Shown: positions 1 to 46,017 of the stretch, piece by piece
Numbering within the stretch: the first letter of the stretch is position 1
Layout of the letters: each line of letters starts with the position of its first letter
Sequence record: NC_073056.1
Length of the DNA stretch: 46,017 nt
Source of the DNA: Escherichia phage rolling
Reading direction: 5' to 3' (one strand)
Notes under the pieces: model-generated
What the model was told of the DNA's origin: nothing
Databases searched by the model: none
The model's input: only the letters and a program-made list of their open reading frames with translations
Translations under genes and position numbers: made by a program

Positions 1-1
1 C

Positions 2-106
2 GCGCCAGCATTCGCAAGAAATGAGATAGAAGGTGTGGCGGATGGGGACCCGATTGATATACCGCAGGGCACGTTCATATCTGTTCGGGTTAATATGCCT
101 GAGTAA
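2..106 (+). CDS. 3' end of an upstream plus-strand ORF (partial; ...VNMPE*)
   Basis: Open frame entering the window and ending at TAA 104-106, followed by a terminator hairpin; read by eye, not in ORF track. Confidence 0.3.
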   Translation, partial: APAFARNEIEGVADGDPIDIPQGTFISVRVNMPE

Positions 107-117
107 AGCATAATGCG

Positions 118-141
118 AAGGGGCCATAAGGCCCCTTTTTT
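118..141 (+). terminator. Intrinsic terminator (AAGGGGCC-ATAA-GGCCCCTT + T-run)
   Basis: Perfect 8-bp GC-rich stem, 4-nt loop, T6 tract on plus strand; lies where rightward and leftward transcription converge. Confidence 0.6.
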
Positions 142-715
142 AGTTTGAGTTTTCCCAGTCCATCTTGCGCCGCACCAGCGGGCTTTCGTAGTAATCCTTG
201 CCTTCCACTTCCACTAAAGGCCAATCATTAACAATGACGTATGGCTCCGCGATATCTTCAATAACGCCGTGCGCGCTATGTTGTCCGAACGATACGCCCA
301 CCAGGATAACACCGGCAACGCGACGGGTCAGATATTCGCGAGCGCAACGTGCCTCAACCAGTCCGCGACGGATGCCGCTGGTGGCCTTAACCTCGTAGGT
401 CCAGACGGCATCAATCATGTGCTCACGGAAGTCGGGGCCGGACTTAACCTTGCGTTTACCGACCATGATAATATCGCCGCGGTCGATAGTATTGGCGCTA
501 AACAGGCCGGTACGCATAAGCAAGCCTTGCGGGATACAACTACGCCCGCCTGCCTGCCCTTCAAGGTACATGCCCGCAAACATCTCGCCCAGCACACCGA
601 CAAGTCGGCTTTGCTTGCACGCGTCAGACTTTAATCGCCACTGGTCAAACTCGACGCTCGCCAACATTGCCGCTATGTGGAATTGTTTACCTGATATTTC
701 GTATTCGCCGTACAT
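140..715 (-). CDS. Hypothetical protein (191 aa), last gene of leftward early operon
   Basis: ORF track; ATG with GAGGG RBS; no family recognised. Confidence 0.7.
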   Translation of the reverse strand: MYGEYEISGKQFHIAAMLASVEFDQWRLKSDACKQSRLVGVLGEMFAGMYLEGQAGGRSCIPQGLLMRTGLFSANTIDRGDIIMVGKRKVKSGPDFREHMIDAVWTYEVKATSGIRRGLVEARCAREYLTRRVAGVILVGVSFGQHSAHGVIEDIAEPYVIVNDWPLVEVEGKDYYESPLVRRKMDWENSN

Positions 716-757
716 TGTGAAGCCCTCATTGCTGCGGGCCGAAGCCCGCTATTAGAA

Positions 758-1276
758 TTATTTAAGTGCGCTAGTCACCAGTGTTTTTTCCATATTGCGG
801 AAGTCTTCCGGCGTCATGAGTATTTTGGACCCATCCTCGCCAGTGAGCACTACCATAGGCTGGACTTCTTGATCTGCCACACCGAAATTGGCGGCTTTAA
901 CGGTCTTGCCAGCAGATGGCAAAGGGTGCCACGTGCCGGTGGAGATAGGCCAACCCTTGAGGCTGTCGAATTGCGCTGCCGTTGTGTCGACCTGAATCTC
1001 GTCATGCACGGTCATGTAAGACTCGCCCAGCAGTGCGGCATACGCCACCAGGTCAACAATATTGTCTTCCTGGTGCTTACGGTGCTGGCGTACCAGCTTC
1101 AGGCAGATCAGGAAGGTCCAGGCTTCTTGCTCGGTCAGGTCGCGACCGGTAAGCGCGTTAAACACGACAGCGATCTGTTTAGCGCTGCGTTCTTCTTTCG
1201 CGTTGTCATAGCCGTTTTCTTTCCCGCGCTGTTCCATAGTGGTGGCGGCGTTCTTGCAGTATTCAAATGCTTTCAT
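758..1276 (-). CDS. Hypothetical protein (172 aa)
   Basis: ORF track; ATG with AAGGA RBS; promoter-like element and 5' hairpin upstream. Confidence 0.75.
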   Translation of the reverse strand: MKAFEYCKNAATTMEQRGKENGYDNAKEERSAKQIAVVFNALTGRDLTEQEAWTFLICLKLVRQHRKHQEDNIVDLVAYAALLGESYMTVHDEIQVDTTAAQFDSLKGWPISTGTWHPLPSAGKTVKAANFGVADQEVQPMVVLTGEDGSKILMTPEDFRNMEKTLVTSALK

Positions 1277-1320
1277 GATGTTTTCCTTTTAGTGGGGGCC
1301 GTATTGCCCCCGACGCGTTA

Positions 1321-1350
1321 ACTATAGTGCAACCAACCTATTGGTTGCAA
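1321..1350 (-). promoter_or_regulatory. Leftward sigma70-like promoter (TTGCAA-N18-TATAGT) with inverted ATTGGTTGCA motif pair in the spacer
   Basis: Minus-strand -35 TTGCAA (1345-1350), -10 TATAGT (1321-1326); inverted repeat TGCAACCAA (1328-1336) / TTGGTTGCA (1341-1349); followed by GGGGGC/GCCCCC hairpin 1294-1311. Confidence 0.5.
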
Positions 1351-1366
1351 GTAAATTTTGCCACGT

Positions 1367-1708
1367 TTATAGAATAAATTTTCGGGACCAGATCGCCTTA
1401 AATTCTGGCGGTGGGGTGTCGTCCAGCATGTGGCGCATGAACAACCGGCCCGTCGGGAATACTTCCAATTGCTTGGCGGTCGTGTCCCAGCATTCGCGCT
1501 GCCGGTTGGTCAGATACGCTATCTTGAAGCCTTGCTCTTCATACATGCGCAGCAGCGGCAGCATATCCATGTTCAGATCTTCGCGGACGTGCGCTTTGTG
1601 CCACTTTGCCCAAAAGGTTGATTTCGTTTTTATCCCCGGCACCAGGTCGGCACGCGCATCGCTTGAGCCGTTAATAACGCCATCCAAATCGCAAATCAGT
1701 AATTTCAT
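1367..1708 (-). CDS. HAD-like hydrolase motif protein (113 aa; LICDLDGV)
   Basis: ORF track; N-terminal DxDGV resembles HAD motif I; short for a full HAD fold; ATGA overlap with upstream gene. Confidence 0.6.
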   Translation of the reverse strand: MKLLICDLDGVINGSSDARADLVPGIKTKSTFWAKWHKAHVREDLNMDMLPLLRMYEEQGFKIAYLTNRQRECWDTTAKQLEVFPTGRLFMRHMLDDTPPPEFKAIWSRKFIL

Positions 1709-1929
1709 TTTAAACTCTCAATAAGGGTGTAACGGGCGCTTCGCGCAGTAAAGGAGTTGCACACGAAATGGCAACGCTGAGTCATGACAAGCCAACCGGT
1801 GAGGTCAAGGCCCAGGATGTATTCGGGGCGAGACGCGCGCACCACACGATTGCGTCGCTGGTCAATACCGTAGTCTTTTTGCATTTGGTCTACTACCGCT
1901 GGGTCGCGGTCAACGATTAAGATATTCAA
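1705..1929 (-). CDS. Hypothetical protein (74 aa)
   Basis: ORF track; non-ATG start preceded by AAGGAG-like RBS; translationally coupled to next gene. Confidence 0.5.
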   Translation of the reverse strand: MNILIVDRDPAVVDQMQKDYGIDQRRNRVVRASRPEYILGLDLTGWLVMTQRCHFVCNSFTARSARYTLIESLK

Positions 1930-2395
1930 GGAGTTCTCCTTCGCTCATTATTTCAATTTGTGCGCTGCTGGTGGGCGGCGCTTCGTCAAATATTATCAAT
2001 TGCTGGCACTTATTATTGCTCGGCCCAACTTCGCCGGTCACAGCATGGATGAATCGCACACGCCAGTCCAGAAGAATTATCATATTGGCAGTCTTCCGGG
2101 CCAGCTTCGCCCACTTCGTCGACGTGTCCTGATTCAGTAGCATGACAGTACGGCGACCGTGCGCAGCGCACTCGACCCACGGCAGCGGATCGGAGTACGG
2201 CGGATTGCACCACTTCCACCCTTTCAACTCTGACCAGTCCGCCTCAAGCGCGCTATGCTCTGCCGTGAAGTAACGCGGCAGCAGGTGATTGGCGTCGCTT
2301 GCCGCCATATCGTAACGGAATCGGTACTTGCGGCGCAGCGGTTTAAATAAAGCTGGCGGCGTGCGCCAGCTATCCTTTTGCTCATTCTTCGTCAT
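1910..2395 (-). CDS. DNA N6-adenine methyltransferase, phage Dam family
   Basis: N-terminal WRTPPALF...FRYDMAAS and catalytic NPPY (WCNPPYS) motifs; start taken at internal ATG (M14 of track ORF 1910..2434). Confidence 0.8.
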   Translation of the reverse strand: MTKNEQKDSWRTPPALFKPLRRKYRFRYDMAASDANHLLPRYFTAEHSALEADWSELKGWKWCNPPYSDPLPWVECAAHGRRTVMLLNQDTSTKWAKLARKTANMIILLDWRVRFIHAVTGEVGPSNNKCQQLIIFDEAPPTSSAQIEIMSEGELLEYLNR

Positions 2396-2834
2396 GGTCG
2401 GGGGATATCGCGTAAAGGGCAATTTTCTTATCACTGTTTAATATGCGTAGTATGCGCTTTGACACCTCGGCGCTAAGCGCATACCGGTGTAATTCTTCGC
2501 GGCCCAGCCACCCTACCGGAACCAGATCTTTCCGGTCGATCTTAGACTGGCGACCTTTGGGGCGCACGTACTCCTCGGCCCGTTTGCAATGCTCACGCAG
2601 CCCGTCGGCAGTGATGCGGTTTAGTGCAACGCTGGTGGTGTATCCGGTGCGCTGCATAATCCCCATCAATTCGAATAGCAGTTCGAAGCGATCCTCTAAC
2701 TCATGGCGCACTTTCTTCTCGCCTTCATATAGCGCCTGGTTGGTGTCTGCCAGCGCGTTCGCGCGTTCGACCTGTTCGCGGGCTTCGAGGCATTGCGCGG
2801 CCCAGTAATTTTTCTCTTCTTGTAAAATTTTCAT
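2382..2834 (-). CDS. Hypothetical protein (150 aa, coiled-coil-like)
   Basis: ORF track 2382..2876; start moved to internal ATG (M15) with GGAG RBS. Confidence 0.65.
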   Translation of the reverse strand: MKILQEEKNYWAAQCLEAREQVERANALADTNQALYEGEKKVRHELEDRFELLFELMGIMQRTGYTTSVALNRITADGLREHCKRAEEYVRPKGRQSKIDRKDLVPVGWLGREELHRYALSAEVSKRILRILNSDKKIALYAISPDHDEE

Positions 2835-2887
2835 CGTGTTGTCTCCAGGTATTAAAAAGGGCGTCCAACCGGACACCCTTAAGATAA

Positions 2888-2914
2888 TGCAACCAATCTA
2901 ATTACGCAACCAAT
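2888..2914 (-). promoter_or_regulatory. Direct pair of GCAACCAAT motifs upstream of gene 2382..2834
   Basis: TGCAACCAAT 2888-2897 and CGCAACCAAT 2905-2914; a GC hairpin (~2856-2877) follows in the 5' leader. Confidence 0.45.
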
Positions 2915-3238
2915 TTATTCATAAAAATTCGGGTCGCGCGCTACATCTACCAGATAAAGGTTGCTCATTCGGTTGCCGTAGTGCCCTGGCGTGCGCTGGC
3001 GACACACAACTGCGAAGCCTGGAGGGATTGTATTGCCGGTTTCGATAATCCACGCCACGCGCGCGCCAGACAGCTTCTTGCCGTTGCATTCGATACGCGT
3101 ACCGCCATCGGCAGTGTTAAGGTTGCCAATCTTGCTGCCGGTGGACTTAAGGCGAATAACGCCGGTCTTGCTGTCGTAGGAGAATAACTGGTTAGTCATT
3201 GCGACCGAGAAGTCGATGGCTTCGAATGTAGTATTCAT
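2915..3238 (-). CDS. HNH-endonuclease-like protein, apparently degenerate (107 aa)
   Basis: SYDSKTG...NGKK...ARVAW...GNTIPPG pattern resembles HNH_3 homing endonucleases, but the expected His (HRxxW) and DH residues are replaced. Confidence 0.5.
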   Translation of the reverse strand: MNTTFEAIDFSVAMTNQLFSYDSKTGVIRLKSTGSKIGNLNTADGGTRIECNGKKLSGARVAWIIETGNTIPPGFAVVCRQRTPGHYGNRMSNLYLVDVARDPNFYE

Positions 3239-3930
3239 TTTAAATTTCCCTCATTGACTGCTATTGCGAAGCCGCGCGGAGTGAGCGACCGTATTAATTT
3301 GGTGCGGGCAGATTTGCCACCGAGGCGACTATACTGCTTCGAGTACCCTTTTTCAACGAATACCGGCTTTTTCTCCGGCATACGAAAGCCGTTGCCGGTC
3401 CATAAACAGGTCAGCTTTGGATATGAATCGCGGTCGTTGATGTATTCTGGGAACAACGGGTGCGCGTCATCCTCCGGCAGATAGCCGCCATACTCCCACG
3501 GGTCAAACGAGTGGTCTGGCTTGCGCCACTGGGTGGACAGCACACTGCGCGGATTCTCAATCATATATGGCACTTCAAAGAAGTCACCCAGGTAAGCGGC
3601 AATCTTCGCGGTGCGCACGGCCTTAAGCTGAAAGGCGGGGTCTTTCGCACGCTTACGCGGGAACGCGGGCGCACCGCTCACCGCCAGATCCGTGCACGGT
3701 GGGAAAGCGTAGATGACGTCTGGCGTACCAAAATCGCCATTCATAGCGCGGTCTACGAAGTCCAGATCGATAAACTCATTGCGATAGCGGATGCCACGCC
3801 CATAGATACGGTAGTCGAGGTAAGACCCGTGATCGGCTTCGGAGTAGTTGAAACAGTAGCATTTATGCCCCATCTCGGCAGCACGCTCTACCATCAAGCC
3901 GCTGCCGTCAAATAATGACCAGATAATCAC
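3235..3930 (-). CDS. Compact DNA (cytosine-5)-methyltransferase-like protein (231 aa)
   Basis: Motif I-like SLFDGSG, motif IV-like FPPCTDLAVSG, motif VI-like MIENPRSV in canonical order; shorter than typical C5-MTases. Confidence 0.55.
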   Translation of the reverse strand: MIIWSLFDGSGLMVERAAEMGHKCYCFNYSEADHGSYLDYRIYGRGIRYRNEFIDLDFVDRAMNGDFGTPDVIYAFPPCTDLAVSGAPAFPRKRAKDPAFQLKAVRTAKIAAYLGDFFEVPYMIENPRSVLSTQWRKPDHSFDPWEYGGYLPEDDAHPLFPEYINDRDSYPKLTCLWTGNGFRMPEKKPVFVEKGYSKQYSRLGGKSARTKLIRSLTPRGFAIAVNEGNLK

Positions 3931-5351
3931 TTGCGCACCTTCTTAGCTTTCATGTATTCCATCAAATCGTCCTGAATATCGCGCTTACCGTCGCGGCGGT
4001 CTGCCACCAGTTCGTCCAGTGTCCCGCGTGCCTGGATAATGTAGACGAATACCGGTCGAGGGTGTCCGGCTTGCATCTGGCGTACCGGCCCGATACGCTC
4101 CACGATCTGCGCAAAGTGCTCATAGTTCCACGTATCCGAGAAGATAGCCAGGTGATGACCGCCGTCCTGCAAGTTGAGGCCGTGACCCGCCGATGCTGGG
4201 TGTGCGAACATGATGGGGATCTCGCCCCTGTTCCACGCTTCCACATCCTTATTGCCCTGCTTGCCTTTACCCATCGCAACGCCGTGGGGAAACTTCTTCT
4301 TCAGACGTGCCAGGTCGTGCTTGTACTGATACGCAACGAGCAACGGCGCGCCGTTCAACTCTTCTACGATACTTTCCAGCGCGTCCAGCTTGGCGTCGTG
4401 AATCTTCACCCACTCGTCGGTCCGTTCGCCGTCCTCGTCTACCTTATACACGGCACCGGAAGCAAGCTGGAGGCACTTGATGGTCTTCGCCGCAGCGTTC
4501 GCCGCTTCCACTGTTCCGCTTTCCAGTTCGGCAAATAGCTCGCTCTCAAACTGGTCGTAAATCTTGCGGGCTTTCTTCGGCAGGTCCACAACAACCGGCG
4601 TGTAGATGGGCTTGTCACATCCGAAGTATTCAGCCGCGTCCACGGTAAGGGATACATCGGACAGGCGTTGTTGGATCTCCTTCTCGGAGTTCTTGAGCGG
4701 GGCGTGCTGCATAGTGAAGCTGCCGGGTTTAACAGGCTTGCTAATAAACCAGCGATCGGTGAATGCTTTATAACTACTACCGAGGCGTTCTCCACCGTCG
4801 ACAAACCACGTCTGCCCCCATAAGTCCTTCAGTCCGTTTGGTGCAGGTGTGCCGGTAAGGTTAATCCAACGATTGACGTGCTTATGTGCGATCGCCGCCA
4901 GTGCGCGTGCGCGCTTACTACCCTGCTTACTTCGGTAGCCTTTCAGCTTAGTGGATTCATCGGCAACAACGACCGTAAAGGGCCACTCGTCGCCGTAATA
5001 CTCGACAAGCCACTCAACCACATCATAGTTAACGCAAACCACGTTAGCGTTGCTCTCAAGCGCTGCAATGCGGTCTTTCTCTGGTCCGGTGCCGTCTACT
5101 ACCAGCAGGGCTGGGAATCTCCATTTTTCTTGTTCCGGGGGCCACGTACCTGACGCAACGCGCAGCGGGGCTAGCACCAGTACGCGGTCTTCCTGGTTGG
5201 ATAGGATGCCAGTCTGGAACATTTTGTTGAGCGCCCACATAGTCGCGCCGGTTTTACCAGACCCCATTGTCGCCCAAATATTACAACGTTCGTGCTTGAG
5301 AATAAACGCGGTTATCAATTTCTGATATTCGCGACGTCGGAAGCGTGCCAT
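3927..5351 (-). CDS. Superfamily 2 (SNF2/DEAD-like) helicase
   Basis: Walker A TMGSGKTG, DExx box VVADEST; start at internal ATG M31 of track ORF 3927..5441. Confidence 0.8.
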   Translation of the reverse strand: MARFRRREYQKLITAFILKHERCNIWATMGSGKTGATMWALNKMFQTGILSNQEDRVLVLAPLRVASGTWPPEQEKWRFPALLVVDGTGPEKDRIAALESNANVVCVNYDVVEWLVEYYGDEWPFTVVVADESTKLKGYRSKQGSKRARALAAIAHKHVNRWINLTGTPAPNGLKDLWGQTWFVDGGERLGSSYKAFTDRWFISKPVKPGSFTMQHAPLKNSEKEIQQRLSDVSLTVDAAEYFGCDKPIYTPVVVDLPKKARKIYDQFESELFAELESGTVEAANAAAKTIKCLQLASGAVYKVDEDGERTDEWVKIHDAKLDALESIVEELNGAPLLVAYQYKHDLARLKKKFPHGVAMGKGKQGNKDVEAWNRGEIPIMFAHPASAGHGLNLQDGGHHLAIFSDTWNYEHFAQIVERIGPVRQMQAGHPRPVFVYIIQARGTLDELVADRRDGKRDIQDDLMEYMKAKKVRK

Positions 5352-5355
5352 ATCT

Positions 5356-5580
5356 TTATTCCGCCTTTTTCCAGACTTCGGTTTCACTGTTCCAATTCCT
5401 CTTTGTGGCGTCGTAGTTGGTGTCGTGTCCGATGTGCACACCGGTCGAGCGGAAGCTTTTAAACTTCTGCCAGCACACCGTCAACGGCAGCGGGTCATTC
5501 ATGCCTGCGATAAACCACACGCGATCACCTGGTTTGCACTCGCCCAGCTTGGTGAGTCGGTAATGTTCTTTCATCGTCAT
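5356..5580 (-). CDS. Hypothetical small protein (about 74 aa)
   Basis: C-terminal part of track ORF 5356..5787 from internal ATG (M70); upstream part overlaps a better Zn-ribbon ORF in another frame; weak RBS. Confidence 0.4.
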   Translation of the reverse strand: MTMKEHYRLTKLGECKPGDRVWFIAGMNDPLPLTVCWQKFKSFRSTGVHIGHDTNYDATKRNWNSETEVWKKAE

Positions 5581-5617
5581 GTATCCCAAAAATGGCGGGA
5601 CAAGCCCGCCGTATTGA

Positions 5618-5791
5618 TTATTCTTGTTCTGCGCGATAGCGGCGCTGCCTTTCACGCTCTTTCTTATTGCGGCACGATTTGCACTCGGCCCGATGACCGT
5701 CTGGACTGCGCGCAGTCTTGCCGGTGTATTTGTGGAACTGGGATAGCGGCTTGATGCATCCGCAATTACTGCAACGTTTTTCTTCAATCAT
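5618..5791 (-). CDS. Zinc-ribbon protein (57 aa; CSNCGC...CKSC)
   Basis: Four Cys in two CxxC pairs; internal ATG (M21) with GAGGA RBS; GCAACCAAT motif at 5848-5856 upstream. Confidence 0.5.
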   Translation of the reverse strand: MIEEKRCSNCGCIKPLSQFHKYTGKTARSPDGHRAECKSCRNKKERERQRRYRAEQE

Positions 5792-5831
5792 TTCTAAAAT
5801 CCTCGATAGTGCTAACCGGCACACTATACCG

Positions 5832-6110
5832 CTACGCGACCAATTCAGCAACCAATAAATTGCAGTCGGCTATGTTGTCTATAACGCGAACGTCAGCACC
5901 GCGGCGGGCCATCCGTTCATGTTCTCGCACCTGGTGCGGCTTCGGTTTTCCGCCGGGGCGCTTCACTTCGACGAATACTACTCTGCCGTTTATGATAATA
6001 ATCAGGTCGGGCGCACCTGCGCGCCCCTCCCATGCCAGTTTGCGGCAGAATCCGCCAACGGCTTTTACCAGCTTCATCAGGTGACTTTGTATCTTGCCTT
6101 CTGGAGTCAT
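5832..6110 (-). CDS. VRR-NUC domain nuclease
   Basis: PD-(D/E)xK-like GAPDLIIIINGRVVFVEVKRPGGKP signature; ATG start; ATGA overlap with next gene. Confidence 0.75.
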   Translation of the reverse strand: MTPEGKIQSHLMKLVKAVGGFCRKLAWEGRAGAPDLIIIINGRVVFVEVKRPGGKPKPHQVREHERMARRGADVRVIDNIADCNLLVAELVA

Positions 6111-6298
6111 TTGGTTTGCAACTCCACGTTACGCAGACGTAGATCTACCGGTATGTCAGATCGACCGGTTAGCGCCAGCGCCAGGTTTTCAGGCGTGACA
6201 AGTGCCGTAATGGTCTTGCCACGTTCCAGTCTAAGGACGATGCGAATCTCGGCATCGTCCGTCGCGCCAGCGCGCATTATGCTCATTTCTGCTTTCAT
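6107..6298 (-). CDS. Hypothetical small protein (63 aa)
   Basis: Track ORF 6107..6343 from internal ATG (M16) with AGGAAG RBS. Confidence 0.45.
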   Translation of the reverse strand: MKAEMSIMRAGATDDAEIRIVLRLERGKTITALVTPENLALALTGRSDIPVDLRLRNVELQTK

Positions 6299-6302
6299 AA
6301 TC

Positions 6303-8594
6303 TTACTTCCTGTACCGGTACATAATGTCGCCTTCGGCGGCAAGTGGGAAACCTTTCGCCCATATAGGCAGGTCGCACATCAGCGCGCAAAGCTCCTCGG
6401 TCGTGTAGTCGTCGGTGTCCGGCACTTCCGTGATCAATTCATCGTGCACTGACAGGACGATTTCATAGCCCGCAGCTTCAACACCAGGCATGGACCATGC
6501 GAGAATATCGCGGCACAACGCCTGTACGATGTTCTCCGTAAGTTTGCCGCCGTAGGTGTACTGGAATCCCCACTGGCGCGTCGTCTGATTCTCGCCCTGG
6601 TATTTGATGCGGGTACTGGTGCGCTTCTTGCCGGTGTCTTCGTCAATTTCAGTCGTGACAGACAGCGCGATGCCGGGGTAGCTCATGATGCGCCCCGACG
6701 GCAACTCAATTTTCAACCACCACCCCGCGGCGTTCGGGTCGTCGCGCTCCTCGTCGAAGGTTGGGTCGTGCTTCGCCTTCGTGCGCACAATCTTGAGCGC
6801 TTTCCTACCGTCCGGGCGAACGTTCGCGCCAGCCCAGTATGCTTTACCCGGATTGCGGATTGCACACAGCACCGCTTCCTCAAGCTCGGCCCAAAAGGCT
6901 ACGGTCTTCGGGTGCGACTCACGCCACATACGTTTGATCGCGTCGCAGGTCAACCACACGTTTTTAGGCAGTATGTAGGTTGGGCGCTCGTCTTTCTTGC
7001 CAGGCTTCGGCGGGCGCTTCGCTTCGTTGATGCGGGCAAACTCATAGCCACGCTTCGCCGCCGCCCAAATGTGATCGGGGAATGTTCCCTTCATTACGTC
7101 AGCCATCGCGTACAGGTCGAGGCCCAGGTTTTTAGCGAACTGCAAGAACGCAGCAACGCCGCCACCATATCCCAGTCCCAATTCACACGCCTTACCAATC
7201 TGGCGTAGGTCTTTGCGGTTGGCCTTGATGTAGTCCGGGTCGAGGCCGAACATCTTACCGGCAGTTTCACAATAGATATCGCGTCCGGCCTTAAACACCA
7301 TTAGCGCGGTTTTCTCGCCCGCGATCCAGGCAAGGCCGCGCCCTTCCACGTTGGAGTAGTCCGCTACGACAAACTTCTTGCCCTTAGCCGGGATAATGCA
7401 CCCGCGAACGGTCGAGGCGGTTAGCTTCGATATGTCATACGCCCAGTGTGCGGTACCGCGTAACAGGGAGTTGATGCCGTTGGTGAGCATATGAGATCGG
7501 ACCCAAAACGAAACGTCGCTCTCACCTTCTCGGCGCTTAATCTTCCCTTCGTGGTCATCACTGTACTCGCCACGTGCCAGGTTTTGAGGCTGAAAGCCTT
7601 TACCGGCCCAGCGTAGTGTGCGCTTTGCCCCACCGTACTGAAGACAACCACGGCGGCGACCATCGGCAGACAGGCCATTTACGAGCGGATTGTATTTAGT
7701 CGATGCCGTTGATGACGCACCGAGGCGCATCTCAATAAGCACTTTGCCCTCGTCGGGGAAGTCTGGATCTTCCAGCAAGTCATTCAGCGTGGATTTCTGC
7801 GCGTTGTGAATTGTGAACGCCGGGGCAATATCACGCAGGATTGGCAGGAAGTCATTGCCAGTCAGCTTACCGCCGAACAGTTCCCAGGCTTCTTCCTTCA
7901 ATTCCTCTTTATGCACCTGCACCGCCTTGATCGCGGCGTTAGCCAGGTCAACGTCCACATAGAAGCCACGGTCGTTAATCAACTGGTCAATAAGCAGGAT
8001 TTCGTCTTCCTTCGGCGTGTTACCCCAGTCCGGTATGCGCCAGTAGACTTCACGCATTGCGATAATATCCAGCGCGGCATAGCGCAGGAATTTAGCCCAT
8101 TCTTCCGGGTGTGTGTCGCGGGTGTAGCGGCGGATTTTGTAGGTCTTAGGGGTAGGCTTACAGAATCGTTTGATCAGCGCCTTGCCAGCCTTATCCTTCG
8201 CGTGCTCTGCGTCAACGCCCAGTACCCGGCATTGCATATCAAGACTACCCGGCAGCGCATGTCGGAAGGCCATAATCATGGTATCTTCGATCTGGCTTAC
8301 CGGCAGGTCAATACCCCACTTTTCACGGATAACCAGGCGGTCAAACAGGAGGCCGTTCGCCATCACTATTTTTGCTTTTTTGCGGGTTACCTGGCGGAGC
8401 GCCTTGCGTAGTTCACGCGGCATCGTGGGAGATTCAGTGGCGTCCCATGTCTGCACGCGGCCCTCGTCTATGGCGTAGGTGCAAATCATAATCTCGGTGG
8501 TGGGGTGTTCCGCGTAGGCATACGCACCTGCTTTCTTCAGGTCCACCCCGCTAAACGTCTCGGTGTCGAGAAATAGGCGTTCGAAGTCTTTCAT
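6303..8594 (-). CDS. DNA polymerase, family A, with 3'-5' exonuclease domain
   Basis: Exo I motif FLDTETFSG; Pol motif A DYSNVEGR, motif B KACELGLGYGG, motif C SVHDELITEV. Confidence 0.95.
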   Translation of the reverse strand: MKDFERLFLDTETFSGVDLKKAGAYAYAEHPTTEIMICTYAIDEGRVQTWDATESPTMPRELRKALRQVTRKKAKIVMANGLLFDRLVIREKWGIDLPVSQIEDTMIMAFRHALPGSLDMQCRVLGVDAEHAKDKAGKALIKRFCKPTPKTYKIRRYTRDTHPEEWAKFLRYAALDIIAMREVYWRIPDWGNTPKEDEILLIDQLINDRGFYVDVDLANAAIKAVQVHKEELKEEAWELFGGKLTGNDFLPILRDIAPAFTIHNAQKSTLNDLLEDPDFPDEGKVLIEMRLGASSTASTKYNPLVNGLSADGRRRGCLQYGGAKRTLRWAGKGFQPQNLARGEYSDDHEGKIKRREGESDVSFWVRSHMLTNGINSLLRGTAHWAYDISKLTASTVRGCIIPAKGKKFVVADYSNVEGRGLAWIAGEKTALMVFKAGRDIYCETAGKMFGLDPDYIKANRKDLRQIGKACELGLGYGGGVAAFLQFAKNLGLDLYAMADVMKGTFPDHIWAAAKRGYEFARINEAKRPPKPGKKDERPTYILPKNVWLTCDAIKRMWRESHPKTVAFWAELEEAVLCAIRNPGKAYWAGANVRPDGRKALKIVRTKAKHDPTFDEERDDPNAAGWWLKIELPSGRIMSYPGIALSVTTEIDEDTGKKRTSTRIKYQGENQTTRQWGFQYTYGGKLTENIVQALCRDILAWSMPGVEAAGYEIVLSVHDELITEVPDTDDYTTEELCALMCDLPIWAKGFPLAAEGDIMYRYRK

Positions 8595-8761
8595 TGCTTT
8601 ATCCTCACTACGGCGTCAGCGCTGCCGATCATGGAGAAGATTCCGTCGGAAAGGGCAATCTCTTCGCCGTTGTTGCGAATCTCGGCAACGGTAAAATACT
8701 CGCCCAGCAATTTGGACCACACACGCATTCCGACTTTTACTTCACTGGCTTTAATACGCAT
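8591..8761 (-). CDS. Hypothetical small protein (about 56 aa), translationally coupled to DNA polymerase
   Basis: Read by eye (below track cutoff): MRIKASEVKVGMRVW...; stop overlaps pol ATG in ATGA; AGGA RBS. Confidence 0.45.
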   Translation of the reverse strand: MRIKASEVKVGMRVWSKLLGEYFTVAEIRNNGEEIALSDGIFSMIGSADAVVRIKQ

Positions 8762-8773
8762 TTTTCATTGTCC

Positions 8774-8801
8774 TAATAAAAAGCCCGCATTAAGCGGGCT
8801 T
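8774..8801 (-). terminator. Intrinsic terminator/attenuator between SSB gene and polymerase
   Basis: Minus-strand hairpin AAGCCCGC/GCGGGCTT followed by U-rich tract. Confidence 0.5.
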
Positions 8802-8819
8802 GAATAGTGGGCTTTGCCC

Positions 8820-9599
8820 TTAACGGCGGCGACGTTTACGTGGTGCTTCGTCTTCGTCGTCTTCGTCCTCATCTTCGTCATCGCGGGACTTACGACGTTT
8901 ACGCGGCTTATCGTCTTCATCGTCGTCATCTTCATCACGGCGGCGCTTAGACTTGCGCGGTTTTTCATCTTCATCATCGTCGTCACGACGTTTTGACTTT
9001 TTGGATTTACGCGGTGCTTCGTCTTCGTCATCATCCAGGTCGTCGTCAGAGCAATATGCACCGCCGCCGCCACCGAAGGAATCCCCATCATCACGGAAGC
9101 GCATACCCAGCAGACCACAGCCTAAGCCTTTGCCGTTGGTATTGTTCCAGGCCCAAATATCTAAGGAAACGTTGCAATAGCAACCGGAATAGATTTCTTT
9201 CCCTTCGATTTCGTCGCCGTCGATGGTCAGACCCTGCTCCGTCTGCTTCTCGCCTTCGGAAGTCTGGATGATCGGCTGTTTGAATGATTTAGCGTTGATA
9301 TACAGCTTACCTTCAAACTCTTCCGTTACTTCTTCACGCTCATCACCATCTCGAACGGCACATTCTTTCGAATCCTGCGCGTAGTGGCGGTCCATCCACT
9401 TATCGGCGTTCTTCTCAGACTTCAGTTTTTCGGTGAGCACTGCGCGTGCCGCCGCTTCCACTTTGTCCACCTGCGGATCTTCTTTATCAAGAATAATCAC
9501 CGCACGATATGCCGGTTTTTGTCCATCCTGTTTAGGGGTATCACGCTCCCAAATTTTCAGGAAGCATACACGTACATTTTTCAGGTTGACTTTAGCCAT
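8820..9599 (-). CDS. SSB-like protein, DUF2815 family, with unusual alternating acidic/basic C-terminal tail
   Basis: N-terminus MAKVNLKNVRVCF...GQKPAYRAVIIL resembles DUF2815 phage SSB; start at internal ATG (M32) with GAGGA RBS; last ~76 aa are D/E blocks alternating with PRKxKxRR blocks. Confidence 0.7.
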   Translation of the reverse strand: MAKVNLKNVRVCFLKIWERDTPKQDGQKPAYRAVIILDKEDPQVDKVEAAARAVLTEKLKSEKNADKWMDRHYAQDSKECAVRDGDEREEVTEEFEGKLYINAKSFKQPIIQTSEGEKQTEQGLTIDGDEIEGKEIYSGCYCNVSLDIWAWNNTNGKGLGCGLLGMRFRDDGDSFGGGGGAYCSDDDLDDDEDEAPRKSKKSKRRDDDDEDEKPRKSKRRRDEDDDDEDDKPRKRRKSRDDEDEDEDDEDEAPRKRRRR

Positions 9600-9654
9600 T
9601 TTCCAATTCCTCATTTCACATGTATCGGGGTTATTAGAAGCCACCCCGTCCGGC

Positions 9655-9678
9655 TTGGTTGCTAATGTACTTGGTTGC
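9655..9678. promoter_or_regulatory. Pair of TTGGTTGC motifs in SSB upstream region
   Basis: TTGGTTGC at 9655-9662 and 9671-9678, between membrane protein gene and SSB gene. Confidence 0.4.
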
Positions 9679-9695
9679 GTTTCCGCGGTCAAGTG

Positions 9696-9929
9696 TTATT
9701 TATCAAAAAGTTTTAAAATCAGGTCGAGATATTTGTGCAGCCACACCAGTGGTGGGCGGTGCACGTTGTTTCCCATCCAGTTCAAACAGGCTTCGTTATA
9801 GCCGTCGTCCCATAAGCGGGATGGGTGGCGAATCATCCAGGCCAGCGCCAGCAGACCGCCGCAGGTATGTACTACGAATCCCAGCGCCGCAAGCGGCAGC
9901 ACCATAATCATTGCCAGAATCTTATTCAT
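9696..9929 (-). CDS. Small membrane protein (77 aa)
   Basis: Internal ATG (M43 of track ORF 9696..10055) 3 nt after upstream stop; hydrophobic ILAMIMVLPLAALGFVV... segment. Confidence 0.5.
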   Translation of the reverse strand: MNKILAMIMVLPLAALGFVVHTCGGLLALAWMIRHPSRLWDDGYNEACLNWMGNNVHRPPLVWLHKYLDLILKLFDK

Positions 9930-11352
9930 CGCCCAAATCCTCGTCGCTTGCTTCTTGCCATTCCGGGCGCGGGTCGTCAACTGGTGCCAGGACCGGTTTC
10001 GCCGGCGCACGCGTGATTTTATCTTGCAGTTTCGCCCACACTTTCGGTTTCTCATCCTTCAGCACCTTCTCGGCATCAGTAGGGCTGATTAATGATTCCT
10101 TGTACATCAGGTCGCGCTTGATCCGGGCCGTTGTGAATACAGCGATAACTTCGCTTTCATCCTTCCACTTACGCGCACCTTCACGACCAGCTACCAGCTT
10201 CAGGCCCAGCGCTTCGCCGTCACCGGCTAACACTGCTTTGAATACGGCAGTCTCGATCGCTTTGATGTGCTGGCGCATGGTTTCCAGGCCGTCGTAAGCC
10301 TTCTTCAGTTCTTCCGTGGTCATAGCACCGGCTGGCGCTTCTTTCTTGCCACGCTTCGCACGTCGGGCAGCTTTCCGGGCTTCGAGGTCCATGTTCTGGT
10401 CGTGGTTTTTGCATTCTTCCTCGGCGGCAATGCTTACATCGTCGCCCAGGTCTTCGTCGGTTGCCGTTGGTGGCGTCATTGTGTCGATGGCGGCTTTAGC
10501 GCGGGAACTACATTGGTCCGCAAATCGACACCACTGACACGCATCGGCGCTCGGACGGAAGTCTGCACGGGTGAGATTCTTCTTACCCTTAGCGAGGGCA
10601 TCCAGGGCGGCTACTGCGCGTTTTGCTGCGTACTTGGCGAAGATTTCCAGTGCTTCCACCGAAATATCCCACTCCGACGCCCCGCCGCAATACGGCTGGA
10701 ATATGACCAGGCGCACGGTTGTTATGTCGTACATCTTTTGCAGCTTGCGCAGCAGTCCGAGCGCATACAGCATAAGCTGTTTGTTCTCTTTCGCCTCGAC
10801 CTTATGGCGCCCGGTCTTCAGGTCGCCCACAATGAGCATGTACGTGCCGTCGGTCTTCTTCATTACCATAACCATATCGGCAGTACCGAAGGTCTTGATC
10901 GCTTCGCCGTCAATCTCGTAGCCTTTGTGCAGGACGCGAGTCAGATCCGCGCGCATCTCAAGCTGTACAAACTCGGCAACTTCAAGCAGCGGTCGCCAGT
11001 GGTCGATGTACGCGTCGCACTGTTTCACCATGTCGTCAGTTACCAGGATGGCGTCCTTAGGTGCTTTAGCTGCCGCTTTAACTGGTCCTTTACCCTGATT
11101 TTCGACGTAGCACCCTTTATATGTCTTCGCCGTGATGTGGTCTTCGCCTGCAATGATGCGGTTTAGTACCACTTCAGATACGGTGTGCATACTCGTACCG
11201 TTGATCGCGGCTTGCCCGGATTCGTTCGGAATACCTTTCTCCACCACCAGGGCGGCGGGACACCCCATCCATTTTTTAGCGCCGGATGGGCCGAGTAATG
11301 AGTGTTCTGTATTACTGCCGGATTGCGTCTTGCGCTTCGCTTTGATAGCCAT
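9922..11352 (-). CDS. PD-(D/E)xK nuclease, DUF2800/Cas4-like (phage exonuclease)
   Basis: N-terminal LLGPSGAKKWMGCP, GDLKTG, C-terminal Cys cluster CQWCRFADQC; conserved neighbour of DUF2815 and pol A. Confidence 0.75.
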   Translation of the reverse strand: MAIKAKRKTQSGSNTEHSLLGPSGAKKWMGCPAALVVEKGIPNESGQAAINGTSMHTVSEVVLNRIIAGEDHITAKTYKGCYVENQGKGPVKAAAKAPKDAILVTDDMVKQCDAYIDHWRPLLEVAEFVQLEMRADLTRVLHKGYEIDGEAIKTFGTADMVMVMKKTDGTYMLIVGDLKTGRHKVEAKENKQLMLYALGLLRKLQKMYDITTVRLVIFQPYCGGASEWDISVEALEIFAKYAAKRAVAALDALAKGKKNLTRADFRPSADACQWCRFADQCSSRAKAAIDTMTPPTATDEDLGDDVSIAAEEECKNHDQNMDLEARKAARRAKRGKKEAPAGAMTTEELKKAYDGLETMRQHIKAIETAVFKAVLAGDGEALGLKLVAGREGARKWKDESEVIAVFTTARIKRDLMYKESLISPTDAEKVLKDEKPKVWAKLQDKITRAPAKPVLAPVDDPRPEWQEASDEDLGDE

Positions 11353-11540
11353 TATTCGACCCTCGTAAATTGAGCAATATAATAATCATGCTTAATTCCT
11401 GCTTTCGCCGCGGCGTTATTCATTGTCGCTGCCAGTTCTTTCGCTTGCATCCAGCAACAATTCCAGTTCTGATTCATAATTATTTCCGGCTGTTCGTCGC
11501 CGGTGTTACGGCAGCGAAATAAAACAAAGAAAATACTCAT
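11352..11540 (-). CDS. Hypothetical small protein (62 aa)
   Basis: Internal ATG (M6 of track ORF 11352..11555); TAATG overlap with upstream gene. Confidence 0.4.
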   Translation of the reverse strand: MSIFFVLFRCRNTGDEQPEIIMNQNWNCCWMQAKELAATMNNAAAKAGIKHDYYIAQFTRVE

Positions 11541-11791
11541 TATGGCGTCTCCCAACGGTCAATAGTTTTTGCTTCAGATCCAACTGCAAAGCGAACATAT
11601 TCATGATTCGAGTCCGCCCATAAATAAAAGTCTGGATTAGCGAAGGTCGTGCGTTTAATTTGTGCCGGTGTTTCCCGCTTCTTACTAATTACGGCAACGC
11701 GCGATTGAAATGGGCCGGTGCGTTCGAATAGCCAATAATAAGGGCGCTGGTCGCGTGAATCCACCGCCTCGATTAGCGTGAAGCGTGCCAT
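11540..11791 (-). CDS. Hypothetical protein (83 aa)
   Basis: ORF track; GAGGA RBS. Confidence 0.6.
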   Translation of the reverse strand: MARFTLIEAVDSRDQRPYYWLFERTGPFQSRVAVISKKRETPAQIKRTTFANPDFYLWADSNHEYVRFAVGSEAKTIDRWETP

Positions 11792-11839
11792 TATCTCGTC
11801 CTCTAAAAATAGGCCCGCAGATTAGCGGGCCGGATAATA

Positions 11840-12358
11840 TTAATCTTCTAATTCGAAATACGTTTCTACGATTTCTTTTAAATCTTTGTGGAAGTCTTCG
11901 ACGTCGTCATCTTCCAGCTTGGCGACGGATTTAATTTCGAACGCTTCCAGCAGATCATCAAATTCGTCGTTTGCGTCGTCGTCATCTCCGCCCGCAATAA
12001 TAGCGGCATACTGTTTGATTTCGTCGCGCATTTCTTTAAGCGGATCGGCATCTTTCTTGCCTTTGCCTTTCGCCGGTGCTTTCTTAGATTTCGCCGGGGC
12101 TTCTTCCTCGTCCGCGTCGTCGTCTTCTTCTACGGCTTCTTTCTTAGCCTTGCCCTTTGCGGGCGCTTTTTTGGTCTTTGCCGGGGCTTCGTCTTCAGCA
12201 TCGTCATCTTCGGCTACTTCTTCTTTCGCCTTGCCCTTTGCCGGGGCTTTCTTCGCTTCCTGTTTACCAACGGCAGCGCCAGCAGTTTCATAATGCTTAG
12301 CGATGGTTTCCAGTGCTACAACGCCGCGAGTGATCAGGTTTACGATTTGCTCAAACAT
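11840..12358 (-). CDS. Charged low-complexity protein with three KKAPAKGKxKK / acidic repeats; first leftward early gene
   Basis: ORF track; ATG with GGAG RBS; repeats EEVAEDDDAEDEAPAKTKKAPAKGKAKK x3. Confidence 0.7.
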   Translation of the reverse strand: MFEQIVNLITRGVVALETIAKHYETAGAAVGKQEAKKAPAKGKAKEEVAEDDDAEDEAPAKTKKAPAKGKAKKEAVEEDDDADEEEAPAKSKKAPAKGKGKKDADPLKEMRDEIKQYAAIIAGGDDDDANDEFDDLLEAFEIKSVAKLEDDDVEDFHKDLKEIVETYFELED

Positions 12359-12419
12359 GGTATATCTCCGATTGGTTAATTTTAAGTGTTCGGTGCGGTA
12401 TGCCCCGTCAACGAGGTGA

Positions 12420-12449
12420 ATAATAGATTGGTTGCATGCGGGGTGTCAA
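12420..12449 (-). promoter_or_regulatory. Leftward early promoter (TTGACA-N18-TATTAT)
   Basis: Minus-strand -35 TTGACA (plus 12444-12449), -10 TATTAT (plus 12420-12425); ATTGGTTGCA motif (12427-12436) fills the spacer. Confidence 0.55.
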
Positions 12450-12460
12450 CAACTAATTTC

Positions 12461-12497
12461 AAAAAAAAAAAAGCGCCGAGGCAAAATGCGACGGCGC
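12461..12497 (-). terminator. Minus-strand intrinsic terminator in divergent control region
   Basis: GCGCCG/CGGCGC stem preceded on plus strand by A12, giving hairpin + U12 on minus-strand RNA. Confidence 0.55.
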
Positions 12498-12568
12498 TAA
12501 CCAATAAGAGACAATGAGACGTGATTATTATTACACGCGTGCGCGCCCGTTTCAATATTCAAAAGGAG

Positions 12569-12597
12569 TTGACACCCTGCAATTTTAGGTGTAGTTT
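12569..12597 (+). promoter_or_regulatory. Rightward promoter (TTGACA-N17-TAGTTT)
   Basis: Consensus -35 TTGACA 12569-12574, -10 TAGTTT 12592-12597, upstream of AGGAG RBS and ATG 12629. Confidence 0.55.
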
Positions 12598-12628
12598 CGT
12601 TGGTCATTAACCAATAGGAGACAGAACA

Positions 12629-12958
12629 ATGCATATCAACGACGCAATCGAAATGTTAACCAATGCTGTTAGCGGTGAGACAAGCCGGTCCTGGGCTTAT
12701 ACCGATGCCGTGGGTGAGGTGCTATTTGAAATCGAACGTCTGCGCAGTGTCGAAAAAGAATTGCGCGCCAAGCTGGAATTGCTAAACGGTACGGCAGCAA
12801 GCAAGTTGCAAAAGCACAACGAAGAAATGGAAGAATACAAAAAGCAGGTTATCCGTTTACGCGACGAGGGCAAGTCCTGGGCGATGATTGCCGAGTTGAC
12901 AGGAATTAATCAGAGCACCGTACGCTCATGGGTACGCAATAATAAAACTTCTAAATAA
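12629..12958 (+). CDS. HTH DNA-binding regulator (109 aa)
   Basis: C-terminal helix-turn-helix SWAMIAELTGINQSTVRSWVRN; ATG with AGGAG RBS. Confidence 0.75.
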   Translation: MHINDAIEMLTNAVSGETSRSWAYTDAVGEVLFEIERLRSVEKELRAKLELLNGTAASKLQKHNEEMEEYKKQVIRLRDEGKSWAMIAELTGINQSTVRSWVRNNKTSK

Positions 12959-12968
12959 GGCAACGGCA

Positions 12969-15230
12969 ATGAGAGATTATTTAATTGAGTTCGGCACCGT
13001 CGGCGGTAAATACGGCAAACGTGTTAAAAACCATTCTATGACTGAAGCCGAGTTTATGGAATACGTCGCTGATACCGTTGAATTATCCAGCGTAACCATT
13101 ACCGGCGACGAGACTAAGAAAGAATACGACGAGGTGAAAGGCAAGGCGGAAGGCATTGTCGCCACCACTAAAGGCCGGGGACGTCGTGCTACGGAAGTGG
13201 GTGTCCGTTCCGTACTGTTCTATGACCTGGACCGCACTGACAACCGTACCCTCGGTCGCGTTAAGCGTGCCTTTCGCAAATCCGGCTTATCCCACGTCTA
13301 CTACTCCACTACAGGCGACCGCCACCCGCTGAAGGGCGGCACACGTTGCGCCCGTTTCCTGGTGCTCACTGATAAACCGGTTGATGTTTCCGATTTAGGC
13401 CGTGCGCAGTTCGCACTATTGAAACACCTGGGGCTGGAAGACGTGCCGTTTGATGATTGCACAAAAAACGTTAACAACCTGCAATTCCTCCCCCATTCCG
13501 GATCTACCGTGTCGTGTCATCCTGGCACGCCAGCCCGTGTCCGTCGTCTGCTTCGCCTGGCTGACAAGCTGGGAGTGGAGAAAGAGGAAGTACGCCGCGA
13601 ACTGACCCAGGGCGACGATGGCGTGGCGGACGGGATTCTGGATTGGTGCTTCCAGGCTGGCTTTGAACCACTGTCATCCGGTCGCGGTTATGAAGTGCCG
13701 TGCCCGAACGAGCACCTGCATAGCGGCGGCGGGTCGACGGCTATCATGGTTAAGGATGGCGAGATCCGTTTCAAGTGTATGCACACCGGAAACGAGTGCT
13801 GTTCCGAACTGAACAGACACCAGCACCTGGCGCTACGTCTTATAGGGATCCCGGACCACCTGAACGTCGAACCGCACAACATGTCACGTAAGCAAATCGC
13901 CGCCATTCTCCCTGGACTGGACGACGAGGAAGTCGAATCGTGCTATGAACATATTGTTGATGCAGTTGGCGACGGCGAAGAATACGGCGTGTGCACCGAT
14001 GCGGATCTGGATAACGAGCCGGTCGCACTCTTCAGTAAGCACGACCCGATCATAGAAGGCCTGGTAAACTTCAAATCGACCTGGTACATGGCTGGCGAGT
14101 CGAACATCGGTAAATCGTTCTACGTGCTGGGGCAAATGGGCGCGGTTGCCGCGGGGATTCCGTTCGGTGGCGCGAAGGTAGTCCAGTCTCATTGCTTCTA
14201 TTTCGACGCGGAAGGTGGTGAAGCCTCCAACCAGCGTAAAGAAGCATTGCAGATTAAATACGAGCACGACCTGGACAAGCTGCACATTATCGATCTGCAA
14301 TCACGCGGCTGGGATATCACCAGCAAATCCGGCTTGCGTGAAGTTATCAGCTTCATCAACCGCACCGCTAACGGCGAGCCGGTTGGCCTGGTGGCGTTCG
14401 ACTCACTCAACCAGACTGTTGCGCTGCGGTCCGCCGATGCAAAACCGTTCGACGAGAATAACGCCAGCGATATGGGTGAAGTGGTCAAAGCGCTGAAGGC
14501 CATTGCGGAAAATACAGGCGGCAGTGCGGGCGTCATCCACCACCCAGCGAAGGGTGCAAACGGCAGCAGATCTCCCCGTGGGTCCGGCGCGCTTCATGGT
14601 GCTGTTGATTCTGCGTTCTTCCTGGAACAGCCGGATGACAACCAGCCAGGCCAACTCAACCTGTATCACGAAAAATCCCGTAACGGGATTAAGCAAGCGC
14701 CGCGTGGCTTCGTCCTGCTCAAATGCAAGGTGAAGGTGGATCTCCGTAAGTCCGAGGCGTTCGAAGCCCACCAGTCCACCAGCACCGGTCCGGACTTCGG
14801 CGATGTGGTTGCCGGTTGGGACGTCAAGCCAATTGCATCCACGCCACGCGACGAGACTCTCTACCTCGTACCGGTCGCCCTGGCACCGTTCGCTATCGAA
14901 CAGGCGAAGGCGGCTGGCAAGGCAGCAGTTAAGGAAGAGAACACCGCCGGTCCGCGCAACGAAAAAGAGAAAGTGCTTTATGCGGCGCTGGAAAAACTGA
15001 TGGAAGATAACCCGGACCATACCGGATTCAGTAAATCGGCAATTGTCCGCCAGGCAGGGCTGGCAAAAGGTGGCACTTCGACGAAGGCAATCGACGATAT
15101 GGTGGAGCGCGGAGTGATAGGTTTTTACACCGATCCGCACACCGGGGCCATCTATGGGTCGTCTAATTTGGTCATAAAAACGAATATACCCATCACGCTT
15201 TCGGCGACCGATGACGACCTGAAAGATTAA
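12969..15230 (+). CDS. Primase-helicase replication initiator (primase-polymerase N-domain, RecA-like ATPase, C-terminal winged-helix-like region)
   Basis: Walker A GESNIGKS, RecA-like AFDSLNQ / VIHHPAKG segments, C-terminal HTH-like tail. Confidence 0.85.
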   Translation: MRDYLIEFGTVGGKYGKRVKNHSMTEAEFMEYVADTVELSSVTITGDETKKEYDEVKGKAEGIVATTKGRGRRATEVGVRSVLFYDLDRTDNRTLGRVKRAFRKSGLSHVYYSTTGDRHPLKGGTRCARFLVLTDKPVDVSDLGRAQFALLKHLGLEDVPFDDCTKNVNNLQFLPHSGSTVSCHPGTPARVRRLLRLADKLGVEKEEVRRELTQGDDGVADGILDWCFQAGFEPLSSGRGYEVPCPNEHLHSGGGSTAIMVKDGEIRFKCMHTGNECCSELNRHQHLALRLIGIPDHLNVEPHNMSRKQIAAILPGLDDEEVESCYEHIVDAVGDGEEYGVCTDADLDNEPVALFSKHDPIIEGLVNFKSTWYMAGESNIGKSFYVLGQMGAVAAGIPFGGAKVVQSHCFYFDAEGGEASNQRKEALQIKYEHDLDKLHIIDLQSRGWDITSKSGLREVISFINRTANGEPVGLVAFDSLNQTVALRSADAKPFDENNASDMGEVVKALKAIAENTGGSAGVIHHPAKGANGSRSPRGSGALHGAVDSAFFLEQPDDNQPGQLNLYHEKSRNGIKQAPRGFVLLKCKVKVDLRKSEAFEAHQSTSTGPDFGDVVAGWDVKPIASTPRDETLYLVPVALAPFAIEQAKAAGKAAVKEENTAGPRNEKEKVLYAALEKLMEDNPDHTGFSKSAIVRQAGLAKGGTSTKAIDDMVERGVIGFYTDPHTGAIYGSSNLVIKTNIPITLSATDDDLKD

Positions 15231-15339
15231 TTTGTGCGCGTATTGGTTGCCGATATGGGAATTCCCATATCGCTAAAAGATTAAATTTTGCGCGCATTGG
15301 TTGCCATTTTGGGTGTTTTTAGCTGGTCGCATTGGTTGC
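15222..15339 (+). repeat. Tandem duplication of primase 3' end with three ATTGGTTGCC motifs and a 22-bp perfect palindrome
   Basis: AAAGATTAA..GCGCG.ATTGGTTGCC at 15222-15251 and 15276-15305 (~27/30 identical); palindrome CGATATGGGAATTCCCATATCG at 15251-15272; third ATTGGTTGC at 15331-15339. Confidence 0.7.
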
Positions 15340-15371
15340 CGTGTAGTGTAAATATAGTGAATAGTTATGCA

Positions 15372-15547
15372 GTTTTATTGCATAAAGTAAGCGGGACAAA
15401 AAGCGGGACAAACATGGGGCGGGACAAAGCGGGACAGCACCCCCTGTCCCGCCCGGATGGCGCGGCTTGCGGAGGAGCGGGACAGGCGGGACAAACCTCA
15501 GTCTTTCAGACTAGACGGGGTCAGTTGGCCCCCCTCGTCTGAGACTG
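15372..15547 (+). repeat. Iteron array 1: GCGGGACA x7 with TGCATAA motifs and conserved ~50-bp imperfect hairpin
   Basis: GCGGGACA at 15391, 15403, 15419, 15429, 15477, 15487 plus inverted TGTCCCGC at 15445; hairpin 15499-15547; AT-rich stretch just upstream. Confidence 0.85.
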
Positions 15548-15701
15548 CATAAAATCCGGGATTGCATAACGCACGGCAGCATGATGTGAATTGCGGTCGT
15601 CGATGAACTAGGCAACCAATGCGTGTTGAATAATGGAGAGTGAAAAATGCAGTTTGCAGTTGCAGCAGATAGCGATCAACTTTTTCATACGCATGATTAA
15701 T

Positions 15702-15742
15702 ATTGGTTGCATTCAGCCTGGCACCCTGCTAGATTGGTTGCA
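15702..15742 (+). promoter_or_regulatory. Promoter-like element with two ATTGGTTGCA motifs upstream of gene 15764
   Basis: ATTGGTTGC 15702-15710 and ATTGGTTGCA 15733-15742; TTGCAT-N17-TAGATT reads as a sigma70-like promoter. Confidence 0.45.
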
Positions 15743-15763
15743 CACCAACAAGAGGATTGAACA

Positions 15764-16090
15764 ATGAGAGCATTAATCTGGAATTACTCACTGGCAATGG
15801 CGAAGGCACAAGAAGCGGCGGAGTTCGCCGGTGAGGGGGCGGAAGCGGTAGAAAGACTATCGGCAGCGTGGTCCGTTGTTCGCGTCACGCAGCAGGCCAT
15901 CGCCTGTATGCTGGAGCGCCGCTTCGACACGATGGAAGAGATCCAGCCGCTGGCTTCTGCCATCCAGGACTACGCGCTTGCATTCGCCCGTGAGCGCCTG
16001 GCCTATCGCCTCGGTATTGGCGAGAAGGCATTGGCAAACGTCGCCCGGATTAAAGCCCAGCGCGAACTATTCGCCAAGCTTGCGAAATAA
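15764..16090 (+). CDS. Hypothetical protein (108 aa)
   Basis: ORF track; ATG with AGAGGA RBS. Confidence 0.7.
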   Translation: MRALIWNYSLAMAKAQEAAEFAGEGAEAVERLSAAWSVVRVTQQAIACMLERRFDTMEEIQPLASAIQDYALAFARERLAYRLGIGEKALANVARIKAQRELFAKLAK

Positions 16091-16099
16091 GGGGTCAAA

Positions 16100-16369
16100 A
16101 TGAGCCGTAGTCGAGCTAAACAGCTTTCTTGGCACATTCCCCTGCATTGCATACGAATATGGGCTAAGAACGCGATTGAGGGCGATTCCGTGTACTGGTG
16201 CTATCGCGATGACGTGAAGCCACTAACGCAGACTCGCTACTTGCACCAGTTCGCAGCACAACATGATTTCTATGTGCGGACTTCCTTGCAACCAATGGGA
16301 ATACGTATTACATTACGCCGGAAGCCCGCCGTTGAGCGGGTAGGCAAACACTGGAGACTGAGCAAATGA
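16100..16369 (+). CDS. Hypothetical protein (89 aa)
   Basis: ORF track; ATG with AAGGGG RBS. Confidence 0.65.
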   Translation: MSRSRAKQLSWHIPLHCIRIWAKNAIEGDSVYWCYRDDVKPLTQTRYLHQFAAQHDFYVRTSLQPMGIRITLRRKPAVERVGKHWRLSK

Positions 16370-17013
16370 AACTGATATTCCGCAATAAACATAATGGGCG
16401 ATTCCTTACCCCGATCGAAGTGCTGCCGAACTATGTGCGCATGTACCATGAGCCGAGCGACCGCGTATTCTGGTACAAGAAATCCGGCCTACATAAACAT
16501 TTGCAGGTTGTGCATCACGACGTGCGGGTCGGGGATGTGCTGCGTGATAGCAACGACGGCAAACTGTTCGTAGCCCAGCGCGTTAGTACTGTCAGCGTTA
16601 AACTGCAAAGCCGCAATACACAGCGCGTCGTACCGCCCGAAGGCTTAATTAACTTCACTCGCGTAGGTCGGAACTATTTGCTTAAGCAGTTCAAGCGCCA
16701 CGACGCCGTGGCGAAAGATATTACCCGTACGGAGCACCCATATACCAAATACGATGCCAGTCAGGCTAACGCGCGCATGAATGCCGCCATGCGCGACCTG
16801 ATTGACAAGCAGTATGCTGTTCGCCAGGCTAACGACGACGCGAAGAGCTACGGCGTTGGATTCATCCGGGTAGAACGAGACGGCAGTATGACGTCCATCG
16901 ACCCGCGCTCGACCCAACTGAAGATAGTCGAAGTGAGCAAATGTTGCCGGGCAGAAGTTGTGCGCGACCCCGGCGGGCAAGCCTTCTGTCGCGAGTGTGC
17001 GGGTGTGATATGA
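16366..17013 (+). CDS. Hypothetical protein (215 aa) with C-terminal Cys-rich zinc-ribbon-like motif
   Basis: ORF track; ATG with GGAG RBS; C-terminus CCRAEV...CRECAG. Confidence 0.7.
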   Translation: MKLIFRNKHNGRFLTPIEVLPNYVRMYHEPSDRVFWYKKSGLHKHLQVVHHDVRVGDVLRDSNDGKLFVAQRVSTVSVKLQSRNTQRVVPPEGLINFTRVGRNYLLKQFKRHDAVAKDITRTEHPYTKYDASQANARMNAAMRDLIDKQYAVRQANDDAKSYGVGFIRVERDGSMTSIDPRSTQLKIVEVSKCCRAEVVRDPGGQAFCRECAGVI

Positions 17014-17150
17014 GCGCAACCATCCGTGATATGCTTATGCACAACCGTTTTGAGATAGGCGGTCGGGTGTTTCGCAATTACTTCGTGGCGCGTGCCTGGG
17101 CGCGCCATATTGGCAAACCAGAGGGGGCAATACGATGCTACACGATTTGA
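17010..17150 (+). CDS. Hypothetical small protein (46 aa)
   Basis: Internal ATG (M24 of track ORF 16941..17150) in ATGA overlap with upstream stop. Confidence 0.4.
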   Translation: MSATIRDMLMHNRFEIGGRVFRNYFVARAWARHIGKPEGAIRCYTI

Positions 17151-17422
17151 TATTTTGGTTTGGTTTGGGGTGTGCGTCACTCTTTGCTATGGTGCTGGCG
17201 CTGTTGATTTGGATCTTTCTGGTATGGCCCGCGGTGGAAGCCGCCAGCATTACCCGGATGACGTTCCAGATATACAAGCGCCGAGGCATAACGGAACACC
17301 CGACCAGGTTGCGCATGTGGTGGCTATGGTATCGGGATATGATAGGGGGCAGGATGTTCGAGGCCGTCCGATCGGAAGGGTGGGAATGGAAAGGCGTCGG
17401 CAAGTGGTCCATTTTCGATTAA
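17135..17422 (+). CDS. Membrane protein (95 aa)
   Basis: ORF track; hydrophobic N-terminus FWFGLGCASLFAMVLALLIWIFLVW. Confidence 0.5.
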   Translation: MLHDLIFWFGLGCASLFAMVLALLIWIFLVWPAVEAASITRMTFQIYKRRGITEHPTRLRMWWLWYRDMIGGRMFEAVRSEGWEWKGVGKWSIFD

Positions 17423-17439
17423 TTATGCAAGCGTGATAT

Positions 17440-17474
17440 AGTCCCAGTGAGCTAAAACTTACTGGGACTTTTTT
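17440..17474 (+). terminator. Intrinsic terminator abutting the holin start codon
   Basis: 9-bp stem AGTCCCAGT/ACTGGGACT, 12-nt loop, T5 tract ending 1 nt before ATG 17475. Confidence 0.55.
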
Positions 17475-17765
17475 ATGGATAAGCTAAACGAGTGGTTATT
17501 CGCCCTCGCGTGTCTGGCGGGTGGCTTTGTTGGCGCCCGCATTCACGGCGAGGCTACGAAAGGGCCGCTAAACTTCGTTTTATATATCGTGGTCGGCTTC
17601 TTGTGCGCCGTGTTTGGGGCACCAGCTATTGCCGAGTGGTTTAATCTAACCGGACCGAGAACTGTCGCCGGTCTTGGCTTCGTAACGGCAATCTTCTGGA
17701 TGCCGGTCGCCGCCAGAATCCGTGAAGCAATCTCCTCGTTCCGTCTGCCGGGGAATGCAAAATGA
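17475..17765 (+). CDS. Putative holin (96 aa, multi-TM)
   Basis: Hydrophobic helices; sits directly upstream of endolysin. Confidence 0.55.
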   Translation: MDKLNEWLFALACLAGGFVGARIHGEATKGPLNFVLYIVVGFLCAVFGAPAIAEWFNLTGPRTVAGLGFVTAIFWMPVAARIREAISSFRLPGNAK

Positions 17766-18001
17766 TTATCGCCATCCTGTTATTAGTGATCGGGGCTTCG
17801 TCGCTGTATAACGTATACGCGCCATCCGTCCAGGATGGCATTTGCGGACGGGTGCTCTACCTGCTTACAGCAATGACCTGTATTATTGGCCTGATGCAAA
17901 CGGGGGGCGTATCGAATACAGTCTGGTCCGTGCTAATCTGGCTATTCGCATTACGCACACTGCGTAATGCTGTTTTAAATGGGGTAAAACATGCGATTTA
18001 G
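17762..18001 (+). CDS. Membrane protein, putative holin/antiholin partner (79 aa)
   Basis: Two or three predicted TM helices; ATG with GGGGA RBS; overlaps flanking genes. Confidence 0.5.
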   Translation: MIIAILLLVIGASSLYNVYAPSVQDGICGRVLYLLTAMTCIIGLMQTGGVSNTVWSVLIWLFALRTLRNAVLNGVKHAI

Positions 18002-18482
18002 TGACAACGGTCTAAGATTTACGGCAGCGTGGGAGTCGTTCAGCCCAGTGCCGTATTTCGCGACTAAGAAGGAGCAGGCCCGCGGCTTGTACACCTGGGG
18101 CTACGGTCATACTGGCACTAATCCGCCACAGAGCATTACCCGCGCGGAAGCGCTGGAGCTACTCAAGCGTGATGTGGCGTATGCCGAGAACTGGGTGAAC
18201 AAGTACGCACACCCGAGCATCAATCAGGCGCAATTCGACGCGCTGGTGGATCTGGTAATCAATGCCGGTCAAGGTCCGATCGTACCGGATAACATTGCCA
18301 ATGACTTCGATGACGCGGTGCGCCTTGGTGATTGGGCCAAAGTCCGTGCTACGCTGCCGCAGTTCCGCAAGCAAGGCGGTGAAGTGCTCAAGGGCCTGGT
18401 ACGTCGTGCAATCGGCAGACAGGCGCTATTCGATGGTAAGCAGTGGGACGTTGCCGAGAAAATCGGTCGTAACGCGGCATAA
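17991..18482 (+). CDS. Endolysin, lysozyme-like (GH24-type)
   Basis: GLYTWGYGHTG and FDALVDLVINAG resemble phage lysozyme motifs; follows holin genes. Confidence 0.8.
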   Translation: MRFSDNGLRFTAAWESFSPVPYFATKKEQARGLYTWGYGHTGTNPPQSITRAEALELLKRDVAYAENWVNKYAHPSINQAQFDALVDLVINAGQGPIVPDNIANDFDDAVRLGDWAKVRATLPQFRKQGGEVLKGLVRRAIGRQALFDGKQWDVAEKIGRNAA

Positions 18483-18498
18483 TAAGAGGAAACACAGT

Positions 18499-18666
18499 AT
18501 GTTAAAAAGTATTCTTGATCATAACGCGAACGCACTTGCCGCACTGGCTAAAACGGAAGACCCAGGCGCGCGCGCCATTATCGCGGACACTATCAGTCAT
18601 GCGGGTGTCTTTGACGCGAAGCTGCCAAGCCCGCCACCGCCGGAAGAACCAGGCCCAGCGGCATAA
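18499..18666 (+). CDS. Hypothetical small protein (55 aa, Pro-rich C-terminus)
   Basis: Internal ATG (M80 of track ORF 18262..18666) with AGAGGA RBS. Confidence 0.45.
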   Translation: MLKSILDHNANALAALAKTEDPGARAIIADTISHAGVFDAKLPSPPPPEEPGPAA

Positions 18667-18671
18667 ACACG

Positions 18672-18697
18672 AAGCCCGGTTAATTCCGGGCTTTTTA
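18672..18697 (+). terminator. Intrinsic terminator
   Basis: AAGCCCGG-TTAATT-CCGGGCTT followed by T5. Confidence 0.65.
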
Positions 18698-18762
18698 TTG
18701 CTTGACTTGCAACCAACATAAGGGCCATACTGCAACCAATCAACGAGAAGGAGTAACACACT

Positions 18763-18843
18763 ATGACACGCAATGATATTTATGTACTGGCAATCTGGTC
18801 CGCCGCCGCATTCATCGGTATGGTTATTTGCGAATTGCTATAG
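18763..18843 (+). CDS. Putative 26-aa hydrophobic peptide
   Basis: ATG with AAGGAG RBS at ideal spacing; MTRNDIYVLAIWSAAAFIGMVICELL; below track cutoff. Confidence 0.3.
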   Translation: MTRNDIYVLAIWSAAAFIGMVICELL

Positions 18844-18904
18844 CCCGCCGCCATAAGGACCGTGGTATATTGTCCCCGGACCCATAATCAGGAAGTAAAT
18901 TAAT

Positions 18905-20047
18905 ATGCACCCTCAAACTAAAATTACCGACGAGCAATTGATCGCTGAATTGCAATCTGGCACTACCTCGAAAGATATTGCGAAGAAATACGGCATTGCA
19001 CTTCGTAATGTCTATATGCGCAAAGCCCGCCTGTCGAAGAAAGGTATTGGACACGGCAACGATGCTGTAATCCGTAAGCGCGTTGCCGATGGCTTCGGCG
19101 TTAAGCGTGTATCCGCCCTGGTGCGTGGCAATGGCGAGGAGGTAATGTCCTGGGTCATCACCGAGCAGGACAAGGAGCGCCAACTCGAAGCAATGCGCGC
19201 CGTTGTCGAGGGCATGAATAGCGAAATCACACCGGCAGCACCAGTGAGCGCTCCGCCAGTCCCGATCCAGGCGCTTGACCTGCTTAACCTGTATACCGTG
19301 TCTGACTTCCACCTGGGAATGTTGGCGTGGGGCGAGGAAACTGGCGAAGACTGGGATATGGCAATCGCCGAAGACCTTTTTTACCGCTGGTTTGTCGAGG
19401 CCTTCGCACGCGCACCGGACGCTGGCACTGCCGTTATCAATATCCTCGGTGATATGGCTCATTTTGATAGCCTTGATGCCGTCACGCCAGCCAGTGGTCA
19501 TGTACTGGATGCCGATACCCGCTACCAGAAGTTGGTCCGCTACATGATTCGCATGGTGCGCAACGTGGTTGAACTGGCGCTGCAAAAACACCATAAGGTC
19601 AAACTGCTAATCGTCCAGGGTAATCATGATGAGTCCGGTATGATTTGGCTGGCTGAGATGTTTAATACCCTGTACGAGAACGAGCCGCGCGTCGATGTGG
19701 ACACGTCCCCGGACGTATACAAAATGGTGCAGCACGGTAAAACAACGCTGTTCTTCCACCACGGACACAAAGCACGCTTTGACGCTATCGAGCCGGTCAT
19801 GATTTCTAAATTCAGACAGGCTTTCGGGTCCAGTGAGTACAGCTACGCGCACGTAGGCCACTTGCACCACCAAAAGATTGTAGAATCCCGCAACATGATT
19901 GTTGAACAGCACCGGACCCTTGCCGCGAAAGATGCATATGCAAGCCGCGGCGGTTGGCTGTCCGGTCGTAGTGCAAACGTCATCACCTATAGCGCCAACT
20001 ACGGCGAAGTAGCGCGCTTAACCATTAGCCCGGAAATGTTGAAATGA
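18905..20047 (+). CDS. HTH domain fused to calcineurin-like metallophosphoesterase
   Basis: N-terminal HTH TSKDIAKKYGIALRNVYMRKARL; phosphoesterase motifs GDMAHFD, QGNHDE, HHGHK, HVGHLHH. Confidence 0.75.
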   Translation: MHPQTKITDEQLIAELQSGTTSKDIAKKYGIALRNVYMRKARLSKKGIGHGNDAVIRKRVADGFGVKRVSALVRGNGEEVMSWVITEQDKERQLEAMRAVVEGMNSEITPAAPVSAPPVPIQALDLLNLYTVSDFHLGMLAWGEETGEDWDMAIAEDLFYRWFVEAFARAPDAGTAVINILGDMAHFDSLDAVTPASGHVLDADTRYQKLVRYMIRMVRNVVELALQKHHKVKLLIVQGNHDESGMIWLAEMFNTLYENEPRVDVDTSPDVYKMVQHGKTTLFFHHGHKARFDAIEPVMISKFRQAFGSSEYSYAHVGHLHHQKIVESRNMIVEQHRTLAAKDAYASRGGWLSGRSANVITYSANYGEVARLTISPEMLK

Positions 20048-20256
20048 TTAGACAAGTATTCATGAGCACGCAGGCCACCCGCCTGAAAGAACTACGCAAA
20101 CAACTCGAAGGCTTGCGCCGATTCGAACGAACGGCAGCGGCAGTCGGTATGTCGATGGATGAGCGAATCGAGATACTGTCGCAAATACGATACACAGAAG
20201 GCGCGATAAGCGAAGTACAAAGCATGTTAACCCGATACTACGGGCGCGCCGTTTAA
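20044..20256 (+). CDS. Hypothetical protein (70 aa)
   Basis: ORF track; ATGA overlap with upstream gene. Confidence 0.55.
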   Translation: MIRQVFMSTQATRLKELRKQLEGLRRFERTAAAVGMSMDERIEILSQIRYTEGAISEVQSMLTRYYGRAV

Positions 20257-20274
20257 ACCCCGCAGCCTGCCGAT

Positions 20275-20303
20275 TTGGTGGGCTTTTTTGTGCCTGTTAT
20301 AAT
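20275..20303 (+). promoter_or_regulatory. Sigma70-like promoter with extended -10 (TTGGTG-N17-TGTTATAAT) upstream of terminase genes
   Basis: Consensus TATAAT at 20298-20303 preceded by TG; weak -35 TTGGTG 20275-20280. Confidence 0.45.
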
Positions 20304-20373
20304 CCCCCTTAGATGGCAGGGCCGTCTCCTATGTTGCCGATGGTCGGCGCATATGCACAAAAGGGCTTATATC

Positions 20374-20925
20374 ATGGCAGAAATCAAAGTTAAGGGCCGA
20401 CGCGCCAAACTGGACGGACGAGTGGCAGTTACCCCGCGCCGTAAACCAGGCGAGCAAACAGAACACACCAATCTTGGACCTGAGATCGAATACGGCAAAC
20501 GTCGTAAAGGCGGCAAATGTGGACGCCCGACCGACTACCGCACCGTATATTGTGACCAGCTTCGCCGCTATTTTGCTGATGCCGTAGCTTGGCAGATCAA
20601 CTACTCCGACAAGGGCGCTGCGCAAGTAATCCCTCACAACAAGATGCCGACTCTCGGTCGCTTTGCCGCGGATATTGGCGTTGGCATCGCTTGCCTGTAC
20701 CGCTGGGCGCGCGCACATGAGGAGTTCGCCGAAGCGATGGCGGACGCTATGGAGTTGCAGAAAACTTTCCTGATGGAAGCTGGCGGCGTGACCATCGCGG
20801 CGGGCTTCGCAACGTTCCTGCTTAAAGCCAACCACGGCATTCGTGACGATGCTCCGCTGGATGACGACGAAGATGATAACGGCGACGTCGTTGTCGAACC
20901 TACCGGCAAAGGCCAGGGTGAGTAA
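20374..20925 (+). CDS. Terminase small subunit
   Basis: Internal ATG (M34) with RBS; HTH-like MPTLGRFAADIGVGIACLYRWARAHEEF; immediately precedes TerL (TAATG overlap). Confidence 0.7.
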   Translation: MAEIKVKGRRAKLDGRVAVTPRRKPGEQTEHTNLGPEIEYGKRRKGGKCGRPTDYRTVYCDQLRRYFADAVAWQINYSDKGAAQVIPHNKMPTLGRFAADIGVGIACLYRWARAHEEFAEAMADAMELQKTFLMEAGGVTIAAGFATFLLKANHGIRDDAPLDDDEDDNGDVVVEPTGKGQGE

Positions 20926-22310
20926 TGCGTAACTATGCGGCAGAACACCGCGCACTCGAACGCTCGATCGCAAAGCGCAACCGACCTCCACGCCCTACGC
21001 GCGTTGCGCAGGCCGTCCGTCTGTATCAGCCTGATTGCCTACCGCACCAGGTGGAACTACTGCGCGACACGAAGACCAAAATCCTCGGCCTTTGCTCCGG
21101 CTTCGGTGGCGGCAAGTCGTGGGTTGCGGCACGTAAGGTCATCCAGCTTCTCACACTTAACCCTGGTCATGATGGCATCGTGACAGAACCGACTATTCCA
21201 CTCCTGGTTAAAATCATGTACCCGGAGCTTGAGAAGGCTTTCGATGAGGCTGGATTCCGGTGGAAGTTCAACAAGCAGGACAAGATTTACAGCGTGCTGG
21301 TGAAAGGCAAGTGGACCCGCGTTATCTGCGAGTCAATGGAGAACTACACCCGCCTTATCGGGGTTAACGCCGCGTGGATTGTTGCCGATGAGTTCGACAC
21401 CACGAAGCAAGACGTCGCAATGGCGGCGTATCACAAATTGCTCGGTCGTCTGCGTGCGGGCCTGGTGCGCCAGTTTGTCATCGTATCCACGCCGGAAGGC
21501 TTCCGGGCGATGTATCAGATTTTCGAAGTGGAGAAGGATAGCCAAAAACGTTTGATCAGGGCAAAGACTACCGACAACCACCACTTACCGGCAGACTTTA
21601 TCGACACGCTGCGAAGCCAGTACCCGGCAAACCTGATTGACGCATACCTGAACGGCCTGTTTGTCAACCTTACGTCTGGCGCGGTCTATAAGATGTTTAA
21701 CCGAGAAGAGAACGCCAGCACCGAGGAAGTGCATCCGGATGATACGCTGATTATCGGTATGGACTTTAACGTCACTAAAATGGCGGCGGTTGTGTACGTC
21801 AGACGGCAGCGCACTATCGAGAACAAGGAGTTCCGCGACGAGATTCACGCAGTGGATGAATTTGTGGACCTGTTTGATACCCCGGCTATGATTGAGGCGA
21901 TCGAGGAGCGCTACCCGGAACATTGTGCTGCCGGTCGGGTCGTCGTTTACCCGGATAGCAGTGGCAAGTCGCGTAAGACTGTTAACGCGTCGTCGTCCGA
22001 TATCGCGCAACTGGAAGACGCTGGCTTTGAGGTGGAGTATGACAGCGTTAACCCGCCCGTGAAAGACAGATTGATCGCGATGAATACGATGATGTGCAAC
22101 TCGAAGGGCGTGCGCCAGTATTTTGTCAACCTGGATAAATGCCCTACACTAGCGAAATGTCTGGAACAGCAGGTTTATGACCTGAAGAAAGGCGAGCCGG
22201 ATAAAACCGCCGGTGTGGACCACATGAACGATGCCGCGGGCTACCCTGTTGCGCACCTGTTCCCAGTGATTCGACCTATCGCCGTTGTTCCATCTGTAGA
22301 CTTCTACTAA
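20925..22310 (+). CDS. Terminase large subunit
   Basis: Walker A LGLCSGFGGGKSW; size and position before portal. Confidence 0.85.
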   Translation: MRNYAAEHRALERSIAKRNRPPRPTRVAQAVRLYQPDCLPHQVELLRDTKTKILGLCSGFGGGKSWVAARKVIQLLTLNPGHDGIVTEPTIPLLVKIMYPELEKAFDEAGFRWKFNKQDKIYSVLVKGKWTRVICESMENYTRLIGVNAAWIVADEFDTTKQDVAMAAYHKLLGRLRAGLVRQFVIVSTPEGFRAMYQIFEVEKDSQKRLIRAKTTDNHHLPADFIDTLRSQYPANLIDAYLNGLFVNLTSGAVYKMFNREENASTEEVHPDDTLIIGMDFNVTKMAAVVYVRRQRTIENKEFRDEIHAVDEFVDLFDTPAMIEAIEERYPEHCAAGRVVVYPDSSGKSRKTVNASSSDIAQLEDAGFEVEYDSVNPPVKDRLIAMNTMMCNSKGVRQYFVNLDKCPTLAKCLEQQVYDLKKGEPDKTAGVDHMNDAAGYPVAHLFPVIRPIAVVPSVDFY

Positions 22311-22320
22311 GGAAACGACC

Positions 22321-23841
22321 ATGACCGTTAACGTTGACAACCAGCACCCACTCTATGCGCGCATCGCGCAGGAGTGGAAAATGATCCGGGATTGCGTAGC
22401 GGGGGAGTGCGCCGTGAAGGCGTGCGGCCCCTTGTACCTGCCACATCCCGCCAGTGGCGATAATACCGACCCGAAAGCACGGGCGCGATATAAGGCGTAT
22501 AAGCAACGCGCTGTATTCCTGAACGCCACCGCACGCACGCTTAATGCGCTGTTAGGCGTCGCCTTCGCTAAGCCGGTAAGTCTGGACCTTTCCGGGGCGA
22601 TGGCTGACCTGATTGATGACGTAGACGGCAGCGGAATGCCACTGCCGCAACTCCTGCGCGGTGCTATGTCGGAAGTGCTGCAATCGGGCCGCGCGGGCTT
22701 TATGGTGGACTACGACCGCCAGGCTAACTTTGATGAACTGGGTAACGTAGTGCCGCAGACCGCCGCCGAGATGGCGACGCACCGCCCGCTTATCCGCCTG
22801 TATACGGCAGAACAGATCATCAACTGGCGGCAGACCCACGGGATTGACACGCTAATCGTGCTGAAGGAAACGGACGAAATCAGCACCGAAGACCCGGACG
22901 ACTTTGCAAACCACGAAGTAACGATCTGGACTGAATTGCGCATGATTAACGGCGCAGCACACGCCCGCCGCTGGTTTTACAACGCAGACACGTCCGAGGT
23001 GCAGATGGATTTGCCGCGTGGCTTCACCCGCACCGAGCTTGTGCCGCTGGTGGATGCTGCCGGTCGAGCGCTTACTCAACTGCCATTTTGCTGGTGCGGT
23101 GCGGTGGACAACAACGCAACGCCTGACGCCGCGCCGCTGGCGGATATTGCATCCATCAACATTAAGCATTACAACGCTGAGGCGGACGTTGCCGAGATCG
23201 CGCACATCGTGGGTCAGCCTACCCTTGTCGCCACGGGCTTGACTCAATCATGGGCCGACAAAAACCTGAAGGGCGGGATTGCTCTCGGCGCGACTAAGGG
23301 TGTTATCCTGGGCCAGAACATGGACGCTAAACTGATTCAGGCCGAGGAGCGCAACTTGTCTGTTGCACTTTGTGAGCGCCGCGAATTGCAGATGGCTAAA
23401 CTGGGCGCGGCCCTGGTTGAGAAGGGGACCGCACCCAAGACGGCAACTGAAGCGGCATACGATGCGCAGACTGACAATAGTATCCTGTCGCTCATTGCAG
23501 GTAACGTTGAGAAGGCTTTCAACCGTGCGCTGCAAATCGTCCAGCTATTCACGGGTGATACCGCGGACCAGCGCGTGACGCTGAACAAGTTCTACACCGA
23601 AATCACGGTTGACGCGCAGCTTATGACCGCAATGATGGCTGGTGTGCAGACCGGTACGGTCCGACTGGCTGACTTCATCAAGTGGATGATGGCGCAGGGC
23701 GTTATCGATGACTCGCAAACCGTCGAGCAGGTGGAAGACGAATTGCGAAATCAGAATCCATTGCCTCAAATGTCCCCTGATGCGGTAGAATCTACCGAAG
23801 AAGACCCGGACAAGGTAGCGGACAATGGCGAGAACAATTAA
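22321..23841 (+). CDS. Portal protein
   Basis: 506 aa ORF directly after TerL with AAGGA RBS; acidic C-terminus; call from synteny. Confidence 0.75.
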   Translation: MTVNVDNQHPLYARIAQEWKMIRDCVAGECAVKACGPLYLPHPASGDNTDPKARARYKAYKQRAVFLNATARTLNALLGVAFAKPVSLDLSGAMADLIDDVDGSGMPLPQLLRGAMSEVLQSGRAGFMVDYDRQANFDELGNVVPQTAAEMATHRPLIRLYTAEQIINWRQTHGIDTLIVLKETDEISTEDPDDFANHEVTIWTELRMINGAAHARRWFYNADTSEVQMDLPRGFTRTELVPLVDAAGRALTQLPFCWCGAVDNNATPDAAPLADIASINIKHYNAEADVAEIAHIVGQPTLVATGLTQSWADKNLKGGIALGATKGVILGQNMDAKLIQAEERNLSVALCERRELQMAKLGAALVEKGTAPKTATEAAYDAQTDNSILSLIAGNVEKAFNRALQIVQLFTGDTADQRVTLNKFYTEITVDAQLMTAMMAGVQTGTVRLADFIKWMMAQGVIDDSQTVEQVEDELRNQNPLPQMSPDAVESTEEDPDKVADNGENN

Positions 23842-24928
23842 TCAACATATGGCGGATCGTATGATTCGCCGTCACATCTTCACCCAGCGCCTGAGCAATG
23901 ATCAGGCGCTGCGGGTGTTGGCTATGTGGGAGAAGTTCCGACCCACGTTACTTGGCAAGCTGACCGAGTTACTTGATGGCAAAAAGTCCATGAATAACAA
24001 GGCACTGACCACACTGTTAACGCAAATAGACAAAACCGTCAAAACGGAACTGCGCACCGAGTTTAAGGCGCTGGCTGAAAGCCTTCAGGAGTTTGCCGAC
24101 ACCGAGGCTGATTATCTTGCCGATACATTAACGGCAGCGATCCAGCCTGCGGTAGCCGTACCGGCTGTTGAGGTTGTTGGCGTAGTGACTGGCGCGCAGA
24201 TTGCAGCCACGGCTATGAAAAACCCGTTCCAGGGAAACACCATGATGCAATGGCCTGATTCACTTTCTGAGTGGATCAGGACGCAGATCGGGAATCAGGT
24301 GCGCGCTGGATTCATCCAGGGCAAGCCGACTATGGAAATTATCGCGGACGTAAAGCGCGCTCTCGGCGGTCGTAGCGCGCAAGCTATCTCAAGTGTTGTT
24401 AAGTCCGCAGTAAACCACTATGCGGCGACCGCCCGCGAGTTATTGGTGAAAGCTAATGACGATATTCTCGAAGGTCGCCAATGGTTGGCTACATTGGATA
24501 CGCACACATCACCAATGTGCCAACTACGCGATCGCCTGTTTTATCCTGTTGACGTCACTCCCGACACCAAAGGAAAGCGCGGCGGGAAAGTGGTGGCTGG
24601 ATCACAATATGGCGCTGGTCCGGGCAAGCTACATTATTGCTGCCGTTCGACGGAGACGTGGAAAGTTAAAGGCATGGAAGATTGGCCCAGTGGTAAGCGT
24701 CCGGCACTGAAGGCTGACGCGGGTCGATTGCTGAGTGAGCAGGTCGACGCTCAGACTGATTTCTTCTCATGGGTGCAGCGCCAGCCGCGCCATATTCTGG
24801 AGGAATTATATGGGGTGCAGCGCGCAGACCAGATTATGCGCGGCGTGAAAGTGCCTAAGATGTTCACCGATACCGGCGAACTAATGACTATTGCACAGCT
24901 TAAAAACCGGGGGTTATGGCGTGATTAA
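23825..24928 (+). CDS. Head morphogenesis protein (Mu F / SPP1 gp7-like)
   Basis: Position after portal; conserved-looking HYAATARELL...WLATLDTHTSPMC segment. Confidence 0.75.
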   Translation: MARTINQHMADRMIRRHIFTQRLSNDQALRVLAMWEKFRPTLLGKLTELLDGKKSMNNKALTTLLTQIDKTVKTELRTEFKALAESLQEFADTEADYLADTLTAAIQPAVAVPAVEVVGVVTGAQIAATAMKNPFQGNTMMQWPDSLSEWIRTQIGNQVRAGFIQGKPTMEIIADVKRALGGRSAQAISSVVKSAVNHYAATARELLVKANDDILEGRQWLATLDTHTSPMCQLRDRLFYPVDVTPDTKGKRGGKVVAGSQYGAGPGKLHYCCRSTETWKVKGMEDWPSGKRPALKADAGRLLSEQVDAQTDFFSWVQRQPRHILEELYGVQRADQIMRGVKVPKMFTDTGELMTIAQLKNRGLWRD

Positions 24929-25229
24929 ATATGCGGCTATTGGACTGGTTATCGGTCTGGCGGTTGGATTCTGGCAGGGTGATTCCTACCGCACTGGCGT
25001 TGTGGCGAAAGCGGCGCAAGAAGCGCAAGCGAAAGCCCAACGGCAGCAAACTAAGGTTGTTGAGGGGTCGGTGAAAGCTGAGCAGGCCCGCGACGTGGAA
25101 TACCGGACTATCACGAAAGAGGTTGTAAAATATGTTACGCGTCCTAACCGTCCTGATTGTAGTTTTGATGCTGAGCGCGTGCGGATCAAGCAAAGCGCCA
25201 TCGACGCCGCTAACCGAGTCGGTCTATAG
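24921..25229 (+). CDS. i-spanin (Rz-like)
   Basis: N-terminal TM AAIGLVIGLAVGFW then Ala/Gln-rich coiled coil; start uncertain (in-frame GTG 24921 or track start 24891); contains overlapping o-spanin. Confidence 0.65.
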   Translation: MIKYAAIGLVIGLAVGFWQGDSYRTGVVAKAAQEAQAKAQRQQTKVVEGSVKAEQARDVEYRTITKEVVKYVTRPNRPDCSFDAERVRIKQSAIDAANRVGL

Positions 25230-25362
25230 ACCGCCTTGCACATTTGAGAATGCCTCGGCAGACCCAGACGAAGACTTGCTTGTTGATGTTAAAAATATGG
25301 AGTGCGGATCTAAGCTGCGGGCGCAAGTGCTGGAGTTGCAGAAAATAATTCTGGGGCCGTGA
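25132..25362 (+). CDS. o-spanin (Rz1-like lipoprotein), overlapping Rz in +1 frame
   Basis: Signal peptide with lipobox LSAC, Pro-rich mature part; ATG with AGAGG RBS. Confidence 0.75.
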   Translation: MLRVLTVLIVVLMLSACGSSKAPSTPLTESVYRPPCTFENASADPDEDLLVDVKNMECGSKLRAQVLELQKIILGP

Positions 25363-25379
25363 TGGCCCCCCTTTTGTTA
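25340..25379 (+). terminator. Terminator hairpin, left copy of a 40-bp direct repeat
   Basis: AGAAAATAATTCTGGGGCCGTGATGGCCCC + T-run; GGGGCC/GGCCCC stem, Rz1 stop codon in the loop. Confidence 0.7.
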
Positions 25380-25380
25380 A

Positions 25381-25893
25381 CTACAAACGCATCGGCATGA
25401 TAACTAAAAAGGAACCTCCTTTGAACAGCACGCGTGTTGCCTTGTCTACTCCCTGAAATTCCAGTTTTAAGCCCTCAAACTTATGGTCGAACAATTTAGC
25501 AATTTTGCAGGCGTCGGACAGGTATGCCCCTTTAAACCCGATAGCCTCCACTTTATTGCTGACGAAAGACGTAACTCTTCTCCAGTCTGGAAATCGTCCG
25601 TCTACAATCTCGATGGGTATGGTAGCTATTAATACGTCTTTACTATCGAAGAACGCGGCGGAGGTGCCGTCTATGTTGCAGTATTCGAATTTAGTAGGTA
25701 AGCGGCCTTTAATTGATACTATTTTACTTTCACCTTCTGGAACAACCGCGGACCCGCAGAACAAACGGTGACCGTCGGTAGCCACGATGAATCCTTTCTC
25801 GTCGAAAAATACACCATTTAGGAAGTATCGGACGTCATTAGTTGCGGCGCACATCGTAGCGGCTTTAATGTCGGCATAGTTAACTTTAATCAT
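25381..25893 (-). CDS. Truncated beta-sliding-clamp (DnaN) homologue (about 170 aa)
   Basis: DVRYFLNGVFF...VATDGHRLF, IVDGRFPDWRRV and C-terminal LVIMPMRL match DnaN domain II/III hallmarks as recalled from E. coli DnaN; start at internal ATG (M27) with GAGGA RBS. Confidence 0.75.
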   Translation of the reverse strand: MIKVNYADIKAATMCAATNDVRYFLNGVFFDEKGFIVATDGHRLFCGSAVVPEGESKIVSIKGRLPTKFEYCNIDGTSAAFFDSKDVLIATIPIEIVDGRFPDWRRVTSFVSNKVEAIGFKGAYLSDACKIAKLFDHKFEGLKLEFQGVDKATRVLFKGGSFLVIMPMRL

Positions 25894-25915
25894 TTTCATT
25901 TCCTCGTGGTTATGT

Positions 25916-25955
25916 AGAAAATAATTCTGGGGCCGTGATGGCCCCTTTTTTGTTA
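25916..25955 (+). terminator. Terminator hairpin, right copy of the 40-bp direct repeat
   Basis: 30/30 identical to 25340-25369 then T6; duplicates the last codons of Rz1 plus the hairpin. Confidence 0.7.
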
Positions 25956-26717
25956 GCGCGGAATACCGCAAATCTCGTTGAGTGTTTTCACGTCCAGCGC
26001 CACCGCCGTGGACTTCGTCTTGTTCTGATATGGAATGAACTGTTCAACTTCAGGCCACGCCTTGATCAGCTTCTTATCGGTATTGTGCATATCCAGCACG
26101 CCGGTAACAGTTAGCTTGAACGCGTCATACTTTGCGCGCAACTCGCGGCGGGCCTTGTCATTTCGGTCCAGGCGCTTGCAGAAATCATGATCGGCCGGGT
26201 AGTCTACGCGTCCGCGCGGGAGATATATCGGCAGCACTTTTCCGTCCTCATCCACTTCGCACACTGACGCGAGCATAATTTCCGCGTACCCCGGTACAAT
26301 ATCGCTAACGTCAGGCGCGAGCGTATTCATATATTTCTCTTCCCAGTATCCGCGATGCCGGCGGTAGCTGTATCCGTCACCGCTCATATACAGGGATCGG
26401 ATGTTACCGCCTGCGTTGATTTCGAAATTGTCGCAGTAAACGCACCCAATACCCTTCTGACGGTCTTTGTTATAGCTATACGTCGCCTTGTCGGTGTAAA
26501 CGCTGACGCCATACATCTGCGACTGGTTATTGCGGATTTCTTCGATATATGCGCGTAGCTCGGCGAACGTGCGAATGCCTTTTGGCATACAGTCCAGCGT
26601 AATTGCGTACGCCAGGTCGCGAGAGTCCATCATGATTGATTTGGCTTCAGTCGCGATTTCGTGGTCGCGCAGGATGTTAGCCAGAATCTGGTTTTTAATG
26701 TCTTTTGTCAGTCGCAT
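25953..26717 (-). CDS. Hypothetical protein (254 aa), moron gene antisense to the late operon
   Basis: Track ORF 25953..26762 from internal ATG (M16) with GAGGA RBS; no family recognised. Confidence 0.65.
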   Translation of the reverse strand: MRLTKDIKNQILANILRDHEIATEAKSIMMDSRDLAYAITLDCMPKGIRTFAELRAYIEEIRNNQSQMYGVSVYTDKATYSYNKDRQKGIGCVYCDNFEINAGGNIRSLYMSGDGYSYRRHRGYWEEKYMNTLAPDVSDIVPGYAEIMLASVCEVDEDGKVLPIYLPRGRVDYPADHDFCKRLDRNDKARRELRAKYDAFKLTVTGVLDMHNTDKKLIKAWPEVEQFIPYQNKTKSTAVALDVKTLNEICGIPR

Positions 26718-26739
26718 TTGTGTTTCCTCATTGTTGGTG

Positions 26740-26811
26740 TGCAACCAATATAGTGCAACCAATACCTGTATTGCAAGCGAATTTTGCGATTATTTTTATC
26801 GCTGATAATAT
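26740..26811. promoter_or_regulatory. Back-to-back divergent promoters (leftward for moron genes, rightward for scaffold/capsid)
   Basis: Leftward: TTGCAA (26771-26776) N18 TATATT (plus 26747-26752), with TGCAACCAAT at 26740-26749 and 26754-26763; rightward: TTGCGA (26784-26789) N16 TAATAT (26806-26811). Confidence 0.5.
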
Positions 26812-26866
26812 TAAAGGCGTGAAGTCGAGCGGGTGGCCCGCTCTGCCACGATCCCAGGGGGATAGC

Positions 26867-27571
26867 ATGGAAATTACTAAAGCAGAATATGACGCGTTGC
26901 CGGAAGGTATGAAGGCGCTTTTTGTTGCCAATGGCGACGGGTATAAATCAACATTTATGTCCGCTGAGGAAGTACAGGCGGAAATCAAGGGTCTGAAAGA
27001 CAACAACGCAAAGCTGGTGAGCGAGAAGAAAGCAGAAGCTGAACGCCGCGCCGAAGCCGAGCGCCTTGCAAAAGAGAAAGAGGAAGCCGCCGCGCGCAAA
27101 AATGGCGACCTCGAAGCGATCGATAAGTCCTGGAAGGATAAGTTTGCAAAACACGAAGCAGACACATCGGGGAAAATCGAATCCTATCGCAAGCAGATCC
27201 ACGACCTCACTGTCGGCAGCGCTGCCAAAGACCTGGCATCGAAGCTGTTTGGTAAGAATGCTGGCATCATGCAACGCCACGTAATGGAGCGCCTCGCGCT
27301 GGAAGACGGCGAAGACGGCAGCTTGAAAGTGCGTGTCTTGCAGGATGGCAAACCGTCCGCGCTTACTATGGACGAGCTTGAAAAAGAGTTTCGTAATAAC
27401 GCTGATTTTGCATCCGTCCTGGCGGGCACGCCAGCAGGTGGCGCACCGAGCAAACCGACACAGGTTATCGAAGATGCGAAGTCTAAAATCACGATGGGCC
27501 ATAGCTTCGGTATCACCGACCTGACAAAACAGGCAGGGGATATCATCGCTAAGATGGGCGACGACGAGTAA
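26867..27571 (+). CDS. Scaffolding protein (putative)
   Basis: Internal ATG (M55) with RBS; Ala/Glu/Lys-rich coiled-coil; immediately upstream of capsid gene. Confidence 0.65.
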   Translation: MEITKAEYDALPEGMKALFVANGDGYKSTFMSAEEVQAEIKGLKDNNAKLVSEKKAEAERRAEAERLAKEKEEAAARKNGDLEAIDKSWKDKFAKHEADTSGKIESYRKQIHDLTVGSAAKDLASKLFGKNAGIMQRHVMERLALEDGEDGSLKVRVLQDGKPSALTMDELEKEFRNNADFASVLAGTPAGGAPSKPTQVIEDAKSKITMGHSFGITDLTKQAGDIIAKMGDDE

Positions 27572-27575
27572 GCAG

Positions 27576-27600
27576 ATCGCCCGCGAAAGCGGGCGATTTT
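27576..27600 (+). terminator. Hairpin / partial terminator between scaffold and capsid genes
   Basis: ATCGCCCGC-GAAA-GCGGGCGAT stem-loop followed by T4. Confidence 0.4.
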
Positions 27601-27668
27601 GCGAGCGCGTAAATCTAAGGTAACATTAACGTCACTGGGCGAATGCTCACAACTCAAAGGATTTCGAT

Positions 27669-28769
27669 ATGTCTTTAACAGTGTTCCAGCGTAAACTCGT
27701 TACCGCGGTTACGCAAATGATTCCCGACAACCTGAACGTGTTCAACGCTGCCGCTAATGGCGCTGTTGTTCTCGGTACAGGTGAAGTGCTGAAGGACGTT
27801 GTAGAAAAAATGTCAGTAGGCTTGATCGCCAACCTCGTTACTGACCGTAACGCATATGCGCCTGTTGGCACACCGGCAACCGCTAAAGTGCTGGCGCGTA
27901 TGCTGACCAACTCGGTTAACCTCTCCGCGAAAGTGGGTCCGGTAGCAATCACTAAGGCTATGATGGCTAAAATCGAAACCAACGTTAACAGCGTTGCGGC
28001 TGAGATTGCGGCACAGGCTACTCAAGCGATTATGCTGCATTACCTGAAAGCTGGTATCGGCGCAAGTAAAGCGGCGATCGAGAGCAACGCAGCGGCAGCA
28101 TACACCCAACCGGCGCGCGTAGATGGCGTTGGCGGTCGTACCTTCCCGACCCTGGCAGACTTCCCGCTGGCGGCTTCTAAGTTCGGCGATCAGGCGTCTT
28201 TGATTAAGTCCTGGTTTATGGATGGCGTTACCTGGGCTAACTTCATTGCCTATCAGGCGCTTCCTTCCGCTGAGCAGGTATTCGCGATCGGCGATCTGCA
28301 AGTAATGGGCGATGGCCTGGGCCGTCGATTCATTATCTCCGATGCCGCTGCCGATGCTATGGGCGCGGGCAAAATGCTGGGTCTGGTCCCTGGCGCGGTT
28401 GCAGTTACCACCAACGGCCTCGATATGCTGGCGCAGGAAAAAGGCGGTAATGAGAACATCGAACGCTGGTGGCAGGGTGAGTTCGACTTCAACGTGGCTG
28501 TTAAAGGCTATCGTCTGAAGGCGTCCGCTCGTACTCCGGTTGAAGGTGTCCGCTCGTTCACACTGGCGGATATCACCACTAAAGACAACTGGGAGCTGGA
28601 TCAGGGCCAGGTAGACAACGCTCCGGCAACCGTCCAGGATGTTGGCGCGGTGGGTGATGGCGATACTAAAGGCCGTCGCAAGACCCAGGCAGCGCAGGCC
28701 GTGCCGACCCGTAACATCAAGGAAACGGCTGGCGTACTGGTTACGCTGACTGCTACCAGCGCGTCGTAA
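27669..28769 (+). CDS. Major capsid protein
   Basis: 366 aa ORF after scaffold with AAGGA RBS, followed by strong terminator; call from synteny and composition. Confidence 0.8.
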   Translation: MSLTVFQRKLVTAVTQMIPDNLNVFNAAANGAVVLGTGEVLKDVVEKMSVGLIANLVTDRNAYAPVGTPATAKVLARMLTNSVNLSAKVGPVAITKAMMAKIETNVNSVAAEIAAQATQAIMLHYLKAGIGASKAAIESNAAAAYTQPARVDGVGGRTFPTLADFPLAASKFGDQASLIKSWFMDGVTWANFIAYQALPSAEQVFAIGDLQVMGDGLGRRFIISDAAADAMGAGKMLGLVPGAVAVTTNGLDMLAQEKGGNENIERWWQGEFDFNVAVKGYRLKASARTPVEGVRSFTLADITTKDNWELDQGQVDNAPATVQDVGAVGDGDTKGRRKTQAAQAVPTRNIKETAGVLVTLTATSAS

Positions 28770-28786
28770 TCGGCGCACATCCCAAA

Positions 28787-28812
28787 GGGGCGGGCTTATG
28801 CCCGCCTTTTTT
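28787..28812 (+). terminator. Intrinsic terminator after capsid gene
   Basis: GGCGGGC-TTAT-GCCCGCC followed by T6. Confidence 0.7.
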
Positions 28813-28827
28813 ATAGGAGCGAATAAA

Positions 28828-29328
28828 ATGTATGGCGACCCGCAAACCTTTACTGATTATGCCGCTGCGCGAGGCGTTGAGATTACGCTGGGCGATGCAA
28901 CGCGACACCTTACCATCGTTAATGACTTCCTTAACGGCATCAACTGGATCGGCGAACAAGCGGACCAGACCGGAATCGACGCATGGCCCCGCATTAACTA
29001 CCCGTCAGACGGTAAGCCGGTGCGGGACACGCTCACTGAAGTTGTGGCGGTAGTGCCTGCCGGGCAGATCGTAGACTTCGCATCAATCCCCGTTGCCGTT
29101 GAGCAAGCCGTTTACCGGCTGGCGCTGTTAGTGGCGGAAGATATTGATATTTCGCCGATCGGCGGTGGAAAGGAGACTATCCGCGAAACGGTTGGACCGA
29201 TCACGATGGAATATGACCCCGCGACGATTGGCGGATACGTGGCGTTCCCGTGGTGGGATGGCTTGCTGGGCTACTGGGTGAACGTAGACGGCAACGCTTC
29301 AGGTAACTTTGACGTATACAGGGGCTAA
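28828..29328 (+). CDS. Head-tail connector / head completion protein (putative)
   Basis: Internal ATG (M11) with AGGAG RBS; position between capsid and tail genes. Confidence 0.55.
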   Translation: MYGDPQTFTDYAAARGVEITLGDATRHLTIVNDFLNGINWIGEQADQTGIDAWPRINYPSDGKPVRDTLTEVVAVVPAGQIVDFASIPVAVEQAVYRLALLVAEDIDISPIGGGKETIRETVGPITMEYDPATIGGYVAFPWWDGLLGYWVNVDGNASGNFDVYRG

Positions 29329-29329
29329 T

Positions 29330-29443
29330 ATGAATCCGGCTGTTATTGCAGCGTTGCTGGCGGCGCTGGCGACGAAAGAGAAAGAGGAAGAACCAGTACC
29401 GCCGGAAACACCGGCGCAGGAGGAAGACGATGGCGGGCTTTGA
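29330..29443 (+). CDS. Putative small acidic protein (37 aa)
   Basis: Read by eye; ATG in TAATATG overlap with upstream stop; overlaps next gene start. Confidence 0.3.
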   Translation: MNPAVIAALLAALATKEKEEEPVPPETPAQEEDDGGL

Positions 29444-29783
29444 CTACGCGGGCTTAAAGCGGAAAGTTAATCCGCTGATTAAAAAATTCGGCACGACAGT
29501 TACCGTGACGCGTCCTGGATCTGTTGACCGCGTTAACGGCGACGAAGTGGTAATCCCGCCGACCTCGTTTGATATTGTCGGACTGCGGGAGGAGTACAAG
29601 CCACGCGAGATCGACGGAACGCGAGTTATTGCCGGTGATGTTAAGTTTTTATGTCAGGCGGCGGAGCAAGTGCAGGTAGGCGATCTTGTTAACCTGAATA
29701 ACACAGATTACCGTGTTATCAATCCTACCCCACTGCAACCGGCGGGCACTACCATGCTGTTTCAATTACAGCTAAGGGGCTAA
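29430..29783 (+). CDS. Head-tail joining protein (putative)
   Basis: Internal ATG (M29) with AGGAGG RBS; 117 aa; synteny. Confidence 0.55.
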   Translation: MAGFDYAGLKRKVNPLIKKFGTTVTVTRPGSVDRVNGDEVVIPPTSFDIVGLREEYKPREIDGTRVIAGDVKFLCQAAEQVQVGDLVNLNNTDYRVINPTPLQPAGTTMLFQLQLRG

Positions 29784-29784
29784 C

Positions 29785-30378
29785 GTGGCTGAGGTCTACT
29801 CGTTCGCCGCTACCATTGCAACATGGGTAGATAAGACGAAGGAGAACAACGACAAGGCGGTGCGGGCGACCGGTATGCAAATACTCGGACGCCTGATTGA
29901 GATCTCCCCGGTGGGCGACCCCCGCCGGTGGAAGATAAACAAGGCGTACGCGATGGCCCGCCAGCACGCGAACAAGGTGAACGCCGCACAGCGCCGCAAG
30001 AATGGCGGCAAACTGAAGCGCGGGCAGAAAAAGCACGCCAGTGTATTGGTATCGTTCAAGACTAAAAACGGCAACGTCACGTTCCGCCAGCGTGGCTGGG
30101 CCGCGAAGAACTACACCGGCGGACGCTTCCGGGGGAACTGGCAGGTGTCTTTCGACCGTCCGGCTGTTGGCGCGGTTGACCGAGTGGATAAGGCCGGAAC
30201 GGCAACATTAGCGGCGGGGCGTGACGTACTGGCGCATTACGATTCTGGCGAATACGGGTCGATCTGGTTTACTAACAACGTGCCGTATGCGCAGCGACTT
30301 GAGTATGGCTGGAGTAAACAAGCGCCCGCGGGGATTGTTCGCGTCGTAGCGGCAGAAATCAATTCTAAGGTGAAATAA
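29785..30378 (+). CDS. Tail completion / neck protein (HK97 gp10-like, putative)
   Basis: ORF track; RBS AAGGGG; position and size. Confidence 0.55.
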   Translation: MAEVYSFAATIATWVDKTKENNDKAVRATGMQILGRLIEISPVGDPRRWKINKAYAMARQHANKVNAAQRRKNGGKLKRGQKKHASVLVSFKTKNGNVTFRQRGWAAKNYTGGRFRGNWQVSFDRPAVGAVDRVDKAGTATLAAGRDVLAHYDSGEYGSIWFTNNVPYAQRLEYGWSKQAPAGIVRVVAAEINSKVK

Positions 30379-30800
30379 TGAGCAATACTCTAATCCGCAA
30401 GGCGCTTAACAGCGTAGTAGAAGAATTATCGGTAAGCCTGAGCACTAACCAGCGCCCGATCCAAGTTAACTGGGAGAACGTGAGGGGCGACCACGCTAAT
30501 GGCAATGGCGTGTACCTGGAGCCGTACTTGCTTCCGGCCCCGACCCAGTTTGTTGGCATTCAGCAGAAGGGCCGGATCTATGCAGGCGTCTATCAGGTTG
30601 CCGTAGTGTTCCCTGCTGGCACTGGCACACAGTACGCGAGCGAACTGGCGGACGCCATCGCGACGTCAGCCAAGTGGCAGGGCGTCAAGATTGCTGGCGC
30701 GGCTTTCCAGCTTCAGGACGCGCCATACACCAGTTCGGTGATTGAAGATGACGACCGCGCCCGCATCGTGGTATCGGTCCTGTATAACTGTTGCGCCTGA
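30378..30800 (+). CDS. Tail terminator protein (putative)
   Basis: ORF track; directly upstream of major tail gene. Confidence 0.55.
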   Translation: MSNTLIRKALNSVVEELSVSLSTNQRPIQVNWENVRGDHANGNGVYLEPYLLPAPTQFVGIQQKGRIYAGVYQVAVVFPAGTGTQYASELADAIATSAKWQGVKIAGAAFQLQDAPYTSSVIEDDDRARIVVSVLYNCCA

Positions 30801-30860
30801 TTTGGCGCAATTCTGCGCGTGCTGTATCATTAAACCGTATATCTAAACAGGAGCTTCATT

Positions 30861-31586
30861 ATGGGTTATCAACTTCCTAACGGGTCCAGCGTCCAGATTG
30901 GGTCCGTATTAGGCGCAGGCATCGCGGTTACGGCAGCTACCAACGCCACCGCGTCAATCTCCGACCTTACCACTGGTTGCGTTATCACCTGCGCGGCATC
31001 TCACGGTCTGGCAGTTGGTGACGTGGTAATGTTCACCAAAACCCCGTGGGTCCGTGCGCTAAACCGCGCGTTTATCGTGGGTAAAGTGGAAACCAACGAC
31101 GTGACGCTGGCGCGCTTCGACACCGAAGACGTCACCAAATATCCCACCGGCGCTTTTGGCGTAGGCACACCGGGCGAAGTGGTGAAGGTGTCGAGCTTTA
31201 TCGACTTCCCGTTTATCACTAACGTTGCCGTGTCGGGTGGCGACCAGCAGACGACTACCTTCCAGCCGTTGCAGGTTAACACCGCGATCAGTCTGAACAC
31301 CACGAAAAACCCGTTGGTCCAGACTTACACCTTCACCCACGACGAAGAAGACCCGATCCGCCCTATCCTGGAAGACCTGGACGATACACAGAAAACCACT
31401 GTTATTAAGTTCACGAACCCAGCGGCAGCAAGCGGAAAAGGTGAAATTCGTATTTACCCGGCTAAGGTATCTTTCCAGAAGATTCCGTCCGCTGAAGTAA
31501 ACAACGTGGAAACGGTACAATCCACTCTGACCATGCAGTCTGATATGGTTATCTACCGTAAGGATCTGGTCGAGGCATTGTCTTGA
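30861..31586 (+). CDS. Major tail (tube) protein
   Basis: ORF track; CAGGAG RBS; followed by terminator and G/GT chaperone genes. Confidence 0.75.
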   Translation: MGYQLPNGSSVQIGSVLGAGIAVTAATNATASISDLTTGCVITCAASHGLAVGDVVMFTKTPWVRALNRAFIVGKVETNDVTLARFDTEDVTKYPTGAFGVGTPGEVVKVSSFIDFPFITNVAVSGGDQQTTTFQPLQVNTAISLNTTKNPLVQTYTFTHDEEDPIRPILEDLDDTQKTTVIKFTNPAAASGKGEIRIYPAKVSFQKIPSAEVNNVETVQSTLTMQSDMVIYRKDLVEALS

Positions 31587-31616
31587 TTTGGTCGCTTAAA
31601 TAGCGAGTGTTAATAT

Positions 31617-31639
31617 GGGGCCTGCACGGCCCCTTTTTT
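31617..31639 (+). terminator. Intrinsic terminator after major tail gene
   Basis: GGGGCC-TGCAC-GGCCCC followed by T6. Confidence 0.7.
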
Positions 31640-31655
31640 ATTGGAGAATATTACA

Positions 31656-32018
31656 ATGGCTAAATCACCACTCTTCACACTTGACCCTAAGCCGACCTTT
31701 AAGCTGCCGATTGAGATCCCGCGCCCTGGTGAGAACGAGCCAGGCAAGATGACCTTTACCGTCCGCCACCGCCCGATCGACGAGTTTTCGCAGACCATGC
31801 AGGACACCGAACGCAAGCTGTCGGAATATAACGACAATGACCCGGACGGCTTTAACGTTATGGTCGAGGCCATCATGCACGTCGCTGAAGGCTGGAATCT
31901 GCCAGACCAATTTAACGCGGAGAACGTCCGCCGCCTGGTAGTCAACTACCCGCGCGCGTTCGGCGTGTTCCACACCTCGTACTATCTCGAACTGATGGGA
32001 TTGCGTGAAAAAAACTGA
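31656..32018 (+). CDS. Tail assembly chaperone (gpG-like)
   Basis: Internal ATG (M6) with GGAG RBS; ends in slippery A_AAA_AAC just before stop. Confidence 0.75.
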   Translation: MAKSPLFTLDPKPTFKLPIEIPRPGENEPGKMTFTVRHRPIDEFSQTMQDTERKLSEYNDNDPDGFNVMVEAIMHVAEGWNLPDQFNAENVRRLVVNYPRAFGVFHTSYYLELMGLREKN

Positions 32019-32332
32019 TTGAGGCGGCGCGACGCTTTTATGGCCCGCCGCCACCCTCCGAAGATTTAGCCGCTAGTTTATGGGGTGCGGCCCCCGAGGA
32101 TGTTTGTCCACCTGTTGCGCTATGGCCCGACAACGCGAAGATAGTCGCCGTATTCACAGATTGCTCTACGCAATGGCGCACCGGATTCGGTGGGGCATAC
32201 GGCATCGACTACGGCGTTCTGGAGTGGCTATTTAAGATGCACGGCATCGAAAACGAGCAACGTGCATTTAAAGATATAAAGCTAATGGAGCGAATCGCGC
32301 TTGATGAAATGGCGCAACAAAACCCCGCATAA
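31656..32332 (+). CDS. Tail assembly chaperone G-T fusion by -1 programmed frameshift (join 31656..32015, 32015..32332)
   Basis: Heptamer A AAA AAC at 32009-32015; the -1 frame is closed just upstream and open for ~105 codons downstream to TAA 32330-32332. Confidence 0.65.
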
Positions 32333-32336
32333 TGAA

Positions 32337-32661
32337 GCGGGACGGATCGGGACGTCCCGATTTGTCCCGTTTTGTCCCGCCCCCAGTAAAACTGCATACC
32401 TACCCACTTTCATTGCATAAACTCAAAGCGGGACAAGCGGGACGCCCCGATCCGTCCCGCCCATTAAATGTGCATACCTATTCAGATCTCGTGCATAAAA
32501 CAAACGGGACAAAAAGCGGGACAAACATGGGGCGGGACAAAGCGGGACAGCACCCCGTCCCCGTCAGTGCTGCCGCGGGTTTTAGCCGATCGGGACAGGC
32601 GGGACAAAGCCCAGTCTTTCAGACTAGACGGGGGTCAGTTGGCCCCCCTCGTCTGAGACTG
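32337..32661 (+). repeat. Iteron array 2: GCGGGACA-type repeats (>=14 copies) with TGCATAA motifs and the same conserved hairpin
   Basis: Copies at 32337, 32347, 32428, 32437, 32516, 32532, 32542, 32599 and inverted copies; palindrome CGGGACGTCCCG 32348-32359; ~52-bp and ~65-bp blocks near-identical to array 1; hairpin 32612-32661. Confidence 0.85.
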
Positions 32662-32730
32662 AATAAGGTTTGTTTGAAATTCGCTGATACAATGTCAATC
32701 GGCAACTGCATAAAAAAAGGGGACTGCATA

Positions 32731-35376
32731 ATGGCAGATCAAGCAGCAGGCATCACGCTAAAGGCGGATGTTGCACAAATCAGAACGGCGAATACGGTGC
32801 TGGACTCATTCGCGCAGAAGTCCGAGAACACCGAAAACAAGGTTAAGAAATTAAACGACACGCTCGGCAACTCGAAAAAGGTGACGAGTGACGCCGCGGG
32901 CGGAATGGAGAAACTTGCGAACGAATCGCAGCGCGCCGCAGATGGCATGACGAAGCAGGAGCGACTTGCCAACCGCTTAGGCATGTCAACCAAAAACCTC
33001 GGCTTTGCCTCACGTAACGCCGCATTTCAGTTACAGGATATTGCGGTCACGCTTGAGATGGGTATGCCGGTGCACCGTGTCATGCTTCAGCAGCTACCGC
33101 AGTTAACTGGGGCATTCGGTGGCCTGGGTAACACGCTGCGTTATGTTGCTGGTTTTCTCGGTCCGGTAGGGATCGGTCTTGCTGCGGTAACGGCGACGTT
33201 AGGCGTAGGCGTGGCGATTACGTCCCGCGCCGAAAACCAGGTAGCGGCGCTGAATAAGACGCTGGCGCTATCAGGTAATATCTCTGGCCTCACCGCTAAC
33301 CAGATCCTGGTGCTGTCGGAGAACGCCGAACGCATGGGCGGGTCATTCAGCAAGACGCGTGACACAATTCAGGCACTGGCGGCAGCAGGTGTGAAAGCGG
33401 GTGCTGACTTCGGCGCACTGGCGAAAGTGGTGAACGACTTCGCGAAGGTGTCTAATCAGCCGATCGCGGACGTGGTGGAGTCCATCTCCAAATTGTCCAA
33501 CGACCCGGTGGGCGGCTTGCGCGCACTGGCGGACAAGTATCACGTCGTTACCGAGGCGCAGATCCAGCAGGTGCAATCCCTGGTGACGACGGGCCGCGAA
33601 ACCGAAGCGGTGGCGTTGGCTAACAAAACAGCCGCGGCGTCGTTCACCAGCATGACCAACGAGATCAAGTCCAACATGGGTACGCTTGAGCGGTCAATGA
33701 ACGTAGTCACATCGGCAGCCAAATCTATGTGGGATGCCATCCTGGATGTGGGCCGCGCGCAGTCCTCGAATGAGTCCGAGATGAAAGCGCGTGAATCCTT
33801 GCAGCGCATGACAACGGCCTACTATGCCGAGATGAAAGCGGTAAACGCTGCCGGTGGGGTAATGACCGAGGCGCAGAAAGCACGAATTAACATGCTTTAT
33901 AGCGAACTGGTCGCCCAGGAGAAAGTAGTAGCGTCACTCACCCTGCGCAACCGTGCTGAGCGTGACAACGCAAGCGCCGCGGACAAATCAGCGAAGGCGA
34001 ACGAGGAGGCCAACCGCACCGCCCGCGACCGCGCCGCGTTCGAGAAGGAATTTGCCACCAACGCGCAGAAGCGCGCCGACGAGATCGCCCGCCTCAATTT
34101 GCTGAATAAGCGCGGTGTGATTAACGAGAAAGAACTAGCCGAGGCGGTGAAGCAGGTCAACGAGCGCTACAAAGACCCCGCACCGAAGAAGGCGGCGGCT
34201 ATTCGCGTGGATGCTGGTGTCAAAATGCTGGAGGTCGCACGGAGCGAACTGGCGCAGCTTAAGGAGTCCGGCAAGCAGATCGAGGCCAATGCGACAACGC
34301 AGACCCGCACGCAGCGCGCACAGGCCGCGTTGAATAAGCTGGTGGCGGATAATGAGCAGATGGTCACAGCAAGCAAGGAGCGCACACTAACGGCAGCAGA
34401 AAAGCAGCAGATGGCGGAGTTCGAGGCGGTTAAAGCAGTACGCGAGCAGATCGTCGAAGAAGCCAAGTTGCTGGACGCGAAAGAGAAGCAGATCAAGGCA
34501 CACGCCCAGGTCGAGGCATTCATCAAGAACCAGAACGCTGAGCTAAGGGCCACCGCTGCGGGCTATGCGCTTTCCACTCGCGAAGCGGCTAACCTGCGCG
34601 AAGAATTACAGCTAATTGACCGCCTTCAGCGTGTCGGCGCTAACGATACTGATATTGACAACGCGGTGTCTAAGCTGCGCGAAGTGCAGGAAGCACAGAC
34701 CGGTGCTAACGCCTCGTTGTGGGATGGCTTCAGCCGCGGGCTTAAGGATAGCGTGGATGAAATGGGTAACGGCTACACGCAGATGACGTCACTCACAAAA
34801 TTCACGTTCGGCGCTATGCAGGACACGATGAACAAGTTTTTCGAGACGGGCAAGCTGAGCGCGAAGGATATGGTTAAGTCCATCCTGAGCGAATTAATCA
34901 AGCTGGCTACCTCGCAGGCGTTCAAATCCGTCGTTAGCGCTTTCGGCGGTGACGGCGGCAAAAACGGATTGTTCGGCGCTATCTTCTCCGGCCTCACTAA
35001 GAACGCAGACGGCGGAGCGTACGCAGGAGGCAACCTCGCGGCCTATTCGGGGCAAGTGGTAAGCCAGCCTACCTTTTTCAGCTATGGCGTCCAGGCGTTC
35101 GCGAAGGGCGCAGGATTGATGGGTGAGGCTGGACCCGAGGCAATCATGCCACTGAAGCGCGGGCCGGATGGGAAACTGGGCGTTGCCGCTGCCGGTGTTG
35201 GTGGGGGTGGGATGATTGTAACGACCAACGTGAACATGGGGACCGGTAAAACGGACACCAGTGTGAGCGGACCGGACCCACGCACCGCGCAGGCGTTCGG
35301 CAAGCAAATCACCGAGTCGGTCAAGGCCGAGATCGTGAAAGCGACGAAACCGGGTGGAGTACTTTACAAACGATGA
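32731..35376 (+). CDS. Tape measure protein
   Basis: 881 aa from internal ATG (M134 of track ORF 32332..35376; upstream part runs through the repeat array); coiled-coil Ala/Gln-rich centre, Gly-rich C-terminus. Confidence 0.85.
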   Translation: MADQAAGITLKADVAQIRTANTVLDSFAQKSENTENKVKKLNDTLGNSKKVTSDAAGGMEKLANESQRAADGMTKQERLANRLGMSTKNLGFASRNAAFQLQDIAVTLEMGMPVHRVMLQQLPQLTGAFGGLGNTLRYVAGFLGPVGIGLAAVTATLGVGVAITSRAENQVAALNKTLALSGNISGLTANQILVLSENAERMGGSFSKTRDTIQALAAAGVKAGADFGALAKVVNDFAKVSNQPIADVVESISKLSNDPVGGLRALADKYHVVTEAQIQQVQSLVTTGRETEAVALANKTAAASFTSMTNEIKSNMGTLERSMNVVTSAAKSMWDAILDVGRAQSSNESEMKARESLQRMTTAYYAEMKAVNAAGGVMTEAQKARINMLYSELVAQEKVVASLTLRNRAERDNASAADKSAKANEEANRTARDRAAFEKEFATNAQKRADEIARLNLLNKRGVINEKELAEAVKQVNERYKDPAPKKAAAIRVDAGVKMLEVARSELAQLKESGKQIEANATTQTRTQRAQAALNKLVADNEQMVTASKERTLTAAEKQQMAEFEAVKAVREQIVEEAKLLDAKEKQIKAHAQVEAFIKNQNAELRATAAGYALSTREAANLREELQLIDRLQRVGANDTDIDNAVSKLREVQEAQTGANASLWDGFSRGLKDSVDEMGNGYTQMTSLTKFTFGAMQDTMNKFFETGKLSAKDMVKSILSELIKLATSQAFKSVVSAFGGDGGKNGLFGAIFSGLTKNADGGAYAGGNLAAYSGQVVSQPTFFSYGVQAFAKGAGLMGEAGPEAIMPLKRGPDGKLGVAAAGVGGGGMIVTTNVNMGTGKTDTSVSGPDPRTAQAFGKQITESVKAEIVKATKPGGVLYKR

Positions 35377-35383
35377 TAAAATG

Positions 35384-35412
35384 GCCCTCACATACAACGT
35401 GGGGGCTTTTTT
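35384..35412 (+). terminator. Intrinsic terminator abutting start of minor tail gene
   Basis: GCCCTCAC-ATACAAC-GTGGGGGC followed by T6, then ATG 35413. Confidence 0.55.
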
Positions 35413-36012
35413 ATGGCGCAAGGTACAATCACACTAACGAACGGAAGTAAGACCGTCACGGGCGCGGGGACGGCGTTCCTGAGCGAGATCGGGAAGGTCC
35501 GCGTATTTGCCCGCATCGACGGCAACGACTACACCGGTAAAATCGCTGCATTCAACTCTGACACCGTCATCACCCTGGTGGATAACTGGGCCGGTCCGAC
35601 AAAAGCCGGTGCAGCCTACGAGCTAATCGAAGCGCACGACCCGCGATCAAACGAATGGCCCTATTACTGGCACATGCAATTGCAGGGCGGCGGCGACGTG
35701 CAATTGGCTTTCCGGTCGGAGGAATTGCAATTCGGTAACGGCTATGGTCAGAACATCGCAGACGGCCCGAACGCCGAGACGAAACAGTTCCCCGTGCAAT
35801 TCATCGGACTGACTACGGACAAGTGGTGTGACCCTAGACTGGTGTACAACTTCCTTCGCGGGCACTTCGTCAAGCCGTTTGTCGTCACCGCGCCGGATGG
35901 CGAAACAGGTTTATTCGTGGTCGAGCGTTCGAGCTTGTCGTACACTGACAACGGACACTACACGGCAACTGTATCAGCCACCCTTAAGACTGCTATTGGA
36001 TTCGTAAGATGA
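35413..36012 (+). CDS. Minor tail protein (gpM-position)
   Basis: ORF track; first gene after tape measure. Confidence 0.65.
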   Translation: MAQGTITLTNGSKTVTGAGTAFLSEIGKVRVFARIDGNDYTGKIAAFNSDTVITLVDNWAGPTKAGAAYELIEAHDPRSNEWPYYWHMQLQGGGDVQLAFRSEELQFGNGYGQNIADGPNAETKQFPVQFIGLTTDKWCDPRLVYNFLRGHFVKPFVVTAPDGETGLFVVERSSLSYTDNGHYTATVSATLKTAIGFVR

Positions 36013-36797
36013 ATAAACTATATCGCGAGGCGACGCGCTTTGACCCATCGGGCCGCGTTCGCCTGATTCACATTGACGCGCAGGACGTGGAGCCGGGCGA
36101 CGGCGCGATCGGCGCGGGCCACCACTATTTTCATTACTGCTTTATTCCGCATACTGCCGAAGATATTGCTGCCGCTGGTGGAGACGAGGACAAGCTGAAG
36201 CCAAAATCTATCTTCTTTGGCGGGCAGGAGTTCGAATTTTGGCCCTTCGATTTGTCCGGCCTCAACTTCTCCACATCAACGGCAGCAGAACCGCAGCTAA
36301 CTATCGTCGATATTGGCGGGATTATTACCCGGCTGTCGCTGAATCACGACCAGCTACTAGGCGCGAAGGTTGAGATCATCGACACGTTCGCGAAGTTCCT
36401 GGACAACGGGCCGGATCCAGACCCGACGCAAAAACGTGTACAGGAGTTTTACATCGACTCCCAGGTGGGCCGAAATCCGGGCAAACAAATCACCTTCGCA
36501 TTATCCTCGCCCGCGGATATGGAGGGGCAAGTAGTCCCGCGCCGCCAAATCATGAATATGTGCGAATGGGCGCTAAATGGGAAGTACGCCAGCGGGGACG
36601 GGTGCACCTGGAACCTTGCACAGCCTGGCATTAAGTATTACGACGAGCGCGGCAATGAAGTCATCGCGATGGATATGGACCGATGCGGCGGATGTTTGTC
36701 AGACTGTTACCTTCGTTTCGGACAAGGGCTTGCGGATCCGAAAGCGGCGGTACTGGACTACGGCGGCTTTCCGGGGTCCAGATTAATTAAGGGGTAG
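36009..36797 (+). CDS. Minor tail protein, gpL-like
   Basis: C-terminal Cys cluster CGGCLSDC as in lambda gpL; synteny. Confidence 0.75.
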   Translation: MNKLYREATRFDPSGRVRLIHIDAQDVEPGDGAIGAGHHYFHYCFIPHTAEDIAAAGGDEDKLKPKSIFFGGQEFEFWPFDLSGLNFSTSTAAEPQLTIVDIGGIITRLSLNHDQLLGAKVEIIDTFAKFLDNGPDPDPTQKRVQEFYIDSQVGRNPGKQITFALSSPADMEGQVVPRRQIMNMCEWALNGKYASGDGCTWNLAQPGIKYYDERGNEVIAMDMDRCGGCLSDCYLRFGQGLADPKAAVLDYGGFPGSRLIKG

Positions 36798-36799
36798 TC

Positions 36800-37540
36800 A
36801 TGTTAACGAAAAAGGTTAAGAGCGATATCGCCGCACACGTTGCGGCATGTATGCCTGAAGAAGCGTGTGGCCTGGTCGTCATGGTGGGCCGCAAACAAGT
36901 ATTCGTCCCATGCATGAACGTGTTCGAAGACCCGACCGGCGCGCGCTCGCGTAAGGACGCGTTTACAATTAGTGATATGGCATGGATGGACGCCGAGGAT
37001 ATAGGCGACGTCGTGCGCGTAGTCCACTCACATCCAGGCCAGCGCGAGCTAACCCCGTCATTGGGCGACGTTAACGGATGCAACGGCAGCGGCATAGTGT
37101 GGACCATTACCAACGAGTACGGCGACTTTATCGAGATCGACCCTGAAGACCCACCACTGGTAGGTCGCCGATTTGTTCTCGGAATTACGGATTGCTATGG
37201 CCTCGTCATGGACTGGCACAAAAAGCAGGGCGTGAATCTGCCTGACTTCCGCGTGCCGTACAACTGGTGGGAGATGGGCGAAAGCCTGTACATGGATAAC
37301 TGGTATGATGCGGGATTCAGGGAGTGCGCGGAGAATACGCCGGGGGCAATGGTCATCATGCAGATTAGCGCACCAGTGCCAAACCATGCTGGGATCTTCC
37401 TTCCGGGCAACCAACTACTACACCATATCTACGGCAGCCTGTCGAGCGTGGTCCCCTTCCGGGCAGGATTTTTCCGCGACAATGTGGTTAAATGGGTACG
37501 TCATAAAGACTTACCTGGGGAAATCACAGAATGGCAATGA
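36800..37540 (+). CDS. Tail assembly protein gpK-like (JAMM/MPN + NlpC/P60-like)
   Basis: JAMM motif HSHPGQRELTPSLGD (HxHx7Sx2D); synteny. Confidence 0.8.
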   Translation: MLTKKVKSDIAAHVAACMPEEACGLVVMVGRKQVFVPCMNVFEDPTGARSRKDAFTISDMAWMDAEDIGDVVRVVHSHPGQRELTPSLGDVNGCNGSGIVWTITNEYGDFIEIDPEDPPLVGRRFVLGITDCYGLVMDWHKKQGVNLPDFRVPYNWWEMGESLYMDNWYDAGFRECAENTPGAMVIMQISAPVPNHAGIFLPGNQLLHHIYGSLSSVVPFRAGFFRDNVVKWVRHKDLPGEITEWQ

Positions 37541-38148
37541 CCACATTTAAATTGTACGGCGTCTTAGGACGTCGTTTTGGTAAAGTGCATAAGCTGGACT
37601 GCTTCACACCTGGCGAGGGTATCACCGGCCTATGCGTGAAGTTGCCAGGCTTACAGGACTTTCTAATGTCGGCCCACCTGGAAAACATGATGTTCAAGGT
37701 GCGCAAGGGTAATCACACAATGACCGGCTACGACGAGTTGGGTGAGTTCCACGGCGACCGCGTAGTTACCATCGCGCCGGTTATGACTGGTGCTAAAAGC
37801 GGACTTGGACAATTGCTGGCTGGCGTAGCTATCGTGGTGGCGTCTTTCTACACTGGCGGGCTTGCCGCTGCCGCTTTCGGTGCTTCCGCGGCGACCGCTG
37901 CCGCTATTGGGACGGCGACGTTTTCTTTTGGTATGTCGCTTGCGCTGGGCGGCGCTATGCAATTGCTGTCACCGCAACCAAAAGGATTGCAGACACGGCA
38001 GGACGTGGATAACAAGGCGTCGTATGCGTTTGGCGGGCCTGTAAACACGACCGCGCAAGGTACGGCACTTGGTGTATTATGGGGCGAGCGTGAGATCGGC
38101 GGCGCTATTATTTCAGCCGGAATTGTAACCGAGGATTTGAACGAATGA
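37531..38148 (+). CDS. Tail assembly protein gpI-like
   Basis: Gly/Ala-rich hydrophobic C-terminus; synteny between K-like and J-like genes. Confidence 0.7.
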   Translation: MAMTTFKLYGVLGRRFGKVHKLDCFTPGEGITGLCVKLPGLQDFLMSAHLENMMFKVRKGNHTMTGYDELGEFHGDRVVTIAPVMTGAKSGLGQLLAGVAIVVASFYTGGLAAAAFGASAATAAAIGTATFSFGMSLALGGAMQLLSPQPKGLQTRQDVDNKASYAFGGPVNTTAQGTALGVLWGEREIGGAIISAGIVTEDLNE

Positions 38149-41100
38149 CGATTGTATACGACGTCACGGGTCATAAAGGCGGAGGTGGCAAACAGCACAC
38201 CCCACAGGAGACGCCTGATAGCCTGCATTCGCTGGCTAAAATCCGCATCTTGCTCGCACTGGGCGAGGGCGAATTTGAAGGCAGTCCCGACCCTAACGAA
38301 TTACGGCAGCGTGTATACCTGGACGGCACACCGATCCAGAACGCCGACCTGTCGGATAACTTCCCCGGCGCGCGCGTGGAGTTCCGCCCCGGCACGCAGC
38401 ACCAGGATGTGATTCACGGTTTTTCAGCGGTGGAAAGCGAGCAAACAGTAGGCGTAAAACTGGAGAACGGCGCGCCGTGGGTGCGCCAGATTTCGGACAC
38501 CAGTTTGGACGCCGTGCGCATTCGAATCGGTATTCCGGCCCTGTACACCAACGAAGATAATGGCGACCTGGTGGGCGGGCGCATCGACTATAAAATCGTT
38601 GTGTATACCGACAATGCTGATCCGCGGGAGTTTACATTCGCTGCCGTTGGTAAAACAATGTCGCTGTATGAGCGAGATCACCGCATCGAATTACCGCCGA
38701 ACGTTAACACCGGCTGGCGCGTGGAGGTGCACCGCACAACGGCTGATTCCACATCGGCAAAAGTGGTCAACGATATCCGGGTACAATCCATTACAGAGAT
38801 TATCGACGCCCGCCTGAGATACCCGCTAACGGCGCTGTTGTTCGTGGAGTTCGACGCTAAGGCGTTCCAGAACATCCCGCGCGTGTCCATCAAGTGCAAA
38901 GGCCGCAAAGTGCTGGTCCCGAACAACTATGACCCGATTAATCATACCTATTCGGGGGACTGGGATGGCACATTTAAACGCGCATGGACGGATAACCCTG
39001 CGTGGCACTGGTACGATATTTGTATTACTGAGCGCTTCGGCCTTGGTCGTCGTGTCAAGCCGCAAATGCTAAACCGCTATGCGCTATACCAGATCGCCCA
39101 GCGCTGCGATCAGAAAGTCAGTGACGGCAACGGCGGACAGGAAATCCGATTTAAGAATGATATGTACATTCAGTCGCAGACCGACGCATGGACCGTGCTG
39201 AAGGATTTAGCGGCAATCTTTGCAGGAATGACCTGGTGGGGCAACCAGATGTTGAATATTGTCAGTGACCAGCCGGTCGCAGCGGTATCGCATACTATCA
39301 CCAACGCCTCGGTCATTGATGGTCGATTCGACTACGCATCGGGAAGCCAGAAAACTCGGTATTCCACGTTCGCGGTAGCATACGGCAACCCGAAGAACCA
39401 CTATGATGACGCCATCGCAACGGGCCAGCGTGTCGAACTGGTGCGCCGCCATAAGATTAACCGCCTTGATATCACGGCGATCGGCTGTACGCGAGAATCT
39501 GAAGCGCAACGCCGCGGTCACTGGGCGCTAATCTCCAACCAGCTTGACCAGCAAGTTAGCTTCAAGGTTGGCATGGAGGGGCTATTCTTTATTCCGGGGA
39601 GCGTAGTCTCGATCGCAGATACTAACATTTCTGGTGGCTTCGAGACACGCGGCGGACGCCTGTTGTCAGATCCGGGCACGCGTGCCGTGCTGAACACGGA
39701 CAGCGAAATCACGTTCCGCCCTGGTGATAAATTCCTGGTGCGCACCGATAGCGGTAATGTGGAGACTCGCGAGATTGCCAGCGTCAACGGCAACCAGGTC
39801 ACGCTAAAAACCGCACTGGACTCCGACCCGATTCCCGATCAGCCGTTTTGCGTGGATGGCGACGATATCCAGTTGCAGAAGTTCCGCATCACCGATCTGG
39901 AATATGACGACGCTACCAGCACTTTTTCGGTGCGCGGGATTGAGTACAACGATAGCAAATATGATGCCGTTGATAATGGCGCGCGTCTTGATCCAGGTAT
40001 CTTCACTCAAGTGCCGGACGGCGTGATGAAGGGGCCAGAATCCGTTACTATCACCCCGTCGCAGATTTCATCGCAAGGCCAGCTAATCACCAACGTAGAT
40101 ATTGTTTTTCCGCCGGTGAAGGATGCCGTTGTGTACGAAATCCAGTGGCGACGTACCAGCTTGCAGAATATGGAAGTACAGTGGGGCAACGACTGGGTTA
40201 ACATCCCCCGCACGGCGTCGAACGGCGCGCACATCCCGAACGTGTTTTCTGGTAACTACCAGGCACGCGTCCGCGCTATCGGTATGGGCGAGATTTCATC
40301 CCCGTGGGTATCATCTGCAATCACGCCGGTAGAGGGTCGTCTTGGCGGGCTTAACGCGCCTATCATCACCAACGCGATTTCGGGTCTTCACCAAATTTTG
40401 TGGAAGTGGAACCACAACAACGCCGCGACGGATATTTCGTATACCGAGCTTGAAGTGCGCAAGCTGGGTGAGACTGAATGGAAATTCTTGACCAACGTCC
40501 CATATCCGGGGTCGGACTATGCGCAAACGTCGCTGGAGTTCGGGATCTACCAGCAGTTGCGCGCACGCGTAGCGGATAAAATCGGCAACCTGTCGGACTG
40601 GTCAGACCCGTTTGACGGTCAGGTGAGTGACAAAGTTGACGAGTACATGCAGGGGCTTGATGACGAGTTCTTGACTTCCGAGGACGGTAAACACTTCCAG
40701 GAAGCAATCGACACCATTCCGCAGGGCATTTATGAGGCCATGCTCACCGACGCGCAGCAGTTGTTTAACGCCCGCTCCGAGTATCAAGGGATTTATGCGG
40801 AAATCAAGGTGGCGTACAACGTTGCGGTGGACGCAAACGAGGCCGTAGCGCAACTGGAAACGCTGATCGGCACACGCCTTGACGATGCGGAAGCGTCAAT
40901 CCACACGTTGCAGACTGCGCAAAGCACGCACGAACAAGCGTTCGCCCAGTATCAACAAACTGTTGCCGCTAAGTTCGGGGAACAGGAAGCTGCCATCCAG
41001 CAGGTACAAACGGCAACGGCAGACGTAGCGGGCGCGCTGGCTGAGTATAAGACCCAGGTAGCGGCACAGTTCGGTCAGCAGTCCACAGCGATCGAGCAGA

Positions 41101-41564
41101 AGATGACGTCTTCGTTTAACCATGCTGGTGGAAGCGCCACATACCGCCTTAAAGCTGGCGTGACGTATAACGGGACTTACTATGATGCCGGTATGCAGCT
41201 TTCCGTTGTGGCGGAAGGCGGCGCGGTTAAATCGCGTATTGCGTTCAAGGCGGACCAGTTCTACATCATGCACCCATCTAATGGGTCGCTTTCGTCCGCG
41301 TTTATCGTTGACGGTGGTCAGGTGTACATCGACACCGCCCGCATCAAGAATGCGTCCATTAACTTTGCGCAGATAACGGACACGTTGCAGTCCAACAACT
41401 ACGACGGCAGTACTCGAGGATGGCGCTTAGGTAAGGATGGAACGTTTATCAACCTGGGGACTGGAAGCGGTGGTGGTACAAAGCAGACCAACACCAACTA
41501 CAGCGTTAAAGACGAGAACGGTGTTTTACGCGTGCAACTTGGCGAGCTTACTGGTCGCTGGTAG
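38145..41564 (+). CDS. Central tail fibre / host specificity protein, gpJ-like
   Basis: 1139 aa, size and position match lambda J. Confidence 0.85.
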   Translation: MTIVYDVTGHKGGGGKQHTPQETPDSLHSLAKIRILLALGEGEFEGSPDPNELRQRVYLDGTPIQNADLSDNFPGARVEFRPGTQHQDVIHGFSAVESEQTVGVKLENGAPWVRQISDTSLDAVRIRIGIPALYTNEDNGDLVGGRIDYKIVVYTDNADPREFTFAAVGKTMSLYERDHRIELPPNVNTGWRVEVHRTTADSTSAKVVNDIRVQSITEIIDARLRYPLTALLFVEFDAKAFQNIPRVSIKCKGRKVLVPNNYDPINHTYSGDWDGTFKRAWTDNPAWHWYDICITERFGLGRRVKPQMLNRYALYQIAQRCDQKVSDGNGGQEIRFKNDMYIQSQTDAWTVLKDLAAIFAGMTWWGNQMLNIVSDQPVAAVSHTITNASVIDGRFDYASGSQKTRYSTFAVAYGNPKNHYDDAIATGQRVELVRRHKINRLDITAIGCTRESEAQRRGHWALISNQLDQQVSFKVGMEGLFFIPGSVVSIADTNISGGFETRGGRLLSDPGTRAVLNTDSEITFRPGDKFLVRTDSGNVETREIASVNGNQVTLKTALDSDPIPDQPFCVDGDDIQLQKFRITDLEYDDATSTFSVRGIEYNDSKYDAVDNGARLDPGIFTQVPDGVMKGPESVTITPSQISSQGQLITNVDIVFPPVKDAVVYEIQWRRTSLQNMEVQWGNDWVNIPRTASNGAHIPNVFSGNYQARVRAIGMGEISSPWVSSAITPVEGRLGGLNAPIITNAISGLHQILWKWNHNNAATDISYTELEVRKLGETEWKFLTNVPYPGSDYAQTSLEFGIYQQLRARVADKIGNLSDWSDPFDGQVSDKVDEYMQGLDDEFLTSEDGKHFQEAIDTIPQGIYEAMLTDAQQLFNARSEYQGIYAEIKVAYNVAVDANEAVAQLETLIGTRLDDAEASIHTLQTAQSTHEQAFAQYQQTVAAKFGEQEAAIQQVQTATADVAGALAEYKTQVAAQFGQQSTAIEQKMTSSFNHAGGSATYRLKAGVTYNGTYYDAGMQLSVVAEGGAVKSRIAFKADQFYIMHPSNGSLSSAFIVDGGQVYIDTARIKNASINFAQITDTLQSNNYDGSTRGWRLGKDGTFINLGTGSGGGTKQTNTNYSVKDENGVLRVQLGELTGRW

Positions 41565-41567
41565 TAT

Positions 41568-41586
41568 GGGGCTTCGGCCCCTTTTT
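41568..41586 (+). terminator. Intrinsic terminator after J-like gene
   Basis: GGGGC-TTCG-GCCCC followed by T5. Confidence 0.65.
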
Positions 41587-41599
41587 AACGAGGTTATTT

Positions 41600-41902
41600 A
41601 TGGCATTCGGTATCGCAACGTGGGACGCGCAAGGACGCCCAAACAACTACGGCATTAAACCGGTAAGCGTGATCGGAAGGATTCATCTTGCGGAAGGACA
41701 AAAATCAGGCGCATGGTCATTCCCTGTGCCGGCGGGGATGAAGGTCGGATACGTGGTCGCACTGGATAAAGGCGCGGTCGGGCCAGGACGCAGAATAACC
41801 GCCAGCGGGAACACTATCACGGTTTCCGCGGCAAGTGAGGTTGGTGGCGGGGTTTACTCCGCATCTGAATGTGACGTTATTGTTTTTGTGGAGCGAGCAT
41901 AA
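41600..41902 (+). CDS. Hypothetical tail-associated protein (100 aa)
   Basis: ORF track; RBS; location in tail-fibre module. Confidence 0.55.
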   Translation: MAFGIATWDAQGRPNNYGIKPVSVIGRIHLAEGQKSGAWSFPVPAGMKVGYVVALDKGAVGPGRRITASGNTITVSAASEVGGGVYSASECDVIVFVERA

Positions 41903-42576
41903 TGGCTAATTACGGCGCGTTGATTGACTTACCAAACGGCAACCCGTTTATCACGCCAGAATCGACGCCGTTTTGTCTATTCCGCCGTGTGGTTGTTGGG
42001 TCTTCGGCTAACGGCACTGCGCAGTCGGCGGCTGCCGATATTAATTTGGGCGGTGACTACCCTGCAATAGCGTTTGTGAAAACTACGAACACCGCCCAGC
42101 CGACCGTCGTAGGGTCTTCTCGCGTTGGTAATGTGGTGAAGGTGAGCGCCAGCAATCCATTTGGGCAAGGATTCACGATGACGGCATACATCTTTGCCAT
42201 ATTCCCACAGACCCTTCCGCGGTGGGGCTTCGCTATTTGGGATAAGACGGGGAGGCTAGTGCTGACGAACGAGAGCCGGGTACTAAGCGATTTAGTTACC
42301 GTCGGATCGCCAGGCGCTAACGGGGGGATTAACATTGACCAGACGCTAAACGGCAGCTACGCCGTCGCTCCGGGCATATTGGGGTCTACGCTGATCCGGT
42401 TTTTTGTGCAGGGCCAGCCGCAGGTAATATCGGTAACGGCGTACACGGGGGCCAGATTTGATGGGTCGCGAACGCGTATATCGGCAGCGTCGTCGGGGAA
42501 CGCCACGGGGGATGTGGTTGGGTATACTAACAACGGCAACGCGATTATGGCGATTAACACTGCCAATTATGATTGA
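41902..42576 (+). CDS. Hypothetical tail-associated protein (224 aa)
   Basis: ORF track; Gly/Ser/Thr-rich. Confidence 0.6.
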   Translation: MANYGALIDLPNGNPFITPESTPFCLFRRVVVGSSANGTAQSAAADINLGGDYPAIAFVKTTNTAQPTVVGSSRVGNVVKVSASNPFGQGFTMTAYIFAIFPQTLPRWGFAIWDKTGRLVLTNESRVLSDLVTVGSPGANGGINIDQTLNGSYAVAPGILGSTLIRFFVQGQPQVISVTAYTGARFDGSRTRISAASSGNATGDVVGYTNNGNAIMAINTANYD

Positions 42577-42579
42577 AGA

Positions 42580-42600
42580 AAGCCCCGAAAGGGGCTTATT
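42580..42600. terminator. Hairpin between convergent genes (putative bidirectional terminator)
   Basis: AAGCCCC-GAAA-GGGGCTT; overlaps the stop of the minus-strand lipoprotein gene. Confidence 0.5.
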
Positions 42601-42814
42601 TGCAGGTTGTGCTTTTGAAATGGCCTACAGACACGTACTGGAAACTAAACGGATAGCCAGCCCGTAACATTTTATGACCGCTAACGTCCGCAACCCCAAA
42701 CACAGGGACTGAGTACTCCATACCACTATTCATGTATGTTGCGTCGCAGATTTTAGACGGCATATTGGCACAACCGGACAAAAGAACCACACAAATCATA
42801 ATTAAAGTTTTCAT
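42596..42814 (-). CDS. Small outer-membrane lipoprotein, Cor/Llp-like putative superinfection-exclusion protein
   Basis: Internal ATG (M22) with AGGAG RBS; signal peptide with lipobox LLSGC; 72 aa; antisense, next to tail fibre genes. Confidence 0.65.
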   Translation of the reverse strand: MKTLIMICVVLLSGCANMPSKICDATYMNSGMEYSVPVFGVADVSGHKMLRAGYPFSFQYVSVGHFKSTTCK

Positions 42815-42894
42815 GGTATCATCTCCTATATTTGGTTGGGTTTTAGTATTGCACCGCTCAACCAAGAATGCAACCAATTTATGAGGATTCAGCT

Positions 42895-44919
42895 ATGGCA
42901 GCGGGTACACTATCCGTAACGAATAACAGCAAGGCGGTAGTCGGTGTCGGCACGACGTTCACCGCGTTTAAAGCTGGCGACTTCTTAACGTTGGTGGTGG
43001 GGCAAGTCCCTTACACTGTTGCTATCGCGTCCGTCGAAAGCGACACCGCGCTTACGCTGGTGCTGCCGTTCGACGGCCCCACGGCAACCGGCCTTGCCTG
43101 GGATGGCGTTGCGCGTGATACCATGTCCCTGGCGACGATGGGCGTAACAGTCCAGGCGCAGAAAGCATTTCGCTTGATGATTGCAGATGAAAACAACTGG
43201 CGTGCCATCTTCGGCGACGCTGAAGAAATCACAGTGACGTTACCAAACGGGCAGGTTATGCAGGGCATGTCATGGGGCTATCTGTCAAGTCTTCTAAAAG
43301 ACGTTGACCCGGTGGAGCTTCAGAATATTGCCAACCAGGCGGTGAGCGCGAAAAACCAGGCTGTAACCGCGAAAAACGATGCTGTGTCTGCCAAGAATGA
43401 TGCGCAGACTGCGAAGACTGCCGCAGAAACAGCGCGCACGCAAGCCCAGTCGGCTAAGACCGCCGCAGAGTCAGCACGTGACGACGCGCAGACGGCTAAG
43501 ACTGCCGCAGAAACAGCACGCACCCAGGCACAGACCGCGAAGACCGCCGCAGAAACCGCCAAGGGTGCGGCGGAAGACGCCCGCGATGAGGCGAAGCAAT
43601 ATGCAGAGCAAGCCGGAGCACCATATAAGCAGGTATTACAACCGCTACCAGACGTGTGGATTCCGTTTAACGATTCGCTGGATATGCTCGCAGGCTTCGC
43701 GCCCGGATACAAGACGGTTACGGTAGCCGACGACGAGGTTACTATGCCGAGCGACAAGGTGGTGTCGCTCAAGCGCGCATCAACGGCAACATATATTAAC
43801 AAGTCCGGCGAGTTTAAAATCGCAGAGATTGACGAGCCGAGATTCGAAAAATACGGCCTGCTCATTGAAGGCCAACGCACTAACCACATCATCAACGGGG
43901 GCGCTCCGGCTGGCTGGGGCCACAGCACATCGGTTGGCGTGGTTACGGGTACAGATGCTTTCGGTTTCTTGTATGGAAAGTTTGGTATCGGCCAGGGCGA
44001 CGTGGGCAGTACGACTGCGCTTAACCTGGCTTCCGTAACATCAGCAAACAGTCTGGATACTTCCGGCGTCGATAAGTATGTAACGGCGTCATGCCGCTTT
44101 CGGTCCGACAAGGATGTACGTCTTCGTGTGCGTTTTGCAGAAGGCGCGGATCAAGGCAGCATGGCTTTCTCTGGCGACGCGTACATTAAATTAAGCGATT
44201 TGTCCGTGTCTAAGACGGGTGTCGCGGCAGACCGCATTACCGTAGAAGTCGAGAAAGACGAAGCCACCGGATGGAATCGTGCGGTGGTAATGCTGCAAGC
44301 TACCACGGCGCTGGTGAACGCGCAGATCCAGATCTCGCCAGTGAGCAGTTATGCTGCCGGTGATTATATCGAACTGGCAACTCCGCAGGTTGAGTTAGGG
44401 ATCGGGGCGTCTTCATATATCATCTCCGGCACATCTCCAACCACACGCGCTAGCGATATGGTGACGGTACCGGCTAACCGCAACCTGTATAACCTGCCGT
44501 TTACGGTGCTTGTAGAAGTTCACAAGAACTGGTCTAAGGCGCCGAACGCAGCGCAGCGTGTATTCGACACCGGCGGTCATCAATCGGGTGCGGCTATTAT
44601 CCTGGGATTCGGGTCTGGCGCTATTGACGGGTATCCGTACTGCGACATCGGCGGTGCTAACAGACGTTTGAATGAAAACGCAGGGCTTAAGCATATGGTT
44701 ATGGGTATGCGTGTGAAAGAAAACCAGGACACTTGCGCGGTGAGTAACGGCATTCTTTCGACCGAATCGAAAACCACATGGACCTACCTGAAAGGGTCTG
44801 CGACGCTGCGAATCGGGGGTCAAACAACGACTGGAGACAGACACCTGTTCGGGCACGTCCGTAACTTCCGTATCTGGCATAATGCGCTGACCGACCTACA
44901 AATGGGGGAATTAGTGTGA
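42895..44919 (+). CDS. Tail fibre protein with internal Ala/Thr/Lys-rich tandem repeats
   Basis: Internal ATG (M10) with GAGGA RBS; repeats AKNDA.. / QTAKTAAETARTQ. Confidence 0.75.
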   Translation: MAAGTLSVTNNSKAVVGVGTTFTAFKAGDFLTLVVGQVPYTVAIASVESDTALTLVLPFDGPTATGLAWDGVARDTMSLATMGVTVQAQKAFRLMIADENNWRAIFGDAEEITVTLPNGQVMQGMSWGYLSSLLKDVDPVELQNIANQAVSAKNQAVTAKNDAVSAKNDAQTAKTAAETARTQAQSAKTAAESARDDAQTAKTAAETARTQAQTAKTAAETAKGAAEDARDEAKQYAEQAGAPYKQVLQPLPDVWIPFNDSLDMLAGFAPGYKTVTVADDEVTMPSDKVVSLKRASTATYINKSGEFKIAEIDEPRFEKYGLLIEGQRTNHIINGGAPAGWGHSTSVGVVTGTDAFGFLYGKFGIGQGDVGSTTALNLASVTSANSLDTSGVDKYVTASCRFRSDKDVRLRVRFAEGADQGSMAFSGDAYIKLSDLSVSKTGVAADRITVEVEKDEATGWNRAVVMLQATTALVNAQIQISPVSSYAAGDYIELATPQVELGIGASSYIISGTSPTTRASDMVTVPANRNLYNLPFTVLVEVHKNWSKAPNAAQRVFDTGGHQSGAAIILGFGSGAIDGYPYCDIGGANRRLNENAGLKHMVMGMRVKENQDTCAVSNGILSTESKTTWTYLKGSATLRIGGQTTTGDRHLFGHVRNFRIWHNALTDLQMGELV

Positions 44920-45173
44920 AAGACTTAACGCTGAAGTTTGAAAGCAAGGCCGCTTTTGCAGCCTTCAAAGCGCAATTGAATTGGGACGAGAACGAGGCGT
45001 TGCAGGATGATATTCTGCTTGATGTCATCGGCAACGTGTATGAGGGTGATGAGGATAATCTCGTTGCCGTTGAGGGGTACTTCGTTAACGTGCGCATTCT
45101 TGACGACGACCACGGCATTAACTTTGAGCAGTATGCCGTTGTGTTAGACTCCCCACTTCGTCAATGGGCTTAA
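44916..45173 (+). CDS. Hypothetical protein (85 aa), possible tail fibre assembly/chaperone
   Basis: ORF track; start overlaps upstream stop (GTGA); acidic. Confidence 0.5.
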   Translation: MKDLTLKFESKAAFAAFKAQLNWDENEALQDDILLDVIGNVYEGDEDNLVAVEGYFVNVRILDDDHGINFEQYAVVLDSPLRQWA

Positions 45174-45184
45174 GAGGGTAAATC

Positions 45185-46017
45185 ATGGTTACTAAAACAA
45201 ACATCCCCGCGGATATTACGGCGCTGCAAAATGCTACTTCATCATTGTCGTCTGACAAGATGGATAAATCCGACAACCTTGCCGGGTTAACTGACTTGTC
45301 CAAGTCGCGGAATAACCTGGGTTTAGGAGCGTTGGCGACTAAAGATTCGGCGGCGCTAAACTCCCCAGATACGACCGGTATTCTGCCCTTAGATAAGGGC
45401 GGTTTAGGCACTGGTACCATCCCTGGCGCACGGGAGACGATGCATATTTATGGTCATGGCGCTACATTCGGGGTCATAAATAATATCCTCACATACTTCA
45501 ACAATGTTGCGGATAACGGCGGACTCTTCTCGTTTCGAGATGGTGCCGTTGACGCCACGAACACCTACAAATTCGGCTCAGCAATACTGTTTCGCACAGC
45601 CGACACCTACGGACTGTTAAGTGTTGACCACAACAGCGGAAACGTTAGAGCATCCGGTGGTATAGTTTCTGGTGGGATCGCGACCTCAGCATACATCAAC
45701 AACATGTGGGGTACGCGTAACACCACCGTAGACAGTAACGGGTTTATTAAAACCGCGTCGCCCATCGTCAAGATCTACAGTGACGGCGTCGCGGAGACTA
45801 ACGACGAGGCAGAAGGCGTTACGGTGACCCGCATATCTGCAGGGGTGTATGTTGTGGAGGGGTGTCTAGGCCTCAACGCGGACCCATCCTGGGGCGGGCC
45901 TGACGGCGGGATTGAGATTCCGACGGACGCTAACAAGCAGCCTCGTTTATGGGTTGATTATAGCGTGCGCGCGGACGGCTCGGTGGAAGTTCGCACATAC
46001 CACCGCACACACCCACA
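45185..46017 (+). CDS. Tail fibre / tailspike protein, N-terminal part (runs off window end)
   Basis: ATG 45185 with RBS; open to 46017; N-terminus ...LSKSRNNLGLGALA resembles tail-fibre N-terminal motifs. Confidence 0.6.
   Translation, partial: MVTKTNIPADITALQNATSSLSSDKMDKSDNLAGLTDLSKSRNNLGLGALATKDSAALNSPDTTGILPLDKGGLGTGTIPGARETMHIYGHGATFGVINNILTYFNNVADNGGLFSFRDGAVDATNTYKFGSAILFRTADTYGLLSVDHNSGNVRASGGIVSGGIATSAYINNMWGTRNTTVDSNGFIKTASPIVKIYSDGVAETNDEAEGVTVTRISAGVYVVEGCLGLNADPSWGGPDGGIEIPTDANKQPRLWVDYSVRADGSVEVRTYHRTHP

Follow-up and report, generated by a model that had tools for sequence, protein, structure and literature searches.

The window, 46,017 nucleotides of Escherichia phage rolling (NC_073056.1), is the DNA of a Dhillonvirus-like coliphage. 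The local gene order was pieced together from the annotation of Bas83, the open reading frames (ORFs), scans against PHROG and Pfam and a search for hairpins. A strong terminator hairpin (17440-17469, z -7.9) is followed by two holin genes (17475-17765 and 17762-18001), an endolysin gene (17991-18482), a 55-aa ORF (18499-18666) and an intrinsic-terminator-like hairpin on the + strand (18671..18694), which closes the lysis cassette and forms the upstream edge of the unit of the gene under study. The hairpin has a GC-rich 9-bp stem followed by TTTTTATT, and its RNA fold (-18.3 kcal/mol) stands out from shuffled sequences (z = -4.0). The gene itself, an ORF that the first-pass annotation had delimited correctly, is a CDS on the + strand (18905..20047, ATG start) for a 380-aa helix-turn-helix (HTH)-metallophosphoesterase of the T1 gp16/PHROG 704 family, and a Shine-Dalgarno sequence, AGGAAG, can be read directly 9 nt 5' of the ATG (18890..18895, +). 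A consensus scan also gave a weak sigma-70-like promoter, TTGACT - 18 nt - CATACT (18702..18731, +; 9/12 matches); since the scan of the region yielded 3 such sites against 2.8 expected by chance, and hence no excess, we treat this site as a candidate only.

The stop codon of the gene overlaps (ATGA) the start of a 70-aa ORF from the ORF list (20044..20256, +), assigned to PHROG 20931 (E 2.4e-48), whose helical, basic product (pI 10.1) had no Pfam match. At the other loci examined, T1, tuinn and RcMaeve among them, no such ORF was seen downstream of the gene, and it is a lineage-specific companion. Between this unit and the small terminase gene, the hairpin scan found a terminator-like hairpin with a U-tract (20264..20284, +), in which 9 pairs are followed by TTTTTTGTG; with a fold of -12.3 kcal/mol and a z of only -1.2, its support is moderate. 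The packaging genes follow: TerS (20374-20925, PHROG 3064), TerL (20925-22310, Terminase_6N/6C) and portal (22321-23841). The gene lies after the lysis cassette and ahead of the packaging genes, bracketed by hairpins in what seems to be a small transcription unit of its own, and not at an early/late boundary as had been supposed. The accompanying description of a place just upstream of the terminase genes holds literally in this genome, with the 70-aa ORF and the hairpin in between.

The gene is genuine and under purifying selection, and not a chance ORF. Its codons differ from those of the Bas83 orthologue by 48 synonymous changes and 1 non-synonymous change, and from those of two other Dhillonvirus contigs by 98 synonymous and 7-8 non-synonymous changes. 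Its G+C content, 53.5%, agrees with the 54.2% of the window. An antisense 256-aa ORF (18824..19594) was considered as a gene and dismissed because the great majority of substitutions in the overlapped gene affect the third codon positions of its + strand frame. Nucleotide identity with vB_EcoS_WF5505, WFI and others is 96-98%, and megablast found the gene in 151 phage records, uninterrupted in 150 of them. In the Dhillonvirus isolate vB_EcoS-22664B1, the gene is split by a 55-bp tandem duplication that shifts the frame between motifs I and II of the catalytic domain; if real and not an assembly error, this split would imply that the function is dispensable for laboratory growth. Dispensability is typical of accessory DNA-metabolism genes.

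Three-part architecture and active site

Conservation was scored in an alignment of 66 sequences (26-97% identity) from three database searches, and the same alignment was used for an AlphaFold2 (AF2) model of the protein (pLDDT 83.7, pTM 0.71). In the model, a three-helix HTH (residues 9-45; 18929..19039, +) is joined by a disordered linker (residues 47-57) to a beta-hairpin and helix module (residues 64-107; 19094..19225, +), and a second linker, after the helix ending at residue 105, leads to a compact alpha/beta domain (residues 126-380; 19280..20044, +) with pLDDT mostly of 90-98.

The N-terminal HTH noticed at first sight is confirmed by the model, in which helices 9-17, 22-29 and 33-45 form a three-helix bundle with helix-turn-helix geometry, and by HTH Pfam models matching across the family. 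Residues 1-46 are basic (pI 10.1). The Pfam matches of the 66 members are scattered over HTH_1 (28 members), HTH_50 (16) and, in a few members, other models such as HTH_8, HTH_28 and Sigma70_r4_2, and for the protein itself a single HTH family could not be assigned, GerE reaching 15.4 bits against a cutoff of 23.5 (E 0.015). The domain is best called a generic small HTH, and the model has no wing despite the NCBI label 'winged HTH'. It is also the least conserved part of the protein, with a mean identity to distant members of 18% versus 42% for the catalytic domain, and members lacking it exist, e.g., the 317-aa F370_146 of a Campylobacter phage (Fletchervirus). The adjoining module, strands 64-73 and 79-88 followed by helix 90-105, carries Ser70 and Trp83, both invariant in 66/66 members. 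In the HTH-less Campylobacter homologues, the PHROG 704 alignment begins at position 78 of the profile, a point that corresponds roughly to this module; judging from the alignment, most or all of the module seems to be retained.

The C-terminal domain has all five motifs of the calcineurin-like superfamily (DxH, GD, GNH[DE], H, GHxH) and its alpha/beta sandwich fold. Motif I is D134-F-H136 (19304..19312, +), with Asp134 and His136 invariant in 66/66 members; motif II is G182-D183-M-A-H186 (GDxxH; 19448..19462, +), with its Gly, Asp and His equally invariant; and motif III is G239-N240-H241-D242 (19619..19630, +), with an invariant GNH (66/66) and a fourth position that is Asp in 40/66 and Ser in 26/66 members. 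Motif IV, H285-H286 (19757..19762, +), lies in HHGH (285-288) and is invariant in 66/66, as are Gly318, His319 and His321 of motif V, G318-H319-L-H321 (GHxH, within GHLHH 318-322; 19856..19867, +). The phosphoesterase motifs first picked out by eye were thus correctly recognized: GDMAHFD is motif II (G182-D188), GNHDE is motif III (G239-E243), and the GH pairs belong to HHGH and GHLHH. By comparison with the superfamily, the predicted active site has a complete two-metal ligand set (Asp134, His136, Asp183, Asn240, His285/His286, His319 and His321), with His241 as the putative transition-state histidine and His186 as the likely Mre11-type histidine. The invariance of the catalytic residues indicates that catalysis is under selection.

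Domain searches had been expected to recognize both domains. They were sub-threshold in Pfam for the single sequence, which missed the gathering thresholds of Metallophos (20.0 vs 21.5 bits, E 1e-3) and Metallophos_2 (22.1 vs 27 bits, E 1.7e-4), but at the level of the family the evidence is solid. Only 9-10 of the 66 members match Metallophos or Metallophos_2 at E < 0.01; the Pfam models do not reach a family of this divergence, and its superfamily membership therefore rests on the motifs and the fold.

Within the superfamily, the domain is closest to Mre11, SbcD and the PolD DP1 subunit. The fold comparison figures were 14.8 for Thermotoga maritima Mre11, 14.7 for Staphylococcus aureus SbcD, 14.5 for the PolD DP1 proofreading exonuclease and 13.0-13.6 for further Mre11/SbcD entries, with 13.6 for both MJ0936 and Vps29, 13.4 for LpxH, 13.0 for YfcE and 8.6-8.8 for PPP-type protein phosphatases. 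When the catalytic-domain profile was compared with PDB sequences, the phosphoesterases matched were all nucleases (P. putida 'Nuclease MPE', P. furiosus Mre11 and T. maritima Mre11/SbcD), at E-values of 0.5-2.5 of which none is significant alone. Two designed armadillo-repeat proteins, considered as direct sequence matches to solved structures, were rejected as artefacts in which nine sub-threshold repeats are summed. The invariant GDxxH aligns with GDLFH of P. furiosus Mre11 and GDFLH of P. putida MPE, and its histidine is the one implicated in the exonuclease action of Mre11. The domain is best described as Mre11/SbcD-like, but the ranking is too blunt to dismiss a phosphodiesterase directed at termini or at small molecules.

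A different phosphoesterase, lambda NinI (lambda phosphatase), lies in the nin region just 5' of Q, and some genomes have a family member at the same position, namely behind NinG in a prophage and immediately 5' of the antiterminator Q gene in seven contigs. The protein could be the positional counterpart of NinI and hence a protein phosphatase, an idea to which we give very little credence; searched for the PPP-family signatures (GDxHG, GDxVDRG, GNHE) and the PPP fold, it showed neither.

Family distribution and genomic contexts

The protein is an ordinary member of a large, already catalogued phage family. It matches PHROG 704, 'DNA repair exonuclease', along its whole length (E 1.4e-160), with residues 5-380 aligned to positions 2-390 of the 390-position profile, is 99.7% identical at the amino acid level to Bas83_0070 of Escherichia phage Haito, annotated with the same name, and has its T1 homologue in gp16/ST16 (PHROG 704, E 7e-155). 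The family name is a homology-based prediction, and other records label members as hypothetical protein, calcineurin-like phosphoesterase, metallophosphoesterase, winged-HTH protein, phosphatase, oxidoreductase or 'DNA polymerase small subunit'. With tblastn, relatives were found in 2,061 phage records, among them Dhillonvirus, Kagunavirus, Jerseyvirus, Drexlerviridae including Webervirus, and Casjensviridae, as well as phages of Vibrio, Campylobacter and Flavobacterium. An exhaustive search of 1.84 billion representatives gave 4,630 clusters (50% identity) at E <= 1e-3 and 1,129 at E <= 1e-30; most of their members are 370-420 aa long, and the three-part architecture is therefore the norm. 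In a literature search that took in work on Metis, PUA-Cal-HAD, the viral fold compendium, TLS, daunorubicin/BASEL and T5 but not the 2004 T1 genome paper, no biochemical or genetic experiment on the T1 gp16/PHROG 704 family was found. The only mention of the family in the literature searched is the KanT1 comparative paper.

A census of 77 viral contigs, in which the ten nearest ORFs of each locus were clustered, revealed no universal neighbor. Recurrent neighbors were the antiterminator Q (position +1, 7 loci), a HAD_PNKP phosphatase (+1, 7 loci), a P-loop kinase-like gene (mostly +2, 8 loci) and an Imm_superinfect membrane protein (-1, 8 loci), together with genes at variable positions, namely HNH_3 homing endonucleases (8 loci), endolysin (7), DUF3310 (7), the YbcO nuclease (6) and TerL (4). 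The recurrence of YbcO and DUF3310 beside the gene supports a part in DNA metabolism.

In several individual genomes, the gene lies near the lysis cassette. In T1, an HNH gene and a small ORF 3' of gp16 are followed by holin-endolysin-spanin, and an annotated terminator lies directly 3' of gp16, the nearest one on the 5' side being ~0.8 kb off with two small ORFs in between. Warwickvirus tuinn and Webervirus Kp109 have the gene 5' of the lysis cassette, with genes for a PNKP-type HAD phosphatase and a dNMP kinase intervening in Kp109, and Rhodobacter phage RcMaeve has it 3' of holin and endolysin. According to the KanT1 comparison (PMC13164509), 'DNA repair exonuclease' is persistent beside the lysis module in 508/522 Drexlerviridae genomes, with PNK and dNMP kinase as the commonest genes after it. 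In a chromosomal prophage of Microbulbifer, a copy lies directly after NinG in a lambda-like nin region, before holin and terminase. Campylobacter myophages carry the homologue with a T4 gp30-like ligase on one side and a Holliday-junction resolvase on the other, and in Jerseyvirus 'wast' and Pantoea AH01 the gene is an opposite-strand insert within the tail gene cluster. The setting that the contexts share is the distal end of a replication/recombination ('nin-like') region, which abuts the lysis cassette in these genomes.

The downstream gene varies by lineage, and a conserved protein partner was accordingly rejected. It encodes an HNH_3 homing-type endonuclease in T1, Jerseyvirus 'wast' and Vibrio K217, a PNKP-type HAD phosphatase (then a kinase-like gene) in Webervirus and Kagunavirus-like contigs, and a PHROG 631/9263 protein in Pantoea AH01, and there is none in tuinn and RcMaeve.

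The neighborhood of the terminase, from which the first-pass annotation had argued, does not carry weight beyond this lineage. In Warwickvirus, Webervirus, Jerseyvirus, the Vibrio phage and the members of the Casjensviridae, the terminase genes are not next to it, TerL is near in only the 4 of 77 loci mentioned above, and in T1 gp16 (40.8 kb) and TerS (8.4 kb) are ~32 kb apart. Terminase adjacency is confined to the Dhillonvirus lineage, and a functional link to terminase was rejected for that reason. An accessory nuclease of packaging, working with terminase as HNH proteins assist some terminases, is by the same observations and by the terminator-like hairpin between the gene and TerS made highly improbable.

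The lysis-cassette adjacency has another possible meaning. Persistent as it is, and with the gene directly 5' of the antiterminator Q gene in 7 viral contigs, it would suit a transcription regulator whose HTH, resembling LuxR/GerE, LysR and sigma region 4 types, acts on a phage promoter (e.g., of lysis or late genes) and whose phosphoesterase serves as a sensor or accessory. However, the position at the end of the replication/nin-like region explains adjacency to both lysis genes and Q without a regulatory link, the catalytic residues are all invariant across the family, and the HTH is its least conserved part (18%) and missing in some members. Of the two roles originally offered, regulator or DNA-end-processing enzyme, the first is thus improbable, with invariant catalysis and a variable or absent HTH, and the second has become the leading idea; the earlier reading of a nuclease-type, DNA-end-processing enzyme was reasonable.

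Proposed function

We judge the chances to be somewhat better than even that the protein is a stand-alone, Rad50/SbcC-independent, Mn-dependent DNA nuclease, tethered by its HTH and active in phage replication/recombination or in the breakdown of host DNA. As a plausible mechanism, the basic HTH on its flexible linker would bind duplex DNA and hold the enzyme there, and the C-terminal domain would cut DNA ends or secondary structures in a Mn2+-dependent manner, the substrate, metal preference and polarity of the putative nuclease being predictions. Its role would be in accessory phage DNA metabolism. It might trim or open ends, hairpins and branched replication or recombination intermediates before packaging, or break down host DNA to feed nucleotide salvage. 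The first of these roles, in recombination or the processing of intermediates, we put forward tentatively, and the second, in host-DNA degradation or salvage, a little more tentatively still; the two are compatible. The contexts with NinG, resolvase, ligase and VRR-NUC and the occurrence in a prophage favor the processing of intermediates. Host-DNA breakdown is in keeping with the known degradation of host DNA by T1 (references listed in PMC11447400) and with a Tunavirinae phage that triggers a sensor of the degradation product m6-dAMP, and is favored by the kinase and phosphatase neighbors of the gene.

The same neighbors bear on a rather unlikely alternative, a phosphodiesterase or phosphatase that acts on nucleic-acid termini or small nucleotides and is not a DNA nuclease. 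In one version, a 2',3'-cyclic-phosphodiesterase or 3'-phosphatase would heal ends together with a PNK-type phosphatase, a kinase and a ligase; in the other, the enzyme would destroy cyclic (oligo)nucleotide immune signals. Genes for a PNKP-type HAD phosphatase and for a kinase-like P-loop protein recur 3' of the gene, a DNA ligase adjoins it in the Campylobacter phages, and a dGTP-diphosphohydrolase-like gene adjoins the prophage copy. End healing in bacterial Pnkp is performed by phosphoesterases of the same superfamily, and gp66 of mycobacteriophage D29 is reportedly a 2',3'-cyclic phosphodiesterase. Yet the best structural and profile matches are nucleases, the Mre11-type histidine of GDxxH is invariant, and a conserved HTH of DNA-binding type would be unexpected in a small-molecule enzyme. 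As to the destruction of immune signals, the PADLOC defence HMMs gave no match at E <= 0.01, although this library consists of defence, not counter-defence, proteins.

Returning to the DNA nuclease that we favor, a more specific and speculative form of it, to which we give about the same low weight as to the terminus enzyme, is that the T1 gp16 family is the Rad50-less nuclease with which T1-like and related siphophages break down the host chromosome. If true, this proposal would explain the classical host-DNA degradation of T1 and its high-transduction mutants, would make the gp16 family the source of the m6-dAMP sensed by the Metis and PUA-Cal-HAD defence systems, and would mean that the gene stays linked to the lysis cassette because both are timed to the end of infection. 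The presence of a family member in a prophage counts against wholesale destruction of host DNA as a general role.

The gene is near-core and persistent in Drexlerviridae, Dhillonvirus, Guernseyvirinae and a large number of environmental siphophages, and its product combines an intact Mre11-like active site with a putative DNA tether and has no Rad50 partner. Its function would clarify how small virulent siphophages process DNA ends and intermediates, or how they degrade host DNA, a question that has gained relevance with the finding that defence systems detect products of host-DNA breakdown.

Comparison with known systems

Several better-known proteins resemble the phage protein in part. A1 of T5 is predicted to be a metallophosphatase like double-strand-break-repair nucleases and polymerase proofreading subunits, and is a pre-early protein required for host DNA degradation (preprint 10.64898/2026.04.02.716235). 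Homology to it was rejected (hhalign probability 3.5%), and T5 A1 also differs in belonging to PHROG 1745, in its length of 556 aa and in its pre-early gene; with no detectable homology, it is at most a possible functional analogue.

PolD DP1 (PDB 5ihe) is similar in fold, but the phage protein is without the DP2 catalytic partner, and the polymerase of phage rolling is encoded by one 763-aa ORF, which the Bas83 annotation calls simply 'DNA polymerase'. The label 'DNA polymerase small subunit' is a fold-level transfer and not evidence of function.

With Mre11/SbcD (PDB 3qg5, 7dog, 6s6v, 1ii7), the phage protein shares the motif-II histidine core (GDxxH), at only 14-19% sequence identity and with the profile E-values of 0.5-2.5 given above. 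It carries the N-terminal HTH and hairpin module instead; a capping domain is not apparent, since the chain stops where the catalytic core does. The annotation of the complete genome of Bas83, the nearest relative with good annotation, lists no Rad50/SbcC-type gene, and none is seen among the neighbors in the 77 viral loci or in T1.

P. putida 'Nuclease MPE' (PDB 6nvo; PdeM-related) is the top PDB match of the catalytic-domain profile. Its motifs II (GDFLH) and III (GNHD) resemble those of the phage protein, and it is likewise a small stand-alone enzyme without Rad50, a Mn-dependent endonuclease for ssDNA that is encoded in a cluster of repair genes.

In the family itself, T1 gp16 and Bas83_0070 share the three-part architecture with the protein of phage rolling, and the T1 gene, too, is a small terminator-bounded unit. 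The difference lies in the place of the gene, which in T1 and most Drexlerviridae stands before the lysis cassette and far from the terminase, and here stands after the lysis cassette and before TerS.

Alternative genomic settings of the phosphoesterase gene

The position of the HTH-phosphoesterase gene differs in Guernseyvirinae and Kagunavirus-like phages, where it lies within a small module on the opposite strand, inserted between the tail-tube gene and the genes for the tail chaperone and tape measure. This arrangement was seen in Salmonella phage wast (L005), Pantoea phage AH01 (L008), and approximately 13 IMG/VR loci (L015-L027). The other genes of the module encode an Imm_superinfect membrane protein together with either HNH_3 or a HAD_PNKP phosphatase and a kinase-like gene. 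Such a position in the tail cluster is an uncommon site for DNA-metabolism genes.

HNH_3 homing-type endonuclease genes, some with AP2, repeatedly adjoin the phosphoesterase gene across unrelated lineages, namely in phage T1 (gp15; L011 42028-42510), phage wast (L005 4659-5159), a further compared locus (L003 5010-5519), and eight IMG/VR loci. PHROGs 20703 and 20762, as well as several BFVD entries, are pieces of an HNH_3 homing-type endonuclease. This suggests that the phosphoesterase locus is often targeted, either by mobile endonucleases or by split annotation.

A PHROG 704 family member is also present in a lambda-like prophage of a Microbulbifer sp. chromosome (CP174300.1, 174361-195578; L094), and the HTH-phosphoesterase family is thus not limited to virulent phages. 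In this prophage, the leftward genes ERF, YqaJ, and SSB are followed by a replication protein, NinG, the HTH-phosphoesterase, a dGTP-diphosphohydrolase-like protein, holin, terminase, and portal.

A split orthologue in one close relative

The phosphoesterase gene is unbroken in 150 of 151 close relatives. In the Dhillonvirus vB_EcoS-22664B1 (MZ234008.1 3471-4668), the orthologue is represented by two CDS: directly after nt 464, 55 bp are duplicated in tandem and in direct orientation, which shifts the reading frame between motifs I and II and leaves neither fragment with the metal ligand Asp183. Either the split is an error of assembly, or it is a natural knockout, in which case the phosphoesterase gene would not be needed under laboratory conditions.

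Genes and terminators surrounding the phosphoesterase gene in phage rolling

Directly downstream, a 70-aa ORF (20044-20256, +) begins with an ATG that overlaps the phosphoesterase stop codon (ATGA). It matches PHROG 20931, a family annotated as "function unknown", and its basic (pI 10.1), probably helical product has no match in Pfam. This ORF seems restricted to the lineage of phage rolling, and it may be a translationally coupled companion of the phosphoesterase gene. The large terminase gene (20925-22310, +; 552-1937 in compared locus L001) matches Terminase_6N (E = 1.4e-14) and Terminase_6C (E = 2.5e-7); in the otherwise well-annotated record of the relative Bas83, it is labeled only "hypothetical protein".

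On the upstream side, a very strong terminator hairpin (17440-17469, +; 12-bp stem, -24 kcal/mol, z = -7.9) lies directly 5' of the first holin gene, so the lysis cassette, too, is flanked by terminators and may need its own promoter or read-through. The upstream spacer and the first part of the phosphoesterase gene together contain the whole of a 256-aa antisense ORF (18824-19594, -). Since the substitutions are located at third positions of codons in the + frame, this ORF can almost certainly be dismissed as spurious. Between a terminator hairpin and the phosphoesterase gene, a very hydrophobic 26-aa ORF (MTRNDIYVLAIWSAAAFIGMVICELL; 18763-18843, +), for which no family match was found, may encode a small membrane peptide or have no significance at all. 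Immediately 3' of the endolysin gene, a 55-aa ORF (18499-18666, +) with a proline-rich tail (PSPPPPEEPGPAA) matches PHROG 11068, likewise annotated as "function unknown", and occupies a position in which one might expect a spanin-like gene or another lysis accessory. The Bas83 record differs here, annotating instead of this ORF another small one, which runs across the terminator hairpin.

Follow-up and report, generated by a model that had tools for sequence, protein, structure and literature searches.

In the genome of Escherichia phage rolling (NC_073056.1), all 46,017 nucleotides of which were analysed and are called the window below, a gene for a truncated protein resembling the bacterial beta sliding clamp is enclosed by two copies of a 43-nt direct repeat, each carrying a predicted intrinsic terminator. 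The repeat is a recombination scar of the ordinary sort that standard phage mosaicism leaves behind, here in a slot for accessory genes, and it calls for no new mechanism; the arrangement was probably produced when two units, which occur separately in related phages and which each consist of the terminator and one leftward gene, were joined in tandem by one homologous and one illegitimate crossover.

The two copies of the repeat occupy positions 25337-25379 (left copy, T1) and 25913-25955 (right copy, T1'), with a start-to-start spacing of 576 nt, and a repeat search of the window found them identical at 40 of 43 positions, including a core in which 30 of 30 positions agree; this core, the 30-mer AGAAAATAATTCTGGGGCCGTGATGGCCCC, is present in the window at these two places only, the expectation from 100 dinucleotide-preserving shuffles being zero, and immediately outside the repeat the identity is at background level (4/10 on the left, 3/10 on the right). 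A reading of the window made earlier from the sequence alone (hereafter, the sequence-only reading) had described a 40-bp repeat with the same core, bracketing exactly one gene; both observations were borne out, the repeat being 3 nt longer on its left side. Each copy contains a hairpin with a 6-bp G+C stem, GGGGCC-GTGAT-GGCCCC (25353-25369 in T1 and 25929-25945 in T1'), followed by a T-run. Both T1 and T1' were predicted by a terminator scan on either strand, and scan and folding together assign to both of them the features of a bidirectional intrinsic terminator, namely a G+C stem-loop with a U-run on both strands; segments of 51-57 nt including the hairpin fold at -15 to -18 kcal/mol. On the plus strand the hairpins are followed by CCUUUUGUU or UUUUUUGUU, the tail of T1' being the textbook UUUUUUGUU, whereas on the minus strand the tail is AGAAUUAUUUUCU, an interrupted U-tract, and termination is probably weaker there than on the plus strand. 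A search of the whole window against Rfam at gathering thresholds returned 0 matches, so no known RNA family lies in or near the repeat, and the repeat search of the window found no inverted repeats at the ends of the cassette.

Intrinsic terminators are alike in their generic shape, and a third one, weakly similar to the repeat (60% identity), is found at 31601-31643; it could thus be argued that two independent terminators came to resemble each other by chance, or that the second copy is an artefact of assembly. The duplication, however, also includes 16 nt of coding sequence upstream of the hairpin, no such repeat is expected in the shuffled sequences, and four genomes that were sequenced independently show the same two copies; the shuffles and the recurrence in other genomes refute both explanations, whose probability is practically nil.

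The gene order on the plus strand is portal, head-morphogenesis, Rz and Rz1, all reading rightward into T1, on which the leftward genes converge from the other side. The Rz-type i-spanin gene (24918..25229, plus strand; PHROG 2536 "Rz-like spanin", 119.9 bits) and the Rz1-type o-spanin gene (25132..25362, plus strand; PHROG 5672/1267 "Rz-like spanin", with the lipobox LSAC) were both identified as open reading frames. The last eight codons of Rz1 fall within the left copy of the repeat, the very last ones and the TGA stop codon being part of the stem and the loop of the T1 hairpin, with the stop in the loop; the right copy repeats these eight codons, with the CAG codon changed to TAG (25915-25917), and continues through the hairpin and the T-run to the TTA that constitutes the stop codon of the next leftward gene. 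No plus-strand reading frame enters this right copy, so that the duplicated codons are, as had been noticed in the sequence-only reading, without a frame of their own. In the opposite direction, the order starting from a promoter-like site is the Nmad5 gene (nucleotide modification associated domain 5; 25953..26717, minus strand; Pfam PF18757, 190 bits), T1', a stretch of 13-19 nt with a Shine-Dalgarno sequence, the clamp-like gene and T1.

The clamp-like gene (25381..25893, minus strand) is the only gene between the repeats. Its TAG stop codon (25381-25383) is 1 nt away from the left copy, and at the other end no more than 20 nt separate the right copy from the Shine-Dalgarno sequence and the start; the leader (25900..25914, minus strand) comprises the Shine-Dalgarno motif GAGGAA, read on the minus strand, and the novel junction discussed below. 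The start codon is most likely the second ATG, at 25893, which yields a protein of 170 aa; an alternative in-frame ATG at 25899 would yield 172 aa, it is absent from the sister genomes, and the homologues are 170 aa long. The G+C content of the gene is 45.2%, as compared to 54.2% for the window, which places it among the lowest 0.8% of windows of the same size.

The label "DnaN-like", given to this gene in the sequence-only reading, holds at the level of the fold. A phmmer search against the PDB sequences matched residues 139-284 of the E. coli beta clamp (E=1e-8), while the Pfam family DNA_pol3_beta_2 (PF02767) scored 24.9 bits, under its 27-bit cutoff. The AlphaFold (AF2) model of the 170-aa protein, computed from an alignment of 43 homologues, has a pLDDT of 93.4 and a pTM of 0.89; in a Foldseek search against the PDB, bacterial beta clamps took all of the top 50 places, with E about 1e-8 and TMq 0.62-0.68 (0.65-0.68 for the leading ones), and the predicted structure superposes on a solved beta clamp, as expected for a member of the clamp-fold superfamily. 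The protein was rejected as an orthologue of DnaN, given its length (170 aa versus about 366), the restriction of the match to residues 139-284 and the Pfam score below cutoff; indeed, sequence and predicted fold correspond to domain II and part of domain III of bacterial DnaN, and a ring of two three-domain subunits cannot be built from the phage protein as it is from DnaN. It is instead a member of PHROG 3007, a phage-specific family in which 209 homologues of about 170-190 aa could be detected and which occurs in 265 phage records; the label of this PHROG, "RusA-like Holliday junction resolvase", appears to be a mislabel. Literature searches on the locus or on the clamp-like protein in Dhillonvirus returned nothing specific.

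The window is a member of Dhillonvirus, that is, a virulent E. coli siphophage of the HK578/SO-1-like group, and its closest matches are the E. coli phages 101114BS4, WF5505 and CHD5UKE2 (about 96% identity). The T1 element is present in single copy in about 155 Dhillonvirus records. The sequence-only reading had suggested, as a check, a search for a related genome lacking the cassette and carrying a single hairpin; such genomes turned out to be the rule, since in 143 of the 155 records spanning the Rz1-T1 junction the match to the window stops exactly at 25379, the end of the repeat, and the sequence goes on into Nmad5, the matched span being 2025 bp, that is 2601 minus 576. In these single-hairpin genomes (e.g. 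22664B1) the left flank of the hairpin matches that of the left copy of the window and the right flank that of the right copy. In the other 12 records, which represent 7 phages, the clamp-like gene directly follows T1.

The comparison defines an accessory slot between the o-spanin and the scaffold genes, transcribed leftward, the ends of which are T1 and a conserved leader with its promoter. The usual sole occupant is Nmad5, found in 144 of about 157 related records, and the configuration T1, Nmad5 is accordingly that of the majority (type A). In type B, represented by SO-1, TheodorHerzl, AV129, the IMG/VR sequence L011 and the metagenomes L054 and L055, T1 is followed by the clamp-like gene without Nmad5; in type C, represented by the window, 101114BS4, WF5505, CHD5UKE2 and the metagenome L053, the order is T1, clamp-like gene, T1', Nmad5. 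The phage EP23 has T1, Nmad5, a second hairpin (T2) with a gene remnant, and the clamp-like gene (type D), while in RuthEpting, CEC_Kaz, Zar3M, SM_W22 and others T1, Nmad5 and T2 are followed by a gene of 330 bp or 400-520 bp (type E); further variants are L020 and L021, the latter with Nmad5 excised precisely. Every cassette of the slot ends in a G+C hairpin, which is T1 or, in relatives, T2 (GGGGCTTTCGCCCC). The remnants of displaced genes retained by EP23 and L020, together with the excision in L021, indicate that illegitimate joins are frequent in this slot. The haplotypes A and B have a common flank that extends through "TTGTTA(GC)" after the hairpin and, at the other end, a common leader, "...TCCTCRTTGTTGG|TGTGCAACCAATA"; in particular, the B-types and EP23 have one identical join between leader and promoter, which is the same as that of Nmad5 in the A-types.

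The promoter-like site (26739..26776, minus strand) has the form TTGCAA-18-TATATT (26776..26747) and overlaps two tandem GTGCAACCAATA motifs; it is the sole promoter candidate for the unit of Nmad5 and the clamp-like gene in a minus-strand consensus scan, and the region is kept upstream of whichever gene fills the slot, in all configurations. Between Nmad5 and the clamp-like gene, where only 13-19 nt separate the right copy from the start, a simple sigma-70 consensus scan found no promoter-like site; a weak or non-canonical promoter inside the 3' end of Nmad5 could escape a scan of this type. Judging from consensus scans and folding, both leftward genes are probably transcribed from the one promoter upstream of Nmad5. 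T1' would then act on the minus strand, on which its U-tract is interrupted, as a leaky attenuator, and on the plus strand as a second barrier for rightward late transcripts; moreover, the repeats would render the cassette deletable through homologous recombination.

Morons of lambdoid phages, reportedly described by Juhala and co-workers in 2000 and by Hendrix and co-workers, are extra units of promoter, gene and terminator, found between genes that are adjacent in relatives. In the sequence-only reading the repeat-bounded cassette was taken as the signature of a moron insertion, and the likeness is in part justified: the clamp-like gene is present in some genomes and precisely absent from close relatives, its composition is atypical (the G+C values given above), and it has a factor-independent terminator at its flank and the opposite orientation within a late, structural region; indeed, the GenBank records of SO-1 (gp7), AV129 and CHD5UKE2 already read "possible moron gene product". 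Other features differ. The simple consensus scan found no promoter belonging to the clamp-like gene itself; as to the terminator, the case is equivocal, for one does follow the gene, but it is the resident one of Rz1 and Nmad5, present also in cassette-free genomes, duplicated and not cassette-borne; and the gene and Nmad5 are allelic alternatives in one slot, rather than the gene being a pure addition, and a homologue occupies a comparable position in another genus. Finally, the phage is virulent, so that expression from a prophage does not apply.

The formation of the tandem can be followed at its junction. All five C-type genomes (the window, 101114BS4, WF5505, CHD5UKE2 and L053) have an identical sequence here, "cctcgt|GGTTATG|TAGA", which points to a single event. 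Through 25907 the leader of the clamp-like gene is that of the B-types (closest to L054, "CATTTTCATTTCCTCGT"), and from about 25913-25915 the sequence is the Rz1 3' end of an A-type genome; between them lies the scar GGTTATG (25908-25914). Type C is therefore read, with good but not full confidence, as a B-type unit (Rz1 end, T1, clamp-like gene, leader) and an A-type unit (Rz1 end, T1, Nmad5, leader, promoter) joined in tandem: a homologous crossover would have occurred in the common left flank, and an illegitimate one would have fused the clamp-like leader to Rz1 codon 69-70. The 43-nt repeat would in this case be the portion of the common flank brought in twice, its right edge (TTGTTA) corresponding to the end of the homology between A and B and its left edge to the illegitimate junction. 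Since intact units of T1 with the clamp-like gene and of T1 with Nmad5 exist elsewhere, the repeat is interpreted as the common flank of the stacked units, and not as a target-site duplication. For the same reason, namely that the unit pre-exists in the B-types, a transposon with target-site duplication was rejected, the repeat moreover being 43 nt long, inverted repeats being absent and the sole gene inside being the clamp-like one, with no transposase.

The phylogenetic relationships were examined with simple neighbour-joining (NJ) trees of about 25 loci, those of the flanks being built on ungapped columns. Both flank trees place the C-types, together with the A-type 22664B1 and the E-type RuthEpting, in a single shallow clade and scatter the B-types; among the clamp-like genes, those of the C-types make up a clade of their own, the nearest B-type relative being L054, which is 94.8% identical to the C-types in the gene and about 91% in the flanks, and which matches them exactly in the leader up to "cctcgt" and in the 3' flank "TAACTACAAAC". 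Such a pattern would result from the transfer of a B-type cassette into an A/E-type backbone. The junction does not combine the sampled A and B sequences neatly, since it differs from their simplest join by 2 extra nt and 1-2 substitutions; among the sampled genomes, no B-type is more than 94.8% identical to the C-type gene and no A-type more than about 94% to the patch formed by T1' and the adjoining part of Nmad5, from which it follows that both donors are unsampled. The proteins encoded in Dhillonvirus include a gp2.5-like annealing protein and an exonuclease, and in the genome of a fully annotated relative no integrase or HUH transposase is annotated; this equipment is compatible with recombination via short homologies. 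Mosaic junctions generated by illegitimate and homologous recombination have been described, for example, in mycobacteriophage Giles (Morris et al. 2008, as cited in PMC9892861), and the present case does not differ from them in any essential way: there is one novel joint with hardly any or no homology and one crossover in a conserved flank, displaced-gene remnants are found at other joints of the slot, and divergence is patchy outward from the repeat copies, with the peculiarity that both parental haplotype classes and the product have been sampled.

The proposed direction of the event (B × A → C) has to be weighed against its inverse, which is closer to the sequence-only reading of an insertion or duplication at a terminator hairpin: a foreign cassette would have been inserted into an A-type genome at the hairpin, with duplication of about 43 bp of target by a staggered break or a template switch, and the B-types would have arisen later by loss of T1' and Nmad5, recombination having spread them further. 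In favour of this view, the empty site matches exactly, the G+C content of the gene is low (45.2% against 54.2%), the backbone clade of the C-types is otherwise of A/E-type, with Nmad5 nearest to that of the A-type 22664B1, and a 9-bp microhomology between the leaders of both genes could mediate the deletion from C to B. Against this order stands, first of all, the diversity of the B-types, which are dispersed across the genus with up to about 10% divergence in the gene, as compared to at most 4% within the C clade; since the ancestral type ought to be the older one, this counts against C preceding B. Furthermore, the leader-promoter join common to the B-types, EP23 and the Nmad5 of A-types is most simply seen as the native boundary of the slot, and the low G+C content is a family trait, found also in SO-1 and in Kagunavirus. 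In the latter genus, a homologue 43% identical lies leftward within a rightward head and lysis region, in a comparable position, next to spanins 36-41% identical and a head-morphogenesis gene 30% identical, which makes the clamp-like family an old resident of this neighbourhood rather than a newcomer. By deletion, B could in principle derive from C between the 9-bp "TTTCCTCRT" leaders, and A from C between the 43-nt repeats, but the reverse order, in which C originated by true insertion and B or A by later deletion, appears less parsimonious, and this insertion scenario is considered unlikely. Of the claim of insertion at the hairpin, then, the presence or absence of the cassette exactly at the terminator is retained, and the idea of a free cassette is not, the B-types already holding the unit of T1 and clamp-like gene.

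The association of each slot cassette with a G+C hairpin, T1 or T2, and the succession of promoterless cassettes behind one promoter, with a content that varies among relatives, superficially recall an integron array; attC-like sites have, moreover, been reported in virulent phages (PMC9892861). A dedicated hairpin-directed mechanism, integron attC-like or IS200/IS605-like, which would recognise T1 and add promoterless cassettes to it, is nevertheless very improbable. The breakpoints are heterogeneous, falling in Rz1 codons, in the Nmad5 3' end, in the 3' end of the 330-bp gene and in the T1 stem; the duplicated stretch contains flanking coding sequence; the hairpin, of 17 nt, is far below the size of attC and lacks an inverted pair of GTTRRRY cores; terminal inverted repeats are absent, and the annotation of the relative's full genome, as said above, includes neither an integrase nor an HUH transposase. 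An integron cassette with attC was rejected on these grounds: the slot has neither integrase nor attC architecture. A broader possibility is that hairpin and leader serve as portable short homologies for the gp2.5-like annealing protein and the exonuclease, thus constituting an integrase-free hotspot of cassette exchange; the cassettes would be the clamp-like, Nmad5, 330-bp and 400-520-bp genes, each with a hairpin (T1 or T2) after it and a near-identical leader before it. This possibility is regarded as a long shot.

The repeat had also been taken to indicate that the cassette was acquired recently, a conclusion that did not survive the comparison with the sister genomes. One and the same right copy, GTAGACGATAATTC-GGGGCCATTACAGCCCCC, is found in 101114BS4, WF5505, CHD5UKE2 and L053; it is about 79% identical to the left copy of the same genome, and its folding is not more stable than that of shuffled sequence (z = -0.2 to -0.8). 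In the phage collection, this variant was found only in C-types and was absent as the sole terminator from A-type genomes. The common scar and the decayed right copy in four other genomes imply that the event is not recent; the decay is what one would predict for a redundant terminator on which selection is relaxed or favours read-through.

In the window itself T1 and T1' are nearly identical, which is no sign of youth, since this identity is accompanied by a diverged recombination patch. Relative to the sister genomes, the window carries 0-2 differing nucleotides per 100 in the head-morphogenesis and scaffold flanks and in the first 300 nt (25400-25700) of the clamp-like gene, but 9 per 100 over the Rz1 3' end and T1, and 16, 12, 11, 7, 8, 8 and 5 per 100 in the successive intervals from 25900 to 26600; the differences lie in two patches, each starting at a copy of T1. 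The 195 nt of Nmad5 adjoining T1' are 94.4% identical to the A-types L012 and L025, as opposed to 87.2% to the sister C-types. The copies of the window are near-identical because a later patch covers the right copy and the adjacent, approximately 200 nt of Nmad5; the right copy may either have been re-imported from an A-type terminator, or the two copies may have been homogenised against each other. Both copies carry a T before the stem (ttcT-GGGG; variant ttcT-GGGGCCGTGATGGCCCC), which among the genomes examined is found elsewhere only in Zar3M and CEC_Kaz, an exact-word search of IMG/VR for the ttcT variant giving no match. The proposal that this T is unique to the window, and thus a proof of intragenomic gene conversion, was weakened, since the exact-word search showed that Zar3M and CEC_Kaz carry the variant; the shared T is explained equally by conversion or by import from one donor.

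The locus is a clean natural example of accessory-gene stacking, in which the parental classes, the recombinant, the scar, the decay of the terminator and its restoration can all be found in public genomes, and it has, as such, a value for teaching; for annotators, a terminator in two copies marks a deletable cassette, and the "RusA-like resolvase" label is seemingly wrong. If the exchange-hotspot possibility were true, virulent siphophages would possess an integrase-free counterpart of the integron, by which accessory genes, possibly with anti-defence roles, are reshuffled and stacked, and the truncated clamp and Nmad5 would represent two exchangeable responses to one host barrier. Beside the finding itself, the biological question raised by this slot concerns the role played by a partial beta clamp of 170 aa in roughly 260 siphophage genomes.

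The region around the gene for nucleotide modification associated domain 5 (Nmad5; 25953-26717, minus strand) contains a second cassette site, located immediately upstream of the Nmad5 leader at about position 26733 of the window, which corresponds to positions 2838, 2260, 2261 and 2260 in the relatives' loci L002, L003, L004 and L005, respectively. In many relatives this site holds an extra gene, of 330 bp or of 400-520 bp, whose edges are formed by a second hairpin (GGGGCTTTCGCCCC) and by a repeated leader (TCCTCRTTGTTGG); in the related phage EP23 the occupant is the clamp-like gene itself, and both in EP23 and in the locus L020 short remnants of displaced genes are retained. Nmad5 is entirely absent from another relative, the IMG/VR genome L021, where (L021 5020-5050) the hexamer TCTCAT, which holds the Nmad5 start codon, is joined to the terminator tail CGTCAG; this arrangement is consistent with a deletion between the GTCAG microhomologies found at both ends of the gene.

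Nmad5 and the scaffold gene are separated by a divergent promoter region (26739-26787) in which the motif GTGCAACCAATA occurs twice in tandem, and a 39-nt motif (TATAGTGCAACCAA...TTGCAAG..AATTTTGC) is common to this region and to a site at 1323-1361, with 77% identity, being probably a phage promoter or operator element that is used again. Two directly repeated copies of a stretch of roughly 200 nt lie 17.1 kb apart (15357-15552 and 32470-32666), 82% identical across 164 nt and 97% identical across a further 36 nt; each copy contains the motif GCGGGACA(A) 6-7 times and then a long hairpin (CAGTCTTTCAGACTAGACGGGGGTCAGTTGGCCCCCCTCGTCTGAGACTG), and resembles an array of iterons or operators with a terminator. 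The first copy is placed just after the end of a 753-aa ORF (12969-15230), while the second is close to the start of a 1014-aa ORF (32332-35376).

A third terminator (GGGGCCTGCACGGCCCCTTTTTT; 31601-31643) has the general design of T1, the left copy of the 43-nt terminator repeat that flanks the clamp-like gene; its identity to that repeat is 60%, and it is probably an independent terminator rather than a third copy. Imperfect direct repeats also form arrays at 8835-9035, 12021-12253 and 43348-43536 (periods 54-87 nt and 84 nt) and are, on composition, probably coding repeats; those on the minus strand would be acidic or lysine-rich, and those at 43.3-43.5 kb alanine/lysine-rich and tail-fibre-like.

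As to the clamp-like protein (25381-25893, minus strand), its family, PHROG 3007, is named "RusA-like Holliday junction resolvase" in PHROGs, a label also found in the RefSeq records of the related phages SO-1 and EP23 and of many Salmonella phages. Both in sequence and in predicted fold, the protein is beta-clamp-like and not RusA-like; the RusA-like label of the family is therefore probably a misannotation that has been propagated.

Follow-up and report, generated by a model that had tools for sequence, protein, structure and literature searches.

The minus strand of Escherichia phage rolling, an E. coli siphophage of the genus Dhillonvirus, encodes a genuine homologue of the bacterial beta sliding clamp. 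The protein, herein called the mini-clamp, is less than half as long as the clamp. As judged from alignment and profile scoring, it is built of clamp domain II and the C-terminal half of domain III, and it keeps nearly all residues of the pocket by which the clamp binds its partners. The phage family to which it belongs is large, and the truncated architecture of this family appears to have gone unrecognised so far, although the gene itself is known to databases. All positions below refer to the window, which is the whole stretch of 46,017 nucleotides that was analysed (NC_073056.1).

The locus and its two-gene unit

The gene is located between spanin genes on one side (24891-25362, plus strand) and scaffold and capsid genes on the other (from 26867, plus strand). 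The features of this region are as follows.

24891-25229, plus strand: i-spanin gene, overlapping the o-spanin gene in a different frame
25132-25362, plus strand: o-spanin gene, overlapping the i-spanin gene in a different frame
25381-25893, minus strand: mini beta-clamp coding sequence, 170 amino acids plus stop codon, 18.9 kDa, pI 8.6
25900-25905, minus strand: Shine-Dalgarno-like GAGGAA, 6 nt 5' of the ATG at 25893, read from the sequence
25956-26717, minus strand: nmad5, encoding Nmad5 (254 amino acids; Pfam PF18757, E 7e-56)
26747-26776, minus strand: sigma-70-like promoter, TTGCAA-18-TATATT, 5' of nmad5, 9/12 match in the promoter scan

The region around the mini-clamp gene is about 95% identical to that of phage vB_EcoS_WF5505. 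An initial sequence-only reading had described a minus-strand open reading frame of about 170 amino acids with its own ribosome-binding site, lying antisense in the late region. Both points were confirmed: the frame is real, with GAGGAA placed 6 nt from the ATG, and it runs on the minus strand between the plus-strand spanin and scaffold/capsid genes. The protein starts with MIKVNYAD and ends with LVIMPMRL. The same arrangement of the ribosome-binding site is present in Shigella phage EP23. Another ATG, two codons before the one at 25893, touches the Shine-Dalgarno sequence and is unlikely to serve as the start. Comparison with the PADLOC defence models gave no match. The spanin genes sit within the head-gene block and directly abut the mini-clamp cassette, and this position of the lysis genes is conserved across the genus.

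A leftward unit of two genes is formed by nmad5, upstream, and the mini-clamp gene, and the two are probably co-transcribed. The leftward transcript probably starts from the sigma-70-like site at 26747-26776; this site is a consensus match only, and the scanned region gave two such sites where 2.5 are expected by chance. A direct repeat, ATTGGTTGCAC, is found twice at 26747-26800 on the minus strand, overlaps the -35 and -10 hexamers, and is conserved in EP23 (locus about 4860-4900). It may be an operator.

The nmad5 gene of Dhillonvirus has been linked to the Tmn defence system. A single Lys-to-Glu change near the C-terminus of its product leads to escape from Tmn, deletion of the gene does not, and nmad5 is toxic to clone (PMC11846954). 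The mini-clamp gene was considered as the anti-Tmn gene of Dhillonvirus and ruled out; the anti-Tmn gene is ORF35, which encodes a helical rod protein (PMC11846954). Nmad5 was likewise rejected as an obligate partner of the mini-clamp, because the two proteins have largely different phage distributions; the neighbours of the mini-clamp gene also vary between genera.

Homology to the bacterial beta sliding clamp

The PDB was searched with phmmer, and 34 of the 35 matches were beta-clamp entries, the best with an E-value of about 1e-8. The matches to the curated models NCBIfam TIGR00663 (28.5 bits, cut-off 137.65) and Pfam PF02767, DNA_pol3_beta_2 (24.9 bits, cut-off 27), were below threshold, and such scores are expected because the protein is partial. 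The Pfam models of clamp domain I and domain III found no match in the protein. An AlphaFold2 model, made with 16 sequences, reached a pLDDT of 87 and a pTM of 0.85. The top 50 Foldseek matches of this model in the PDB were all beta clamps (E 6e-8), and the predicted structure has the DNA-clamp fold of beta-alpha-beta-beta-beta repeats.

The claim that the protein is a DnaN homologue had been made from the sequence, with structure prediction as one of its checks. It is borne out by the phmmer search, by the AlphaFold2 model with the Foldseek comparison, and by the residue mapping described below.

Domain II joined to half of domain III

Residues were numbered by the E. coli DnaN sequence, which is identical to PDB 1MMI over 366/366 residues. 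The three-domain chain of about 366 amino acids is not matched by the mini-clamp, which has 170 amino acids only. In the alignment with E. coli beta, residues 1 to about 125, which are domain I, and residues 252-310 have no counterpart. The pairwise phmmer alignment had put the third motif of the mini-clamp on the first half of domain III. This placement was rejected as an artefact, because the clamp has an internal repeat; scoring with the family profile gave the C-terminal half as the true match. When segments were scored with the family HMM, the C-terminal half IIIb (E. coli 305-366) received 20.5 bits and the first half IIIa received 2.8 bits. Similarly, an artificial E. coli construct of II+IIIb scored 110 bits over the entire family profile, compared with 86 bits for II+IIIa. 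By these scores, the mini-clamp amounts to 1.5 clamp domains, namely domain II and, from domain III, the C-terminal beta-alpha-beta-beta-beta half. The early description of the protein as truncated, shorter than half a clamp and lacking domain I and most of domain III, is supported as to the truncation, with IIIb as the part of domain III kept and 252-310 as the segment lost.

The segment 252-310 carries the ring-interface residues of domain III at about 272-304, a range taken from PMC11139829 and general knowledge, including I272 and L273. Mutation of I272 and L273 makes beta monomeric, as reviewed in PMC11139829. Both sides of the head-to-tail dimer interface, domain I and residues 272-304 of domain III, fall in segments that are absent from the mini-clamp. 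Because domain I and the interface-bearing half of domain III are both missing, the mini-clamp probably forms no canonical ring. Two further properties were found. The helix of the second motif, which lines the channel in clamps, is predicted to be lost in the subfamily of this mini-clamp, with residues 62-70 as coil. The calculated pI is 8.64, compared with 5.25 for E. coli beta.

The partner-binding pocket is conserved

The pocket retained by the mini-clamp corresponds to the hydrophobic site at which the clamp receives clamp-binding motifs, which are peptides of the QLxLF type. The review PMC11139829 lists 18 distinct residues in this pocket. Subsite I consists of R152, L155, T172, G174, H175, R176, L177, P242, R246, V247, V360, and M362, and subsite II consists of H175, N320, Y323, V344, M362, P363, M364, and R365 (PMC11139829). 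The mini-clamp is identical to E. coli beta at 16 of the 18 pocket residues, while elsewhere 36 of 138 aligned positions (26%) are identical (Fisher p = 3e-7). The two differences are N320 to K and V344 to D. The sequence-only reading had proposed that the partner-binding cleft was kept, and at the level of sequence these identities agree with it.

The same pattern is present across the family. The mean conservation is 0.84 for pocket columns and 0.49 for the other columns. The family-invariant columns are R22, L25, T39, G41, H42, R43, P102, Y124, and M166. Judged by this alignment, the invariant and near-invariant columns are essentially the pocket.

Oligomer and peptide models

A linked construct was modelled with AlphaFold2, in which four mini-clamp units were joined by 30-residue Gly-Ser linkers and followed by a terminal SQLDLF peptide, with 16 homologues in the alignment. 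This is a weak test, because it combines a 17-row alignment, a monomer network, and a linker workaround. With this set-up the pTM was 0.32, no confident contacts between units were seen, the units themselves were unchanged, and the peptide remained undocked with a pLDDT of about 33. The model mildly argues against a ring and lends no support to peptide binding.

The phage proteome was also scanned for clamp-binding motifs. No protein, including the polymerase and the replication proteins, contained a motif of the strict QL[SD]LF type. Loose matches occurred in a few phage proteins (Dam, the DUF2800 nuclease, and the primase-helicase), none of them terminal, and they are not informative.

A large phage family

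The mini-clamp matches PHROG 3007 from end to end (E 6.8e-53), with residues 1-170 on profile positions 2-186 of 190. An exhaustive profile search of 1.84 billion cluster representatives, clustered at 50% identity, gave 185 clusters at E<=1e-30. The best 150 of these 185 clusters all match the entire profile as a single stretch; 146 of the 150 are 169-255 amino acids long, and the four exceptions have 271-312. As judged from these profile matches, the II+IIIb architecture is common to at least 185 clusters. Homologues were found by tblastn in 265 phage records (Salmonella 98, Escherichia 59, Klebsiella 26, and others), and many phage models of 160-250 amino acids in BFVD match the mini-clamp at a TM-score of 0.75-0.86. 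Examples include Shigella phage EP23 gp08, Sodalis phage SO1 gp7, Salmonella phage Skate gp41, and Escherichia phage fBC-Eco01 gp04. On these sequence comparisons, the mini-clamp is a member of a large conserved phage family and not a one-off fragment. The mini-clamp gene is under purifying selection, with a dN/dS of 0.21-0.24 between Dhillonvirus copies, a value similar to that of nmad5 (0.15-0.18).

The relatives in PHROG 3007 share the 1.5-domain architecture and also occur as lone antisense genes among structural genes. The subfamily of this mini-clamp differs from most members in lacking their C-terminal tail, which generally has 10-50 amino acids, and there is otherwise no substantive difference. 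A tail of at least 10 residues, and up to about 117, extends past the MPMR motif in 142 of 178 family members. Of these tails, 75 (53%) end in Ala-Ala-COOH, where about 4% is expected from tail composition; by analogy, such an end resembles an ssrA-like ClpXP degron. The tail-less subfamily ends in MPMRL, like E. coli DnaN.

The gene already carries the GenBank label "DNA polymerase III beta subunit" in WF5505, 101114BS4, CHD5UKE2, TheodorHerzl, and EP23. Other labels in the family are "beta clamp domain-containing protein" and "RusA-like Holliday junction resolvase". The RusA label, given to PHROG 3007 and EP23 gp08, was rejected: Pfam RusA does not match at E<=1, and the strong structural matches are all clamps. 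The name has spread across many RefSeq annotations of the family, such as NC_016566 EP23p08, and is probably an annotation error copied between records. A literature search for a characterised truncated phage clamp found genome papers only. These papers give the family the textbook sliding-clamp role by analogy, without remark on the truncation.

An optional cassette in Dhillonvirus

Among the approximately 150 Dhillonvirus records that match the region, only 14 carry the mini-clamp gene at more than 80% identity. The gene lies in a cassette of 576 bp, which is bracketed by two 43-nt direct repeats.

25337-25379: left 43-nt direct repeat, containing the last o-spanin codons and a GC-rich hairpin at 25353-25369
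25913-25955: right 43-nt direct repeat, 93% identical to the left copy, with its hairpin at 25929-25945

In the terminator scan, the repeat hairpins are terminator-like in both orientations. The repeat carries the end codons of the o-spanin gene, and a 3' fragment of the spanin gene has thus been duplicated. Phage Oekolampad has a single copy of the repeat and lacks about 25380-25906, so that 25379 is joined directly to about 25907. In EP23 the two genes stand in the opposite order, with the mini-clamp gene adjoining the promoter, and the nmad5 leader sequence is used again at the junction (EP23 locus 4841-4853). The repeats suggest that recombination at regulatory sequences in common relocated the mini-clamp gene. 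The GC content of the cassette is 45.2%, compared with 52-56% in the flanking genes and 54.2% in the entire window, as would fit acquisition from a donor with a lower GC content. The nearest homologues beyond Dhillonvirus are only 42-47% identical. Identities of the family-A polymerase gene are 92-95%, and the values for phages with and without the cassette are interleaved. The presence of the cassette does not track the phage polymerase gene.

Genomic context in other phages

In Salmonella prophages, a homologue with 47% identity directly follows the gene of a CI-like repressor and heads a replication/recombination operon. This operon further encodes an HNH protein, a DUF2800/PDDEXK nuclease, an Enc34-type SSB, an Nmad5 or SIR2_2 protein, and DNA polymerase A. 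The same replication module is encoded at 3927-15230 in the phage analysed here. The slot between the Enc34-type SSB and DNA polymerase A genes is occupied by a gene for either an Nmad5 or a SIR2_2-domain protein in otherwise identical Salmonella prophages (10181-11662 in L004, 10120-10758 in L005). This slot is an accessory hot spot within the replication operon.

In a Kagunavirus, a Skatevirus, and a metagenomic phage, the mini-clamp gene is a lone antisense gene or part of a short antisense block inside the structural genes. Bidirectional terminators adjoin it in both annotated records, those of the Kagunavirus and the Skatevirus, and its neighbour in the Skatevirus encodes a ParB-like HTH protein. 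In podophage-like contigs, the gene is located among early genes. No neighbour is conserved across the genera examined.

Candidate functions of the mini-clamp

The best explanation, put forward tentatively, is that the mini-clamp is a non-ring pocket module that binds proteins with clamp-binding motifs and sequesters or redirects them, as a decoy or an adaptor. This module would stand alone, and its early expression would be driven by a host-type promoter. Its clients might be the clamp-loader subunit delta, Pol III alpha, Hda, translesion polymerases, MutS/MutL, or some other protein of the phage or of a defence system. Their sequestration or redirection would give the phage a conditional advantage, by host takeover or by counter-defence.

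The selective conservation of the pocket fits this explanation. A monomeric beta, which does not support processive synthesis, has an affinity for delta about 50 times that of the ring (PMC11139829), and this behaviour fits as well. Several observations point the other way. The SQLDLF peptide was undocked in the linked model, though the set-up was weak, and two pocket positions are changed. The pocket residues are the most conserved ones in clamps generally, and their conservation may be partly structural. Some phages of the family, such as L010, seem to depend on host Pol III, and the sequestration of its partners might harm such a phage. The place of the Salmonella prophage gene at the head of a replication/recombination operon also fits a role in replication, and the basic pI hints at direct DNA binding.

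A stronger form of the explanation is possible, though doubtful. In this form the mini-clamp would be a pocket-only clamp mimic and a new class of effector, which titrates clamp-motif proteins and thereby shuts down or redirects host replication and repair, or blunts a defence that acts through the clamp hub. Delta would be the most plausible target, because of its tighter binding to monomeric beta. In a bolder variant, four subunits of three motifs each would form a two-faced ring of 12 motifs with pockets on both faces.

An accessory role in the phage replisome is less likely, but should be taken seriously. The mini-clamp would then hold the family-A polymerase, the primase-helicase, or recombination proteins on DNA, as a processivity or recruitment factor of a non-canonical kind. 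Its active form might be a homo-oligomer, such as a 12-motif ring of four subunits with three motifs each, or an open C-shape like herpesvirus UL44. The operon position in Salmonella prophages, which counts against a decoy, also suits a role in replication. However, the optional presence of the gene in Dhillonvirus weakens this role, and so does its lack of co-variation with the polymerase gene, which stays 92-95% identical with or without it. Under the strict pattern, no QLxLF-type motif is present in the phage polymerase or replication proteins. The linked tetramer gave no confident contact between units, although in a weak set-up, and the second motif is predicted to have lost the helix that lines the channel. 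The gene is also remote from the replication genes in several genera, where it runs antisense among structural genes.

It is improbable that the clamp fold has been reused apart from clamp partners, as a DNA-binding or regulatory protein or as a partner of Nmad5, with the pocket conserved for structural reasons. The basic pI agrees with such a reuse, and so do the ParB-like HTH neighbour in Skatevirus and the position of the gene, which adjoins nmad5 in both Dhillonvirus arrangements and shares an operon with it in Salmonella prophages. However, Nmad5 and the mini-clamp occur in largely different sets of phages, no neighbour is conserved across genera, and identity at 16 of 18 pocket residues is hard to account for by folding needs alone.

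The chance is slim that the protein poisons the host clamp, either by co-assembling with host beta monomers or by capping them through an exposed beta-sheet edge, so that ring closure or loading is blocked. This proposal is weakened because the interface residues of domain III (E. coli 272-304) are missing, and domain I, the opposite side of the interface, is absent too. A decaying fragment or a mis-called, functionless frame can practically be dismissed: the short length, the scores under the Pfam and TIGRFAM cut-offs, and the terminator-like hairpin between the gene and its predicted promoter might suggest one, but the low dN/dS, the intact frame and ribosome-binding site conserved in all copies, the same architecture in at least 185 clusters and homologues in 265 phage records, and the confident structural model all speak against it. 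Of the three roles raised by the initial sequence-only reading, the decoy is favoured over both the polymerase accessory and the clamp poison.

Comparison with known clamp systems

The mini-clamp differs from DnaN itself (E. coli P0A988; PDB 1MMI/2POL) in having 170 instead of 366 amino acids and no canonical dimer interface, and in being phage-borne and optional. A natural parallel is E. coli beta*, which Skaliter, Paz-Elizur and Livneh are said to have described in 1996. It is reportedly a UV-induced product of internal translation in dnaN, consisting of domains II-III, and is reported to form an oligomer, a trimer that would have six domains, and to serve as a clamp for processive synthesis. 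Both are naturally made clamps without the N-terminus that begin near the start of domain II. However, beta* retains all of domain III, whereas the mini-clamp lacks half of it.

The monomeric I272A/L273A beta (PMC11139829) cannot close a ring and keeps the pocket. Its tight binding of delta and its failure to support processive synthesis are what would be expected of a pocket-only decoy. This mutant is an engineered protein of three domains, whereas the mini-clamp is a natural protein of 1.5 domains. The herpesvirus proteins UL42, UL44, BMRF1, and PF-8 have two domains, belong to eukaryotic viruses, and bind their own polymerase and DNA directly; their sequence relationship to the mini-clamp is remote.

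Other phages are known to act on the same machinery. Twort gp168 and G1 ORF240 bind the beta clamp (PDB 7evp), and N4 gp8 binds the clamp-loader subunit delta. These small early phage proteins stop host replication through the clamp and loader hub, and may be functional analogues of the mini-clamp only. They share neither sequence nor fold with it, and their targets are the clamp or its loader, whereas the mini-clamp would imitate the clamp.

Implications

The beta clamp is a central hub of bacterial replication and repair and a target of antibiotics. If the decoy or adaptor explanation is true, a natural, compact, and probably monomeric protein that consists of little beyond the pocket would be a new route by which phages manipulate this hub. 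The mini-clamp would also be a ready-made 19-kDa scaffold for the study and screening of pocket ligands. The routine annotation of the family as a processivity-boosting "sliding clamp" is probably wrong as written. Natural Dhillonvirus pairs that differ in the presence of the cassette allow a direct test of the function. Hundreds of sequenced phages that infect Salmonella, E. coli, Klebsiella, and other hosts carry a member of the family, and phage-therapy candidates are among them.

Follow-up and report, generated by a model that had tools for sequence, protein, structure and literature searches.

The window analysed here (the whole stretch of 46,017 nt of Escherichia phage rolling, NC_073056.1) is a near-complete Dhillonvirus genome. 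On its minus strand, between the Rz/Rz1 spanin genes (end 25362) and the scaffold gene (ATG at about 26867), which is followed by the major capsid gene, lies a 254-aa gene whose ATG occupies positions 26717-26715; the spanin, scaffold and major capsid labels are taken from the annotation of the 93%-identical phage Bas83. The locus comprises the following features:

25953..26717, minus strand: nmad5 coding sequence, 254 aa plus stop codon (open reading frame and translation, Pfam PF18757, phrog_1965, dN/dS)
26725..26729, minus strand: Shine-Dalgarno sequence GAGGA, 7 nt 5' of the nmad5 ATG (read from the sequence)
26747..26776, minus strand: sigma-70-type promoter, TTGCAA (26776-26771), 18-nt spacer, TATATT (26752-26747) (promoter scan)
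26740..26763, minus strand: two copies of the decamer ATTGGTTGCA, probable operator sites (motif scan)
25929..25945, no strand assigned: GC-rich hairpin GGGGCC-N5-GGCCCC, bidirectional terminator-like, just 3' of the nmad5 stop codon (fold scan)
25913..25955, no strand assigned: 43-nt direct repeat, right copy, bounding the clamp-like cassette (repeat search, 93% identity, 576-bp spacing)
25337..25379, no strand assigned: 43-nt direct repeat, left copy, containing a second hairpin (repeat search)
25381..25893, minus strand: beta-clamp-like accessory gene, 170 aa from the ATG at 25893 (Pfam, TIGR00663, AF2, Foldseek)

The sequence-only reading of this DNA had placed a minus-strand gene for a 254-aa protein between the spanin and scaffold/capsid genes, and the reading frame, its ATG, its Shine-Dalgarno sequence and the Bas83 annotation all agree with this. 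It had also held that the protein belongs to no recognisable family, which turned out to be wrong: a profile search returned a full-length match to Pfam PF18757 (Nmad5, nucleotide modification associated domain 5; E=6.6e-56, residues 1-253 against profile positions 1-206 of 206) with a score of 190.1 bits against a curated gathering cut-off of 27, and phrog_1965 matched at E=2.7e-60. NCBIfam and PADLOC yielded no Nmad5 match, the PADLOC library covering defence systems, not anti-defence proteins. The reading frame is genuine and under purifying selection (median dN/dS of 0.14 across 12 Dhillonvirus orthologues), and the GAGGA sequence is kept in 12/12 orthologous loci. An alternative TTG start at 26762, giving 269 aa, was rejected because it would fall within the promoter and because 50 of the 159 family members open with precisely MRLT. 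Together, these data show that 25953-26717 is the Dhillonvirus nmad5, a near-core yet dispensable accessory gene of PF18757. The identification is real, not new, as the family is curated in Pfam and an orthologue has a published phenotype.

That orthologue comes from the Dhillonviruses SM_S22 and SM_A8, whose Nmad5 proteins were studied by Yamashita et al. 2025, Commun Biol (PMC11846954). The window protein is 81% identical to Nmad5 of SM_S22 and has the same length as that of SM_A8 (also 254 aa); in both phages, as in the window, nmad5 lies between spanin and scaffold genes under the same promoter. The 334-aa form annotated in SM_S22 results from a start placed too far upstream, with the reading frame running through the promoter, and the N-termini do not really differ. 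The reported "N-terminal truncation" of SM_A8 relative to SM_S22 is an annotation artefact. What does differ is the gene content around nmad5, which forms a variable-content island with different small genes between promoter and nmad5 in different Dhillonviruses. Thus, for example, in the window's lineage no gene intervenes between the promoter and nmad5 and the clamp-like cassette lies downstream, whereas SM_A8 has a 104-aa gene upstream of nmad5 instead.

TGCAACCAAT is present twice: one decamer copy (26754-26763) lies in the promoter spacer, and the other (26740-26749) overlaps the -10 and +1 positions. A lone promoter-like match is not significant (2 found against 2.4 expected in 2.2 kb). 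However, the composite TTGC-N18/19-TA(T)ATTGGTTGC heads the minus-strand unit in 13/13 Dhillonvirus loci, with a variable spacer sequence, and the promoter is kept in all 13 with or without a variable gene between it and nmad5. The decamer itself is enriched across the window, with 18 matches at no more than one mismatch against 3.4 expected, a count that 0 of 100 shuffles reached. Among the sigma-70-like promoters of the leftward replication operon, the strongest (TTGACA-N18-TATTAT, 12449-12420, 11/12 matches) has the decamer in its spacer (12427-12436); the decamer also occurs at other promoters in both orientations, including an inverted pair at 1328-1349. The -10 element and leader of the nmad5 promoter are near-identical to those of the promoter at 15707 (plus strand), and the nmad5 5' leader folds no better than shuffled sequence (z=-0.38). 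The earlier description of this region, TTGCAA-N18-TATATT with two decamers upstream of the gene, like the replication-operon promoters, is therefore borne out.

Hexamers, a spacing of 16-18 nt, conservation in relatives and a decamer common to early promoters together characterise this promoter as early-type. Early expression of nmad5 is plausible, because its promoter carries the decamer of the replication-operon promoter and relatives keep nmad5 inside the replication operon; a literature search at title and abstract level revealed no evident time-course transcriptome for a Dhillonvirus. We propose that nmad5 is read leftward, in the opposite sense to the late genes on either side, from a sigma-70-type promoter of its own. 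Two operator-like copies of ATTGGTTGCA overlap this promoter, and the same element is placed on both divergent replication-operon promoters. As ATTGGTTGCA is common to the nmad5 and replication-operon promoters, nmad5 most probably follows the early DNA-replication genes in being turned on and off, and its transcript would end at the conserved bidirectional hairpin.

This hairpin (-15.4 kcal/mol, z=-3.2) is found at the matching position (+771 from the ATG) in 13/13 Dhillonvirus loci, and the second one (25353-25369, within the left repeat) serves as a terminator after the spanin gene. The gene that follows nmad5 had been called DnaN-like, a label with which profile matches (Pfam DNA_pol3_beta_2, E=2.6e-5, under the gathering score; TIGR00663 dnaN, E=7e-7), an AF2 model (pLDDT 92.9) and a Foldseek match of that model to the E. 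coli beta clamp (E=1e-7, TM 0.65) all agree. The gene constitutes a 576-bp cassette between the 43-nt direct repeats and is missing from about two thirds of Dhillonviruses; in EP23 it lies upstream of nmad5, i.e., on the other side from that in the window. The two genes had also been described as a co-transcribed unit. They are indeed adjacent and on the same strand, but a hairpin separates them, and the repeat-bounded cassette is missing from most Dhillonviruses. A conserved operon of nmad5 and the clamp-like gene was rejected on the repeats, the absence from most genomes and the reversed side in EP23. The phage groups that dominate the matches to the two families also differ: for Nmad5 these are Escherichia, Pseudomonas and Stx-converting phages, whereas the clamp-like protein is found chiefly in phages of Salmonella, Escherichia and Klebsiella. 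The clamp-like gene is a neighbour of nmad5 by recent, lineage-specific cassette insertion, not a conserved partner; in the window's lineage, the cassette would have inserted behind the nmad5 hairpin.

The Nmad5 family comprises 832 clusters at 50% identity. Its members occur in Stx-converting phages and in phages that infect Escherichia, Pseudomonas, Vibrio or Bordetella, with one match in an alphaproteobacterial phage. Genomic context was surveyed by hand in about a dozen lineages and is a census, not statistics. Outside Dhillonvirus, the homologues in the lineages inspected always lie in early or DNA-metabolism regions. The closest parallel to the window is Klebsiella phage VLCpiS11a (Guernseyvirinae) and its metagenomic relatives, in which the replication operon is collinear with that of the window and has nmad5 as its second gene. 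Both operons contain a lead acidic/Lys-rich protein (172 aa, 35% identical), a DUF2800 exonuclease (55% identical), a Gp2.5/Enc34-type SSB, PolA, Lar and a helicase, and both replication modules have a divergent HTH gene with a primase-helicase; the VLCpiS11a-type Nmad5 itself has 232 aa and about 23-30% identity to the window protein. The window encodes a 109-aa HTH protein at 12629-12958. In Dhillonvirus, by contrast, no gene fills the second slot of the replication operon; nmad5 is found some 14 kb from it, where it has its own copy of the regulated promoter.

In other phages the neighbours vary. In mEp235, nmad5 is in the pL operon after N/Nun, between N and cIII. This slot in the lambda map holds accessory genes such as ral. 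In SPN3UB, nmad5 lies in the nin region after O/P with an adjoining DpdA-like gene, and in Jilinvirus and Bas97 it follows the helicase gene. It adjoins dU hydroxymethylase and PolA genes in M6-like phages, lies beside 5-HMUDK and dU hydroxymethylase genes in Yuavirus and Vojvodinavirus, overlaps a neighbouring methyltransferase gene stop-to-start in PTXU04, and in L006 is followed two genes downstream by an N6_N4 methyltransferase; the modification cassette described for SN1 and M6 (PMC9476957) is a further case of adjacency. It is from such adjacency to DNA-modification genes (5-hmdU pathway enzymes, DpdA-like transglycosylase, methyltransferases) that the family takes its name. Whereas M6-like members of PF18757 lie in replication/modification clusters, the Dhillonvirus nmad5 is on its own promoter inside the structural-gene region. 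None of its neighbours in the window (spanin, clamp-like and scaffold genes) is a modification gene.

Family conservation was computed on 159 members (50%-identity clustering). The signature consists of an N-terminal (M)RLT, G104, G113, T213-x3-L217-x3-W221-P-E223, P229 and a C-terminal L246-N247-x3-G-L/I-P; all of these residues are present in the window protein, and each is conserved at 67% to 99%. Conserved positions are mostly hydrophobic, Gly or Pro, together with R2, T4, T213, E223 and N247, and no conserved set of His, Asp, Cys or Lys was found among the 159 members. Insertions and deletions make the central region vary by about 50 aa, Dhillonvirus members differing from the rest of PF18757 by insertions of about 40-50 aa there. 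The C-tail motif ends 0 to 10 residues from the C-terminus in 125/125 members that carry it, and with a pLDDT below 50 in the predicted model, this conserved tail is probably flexible. The predicted fold matches other PF18757 members: a BFVD Foldseek search returned Nmad5 of Siphoviridae sp. (E=1.5e-28, TM 0.82), the Nmad protein of phage C130_2 (E=3.6e-13) and eiAU, PhiJL001 and Vibrio phage members (E between 1e-7 and 8e-4). Phmmer and profile searches of PDB sequences gave no match, and the structure and PDB-sequence searches together revealed no recognisable catalytic fold and no sequence relationship to a solved enzyme. Such evidence from sequence and structure suggests a binding protein rather than an enzyme.

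Genetic data on the orthologues concern the defence system Tmn. The substitution K216E/K296E in Nmad5 allows the phage to escape from Tmn, and escape mutations in two Dhillonviruses converge on this one residue (PMC11846954). K296 of SM_S22 corresponds to K216 of the window protein, within the same TDKKLIKAWPE motif, and the alignment thus places the escape residue in the family signature. Position 216 is K, R or Q in 141/159 members, and the six commonest residues there (155/159) include none that is acidic. The nmad5 deletion mutant is viable and still Tmn-sensitive; in SM_S22 lacking anti-Tmn, deletion leaves Tmn sensitivity unchanged, and only K296E rescues (PMC11846954). Wild-type nmad5 could not be cloned and is apparently toxic to E. 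coli (PMC11846954). The K216E allele behaves as a gain or change of function. Because the orthologue is dispensable, apparently toxic when cloned, and able to decide the Tmn outcome by one missense change, it is reasonable to assume a role at the phage-host-defence interface. The suggestion that the gene is a host-takeover or anti-defence candidate thus survives in part: the orthologue is accessory, apparently toxic and relevant to Tmn, but its deletion neither sensitises nor rescues the phage on Tmn cells, which speaks against a simple anti-defence factor.

The best explanation, to which we assign a probability of about 0.5, combines the identity of nmad5, its early-type regulation and a binding/adaptor mechanism. 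The mechanism taken separately, i.e., that Nmad5 works at the early DNA-metabolism stage as a binding or adaptor protein and not as an enzyme, is offered more tentatively. On the Nmad5 helical bundle, three elements would together form a conserved interaction surface: the extreme N-terminus M-R-L-T, the helix T213-x-x-K216-L217-x-x-x-W221-P-E223 and the C-tail L246-N247-x-x-x-G251-L/I-P253. A pair of isolated beta-bridge residues in the DSSP string of the model, itself of medium confidence, would place the N-terminus in contact with T213. This surface may engage a conserved partner among the factors for replication, recombination or post-replicative modification of DNA, and such engagement would also account for toxicity when the gene is cloned. 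K216E would reverse the charge at the centre of the proposed surface; it would then change what Nmad5 binds or exposes and not destroy the protein, which fits the failure of the deletion mutant to escape.

The family name and the published study (PMC11846954) assume something else, namely that Nmad5 belongs to a pathway for DNA base modification, as an enzyme or as a subunit that the pathway cannot do without. The Dhillonvirus protein would then act on phage DNA, perhaps jointly with the two methyltransferases of the phage, and the resulting modification would determine Tmn sensitivity. Homologues do repeatedly adjoin modification genes of differing chemistries (Yuavirus, Vojvodinavirus, SN1, M6, SPN3UB, PTXU04, L006), a recurrence that may reflect a direct role in modification, and the five polar positions conserved family-wide (R2, T4, T213, E223, N247) could form the active site of a new catalytic fold. 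However, no recognisable catalytic fold was found; Dhillonviruses contain no hypermodification genes, and their methyltransferases are encoded far from nmad5, in the distant leftward replication operon; and lambdoid phages have nmad5 in the pL operon among regulatory and recombination genes. Moreover, M6 thymidine hypermodification (5-NedU) was rebuilt in vitro from purified gp51-gp54 without the Nmad5 homologue (PMC8989533), and the fact that deletion leaves Tmn sensitivity while a missense change alters it is hard to square with Tmn sensing an Nmad5-made modification. We consider this explanation unlikely. About equally improbable is that Nmad5 is a dedicated host-takeover or anti-defence effector inhibiting a host protein, either of a defence other than Tmn or of an essential function. 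Early regions are the usual home of such genes, the mEp235 gene sits between N and cIII, the Dhillonvirus gene lies in a variable-content island, and nmad5 is dispensable for plaque formation, apparently toxic when cloned and subject to missense changes that alter the Tmn outcome (PMC11846954). On the other hand, wild-type nmad5 gives no protection from Tmn, and its deletion is without phenotype on Tmn cells (PMC11846954); nmad5 is near-core within the genus, evolves under purifying selection and belongs to a family conserved across phages of several host genera, a pattern that suits a housekeeping accessory better than an arms-race effector, and PADLOC, a defence-system library, gave no match.

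A further explanation, which appears quite improbable, is that Nmad5 is itself sensed by Tmn and that K216E abolishes recognition. The precedent is T2, where an early phage protein associated with the replisome binds Tmn directly and thereby activates it, with single residues deciding activation (PMC13001434). This protein, RIIB, is not related to Nmad5 in sequence but resembles it in being early, linked to the replication stage and able to decide by single-residue changes whether Tmn stops the phage (PMC13001434), and the convergence of escape mutations from two Dhillonviruses on one Nmad5 residue is in line with such sensing (PMC11846954). Nonetheless, T2 RIIB nonsense (loss-of-function) mutants escape Tmn, whereas the nmad5 deletion mutant does not. 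As this mutant stays Tmn-sensitive, Nmad5 as the sole Tmn trigger is ruled out (PMC11846954).

Nmad5 is widespread and usually carries the presumptive label "DNA modification enzyme"; it governs escape from Tmn, in a gain-of-function manner. The position of K216 in the motif, the annotation artefact and the evidence for a binding protein are points of use to those who engineer Dhillonviruses for therapy.

A more specific form of the binding-protein proposal, put forward as a long shot, is that Nmad5 is a non-catalytic replisome adaptor whose C-tail L-N-x-L-x-G-L-P docks in the peptide-binding cleft of the beta sliding clamp. Beta-clamp-binding proteins are marked by a QL[S/D]LF or QLxLxL motif at a terminus. 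The family's C-terminal consensus, L-N-x-(L/I/M)-(C/I/L)-G-(L/I)-P, resembles the QLVLGL clamp motif of Pol IV but has an invariant Asn in place of the highly conserved Gln; QLVLGL is an "LGL" variant of the beta-clamp-binding motif (PMC3716654). The clamp could be that of the host or the 170-aa clamp-like protein of the phage, twice captured beside nmad5, and docking would link factors for post-replicative DNA modification or for recombination to freshly synthesised phage DNA. If true, this would explain the ties of Nmad5 to modification systems of unrelated chemistry, the toxicity of the cloned gene, and the fact that K216E, a charge reversal in the conserved surface, hides the phage from Tmn and deletion does not.

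The window falls within the genus Dhillonvirus (HK578-like coliphages) and is, by megablast, 93-95% identical over nearly its full length to vB_EcoS-101114BS4, WF5505, and the BASEL phage Bas83; the 46-kb stretch is in essence a single phage genome. In annotated relatives, the local gene order is terminase, portal, head morphogenesis, Rz/Rz1 spanins, nmad5 (on the opposite strand), scaffold, major capsid, and tail. The 254-aa minus-strand reading frame, with a GAGGA upstream, is real and its orientation correct. Its product, for which the sequence-only reading recognised no family, matches Pfam PF18757 over its full length (E=6.6e-56) and phrog_1965 (E=2.7e-60). PF18757 is Nmad5, "nucleotide modification associated domain 5" in Pfam, and both gene and family are already known and have been studied within Dhillonvirus itself. 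The gene is near-core in the genus (approx. 148 records at 60% identity or more by tblastn), with a median pairwise dN/dS of 0.14.

Features of nmad5 and of the related promoters
25953-26717, minus strand: nmad5, translating to 254 aa with the N-terminus MRLTKDIK
7 nt 5' of the nmad5 ATG, minus strand: Shine-Dalgarno sequence GAGGA, read from the sequence
26776-26747, minus strand: sigma-70-type promoter TTGCAA-N18-TATATT, from the promoter scan
26740 and 26754 (span 26740-26763): two copies of the operator-like decamer (ATTGGTTGCA/TGCAACCAAT), found as TGCAACCAAT by motif search
12449-12420: TTGACA-N18-TATTAT, the best sigma-70-like site of the replication region (11/12 matches), heading the leftward replication operon
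12629-12958, plus strand: 109-aa protein with a C-terminal HTH (HTH_23, HTH_28, and Sigma70_r4_2 matches)
1340: promoter-like TTGCAA-N17-TATAGA, with decamer
1328-1349, 2888-2914, 5847, 12427, 15242-15742 (six copies), 16287, 18708-18740, 26740-26763, 42869: decamer sites in the window

Promoter-like sites occur at chance level in the 2.2 kb scanned (2 observed vs. 2.4 expected). What raises the nmad5 promoter above chance is the enrichment of the decamer (18 matches with at most one mismatch in the window vs. 3.4 expected, with no shuffle equalling 18), the composite TTGC-N18/19-TATATTGGTTGC that heads the leftward unit of nmad5 in all 13 Dhillonvirus loci examined, and a -10 and leader (TAnATTGGTTGCACACCAACAA-GAGGA) almost identical to those of a second promoter at 15707 (+). 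Among these 13 loci, the spacer varies in sequence, and in some an extra gene, itself variable, is interposed. The decamer also lies inside the spacer of the TTGACA-N18-TATTAT replication promoter, where it overlaps the -35-like TTGCAT of the rightward HTH/primase-helicase operon. The promoter is real, and the earlier claim that it resembles the replication-operon promoters was correct. Since the decamer occurs in both orientations, with one inverted pair (1328-1349), it appears to be operator-like rather than a promoter element, and it probably serves a phage-encoded regulator as operator. At every site whose flanks were checked (nmad5, the divergent replication promoters at approx. 12427, 15707, and 1340), the surroundings are promoter-like; alternatively, the cluster of six in the 530-bp gap behind the primase-helicase gene could mark an origin. 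The 109-aa HTH protein, whose gene opens the rightward primase-helicase operon and is called a "transposase" in the Bas83 annotation, is a candidate regulator binding the decamer. In Dhillonvirus, nmad5 is exceptional in position and unexceptional in regulation, having left the replication operon yet carrying a copy of the same operator-controlled promoter type. This copy of a replication-type promoter is the best argument available for early expression of nmad5; a literature search at the level of titles and abstracts found no Dhillonvirus time-course transcriptome. On the other strand, within 26784-26845 (+), the scaffold-gene leader has a GAGCGGG-TGG-CCCGCTC hairpin downstream of a weak rightward promoter-like site (TTGCGA-N16-TAATAT, 8/12 matches, sub-threshold in the scan). 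On these motifs, nmad5 and the scaffold/capsid unit would be read from divergent promoters in the intergenic region between them.

The neighbour of nmad5 described earlier as DnaN-like (25381-25893, minus strand, 170 aa) is truly clamp-like by profiles, AF2 model, and Foldseek. Its match to Pfam DNA_pol3_beta_2 is weak, TIGR00663 dnaN is matched at E=7e-7, and the AF2 model (pLDDT 92.9) aligns with the E. coli beta clamp in Foldseek at E=1e-7, TM 0.65, and approx. 21% identity. It covers positions 138-247 of the 367-position TIGR00663 profile and is far below full-clamp size. Among the records listed, members of its family (265 phage records) are often named "RusA-like Holliday junction resolvase", as is phrog_3007; the predicted fold does not support this name.

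Boundaries of the clamp-like cassette
25337-25379 and 25913-25955: 43-nt direct repeats bounding the 576-bp cassette

The two genes had been read as one unit, but they do not form a conserved operon: the clamp-like gene is a repeat-bounded cassette, absent from approx. two thirds of Dhillonviruses and, in Shigella phage EP23, located upstream of nmad5, unlike in the window. Each repeat contains a terminator hairpin (GGGGCC-N5-GGCCCC), and because in the window one hairpin separates the clamp-like gene from the nmad5 stop codon, co-transcription would require read-through. The slot that separates nmad5 from the conserved promoter is a hotspot for accessory genes, holding at least four unrelated small ORFs (70, 104-109, 135/153, and 186 aa) across Dhillonviruses. 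In the nine loci whose upstream ORF is of 104 to 186 aa, a GGGGCG(A/G)AAGCCCC hairpin stands 32 nt 5' of the nmad5 ATG; the locus with the 70-aa ORF lacks it. The repeat-bounded cassette and the differing small genes identify the locus as a cassette-accepting island, in which promoter, nmad5, and bidirectional terminator are all fixed, placed in the gap separating two rightward late transcription units. Of the earlier interpretation, what stands is that nmad5 is probably an early accessory gene relevant at the defence interface; the familyless protein and the membership of a clamp operon do not.

What interest remains in nmad5 concerns the biochemistry of a widespread family. In an exhaustive search, the profile matched 832 clusters (50% identity) at E<1e-3, mostly of 170-250 aa, and tblastn found Nmad5 in 338 phage records, including Dhillonviruses, Pseudomonas M6-like, Stx-converting and other lambdoid, Vibrio, and Bordetella phages. 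In about a dozen lineages inspected, every context outside Dhillonvirus is an early, replication, recombination, or modification region, and none is a structural module; Dhillonvirus is the exception in position.

Genomic contexts of nmad5 homologues
Klebsiella phage VLCpiS11a and metagenomic relatives: second in a replication operon collinear with that of the window
Second metagenomic type: behind PolA; the second gene downstream encodes an N6/N4 methyltransferase
mEp235: in the pL operon, immediately 3' of N/Nun, ahead of cIII, kil, and recombination genes
Salmonella phage SPN3UB: nin region, preceded by O/P, a DpdA-like gene, and eaa
Jilinvirus ep3 and Bas97: downstream of a helicase
PTXU04: immediately 3' of a DNA methyltransferase, with overlapping stop/start codons
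Yuavirus and Vojvodinavirus: upstream of PolA, flanked by 5-hmdU kinase or aGPT genes on one side and dU hydroxymethylase on the other
Smarc2 and C130_2: last in the early operon, ahead of the holin

The VLCpiS11a-type operon comprises a lead Lys/acid-rich protein, small genes, a DUF2800 exonuclease (55% identical to that of the window, vs. 35% for the lead protein), an Enc34/Gp2.5-type SSB, PolA, Lar, and an SNF2 helicase, with HTH and primase-helicase genes divergent from it. In the window, the 172-aa lead protein (11840-12358, minus strand) has three KKAPAKGKxK repeats with acidic runs between them, is 35% identical to its counterpart at the same position in VLCpiS11a-type phages, and has no meaningful Pfam match (sub-threshold BUD22 only, E=0.0092); it may resemble histones or mimic DNA. 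Its gene is followed by a terminator-like hairpin (11831-11812).

Yamashita et al. 2025 (PMC11846954) studied nmad5 in the Dhillonviruses SM_S22 and SM_A8. Phages escaping the bacterial defence system Tmn carried Nmad5 K296E in SM_S22 and K216E in SM_A8; sensitivity returned when the change was reverted, phages engineered to carry it escaped, the deletion phage was viable and still Tmn-sensitive, and wild-type nmad5 could not be cloned, apparently owing to toxicity (PMC11846954). SM_A8 Nmad5 has 254 aa in the retrieved genome, whereas that of SM_S22 is annotated at 334 aa (PP627283, 5005-6009), its 80 extra codons crossing the promoter into scaffold-gene antisense. Judged from the sequence, the SM_S22 start is over-extended, the real one being M81 (MRLTKD), preceded by the same GAGGA. 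K296 and K216 are therefore one residue, and what the 2025 paper discusses as an "N-terminal truncation" in SM_A8, compared with SM_S22, is an annotation artefact. The window protein, 81% identical to SM_S22 Nmad5, has K216 too.

The identity and regulation of nmad5 are much firmer than the mechanism proposed here, namely that Nmad5 serves the early DNA-metabolism programme as a binding or adaptor protein without catalytic activity and that K216E strikes its interaction surface (probability roughly 0.35-0.4). In the AF2 model (30-sequence alignment, pLDDT 75, pTM 0.74), helices 5-17, 20-42, 51-64, and 178-209 form a bundle and residues 76-110 and 164-173 a small beta subdomain; residues 214-227 make two short helices, and the C-terminal tail is of low confidence. 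Across 159 diverse members, in which the mid-region varies by approx. 50 residues in length, the conserved positions are R2-L3-T4, G104, G113, T213, L217, W221-P222-E223, P229, L246-N247, and G251-(L/I)-P253; the polar ones are R2, T4, T213, E223, and N247. The N-terminus is exactly MRLT in 50 members, and the only isolated beta-bridge residues in the model are 2 and 213, consistent with an N-terminus packed against the T213 turn. At K216, between T213 and L217, 141 of 159 members have K, R, or Q, and the six commonest residues there, covering 155, include no acidic one. The LN...G(L/I)P motif ends 0-10 residues from the C-terminus in each of the 125 members that have it. This tail is strongly conserved, yet modelled at pLDDT <50, the signature of a short linear interaction motif. 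K216E would be a charge reversal inside a conserved interaction surface, altering the Tmn outcome, and a binding surface fits the genetics, in which deletion is silent on Tmn cells and charge reversal changes the outcome.

Yamashita et al. called Nmad5 a DNA-modification enzyme on the basis of the family name (PMC11846954). Its recurrent proximity to chemically unrelated modification genes favours an enzyme or subunit of this kind. With PTXU04 and SPN3UB (where a DpdA-like "queuine tRNA-ribosyltransferase" gene lies two genes before the homologue), the family's associations extend to at least three DNA-modification systems that differ in chemistry. However, catalytic features are missing: no conserved His, Asp, Cys, or Lys set, as in many enzyme active sites, occurs across the 159 members. 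Purified gp51-gp54, among which there is no Nmad5 homologue, sufficed to reconstitute the whole M6 5-NedU pathway (PMC8989533). The lambdoid pL context, the deletion phenotype, and Dhillonvirus loci without any adjoining modification pathway also make an enzyme unlikely. A dedicated host-takeover or anti-defence effector, with which toxicity, dispensability, and island location agree, is about equally doubtful, as near-core status, purifying selection, and wide host range fit it poorly and a protective phenotype is absent. In T2, Tmn is activated when the early, replisome-associated RIIB binds it directly (PMC13001434, 2026 preprint); that Nmad5 is the sole trigger of Tmn is improbable, being contradicted by the deletion phage that stays sensitive.

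A more specific form of the adaptor reading is similarly improbable: the tail would dock on the clamp of the host or the clamp-like protein of the phage, which, if true, would make Nmad5 a replisome adaptor. The tail consensus, L-N-x-(L/I/M)-(C/I/L)-G-(L/I)-P, is similar to QLVLGL at the C-terminus of Pol IV, a clamp-binding variant whose "LGL" enters the beta-clamp cleft (PMC3716654), with an invariant Asn replacing the highly conserved Gln. The docking is a lead drawn from this motif resemblance, and the most-represented phage groups differ between Nmad5 and clamp-like matches; the clamp-like gene has been captured beside nmad5 in two different arrangements.

Follow-up and report, generated by a model that had tools for sequence, protein, structure and literature searches.

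What controls transcription in a short stretch of phage DNA from which genes are read in both directions? In Escherichia phage rolling, a 149-bp non-coding gap (positions 26718 to 26866) lies between nmad5, the first gene of a leftward cassette, and the head scaffolding protein gene, which is read rightward. The original prediction for this locus placed a leftward and a rightward promoter back to back in the gap and had the leftward one overlap two copies of a short motif. The window analyzed here, the whole stretch of 46,017 nucleotides (NC_073056.1), is a complete Dhillonvirus genome with a GC content of 54.2%, 8% of which is non-coding. Nearly all genes of Escherichia phage vB_EcoS_WF5505 map onto it, and the 2.4 kb around the gap is 95.7% identical to that phage. 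Literature searches for Dhillonvirus promoters, transcriptomes, and transcript mapping returned nothing relevant.

Genes and predicted terminators around the gap

To the right of the gap, the scaffolding protein gene (26867 to 27571, plus strand, 234 amino acids, identified from the annotation of relatives) is preceded by the Shine-Dalgarno sequence AGGGGGA (26856 to 26862, plus strand) and lies beside the major capsid gene on the same strand. To the left, nmad5 (25956 to 26717, minus strand, 254 amino acids) matches the Pfam family Nmad5 with an E value of 6.6e-56. The second gene of the leftward cassette is variable and clamp-like (25384 to 25935, minus strand); it weakly matches the central domain of DNA polymerase III beta, and its true start is likely the ATG at 25899. 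Two 43-nt direct repeats, 93% identical, lie at 25337 to 25379 and 25913 to 25955 and contain hairpins at 25353 to 25369 and 25929 to 25945, respectively. Both hairpins are G+C rich and carry T-runs in the rightward reading; the minus-strand T-runs are weak (AGAATTATTT). The first hairpin is the predicted terminator of the rightward portal/MuF/spanin operon and would also mark the end of the leftward cassette.

This arrangement bears on both sides of the gap. Because the leftward genes are embedded in a rightward operon, they need a promoter of their own, and no non-coding DNA other than the gap lies upstream of them. For the scaffold and capsid genes, in turn, transcription would need to restart, because the two hairpins are predicted to stop the upstream portal/MuF operon.

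A predicted leftward promoter overlaps two copies of a 10-mer motif

A consensus scan identified TTGCAA (26771 to 26776, minus strand) as a -35 element and TATATT (26747 to 26752, minus strand) as a -10 element. With their 18-nt spacer, these hexamers (TTGCAA-N18-TATATT, 9/12 positions matched) are those of the predicted leftward promoter, and they form one of only two matches of the scan within positions 24000 to 30000. The predicted start lies near 26740, from which a predicted 23-nt leader (26718 to 26740, minus strand), carrying the Shine-Dalgarno sequence GAGGAA at 26729 to 26724, runs to the ATG at 26717.

The overlap with two motif copies was also borne out. Both copies of the 10-mer TGCAACCAAT are on the plus strand (copy 1, 26740 to 26749; copy 2, 26754 to 26763) and are parts of a 12-nt direct repeat, GTGCAACCAATA, at 26739 to 26750 and 26753 to 26764. 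Together they cover the leftward spacer, the -10 element, and the predicted start: copy 1 extends from the last 3 nt of the -10 element through the predicted start, while copy 2 sits in the spacer, 1 nt from the -10 element.

The gap was aligned among 16 relatives (14 IMG/VR contigs, WF5505, and SECphi18). The TTGC of the leftward -35 element was invariant (full forms TTGCAA, TTGCAT, TTGCAC, and TTGCGC), the -10 element was TATATT in 15 of the 16 relatives and TACATT in the remaining one, and motif copy 1 was nearly invariant. Variation was concentrated in between: 11 of the 20 columns at 26750 to 26769 were variable, and the stretch from 26764 to 26770, within the spacer, was the most variable part of the region. 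Despite this free sequence change, the length of the spacer stayed near 17 to 18 nt. A functional promoter would be expected to keep its hexamers and spacer length in this way while the spacer sequence changes freely. For this promoter, the UP-like, A/T-rich DNA is the minus-strand reading of 26773 to 26814, i.e., of the -35 element and spacer of the rightward promoter.

A predicted extended -10 promoter precedes the scaffold gene

The rightward promoter lies in a nearly invariant block of 42 nt (26773 to 26814, plus strand), in which 3 of 42 columns varied among the relatives, compared to 42% of third-codon positions in the scaffold gene. Its -35 element, TTGCGA (26784 to 26789, plus strand), and its -10 element, TAATAT (26806 to 26811, plus strand), are separated by 16 nt, exactly as had been claimed. 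With 8/12 positions matched, the hexamers fall under the threshold of the consensus scan. A TG at 26803 to 26804, overlooked in the original prediction, precedes the -10 element (TGaTAATAT, 26803 to 26811) and is invariant in the 16 relatives, which makes this predicted promoter one of the extended -10 type. Extended -10 (TGn) sigma-70 promoters are known in E. coli, and the TG one base upstream of the -10 element, the weak -35 element TTGCGA, and the 16-nt spacer resemble them with nothing unusual. An inverted repeat, GCGAT-N7-ATCGC, occupies 26786 to 26802, and the invariance of the spacer is more than promoter function alone explains. A genome-wide search for a second copy of the block, or for GCGAT-N5-9-ATCGC as the mark of a family of late promoters, found none.

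Transcription from this promoter is predicted to start near 26818, giving the scaffold gene a leader of 49 nt. About 10 nt from the predicted start, the leader contains a hairpin, GAGCGGG-TGG-CCCGCTC (26827 to 26843, plus strand), which is not a terminator, since no T-run follows the stem. All 5 distinct sequences preserve full pairing of the hairpin: one G-C pair has become A-U, and two changes give G-U wobbles. Of the four variable columns in the 50 nt that precede the scaffold start codon, three fell within the stem of this hairpin. Since the changes are to A-U or G-U, pairing is kept in plus-strand RNA only. This covariation is a suggestive, not a significant, sign of plus-strand transcription: in a control with only these 5 distinct sequences, 179 of 500 shuffles did equally well, and the folding energy was unremarkable (z = -1.0).

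A more distant phage provided a second view of this promoter. Edwardsiella phage eiAU-183 (Eiauvirus), whose capsid protein is 60.6% identical, has its MuF gene (35465 to 36592) followed by the scaffold gene (36679) across an 86-bp gap without a leftward insert. This gap contains TTGCAC-N17-TAGTAT before the scaffold gene, with one motif copy in the spacer, and then a G+C-rich stretch resembling the 5' arm of the leader hairpin. An internal head promoter thus seems to predate the insert.

Promoter scores and chance

Hexamer matches alone were weak evidence. Across the genome, the consensus scan (at least 9/12 positions) returned 36 distinct matches, compared to ~34 expected, so neither promoter stands above chance by this measure, and we rejected the scan as stand-alone evidence. 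In a rough position-weight scan, the leftward and rightward sites ranked 15th and 23rd of 91,974 positions. When the 149-bp gap was subjected to 2,000 dinucleotide shuffles, the leftward score was reached in 4.4% of them, the rightward score in 11%, and both in 0.3%.

One or both hexamer pairs could accordingly be products of chance, with the conserved blocks serving as a host-protein site or an RNA element and the genes transcribed from elsewhere. Such an explanation is compatible with the chance rate of matches of this quality and with the 11% of shuffles that reach the plus-strand score, and it would accommodate the extra constraint suggested by the inverted repeat and the invariance of the rightward spacer. 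We nevertheless consider it highly improbable. It leaves the leftward genes, inside a rightward operon, to find a promoter other than in the only non-coding DNA upstream of them, and it must take rightward transcripts past two terminator hairpins before the scaffold gene. Moreover, the invariant positions coincide exactly with the hexamers and the stretch separating them is variable, and an Rfam search of positions 25000 to 28000 matched no known RNA family at E values up to 1. Both promoters also face the correct flanking genes, with leaders of 23 and 49 nt that each carry a Shine-Dalgarno sequence.

From these patterns we infer promoter activity and the two start sites. Each of the promoters is likely to be real, a divergent pair of the sigma-70 type is the supported, best reading of the gap, and the gap as a whole is very probably a conserved bidirectional control region of Dhillonvirus with two back-to-back host-type promoters.

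The predicted leftward promoter faces a slot of variable content

The conserved block ends with ...CACCAACA, a few bases before the leftward start codon, and the sequence beyond it varies among close relatives. Five unrelated first genes were found after the same block: nmad5, the clamp-like gene, and genes for proteins of 140, 109, and 53 amino acids. Both orders of nmad5 and the clamp-like gene occurred, with nmad5 first in this window and the clamp-like gene first in EP23; the slot holds the clamp-like gene only in SO-1. Close relatives carried nmad5 only, the 140-amino-acid protein with or without nmad5, the 109-amino-acid protein followed by nmad5 or the clamp-like gene, or the 53-amino-acid protein followed by nmad5.

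The original prediction called the leftward genes a moron, a label that suits them in part. It fits the slot, which lies between genes (MuF and scaffold) that are adjacent in eiAU-183, and it fits the clamp-like gene, which is variable, has a GC content of 44.9% (compared to 54.2% for the genome), and is bracketed by the two hairpin-containing direct repeats; at 80% identity or more, this gene was found in only 14 phage records, with Dhillonvirus relatives among the matches listed. It does not fit nmad5, which is present in ~148 Dhillonvirus records and has a GC content of 52.1%, close to that of the genome. A promoter and a terminator belonging to the insert are both predicted. The nmad5 gene is non-essential and apparently toxic to clone, and a single missense change in it lets the phage escape from Tmn defence (PMC11846954). 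At another locus, ATTGGTTGCAT-N17-AATACT precedes a lipoprotein gene (42596 to 42814), the third of the leftward accessory genes.

The 10-mer is genome-wide and common to two genera

The TGCAACCAAT motif, which had been taken as a local curiosity, is not local. With at most one mismatch, it occurs at 18 sites in the genome, compared to 3.4 expected, and none of 100 shuffles reached 18. The 9-mer GCAACCAAT is the most frequent 9-mer of the genome, and 13 of its 16 copies are within the non-coding 8%. In SO-1, the same 9-mer ranks second, with 14 copies; in eiAU-183, the top 9-mer is GCAACCAAC/TGCAACCAA, and GCAACCAA is present in 23 copies, mostly intergenic. Three further enterobacterial phages (Kagunavirus RP180, Cornellvirus SP-049, and one Klebsiella phage) have 0 to 1 copies. 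The Klebsiella phage has related head genes and a different replication module; RP180 and SP-049 have DNA polymerase, helicases, and primase/helicase in common with this phage. Confinement of the motif to Dhillonvirus and Eiauvirus, among the phages compared, fits a factor that is peculiar to these two genera.

A literature search for the 10-mer found no description of it. Among the sites of host regulators, PdhR and other GntR-type ATTGGT half-sites and the CytR octamer GTTGCATT presumably resemble it only partially. Scanning IMG/VR for two nearby copies returned mostly unrelated coding tandem repeats, together with one viral contig (L068) that has a non-coding array of ~12 copies of TAATTGGTTGCATCC in 450 bp; no protein link between this contig and the phage was detectable.

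Motif copies overlap predicted core promoters as an operator might

Eight of the top 20 promoter-scan sites overlap the motif, compared to 0.34 expected. When only non-coding DNA was considered, 8 of the top 15 sites did so, compared to 2.4 expected (P = 0.001). The motif is thus over-represented in non-coding DNA and overlaps predicted core promoters, with the caveat that overlap with -35 elements is partly circular, because the motif contains TTGCA; in eiAU-183, the association of motif and promoters within non-coding DNA is weak. The strongest predicted promoters have hexamers that are independent of the motif, as two examples show. At 12449, the motif sits in an 18-nt spacer (TTGACA-ccccgca[TGCAACCAAT]c-TATTAT), and at 9692, it follows the -10 element (TTGACC-N17-TACATT-a[GCAACCAAG]). 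Placement in the spacer or at the start of promoters with hexamers of their own is typical of operators that exclude RNA polymerase. Neither the orientation of the motif nor the spacing from copy to copy is fixed. Based on this placement, we give roughly even odds to TGCAACCAAT being the operator of a trans-acting regulator, probably encoded by the phage.

Two other roles for the 10-mer were weighed against that of operator. In the first, the promoters are real and the 10-mer, spread by recombination, is one component of a promoter-leader cassette that is repeated in the genome; it supplies TTGCA as a -35 element and the terminal ATT of a -10 element, and it is kept because it is part of the promoter. 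In 8 of 22 motif copies, a good -10-like hexamer does follow TTGC at 16 to 18 nt (P = 7e-6), as in ATTGGTTGCAT-N17-TAGATT at 15707, the corresponding -AATACT at 42873, and -TATAGT at 5851, and the same design recurs in eiAU-183 at 18151 and 42949. In addition, an 18-mer, ATTGGTTGCACACCAACA, that spans motif copy 1 and the leftward leader is present at exactly two loci per Dhillonvirus genome, the second being the promoter-leader before a variable gene at 15764, so that two promoter-leader units share it. Variable genes stand directly behind such units, eiAU-183 has a repeated promoter-leader cassette of its own, and T4-type phages offer a precedent in repeated sigma-70 promoters with stem-loops beside variable genes (PMC2839356). 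The remaining 14 of the 22 copies, however, are not at a -35 position, and the 10-mer is found in either orientation, within spacers and at starts as well as in an array that follows the primase/helicase gene. Flanking sequences are conserved neither around the 10-mer within the genome nor between the genera (capsid identity, ~60%), which indicates that selection acts on the 10-mer itself and not on a cassette passed on as a unit. We consider this alternative unlikely.

Stricter assignments of the motif to a promoter position were rejected. As a fixed -35 element, it would account for only 8/22 copies here and 3/22 in eiAU-183; as a fixed partner of the -10 element (-10 and then GCAACCAAT), it fits ~6/22 sites.

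In the second alternative role, the 10-mer is primarily a replication element, its copies being iterons for a replication initiator and those in promoters coupling transcription to replication. DnaA boxes and the iterons of plasmid Rep proteins are replication sites that provide such coupling. In both genera, the copies are most densely clustered immediately behind the primase/helicase gene (six copies in 15242 to 15742 here and at least nine in 26870 to 27640 of eiAU-183), the cluster adjoins A/T-rich DNA and GCGGGACA repeats that are marked as a repeat region in the SO-1 record, and the array of TAATTGGTTGCATCC in the unrelated contig L068 would likewise suit iterons. Yet SP-049 and RP180 have the primase/helicase (45% and 33% identity, respectively) with 0 to 1 motif copies, and most copies are single or paired in short intergenic gaps, where they overlap promoter-like sites. 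A primary role in replication therefore appears quite improbable, and we return to the operator as the preferred reading of the motif.

Candidate binding proteins

Among the proteins compared, no DNA-binding candidate matched the distribution of the motif. A 109-amino-acid helix-turn-helix (HTH) protein (12629 to 12955) passes the Pfam thresholds for HTH_23 and Sigma70_r4_2, and TTGGT-N5-ACCAA is found at the predicted start of its own promoter; it was rejected as the binder, having no homologue in eiAU-183, where an unrelated XRE-type HTH protein occupies the corresponding position. A search of PDB sequences with this protein was uninformative. The presence of the primase/helicase at similar identity in phages that lack the motif or nearly so (SP-049 and RP180) argues against it as the binder, and a PDB search found no relative of it. 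Nmad5 was discarded, as SO-1 lacks nmad5 and no Edwardsiella phage matched it, while SO-1 and eiAU-183 retain the motif. The leftward operon that begins at 11843 to 12358 encodes first an acidic protein rich in lysine; this protein, another rejected candidate, is of low complexity and is also present in motif-less phages. Among the non-structural proteins compared, the distribution of the motif was matched only by a DUF6378 protein, a Dam-type methylase, and a small HNH protein, none of which is an obvious regulator.

DISCUSSION

Our best explanation of this locus, to which we assign a probability of roughly 0.6, is a bidirectional control region with two promoters and the motif as operator. 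A leftward promoter of the sigma-70 type would start near 26740 and transcribe the accessory cassette, nmad5 and then the clamp-like gene. A rightward extended -10 promoter would start near 26818 and restart head-gene transcription past the terminator hairpins; its transcript would carry a leader hairpin ~10 nt from the 5' end, and it would drive scaffold and capsid synthesis. A trans-acting factor would bind the two TGCAACCAAT copies and shut the leftward promoter. The same factor, once made, would block the other motif-bearing promoters of the genome, and the rightward head promoter would stay active or possibly be stimulated. We infer the existence of this factor and the sign of its action from the placement of the motif, and the sign proposed here is the more doubtful of the two.

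The two promoters may also affect each other directly. A distance of 7 bp separates their -35 hexamers, and the UP-like DNA of the leftward promoter is the -35 element and spacer of the rightward one, so competition between polymerases at the two promoters is plausible. The co-regulation or interference suggested in the original prediction could follow from this geometry.

A divergent switch between two gene classes is known from phage phi29, in which protein p4 drives the change from the early A2b/A2c promoters to the late A3 promoter. Here, too, the promoters stand back to back before two gene classes, and the presumed binding sites of a regulator cover part of one promoter and are upstream of the second, a geometry in which one protein could shut one promoter and favor the other. 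The motif copies are centered at about -74 (copy 1) and -60 (copy 2) relative to the predicted rightward start; activation of the rightward promoter from these sites is pure conjecture, based on these distances. The sites also differ in form, the 10-mer being a direct repeat here while p4 recognizes an inverted repeat.

The leftward slot invites comparison with the morons of lambdoid phages, extra transcription units that have their own promoter and terminator and lie between genes adjacent in a relative. They were reportedly described by Juhala et al. and by Hendrix et al. in 2000. The position of the slot between MuF and scaffold genes that are 86 bp apart in eiAU-183, its variable content, and the low-GC clamp-like gene agree with such units. 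In contrast, nmad5 is carried by almost the whole genus and is close to the genome in GC content, and the promoter block is part of the conserved backbone. Since the phage that hosts the cassette is virulent, the cassette does not serve expression from a prophage, unlike lambdoid morons.

Closer in some respects are the PeSL cassettes of T4-type phages, repeated sigma-70 promoters and stem-loops beside variable genes that mediate modular exchange (PMC2839356, PMC4122927). Each PeSL is a short repeated unit that combines a G+C-rich stem-loop with a sigma-70-like promoter and an A/T-rich stretch upstream, features that have counterparts here. PeSLs stand directly before variable, non-essential genes, as the block does before its five alternative first genes, and they bound the indels and replacements of close relatives, as the 43-nt hairpin repeats bracket the clamp-like gene. 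The differences are considerable. Dhillonviruses are siphoviruses of ~45 kb, not T4-type phages, and have two full promoter-leader units per genome, compared to ~50 PeSLs. What is shared here is a 10-mer, which recurs in either orientation and in many registers. The cassette has its promoter at one end and its hairpin at the other, not both in one composite unit, and we saw no evidence of mini-circles.

A wider proposal may be put forward tentatively. TGCAACCAAT would be the operator of an undescribed Dhillonvirus/Eiauvirus regulator that times most promoters; the gap would be a one-site switch that shuts the accessory and anti-defence slot while the head promoter runs or is helped; and promoter-leader units would be recombination joints for gene exchange. 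Taken as a whole, we think this rather unlikely to hold.

Divergent promoter pairs, extended -10 promoters, morons, and promoter cassettes beside plastic genes are all well known. Useful by-products are a putative regulatory 10-mer common to two genera, which is probably undescribed, and a mapped slot for accessory genes. Nothing is overturned; the regulation is of an expected kind, in a group where it was previously undescribed. Dhillonviruses are widely used in studies of defence systems (BASEL phages, SECphi18) and in phage engineering, and we found no promoter map for them in the literature; the gap supplies two concrete candidate promoters. The nmad5 gene, tied to Tmn defence by escape mutations, occupies a slot that holds other genes in relatives, which makes the leftward slot a natural place in which payload genes could be inserted or exchanged. 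The 10-mer, in turn, offers a way to trace the regulator and to sort the genome as a whole into temporal classes.

Accessory genes and their flanking repeats

The rightward late operon contains a second leftward accessory gene, which encodes a 72-aa lipoprotein (MKTLIMICVVLLSGC...; window 42596-42894 including the upstream gap; GC content, 42.9%). This gene points away from the tail-fibre gene, from which it is separated by an 80-bp gap carrying one full and two degenerate copies of the 10-mer, the short repeated sequence found twice over the predicted leftward nmad5 promoter, together with ATTGGTTGCAT-N17-AATACT. The lipoprotein locus and the nmad5/scaffold gap (26718-26866) are identical in design. 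The clamp-like gene (25384-25935, minus strand) is flanked by 43-nt direct repeats (25337-25379 and 25913-25955) that are 93% identical and contain the hairpin GGGGCCGTGATGGCCCC; these look like the footprint of a cassette insertion via recombination at the hairpin.

The motif at other promoter-like sites

The genome's best predicted promoter, TTGACA-N18-TATTAT (11/12; 12449-12420, minus strand), has the 10-mer in its spacer and faces the gene for a 172-aa acidic protein (11843-12358, minus strand). The protein contains KKAPAKGKAKK repeats, resembles histone H1-like or DNA-mimic proteins, and is conserved in Edwardsiella phage eiAU-183 (Eiauvirus), RP180 (Kagunavirus), and SP-049 (Cornellvirus). 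In the gap at 12569-12628, TTGACA-N17-TAGTTT is the predicted promoter serving the HTH and primase/helicase genes; the inverted repeat TTGGTcattAACCAA is found at its start, and the string AACCAATAgGAGACA occurs twice in the gap, which may hold an autoregulatory site made of the ACCAAT part of the motif. Upstream of the gene for the Enc34-type single-strand DNA-binding protein (gap 9600-9698), two copies of the variant CTTGGTTGC are located 16 bp apart, one in the spacer of TTGACC-N17-TACATT and the other directly after its -10 element, with a hairpin downstream.

Repeats in other phages and contigs

eiAU-183 has a promoter-leader cassette of its own, TTGCAx-N17-TATAGTTAAaTCAACTTAACA...GAGGA...GCAGAAATG, which is repeated in at least four places (13217, 27731, 28074, and 42915). 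In L068 (IMGVR_UViG_3300038463_000167), a G+C-rich and unrelated viral contig in which no protein similarity to phage rolling was detected, TAATTGGTTGCATCC is present about 12 times in both orientations within 450 bp of noncoding DNA (2750-3180). The gene downstream of this array encodes a product with a helix-turn-helix-like stretch.

Repeat-rich regions

Inside the tail gene block (32016-32449), a 316-bp stretch to which no WF5505 gene maps is followed by CGGGAC/GTCCCG repeats (32322-32449) resembling those at 15400-15520; the counterpart in the related phage SO-1 is its repeat "region A." Alignment with the tape-measure homologue of WF5505, another Dhillonvirus, begins at 32731, and the true start of this open reading frame, listed from 32332, is probably farther downstream.

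A predicted promoter-leader unit, TTGCAT-N17-TAGATTGGTTGCACACCAACAAGAGGA (15707-15763), precedes the gene at 15764 and nearly matches the nmad5 unit from the -10 element onward. Its spacer is fixed in length and variable in sequence among relatives, and in two genomes a different 59-aa gene lies behind it. In the 536-bp noncoding gap 3′ of the primase/helicase gene (15228-15763), the 10-mer occurs six times, in three cases within longer repeats (GGCAACCAATgCGCGCAaAATTtAATCTTT); the gap also includes A/T-rich sequence, and GCGGGACA is present there at least seven times. The SO-1 counterpart is annotated as repeat "region B," and the WF5505 record, when mapped onto phage rolling, has its physical ends in this gap, which probably serves as an origin or a terminus.

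Follow-up and report, generated by a model that had tools for sequence, protein, structure and literature searches.

A second, larger iteron array in the tail-gene block of Escherichia phage rolling as a probable origin-type site

Why should the tail genes of a lytic phage be interrupted by some 400 bp of repeat-rich, apparently non-coding DNA? The window (the whole stretch of DNA analyzed, 46,017 nucleotides) is the complete or nearly complete genome of phage rolling, a Dhillonvirus (HK578/SO-1-like lytic coliphage), and its gene order agrees with that of annotated relatives. Members of this genus are lytic and circularly permuted, package DNA by a headful mechanism and have no plasmid state (PMC9022532). 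Replication and recombination genes occupy the minus strand to ∼12.4 kb. A rightward block then opens with a gene for a 109-aa HTH protein (12629-12958, plus strand), followed by the gene for a 753-aa helicase-primase (12969-15230, plus strand) and by small genes and the lysis, terminase, head and tail genes. The stop codon (TAA) of the frameshifted tail chaperone (GT) is at 32330-32332 and the ATG of the tape-measure gene is at 32731, leaving a gap of 398 bp. This entire interval (32333-32730, plus strand) is designated “array 2”. A related “array 1” (15357-15552, plus strand) starts 127 bp downstream of the helicase-primase gene, whereas array 2 is 17 kb from this gene, inside the tail block.

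To describe the repeats, exact CGGGAC/GTCCCG hexamers were counted. There are 14 in positions 32333-32731, seven in array 1 and 12 in the other 45 kb of the genome; the background predicts 0.11 per 399 bp, compared with the 14 observed in array 2. The heptamer CGGGACA occurs 20 times in the genome versus 6.5 ± 2.4 times in shuffled sequences, and 16 of the 20 copies are inside the two arrays. Array 2 can be divided into three units. Units A and B each consist of a palindromic iteron cluster and then an AT-richer spacer, and unit C is shared with array 1. The cluster of unit A (32337-32380) reads GCGGGAC-GGAT-CGGGAC followed directly by GTCCCG-ATTT-GTCCCG-TTTT-GTCCCGC, giving two direct and three inverted units with a perfect palindrome, CGGGACGTCCCG, at 32348-32359. 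Among 14 relatives these units are conserved and the spacers between them are variable. The cluster of unit B (32428-32460; GCGGGACAA-GCGGGAC-GCCCCG-ATCC-GTCCCGC), delimited by hexamer count and repeat search, is inverted relative to unit A (inverted repeat I6, 26 nt, 92% complementary). A sequence-only reading of this DNA had claimed at least 14 units, a perfect palindrome and flanking inverted copies, and all three were recovered here.

The AT-richer spacers of units A and B each carry TGCATAC and TGCATAA 21 bp apart on the plus strand. The first pair (32393-32420), whose motif is conserved, is the inverted counterpart of GAATAGTTATGCA in array 1 (inverted repeat I3), and the second pair (32471-32498) marks the start of the block common with array 1. 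Eight of the 14 copies of TGCATAA in the genome are in or at the arrays, with spacings that differ among sites (17, 18 or 21 bp). Array 2 lacks a clear AT-rich unwinding element as well as consensus sites for DnaA or IHF; the DnaA-like sites in it each have one mismatch, overlap TGCATAA and are not conserved, and were rejected as DnaA boxes.

Unit C comprises, in order, four direct CGGGACA iterons, a central palindromic segment, two iterons and a long imperfect hairpin. The four direct iterons (32505-32549, plus strand; spacings 12, 16 and 10) match positions 15392-15436 at 52 of 53 bases. Alignment of the arrays and their orthologues identified the centre, CCCCGTCCCCGTCAGTGCTGCCGCGGGTTTTAGCCGAT (32550-32590, plus strand), as specific to array 2; CCAGTGCTGCCGCG is nearly invariant in array-2 orthologues, unlike the array-1 centre. 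Two more direct iterons, CGGGACAGGCGGGACA (32591-32606, plus strand), were placed by alignment with array 1. The hairpin (32612-32661) has the form CAGTCT-TT-CAGAC-TA-GA-C-GGGGG/loop/CCCCC-C-TC-GTCTG-AGACTG, and folded as DNA it has a free energy of −12.7 kcal/mol with a z score of −2.7 (z −3.3 for the minus strand). Beyond unit C, a direct pair ACTGCATAA...ACTGCATAA (32707-32731, plus strand) surrounds the ribosome-binding site of the tape-measure gene and is the counterpart of a pair at 15546-15569, after the array-1 hairpin.

Note that in phage rolling an ATG reading frame (32332-35376) crosses array 2 in frame into the tape-measure gene. In 14/14 relatives, however, this frame is closed by a stop 5 to 34 codons upstream of the tape-measure ATG (at 14 codons in eleven of them), and no reading frame across array 2 is consistently open in the relatives. 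Array 2 was for these two reasons considered non-coding, as had been proposed for a region of ∼400 bp, and the in-frame ORF was considered accidental. An N-terminal extension of the tape-measure protein was likewise rejected, the frame being open in phage rolling only. In many database records the tape-measure gene is extended across the array, or small ORFs are annotated within it, and correction of these would follow.

The two arrays were then compared directly. Array 1, as defined by repeat search and alignment, contains GAATAGTTATGCA/TGCATAA, four direct, one inverted and two direct iterons, and a hairpin at 15499-15547. Approximately 195 bp of array 2 (32470-32666) duplicates 15357-15552; in the repeat search, 15357-15520 and 32470-32633 were 82% identical and 15517-15552 and 32631-32666 were 97% identical. 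Pairwise alignment gave two near-identical blocks, the first made up of the four direct iterons and the second of two iterons and the 50-nt hairpin, with an array-specific centre between them. Array 1 is without units A and B, so that array 2 corresponds to the whole array-1 module plus extra units. The alignment agrees in this respect with the earlier description of a second, larger copy in the tail-gene block 17 kb from the first, with two blocks nearly identical to it.

Identity between array 1 and array 2 was 0.885 within a genome versus 0.851 between genomes (permutation p ∼2e-4), and the identity of orthologous arrays (0.87) was similar to the likeness of the two arrays within a genome. 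The loop TCAGTTGG is found in phage rolling only, where it is present in both arrays, and the spacer AAACATGGGG is found elsewhere in array 1 of SO-1 only. The two arrays therefore exchange sequence and evolve in concert, while each keeps its own conserved centre. For genome engineering, the arrays should be treated as direct repeats of 195 bp at which recombination and assembly breaks are likely. Breaks inside the hairpin or the array were seen in MZ234029.1, LR990702.1, OX460974.1 and one IMG/VR contig (L011), and are more plausibly put down to interference of the repeat and palindrome with assembly. A packaging site or genome end at array 2 was rejected, since circular permutation and headful packaging have been reported for the genus.

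Whether the arrays are conserved in related genomes, a question raised by the sequence-only reading, was examined at several distances. A 3-kb query around array 2 matched 157 phage records in GenBank at 80-97% identity, and array 2 was present in 157/157 Dhillonvirus GenBank records. In 15-genome alignments, conservation covers iterons, TGCATA motifs and hairpin stems, and the spacers and the loop are variable with small indels; across 25 variants of the hairpin, the stems are near-invariant and the loops variable. Both arrays are also present in a metagenomic relative (loci L034 and L255) with ∼70% protein identity, and in L255 the stem of the array-2 hairpin carries one compensatory change from A-T to G-C. 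Judged from its retention and these alignments, array 2 is under selection. Among more distant phages, no gap is present at the junction between chaperone and tape-measure genes in locus L259, Salmonella phage St162 or Serratia phage Otaku. St162 has a single array, and in Otaku one inverted TTCCGCACA pair in the head-gene block, with no extended repeat, was rejected as a second array because it was too weak. At the same junction, loci L255 and L258 carry minus-strand genes.

The sighting of both arrays is not new, as they are already annotated in the record of Sodalis phage SO-1 (GenBank GQ502199, 2009). There the two loci are entered as repeat_region features, “region A” (11214-11597), which is array 2, and “region B” (40178-40657), which is array 1. 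The portion of the record's note that was available lists direct, inverted and palindromic repeats and similarity with region B, followed by “possible ...”. A literature search found no paper on the function of regions A and B, and no paper on, or experimental mapping of, a Dhillonvirus replication origin.

To ask where arrays of this type occur outside the genus, IMG/VR was scanned with the pattern CGGGACA-N1-10-CGGGACA-N1-10-CGGGACA, using no protein information. It yielded at least 120 stretches, the majority non-Dhillonvirus. Among these, 28 loci place the array close to a gene for a RepA/AAA_25-type helicase: the start of the array is −130 to +290 bp from the 3′ end of that gene, in most cases no more than 60 bp away, and array and gene generally share a strand; in five loci (L101, L103, L121, L155 and L173) it is on the strand opposite the helicase gene. 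The helicases of these loci are 23-29% identical to the phage rolling protein, over the ATPase core only. Perfect hairpin stems of at least 8 were found in 15/28 arrays versus 24/560 control stretches, and a G/C-run hairpin ends many of the non-Dhillonvirus CGGGACA arrays. The array type is therefore physically coupled to genes for RepA-like helicases or helicase-primases across many unrelated phages. We regard this coupling as new evidence, drawn from sequence comparison, that ties the array type to replication. GC skew was rejected as an origin marker; it turns at ∼12 kb, where the direction of transcription switches, coincides with neither array and tracks transcription direction only.

Arrays with other repeat units were found directly after the helicase-primase gene in St162 (GGGGAGA), in Otaku (TTCCGCACA) and in Rhizobium phage 16-3 (GCGTGACA and a G/C hairpin). 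Because closer relatives keep the layout and change the repeat unit, the iterons seem to track the initiator, which is an origin-type pattern. The correspondence between unit and initiator is not simple: the unit differs in these three phages, yet distant helicases with an unrelated C-terminus adjoin CGGGACA. No sequence or profile similarity was found between the Dhillonvirus winged helix and the C-terminal domain of the distant CGGGACA-associated helicases (hhalign probability 3%), and a DNA-binding domain common to both was rejected on this basis. Due to this dissimilarity of the C-terminal domains, the shared CGGGACA unit may be convergent or may be read by something else.

The 753-aa helicase-primase (phrog_3228) is the proposed protein partner of both arrays. 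In a Pfam scan of eight proteins of the phage rolling genome, its only match was AAA_25 (7e-19). An AlphaFold model of the protein had a mean pLDDT of 73.6, and its core matched the structures 1g8y, 1nlf and 1olo with TM scores of 0.66-0.68 and rmsd values of 3.0-3.5, the best match being RSF1010 RepA (1g8y; TM 0.68, rmsd 3.0). A separate model of the last 117 residues predicted three helices and a wing (pLDDT 75-90). This C-terminal region (residues ∼665-740) is a predicted winged helix resembling MarR-family DNA-binding domains, the ORC2 winged helix and histone H1, with Foldseek probabilities of 0.9-0.99 and weak E-values of 0.03-0.3. The C-terminal domain also gave a weak Pfam match to Ribosomal_S25 (E 0.037), a family of winged-helix proteins, and it diverges faster than the remaining protein. 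The N-terminal third contains invariant D86xD88, a His and a Cys/His cluster. No primase family in Pfam or NCBIfam matched this N-terminal part, and the fold search with the whole protein was dominated by the RecA core. The label “primase” is therefore putative, being based on the PHROG name and annotation and on the invariant Asp, His and Cys residues.

Taken together with the anatomy of the locus, these data indicate that array 2 is probably a second origin-type assembly site for the helicase-primase, with SPP1 oriL/oriR as its closest counterpart. The helicase-primase, in its layout of putative primase part, RepA-like hexameric helicase and winged helix, would bind CGGGACA iterons through the C-terminal winged helix and assemble on the clustered direct and palindromic sites. 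It would then open the neighbouring AT-richer TGCATAA segments, and the conserved long hairpin might be exposed as a loading or priming signal, like the ssi hairpins of RSF1010 oriV. The helicase-primase as binder and a start or stall of replication at array 2 are both what we infer, as is any choice among three roles for the array. Array 2 could fire as a second origin; it could, when bound by the initiator, act as an obstacle that stalls forks and triggers a switch from theta replication to concatemers, as proposed for SPP1 oriR; or it could serve as a helper in cis, like P4 crr. The first and third of these roles are as possible as an SPP1-oriR-like stall. Note that a second copy of the array is not a general requirement of the replication module, because St162 and others have one array.

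An indirect, circumstantial hint in the same direction comes from defence studies. Mutants of HK578 that escape OLD defence map to the helicase-primase and to its operon promoter, and the same study showed that OLD senses hairpins at the origin of lambda (bioRxiv 10.64898/2026.07.10.737580). An alternative candidate for the protein that binds the arrays is the 109-aa HTH protein, which is co-transcribed with the helicase-primase and has HTH_23 and sigma-70 region-4-like HTH matches.

This sigma-region-4-like motif, encoded nearby, also bears on an explanation in which array 2 mainly controls transcription of the distal tail genes, with its repeats binding a phage regulator and restarting or insulating transcription after the terminator of the major tail gene. 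The terminator scan found a strong intrinsic-terminator-like hairpin after that gene (31617-31633, plus strand; repeat family D5), and both arrays are at boundaries within the long rightward gene block. An extended -10-like motif, TGATACAAT (32685-32693, plus strand), was seen by eye 38 bp upstream of the tape-measure ATG; it is invariant in 15/15 aligned Dhillonvirus sequences, went unreported by the consensus promoter scan and may be a promoter for that gene. The GC-rich palindromes of units A and B, with T runs after them, score as terminator-like, although weakly, and one of them is annotated as a terminator in phage WFI. We nevertheless consider this explanation unlikely. The array type travels with helicase genes across unrelated phages, and not with tail or late genes, and TGATACAAT is not conserved in L255, which retains the array. 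Relatives including St162 and Otaku lack a gap at the junction and still express their tape-measure gene. Within the array, the promoter scan found no promoter, the TGCATA-N17-CATAAA pairs match sigma-70 promoters poorly (7/12 by eye) and the spacing of TGCATAA varies.

Array 2 could instead be a duplicate of the origin with no function, which entered a permissive intergenic site once, in the ancestor of the genus, and has stayed similar to array 1 through gene conversion alone; this would account for the clear exchange of sequence between the arrays. The junction between the G/T and tape-measure genes does tolerate insertions, as the minus-strand genes of L255 and L258 illustrate, and other genera with the same replication module carry one array. 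This explanation is quite improbable in view of the conservation described above. Direct repeats of 195 bp that are 17 kb apart should promote deletions, but array 2 has been kept in all 157 records. Its conservation is motif-specific, with spacers and loop drifting. The array-2-specific centre is conserved among orthologues, and array 2 has two additional conserved iteron clusters, units A and B, that are absent from array 1. The compensatory change in the stem in L255 also argues against a neutral duplicate.

A strongly conserved terminal hairpin might also suggest that both arrays encode a structured RNA on the plus strand, either a small RNA that titrates a protein through its GGGACA repeats or an antitermination RNA acting in cis, like HK022 put. 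Both copies are oriented as late transcription is, and 32500-32700, folded as RNA, somewhat exceeds shuffled sequences in stability (z −2.2). The probability that we assign to such an RNA is nonetheless very low. There were no Rfam matches at the gathering score and no ARAGORN genes, so a tRNA, tmRNA or known RNA family at array 2 was rejected. The hairpin contains no G-U pairs and folds with equal stability from either strand, the arrays of five loci are opposite to the strand of the helicase gene (see above), and promoter scans gave nothing convincing. The inverted or palindromic form of many units fits recognition of double-stranded DNA.

The clustered inverted repeats at dispersed positions resemble the centromere sites of prophage N15, which are scattered over its genome. 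The sequence-only reading had offered a centromere-like site as one alternative, but partition or other DNA-positioning sites are hardly credible here, since no ParA/ParB-type gene is annotated in the fully annotated relative Bas83, searches of plasmids and E. coli chromosomes gave no match to the array element, and the phages are lytic, package DNA by the headful mechanism and have no plasmid state (PMC9022532). Decoy or satellite copies in E. coli chromosomes or plasmids were rejected for lack of matches. A duplicated mobile cis-element, another alternative put forward from the sequence, fared no better, as no E. coli genome or plasmid contains a match and the position is fixed in all relatives.

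The reading of array 2 as a second origin-type assembly site for the helicase-primase can be widened, but only tentatively. CGNGACA-type iterons with a G/C-run hairpin directly 3′ of genes for RepA-like helicases or helicase-primases might constitute a widespread and so far undescribed origin architecture, in which Dhillonvirus would stand apart by having two copies that gene conversion keeps alike. The tail-block copy would then set the switch to concatemers, either as a programmed barrier to forks or as a second origin, and the palindromes would also be the hairpin trigger for OLD-type defences. We regard this wider proposal as rather doubtful in its entirety. The reading would span very different hosts, from Dhillonvirus and Rhizobium phage 16-3 to dozens of metagenomic contigs (GC 0.46-0.69). 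The family-wide module of helicase, iterons and hairpin is more novel than the sighting of array 2 itself. Few coliphages are isolated as often as Dhillonviruses (157 GenBank records), which are represented in the BASEL collection and are used in defence studies. A defined pair of origin-type sites in them would provide an E. coli model for a two-origin logic so far worked out in SPP1 only, and would explain why OLD-escape mutants map to the helicase-primase.

Among known systems, array 2 was compared first with origins of the iteron type, in which short direct and inverted repeats are clustered in non-coding DNA. Array 2 has this composition. A position beside the initiator gene is found for array 1 (127 bp) and for the 28 unrelated loci, but not for array 2. 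Partition sites of the parS type would be expected together with ParA/ParB genes and a plasmid or prophage lifestyle, neither of which was found. The helicase core is most like that of RSF1010, in that a RepA-type hexameric helicase is predicted from the structural model (TM 0.66-0.68) and from Pfam AAA_25. The iterons and conserved hairpin of array 2 also recall RSF1010 oriV, where hairpins are priming signals (PMC4234260), a putative role for the hairpin of array 2. RSF1010 differs in using three separate proteins (the iteron binder RepC, the helicase RepA and the primase RepB′), in having ssiA and ssiB hairpins that face opposite strands within one origin, and in being without a second distant origin copy. 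Plasmid pRN1 (orf56/orf904) and the SaPI/PICI Rep-ori systems share the gene order, a gene for a small DNA-binding protein followed by a primase-helicase-winged-helix gene, with the origin directly 3′ of the latter, and pRN1 also has a long stem-loop at its origin (PMC4234260). They differ in that neither has a duplicated origin, and pRN1 has an SF3 helicase and no iterons.

The sequence-only reading had likened the two arrays to P4 ori/crr. Two iteron clusters in cis, several kb apart, are indeed common to both systems. P4 alpha is an SF3 helicase, the P4 iteron is TGTTCACC, and P4 crr is not a full copy of ori. The core of the phage rolling protein is RepA/RecA-like, no primase family was detected in it, and a winged helix alone is common. 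Because helicase class and iteron sequence differ, P4 is not a family match; the iteron and origin part of the analogy is the part that we favour, given the coupling to helicase genes and the C-terminal winged helix. P4 alpha is similar in that it combines primase and helicase in one multidomain protein and binds the repeats by a C-terminal winged helix, and different in having a bacterial-type (Toprim) primase (PMC4234260), whereas the core in phage rolling is RepA/RecA-type.

SPP1 is, like phage rolling, a lytic headful-packaging siphovirus (∼44 kb) with two similar repeat-containing regions, which in SPP1 are origins ∼13 kb apart. Its oriL is in or at the initiator gene, and its oriR is in non-coding DNA that splits the late morphogenesis genes; according to the proposal for oriR, initiator bound there stalls forks and triggers the switch from theta to sigma (rolling-circle) replication (PMC6316719). 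The same arrangement is suggested here by two similar regions, one at the replication genes and one interrupting late genes. The two systems differ in several respects. SPP1 divides the work among the gp38/gp39/gp40 set, in which origin binding falls to a dedicated protein, gp38, and a loader and a DnaB-type helicase are distinct from it, whereas the candidate in phage rolling is a single fused helicase-primase. The SPP1 repeats are unrelated in sequence to array 2, and oriR is among head genes whereas array 2 is between the chaperone and tape-measure genes. Binding and replication were demonstrated biochemically for SPP1, while the arrays described here are known from sequence. By analogy of arrangement, SPP1 oriL/oriR would be a closer precedent for array 2 than P4.

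In many database records the tape-measure CDS is drawn through array 2, the CGGGAC/GTCCCG repeat array between the tail chaperone and tape-measure genes (window ORF 32332-35376). Other records call “hypothetical proteins” of 30-65 codons within the array, such as Bas83_0020 and Bas83_0021 of the relative phage Bas83. Both the array-spanning CDS and the small ORFs are probably annotation errors. Several independent assemblies (MZ234029.1, LR990702.1, OX460974.1 and the IMG/VR contig L011) start or end in the interior of array 2 (window ∼32556-32656), with two of the ends falling within the hairpin loop. These ends are probably an assembly artefact caused by the 195-bp repeat and the palindrome; less probably, they are real DNA ends. 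Minus-strand inserted genes are also found at the chaperone/tape-measure junction of the more distant relatives L255 (5470-5990) and L258 (5450-6338), which makes the site a hot spot for insertions. The inserted genes carry what appear to be their own ATTGGTTGC-type promoters.

Intergenic copies of ATTGGTTGC recur on both strands of the window, frequently as the palindrome GCAACCAAT...ATTGGTTGC. Allowing up to one mismatch, 26 copies were counted in the window versus 13 expected. The intergenic sites lie at window 1329-1348, 2889-2914, 5836-5856, 9654-9678, 12427, 15242-15339, 15612, 15702-15741, 18709-18740, 26741-26763 and 42870. Array 1, the copy downstream of the helicase-primase gene, is flanked by ATTGGTTGC, and in L255 the motif lies upstream of array 2. 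The overlap of ATTGGTTGC with promoter-like TTGCAx -35 elements suggests that it is an operator or promoter motif of the phage.

Near-identical putative terminator hairpins (TGGGGCC-loop-GGCCCC, then a T run) form another family, found downstream of the major tail gene and, in the head region, around the pair of genes on the minus strand (window 25337-25379, 25913-25955 and 31601-31643). Tandem repeats are also present in coding sequence. An 84-nt unit (43348-43536) is repeated within a 683-aa ORF (42868-44919) located where Bas83 has its tail-fibre gene, and the remaining repeats (8835-9035 and 12021-12253), acidic and lysine-rich, are in two minus-strand genes.

Among IMG/VR loci with three closely spaced CGGGACA units (L101-L177), RepA-like helicase genes are followed directly 3' by a CGGGACA array (for example L119:4523, L129:6075, L135:4786, L146:4410 and L156:3950) and then by a G/C-run hairpin (for example CACCCCTATAGGGGTG and CCCCCCCCCTAAAGGGGGGGG). 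Unrelated viral contigs with this arrangement number at least 28 and range in GC content from 0.46 to 0.69. The associated helicases share the C-terminal motif WRxxFY...KKAFxRA, in which one Arg is invariant.

The order of helicase gene, iterons and hairpin is also seen, with repeat units differing from CGGGACA, in Serratia phage Otaku (TTCCGCACA, L261:26300-26560), Rhizobium phage 16-3 (GCGTGACA, L262:2560-2930, 3' of gene p101) and Salmonella phage St162 (GGGGAGA, L260:12690-12900). In Otaku, a single inverted pair of its origin-type repeat units (TTCCGCACA...TGTGCGGAA) additionally occupies a gap inside the head-gene block (L261:15473-15500); this pair could be the remnant of a second site, or a mere terminator. 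Despite their unlike iterons, St162 and Dhillonvirus array 1 have GAATAGTTATGCA in common. This shared sequence could be a target for a conserved portion of a protein or for a host factor.
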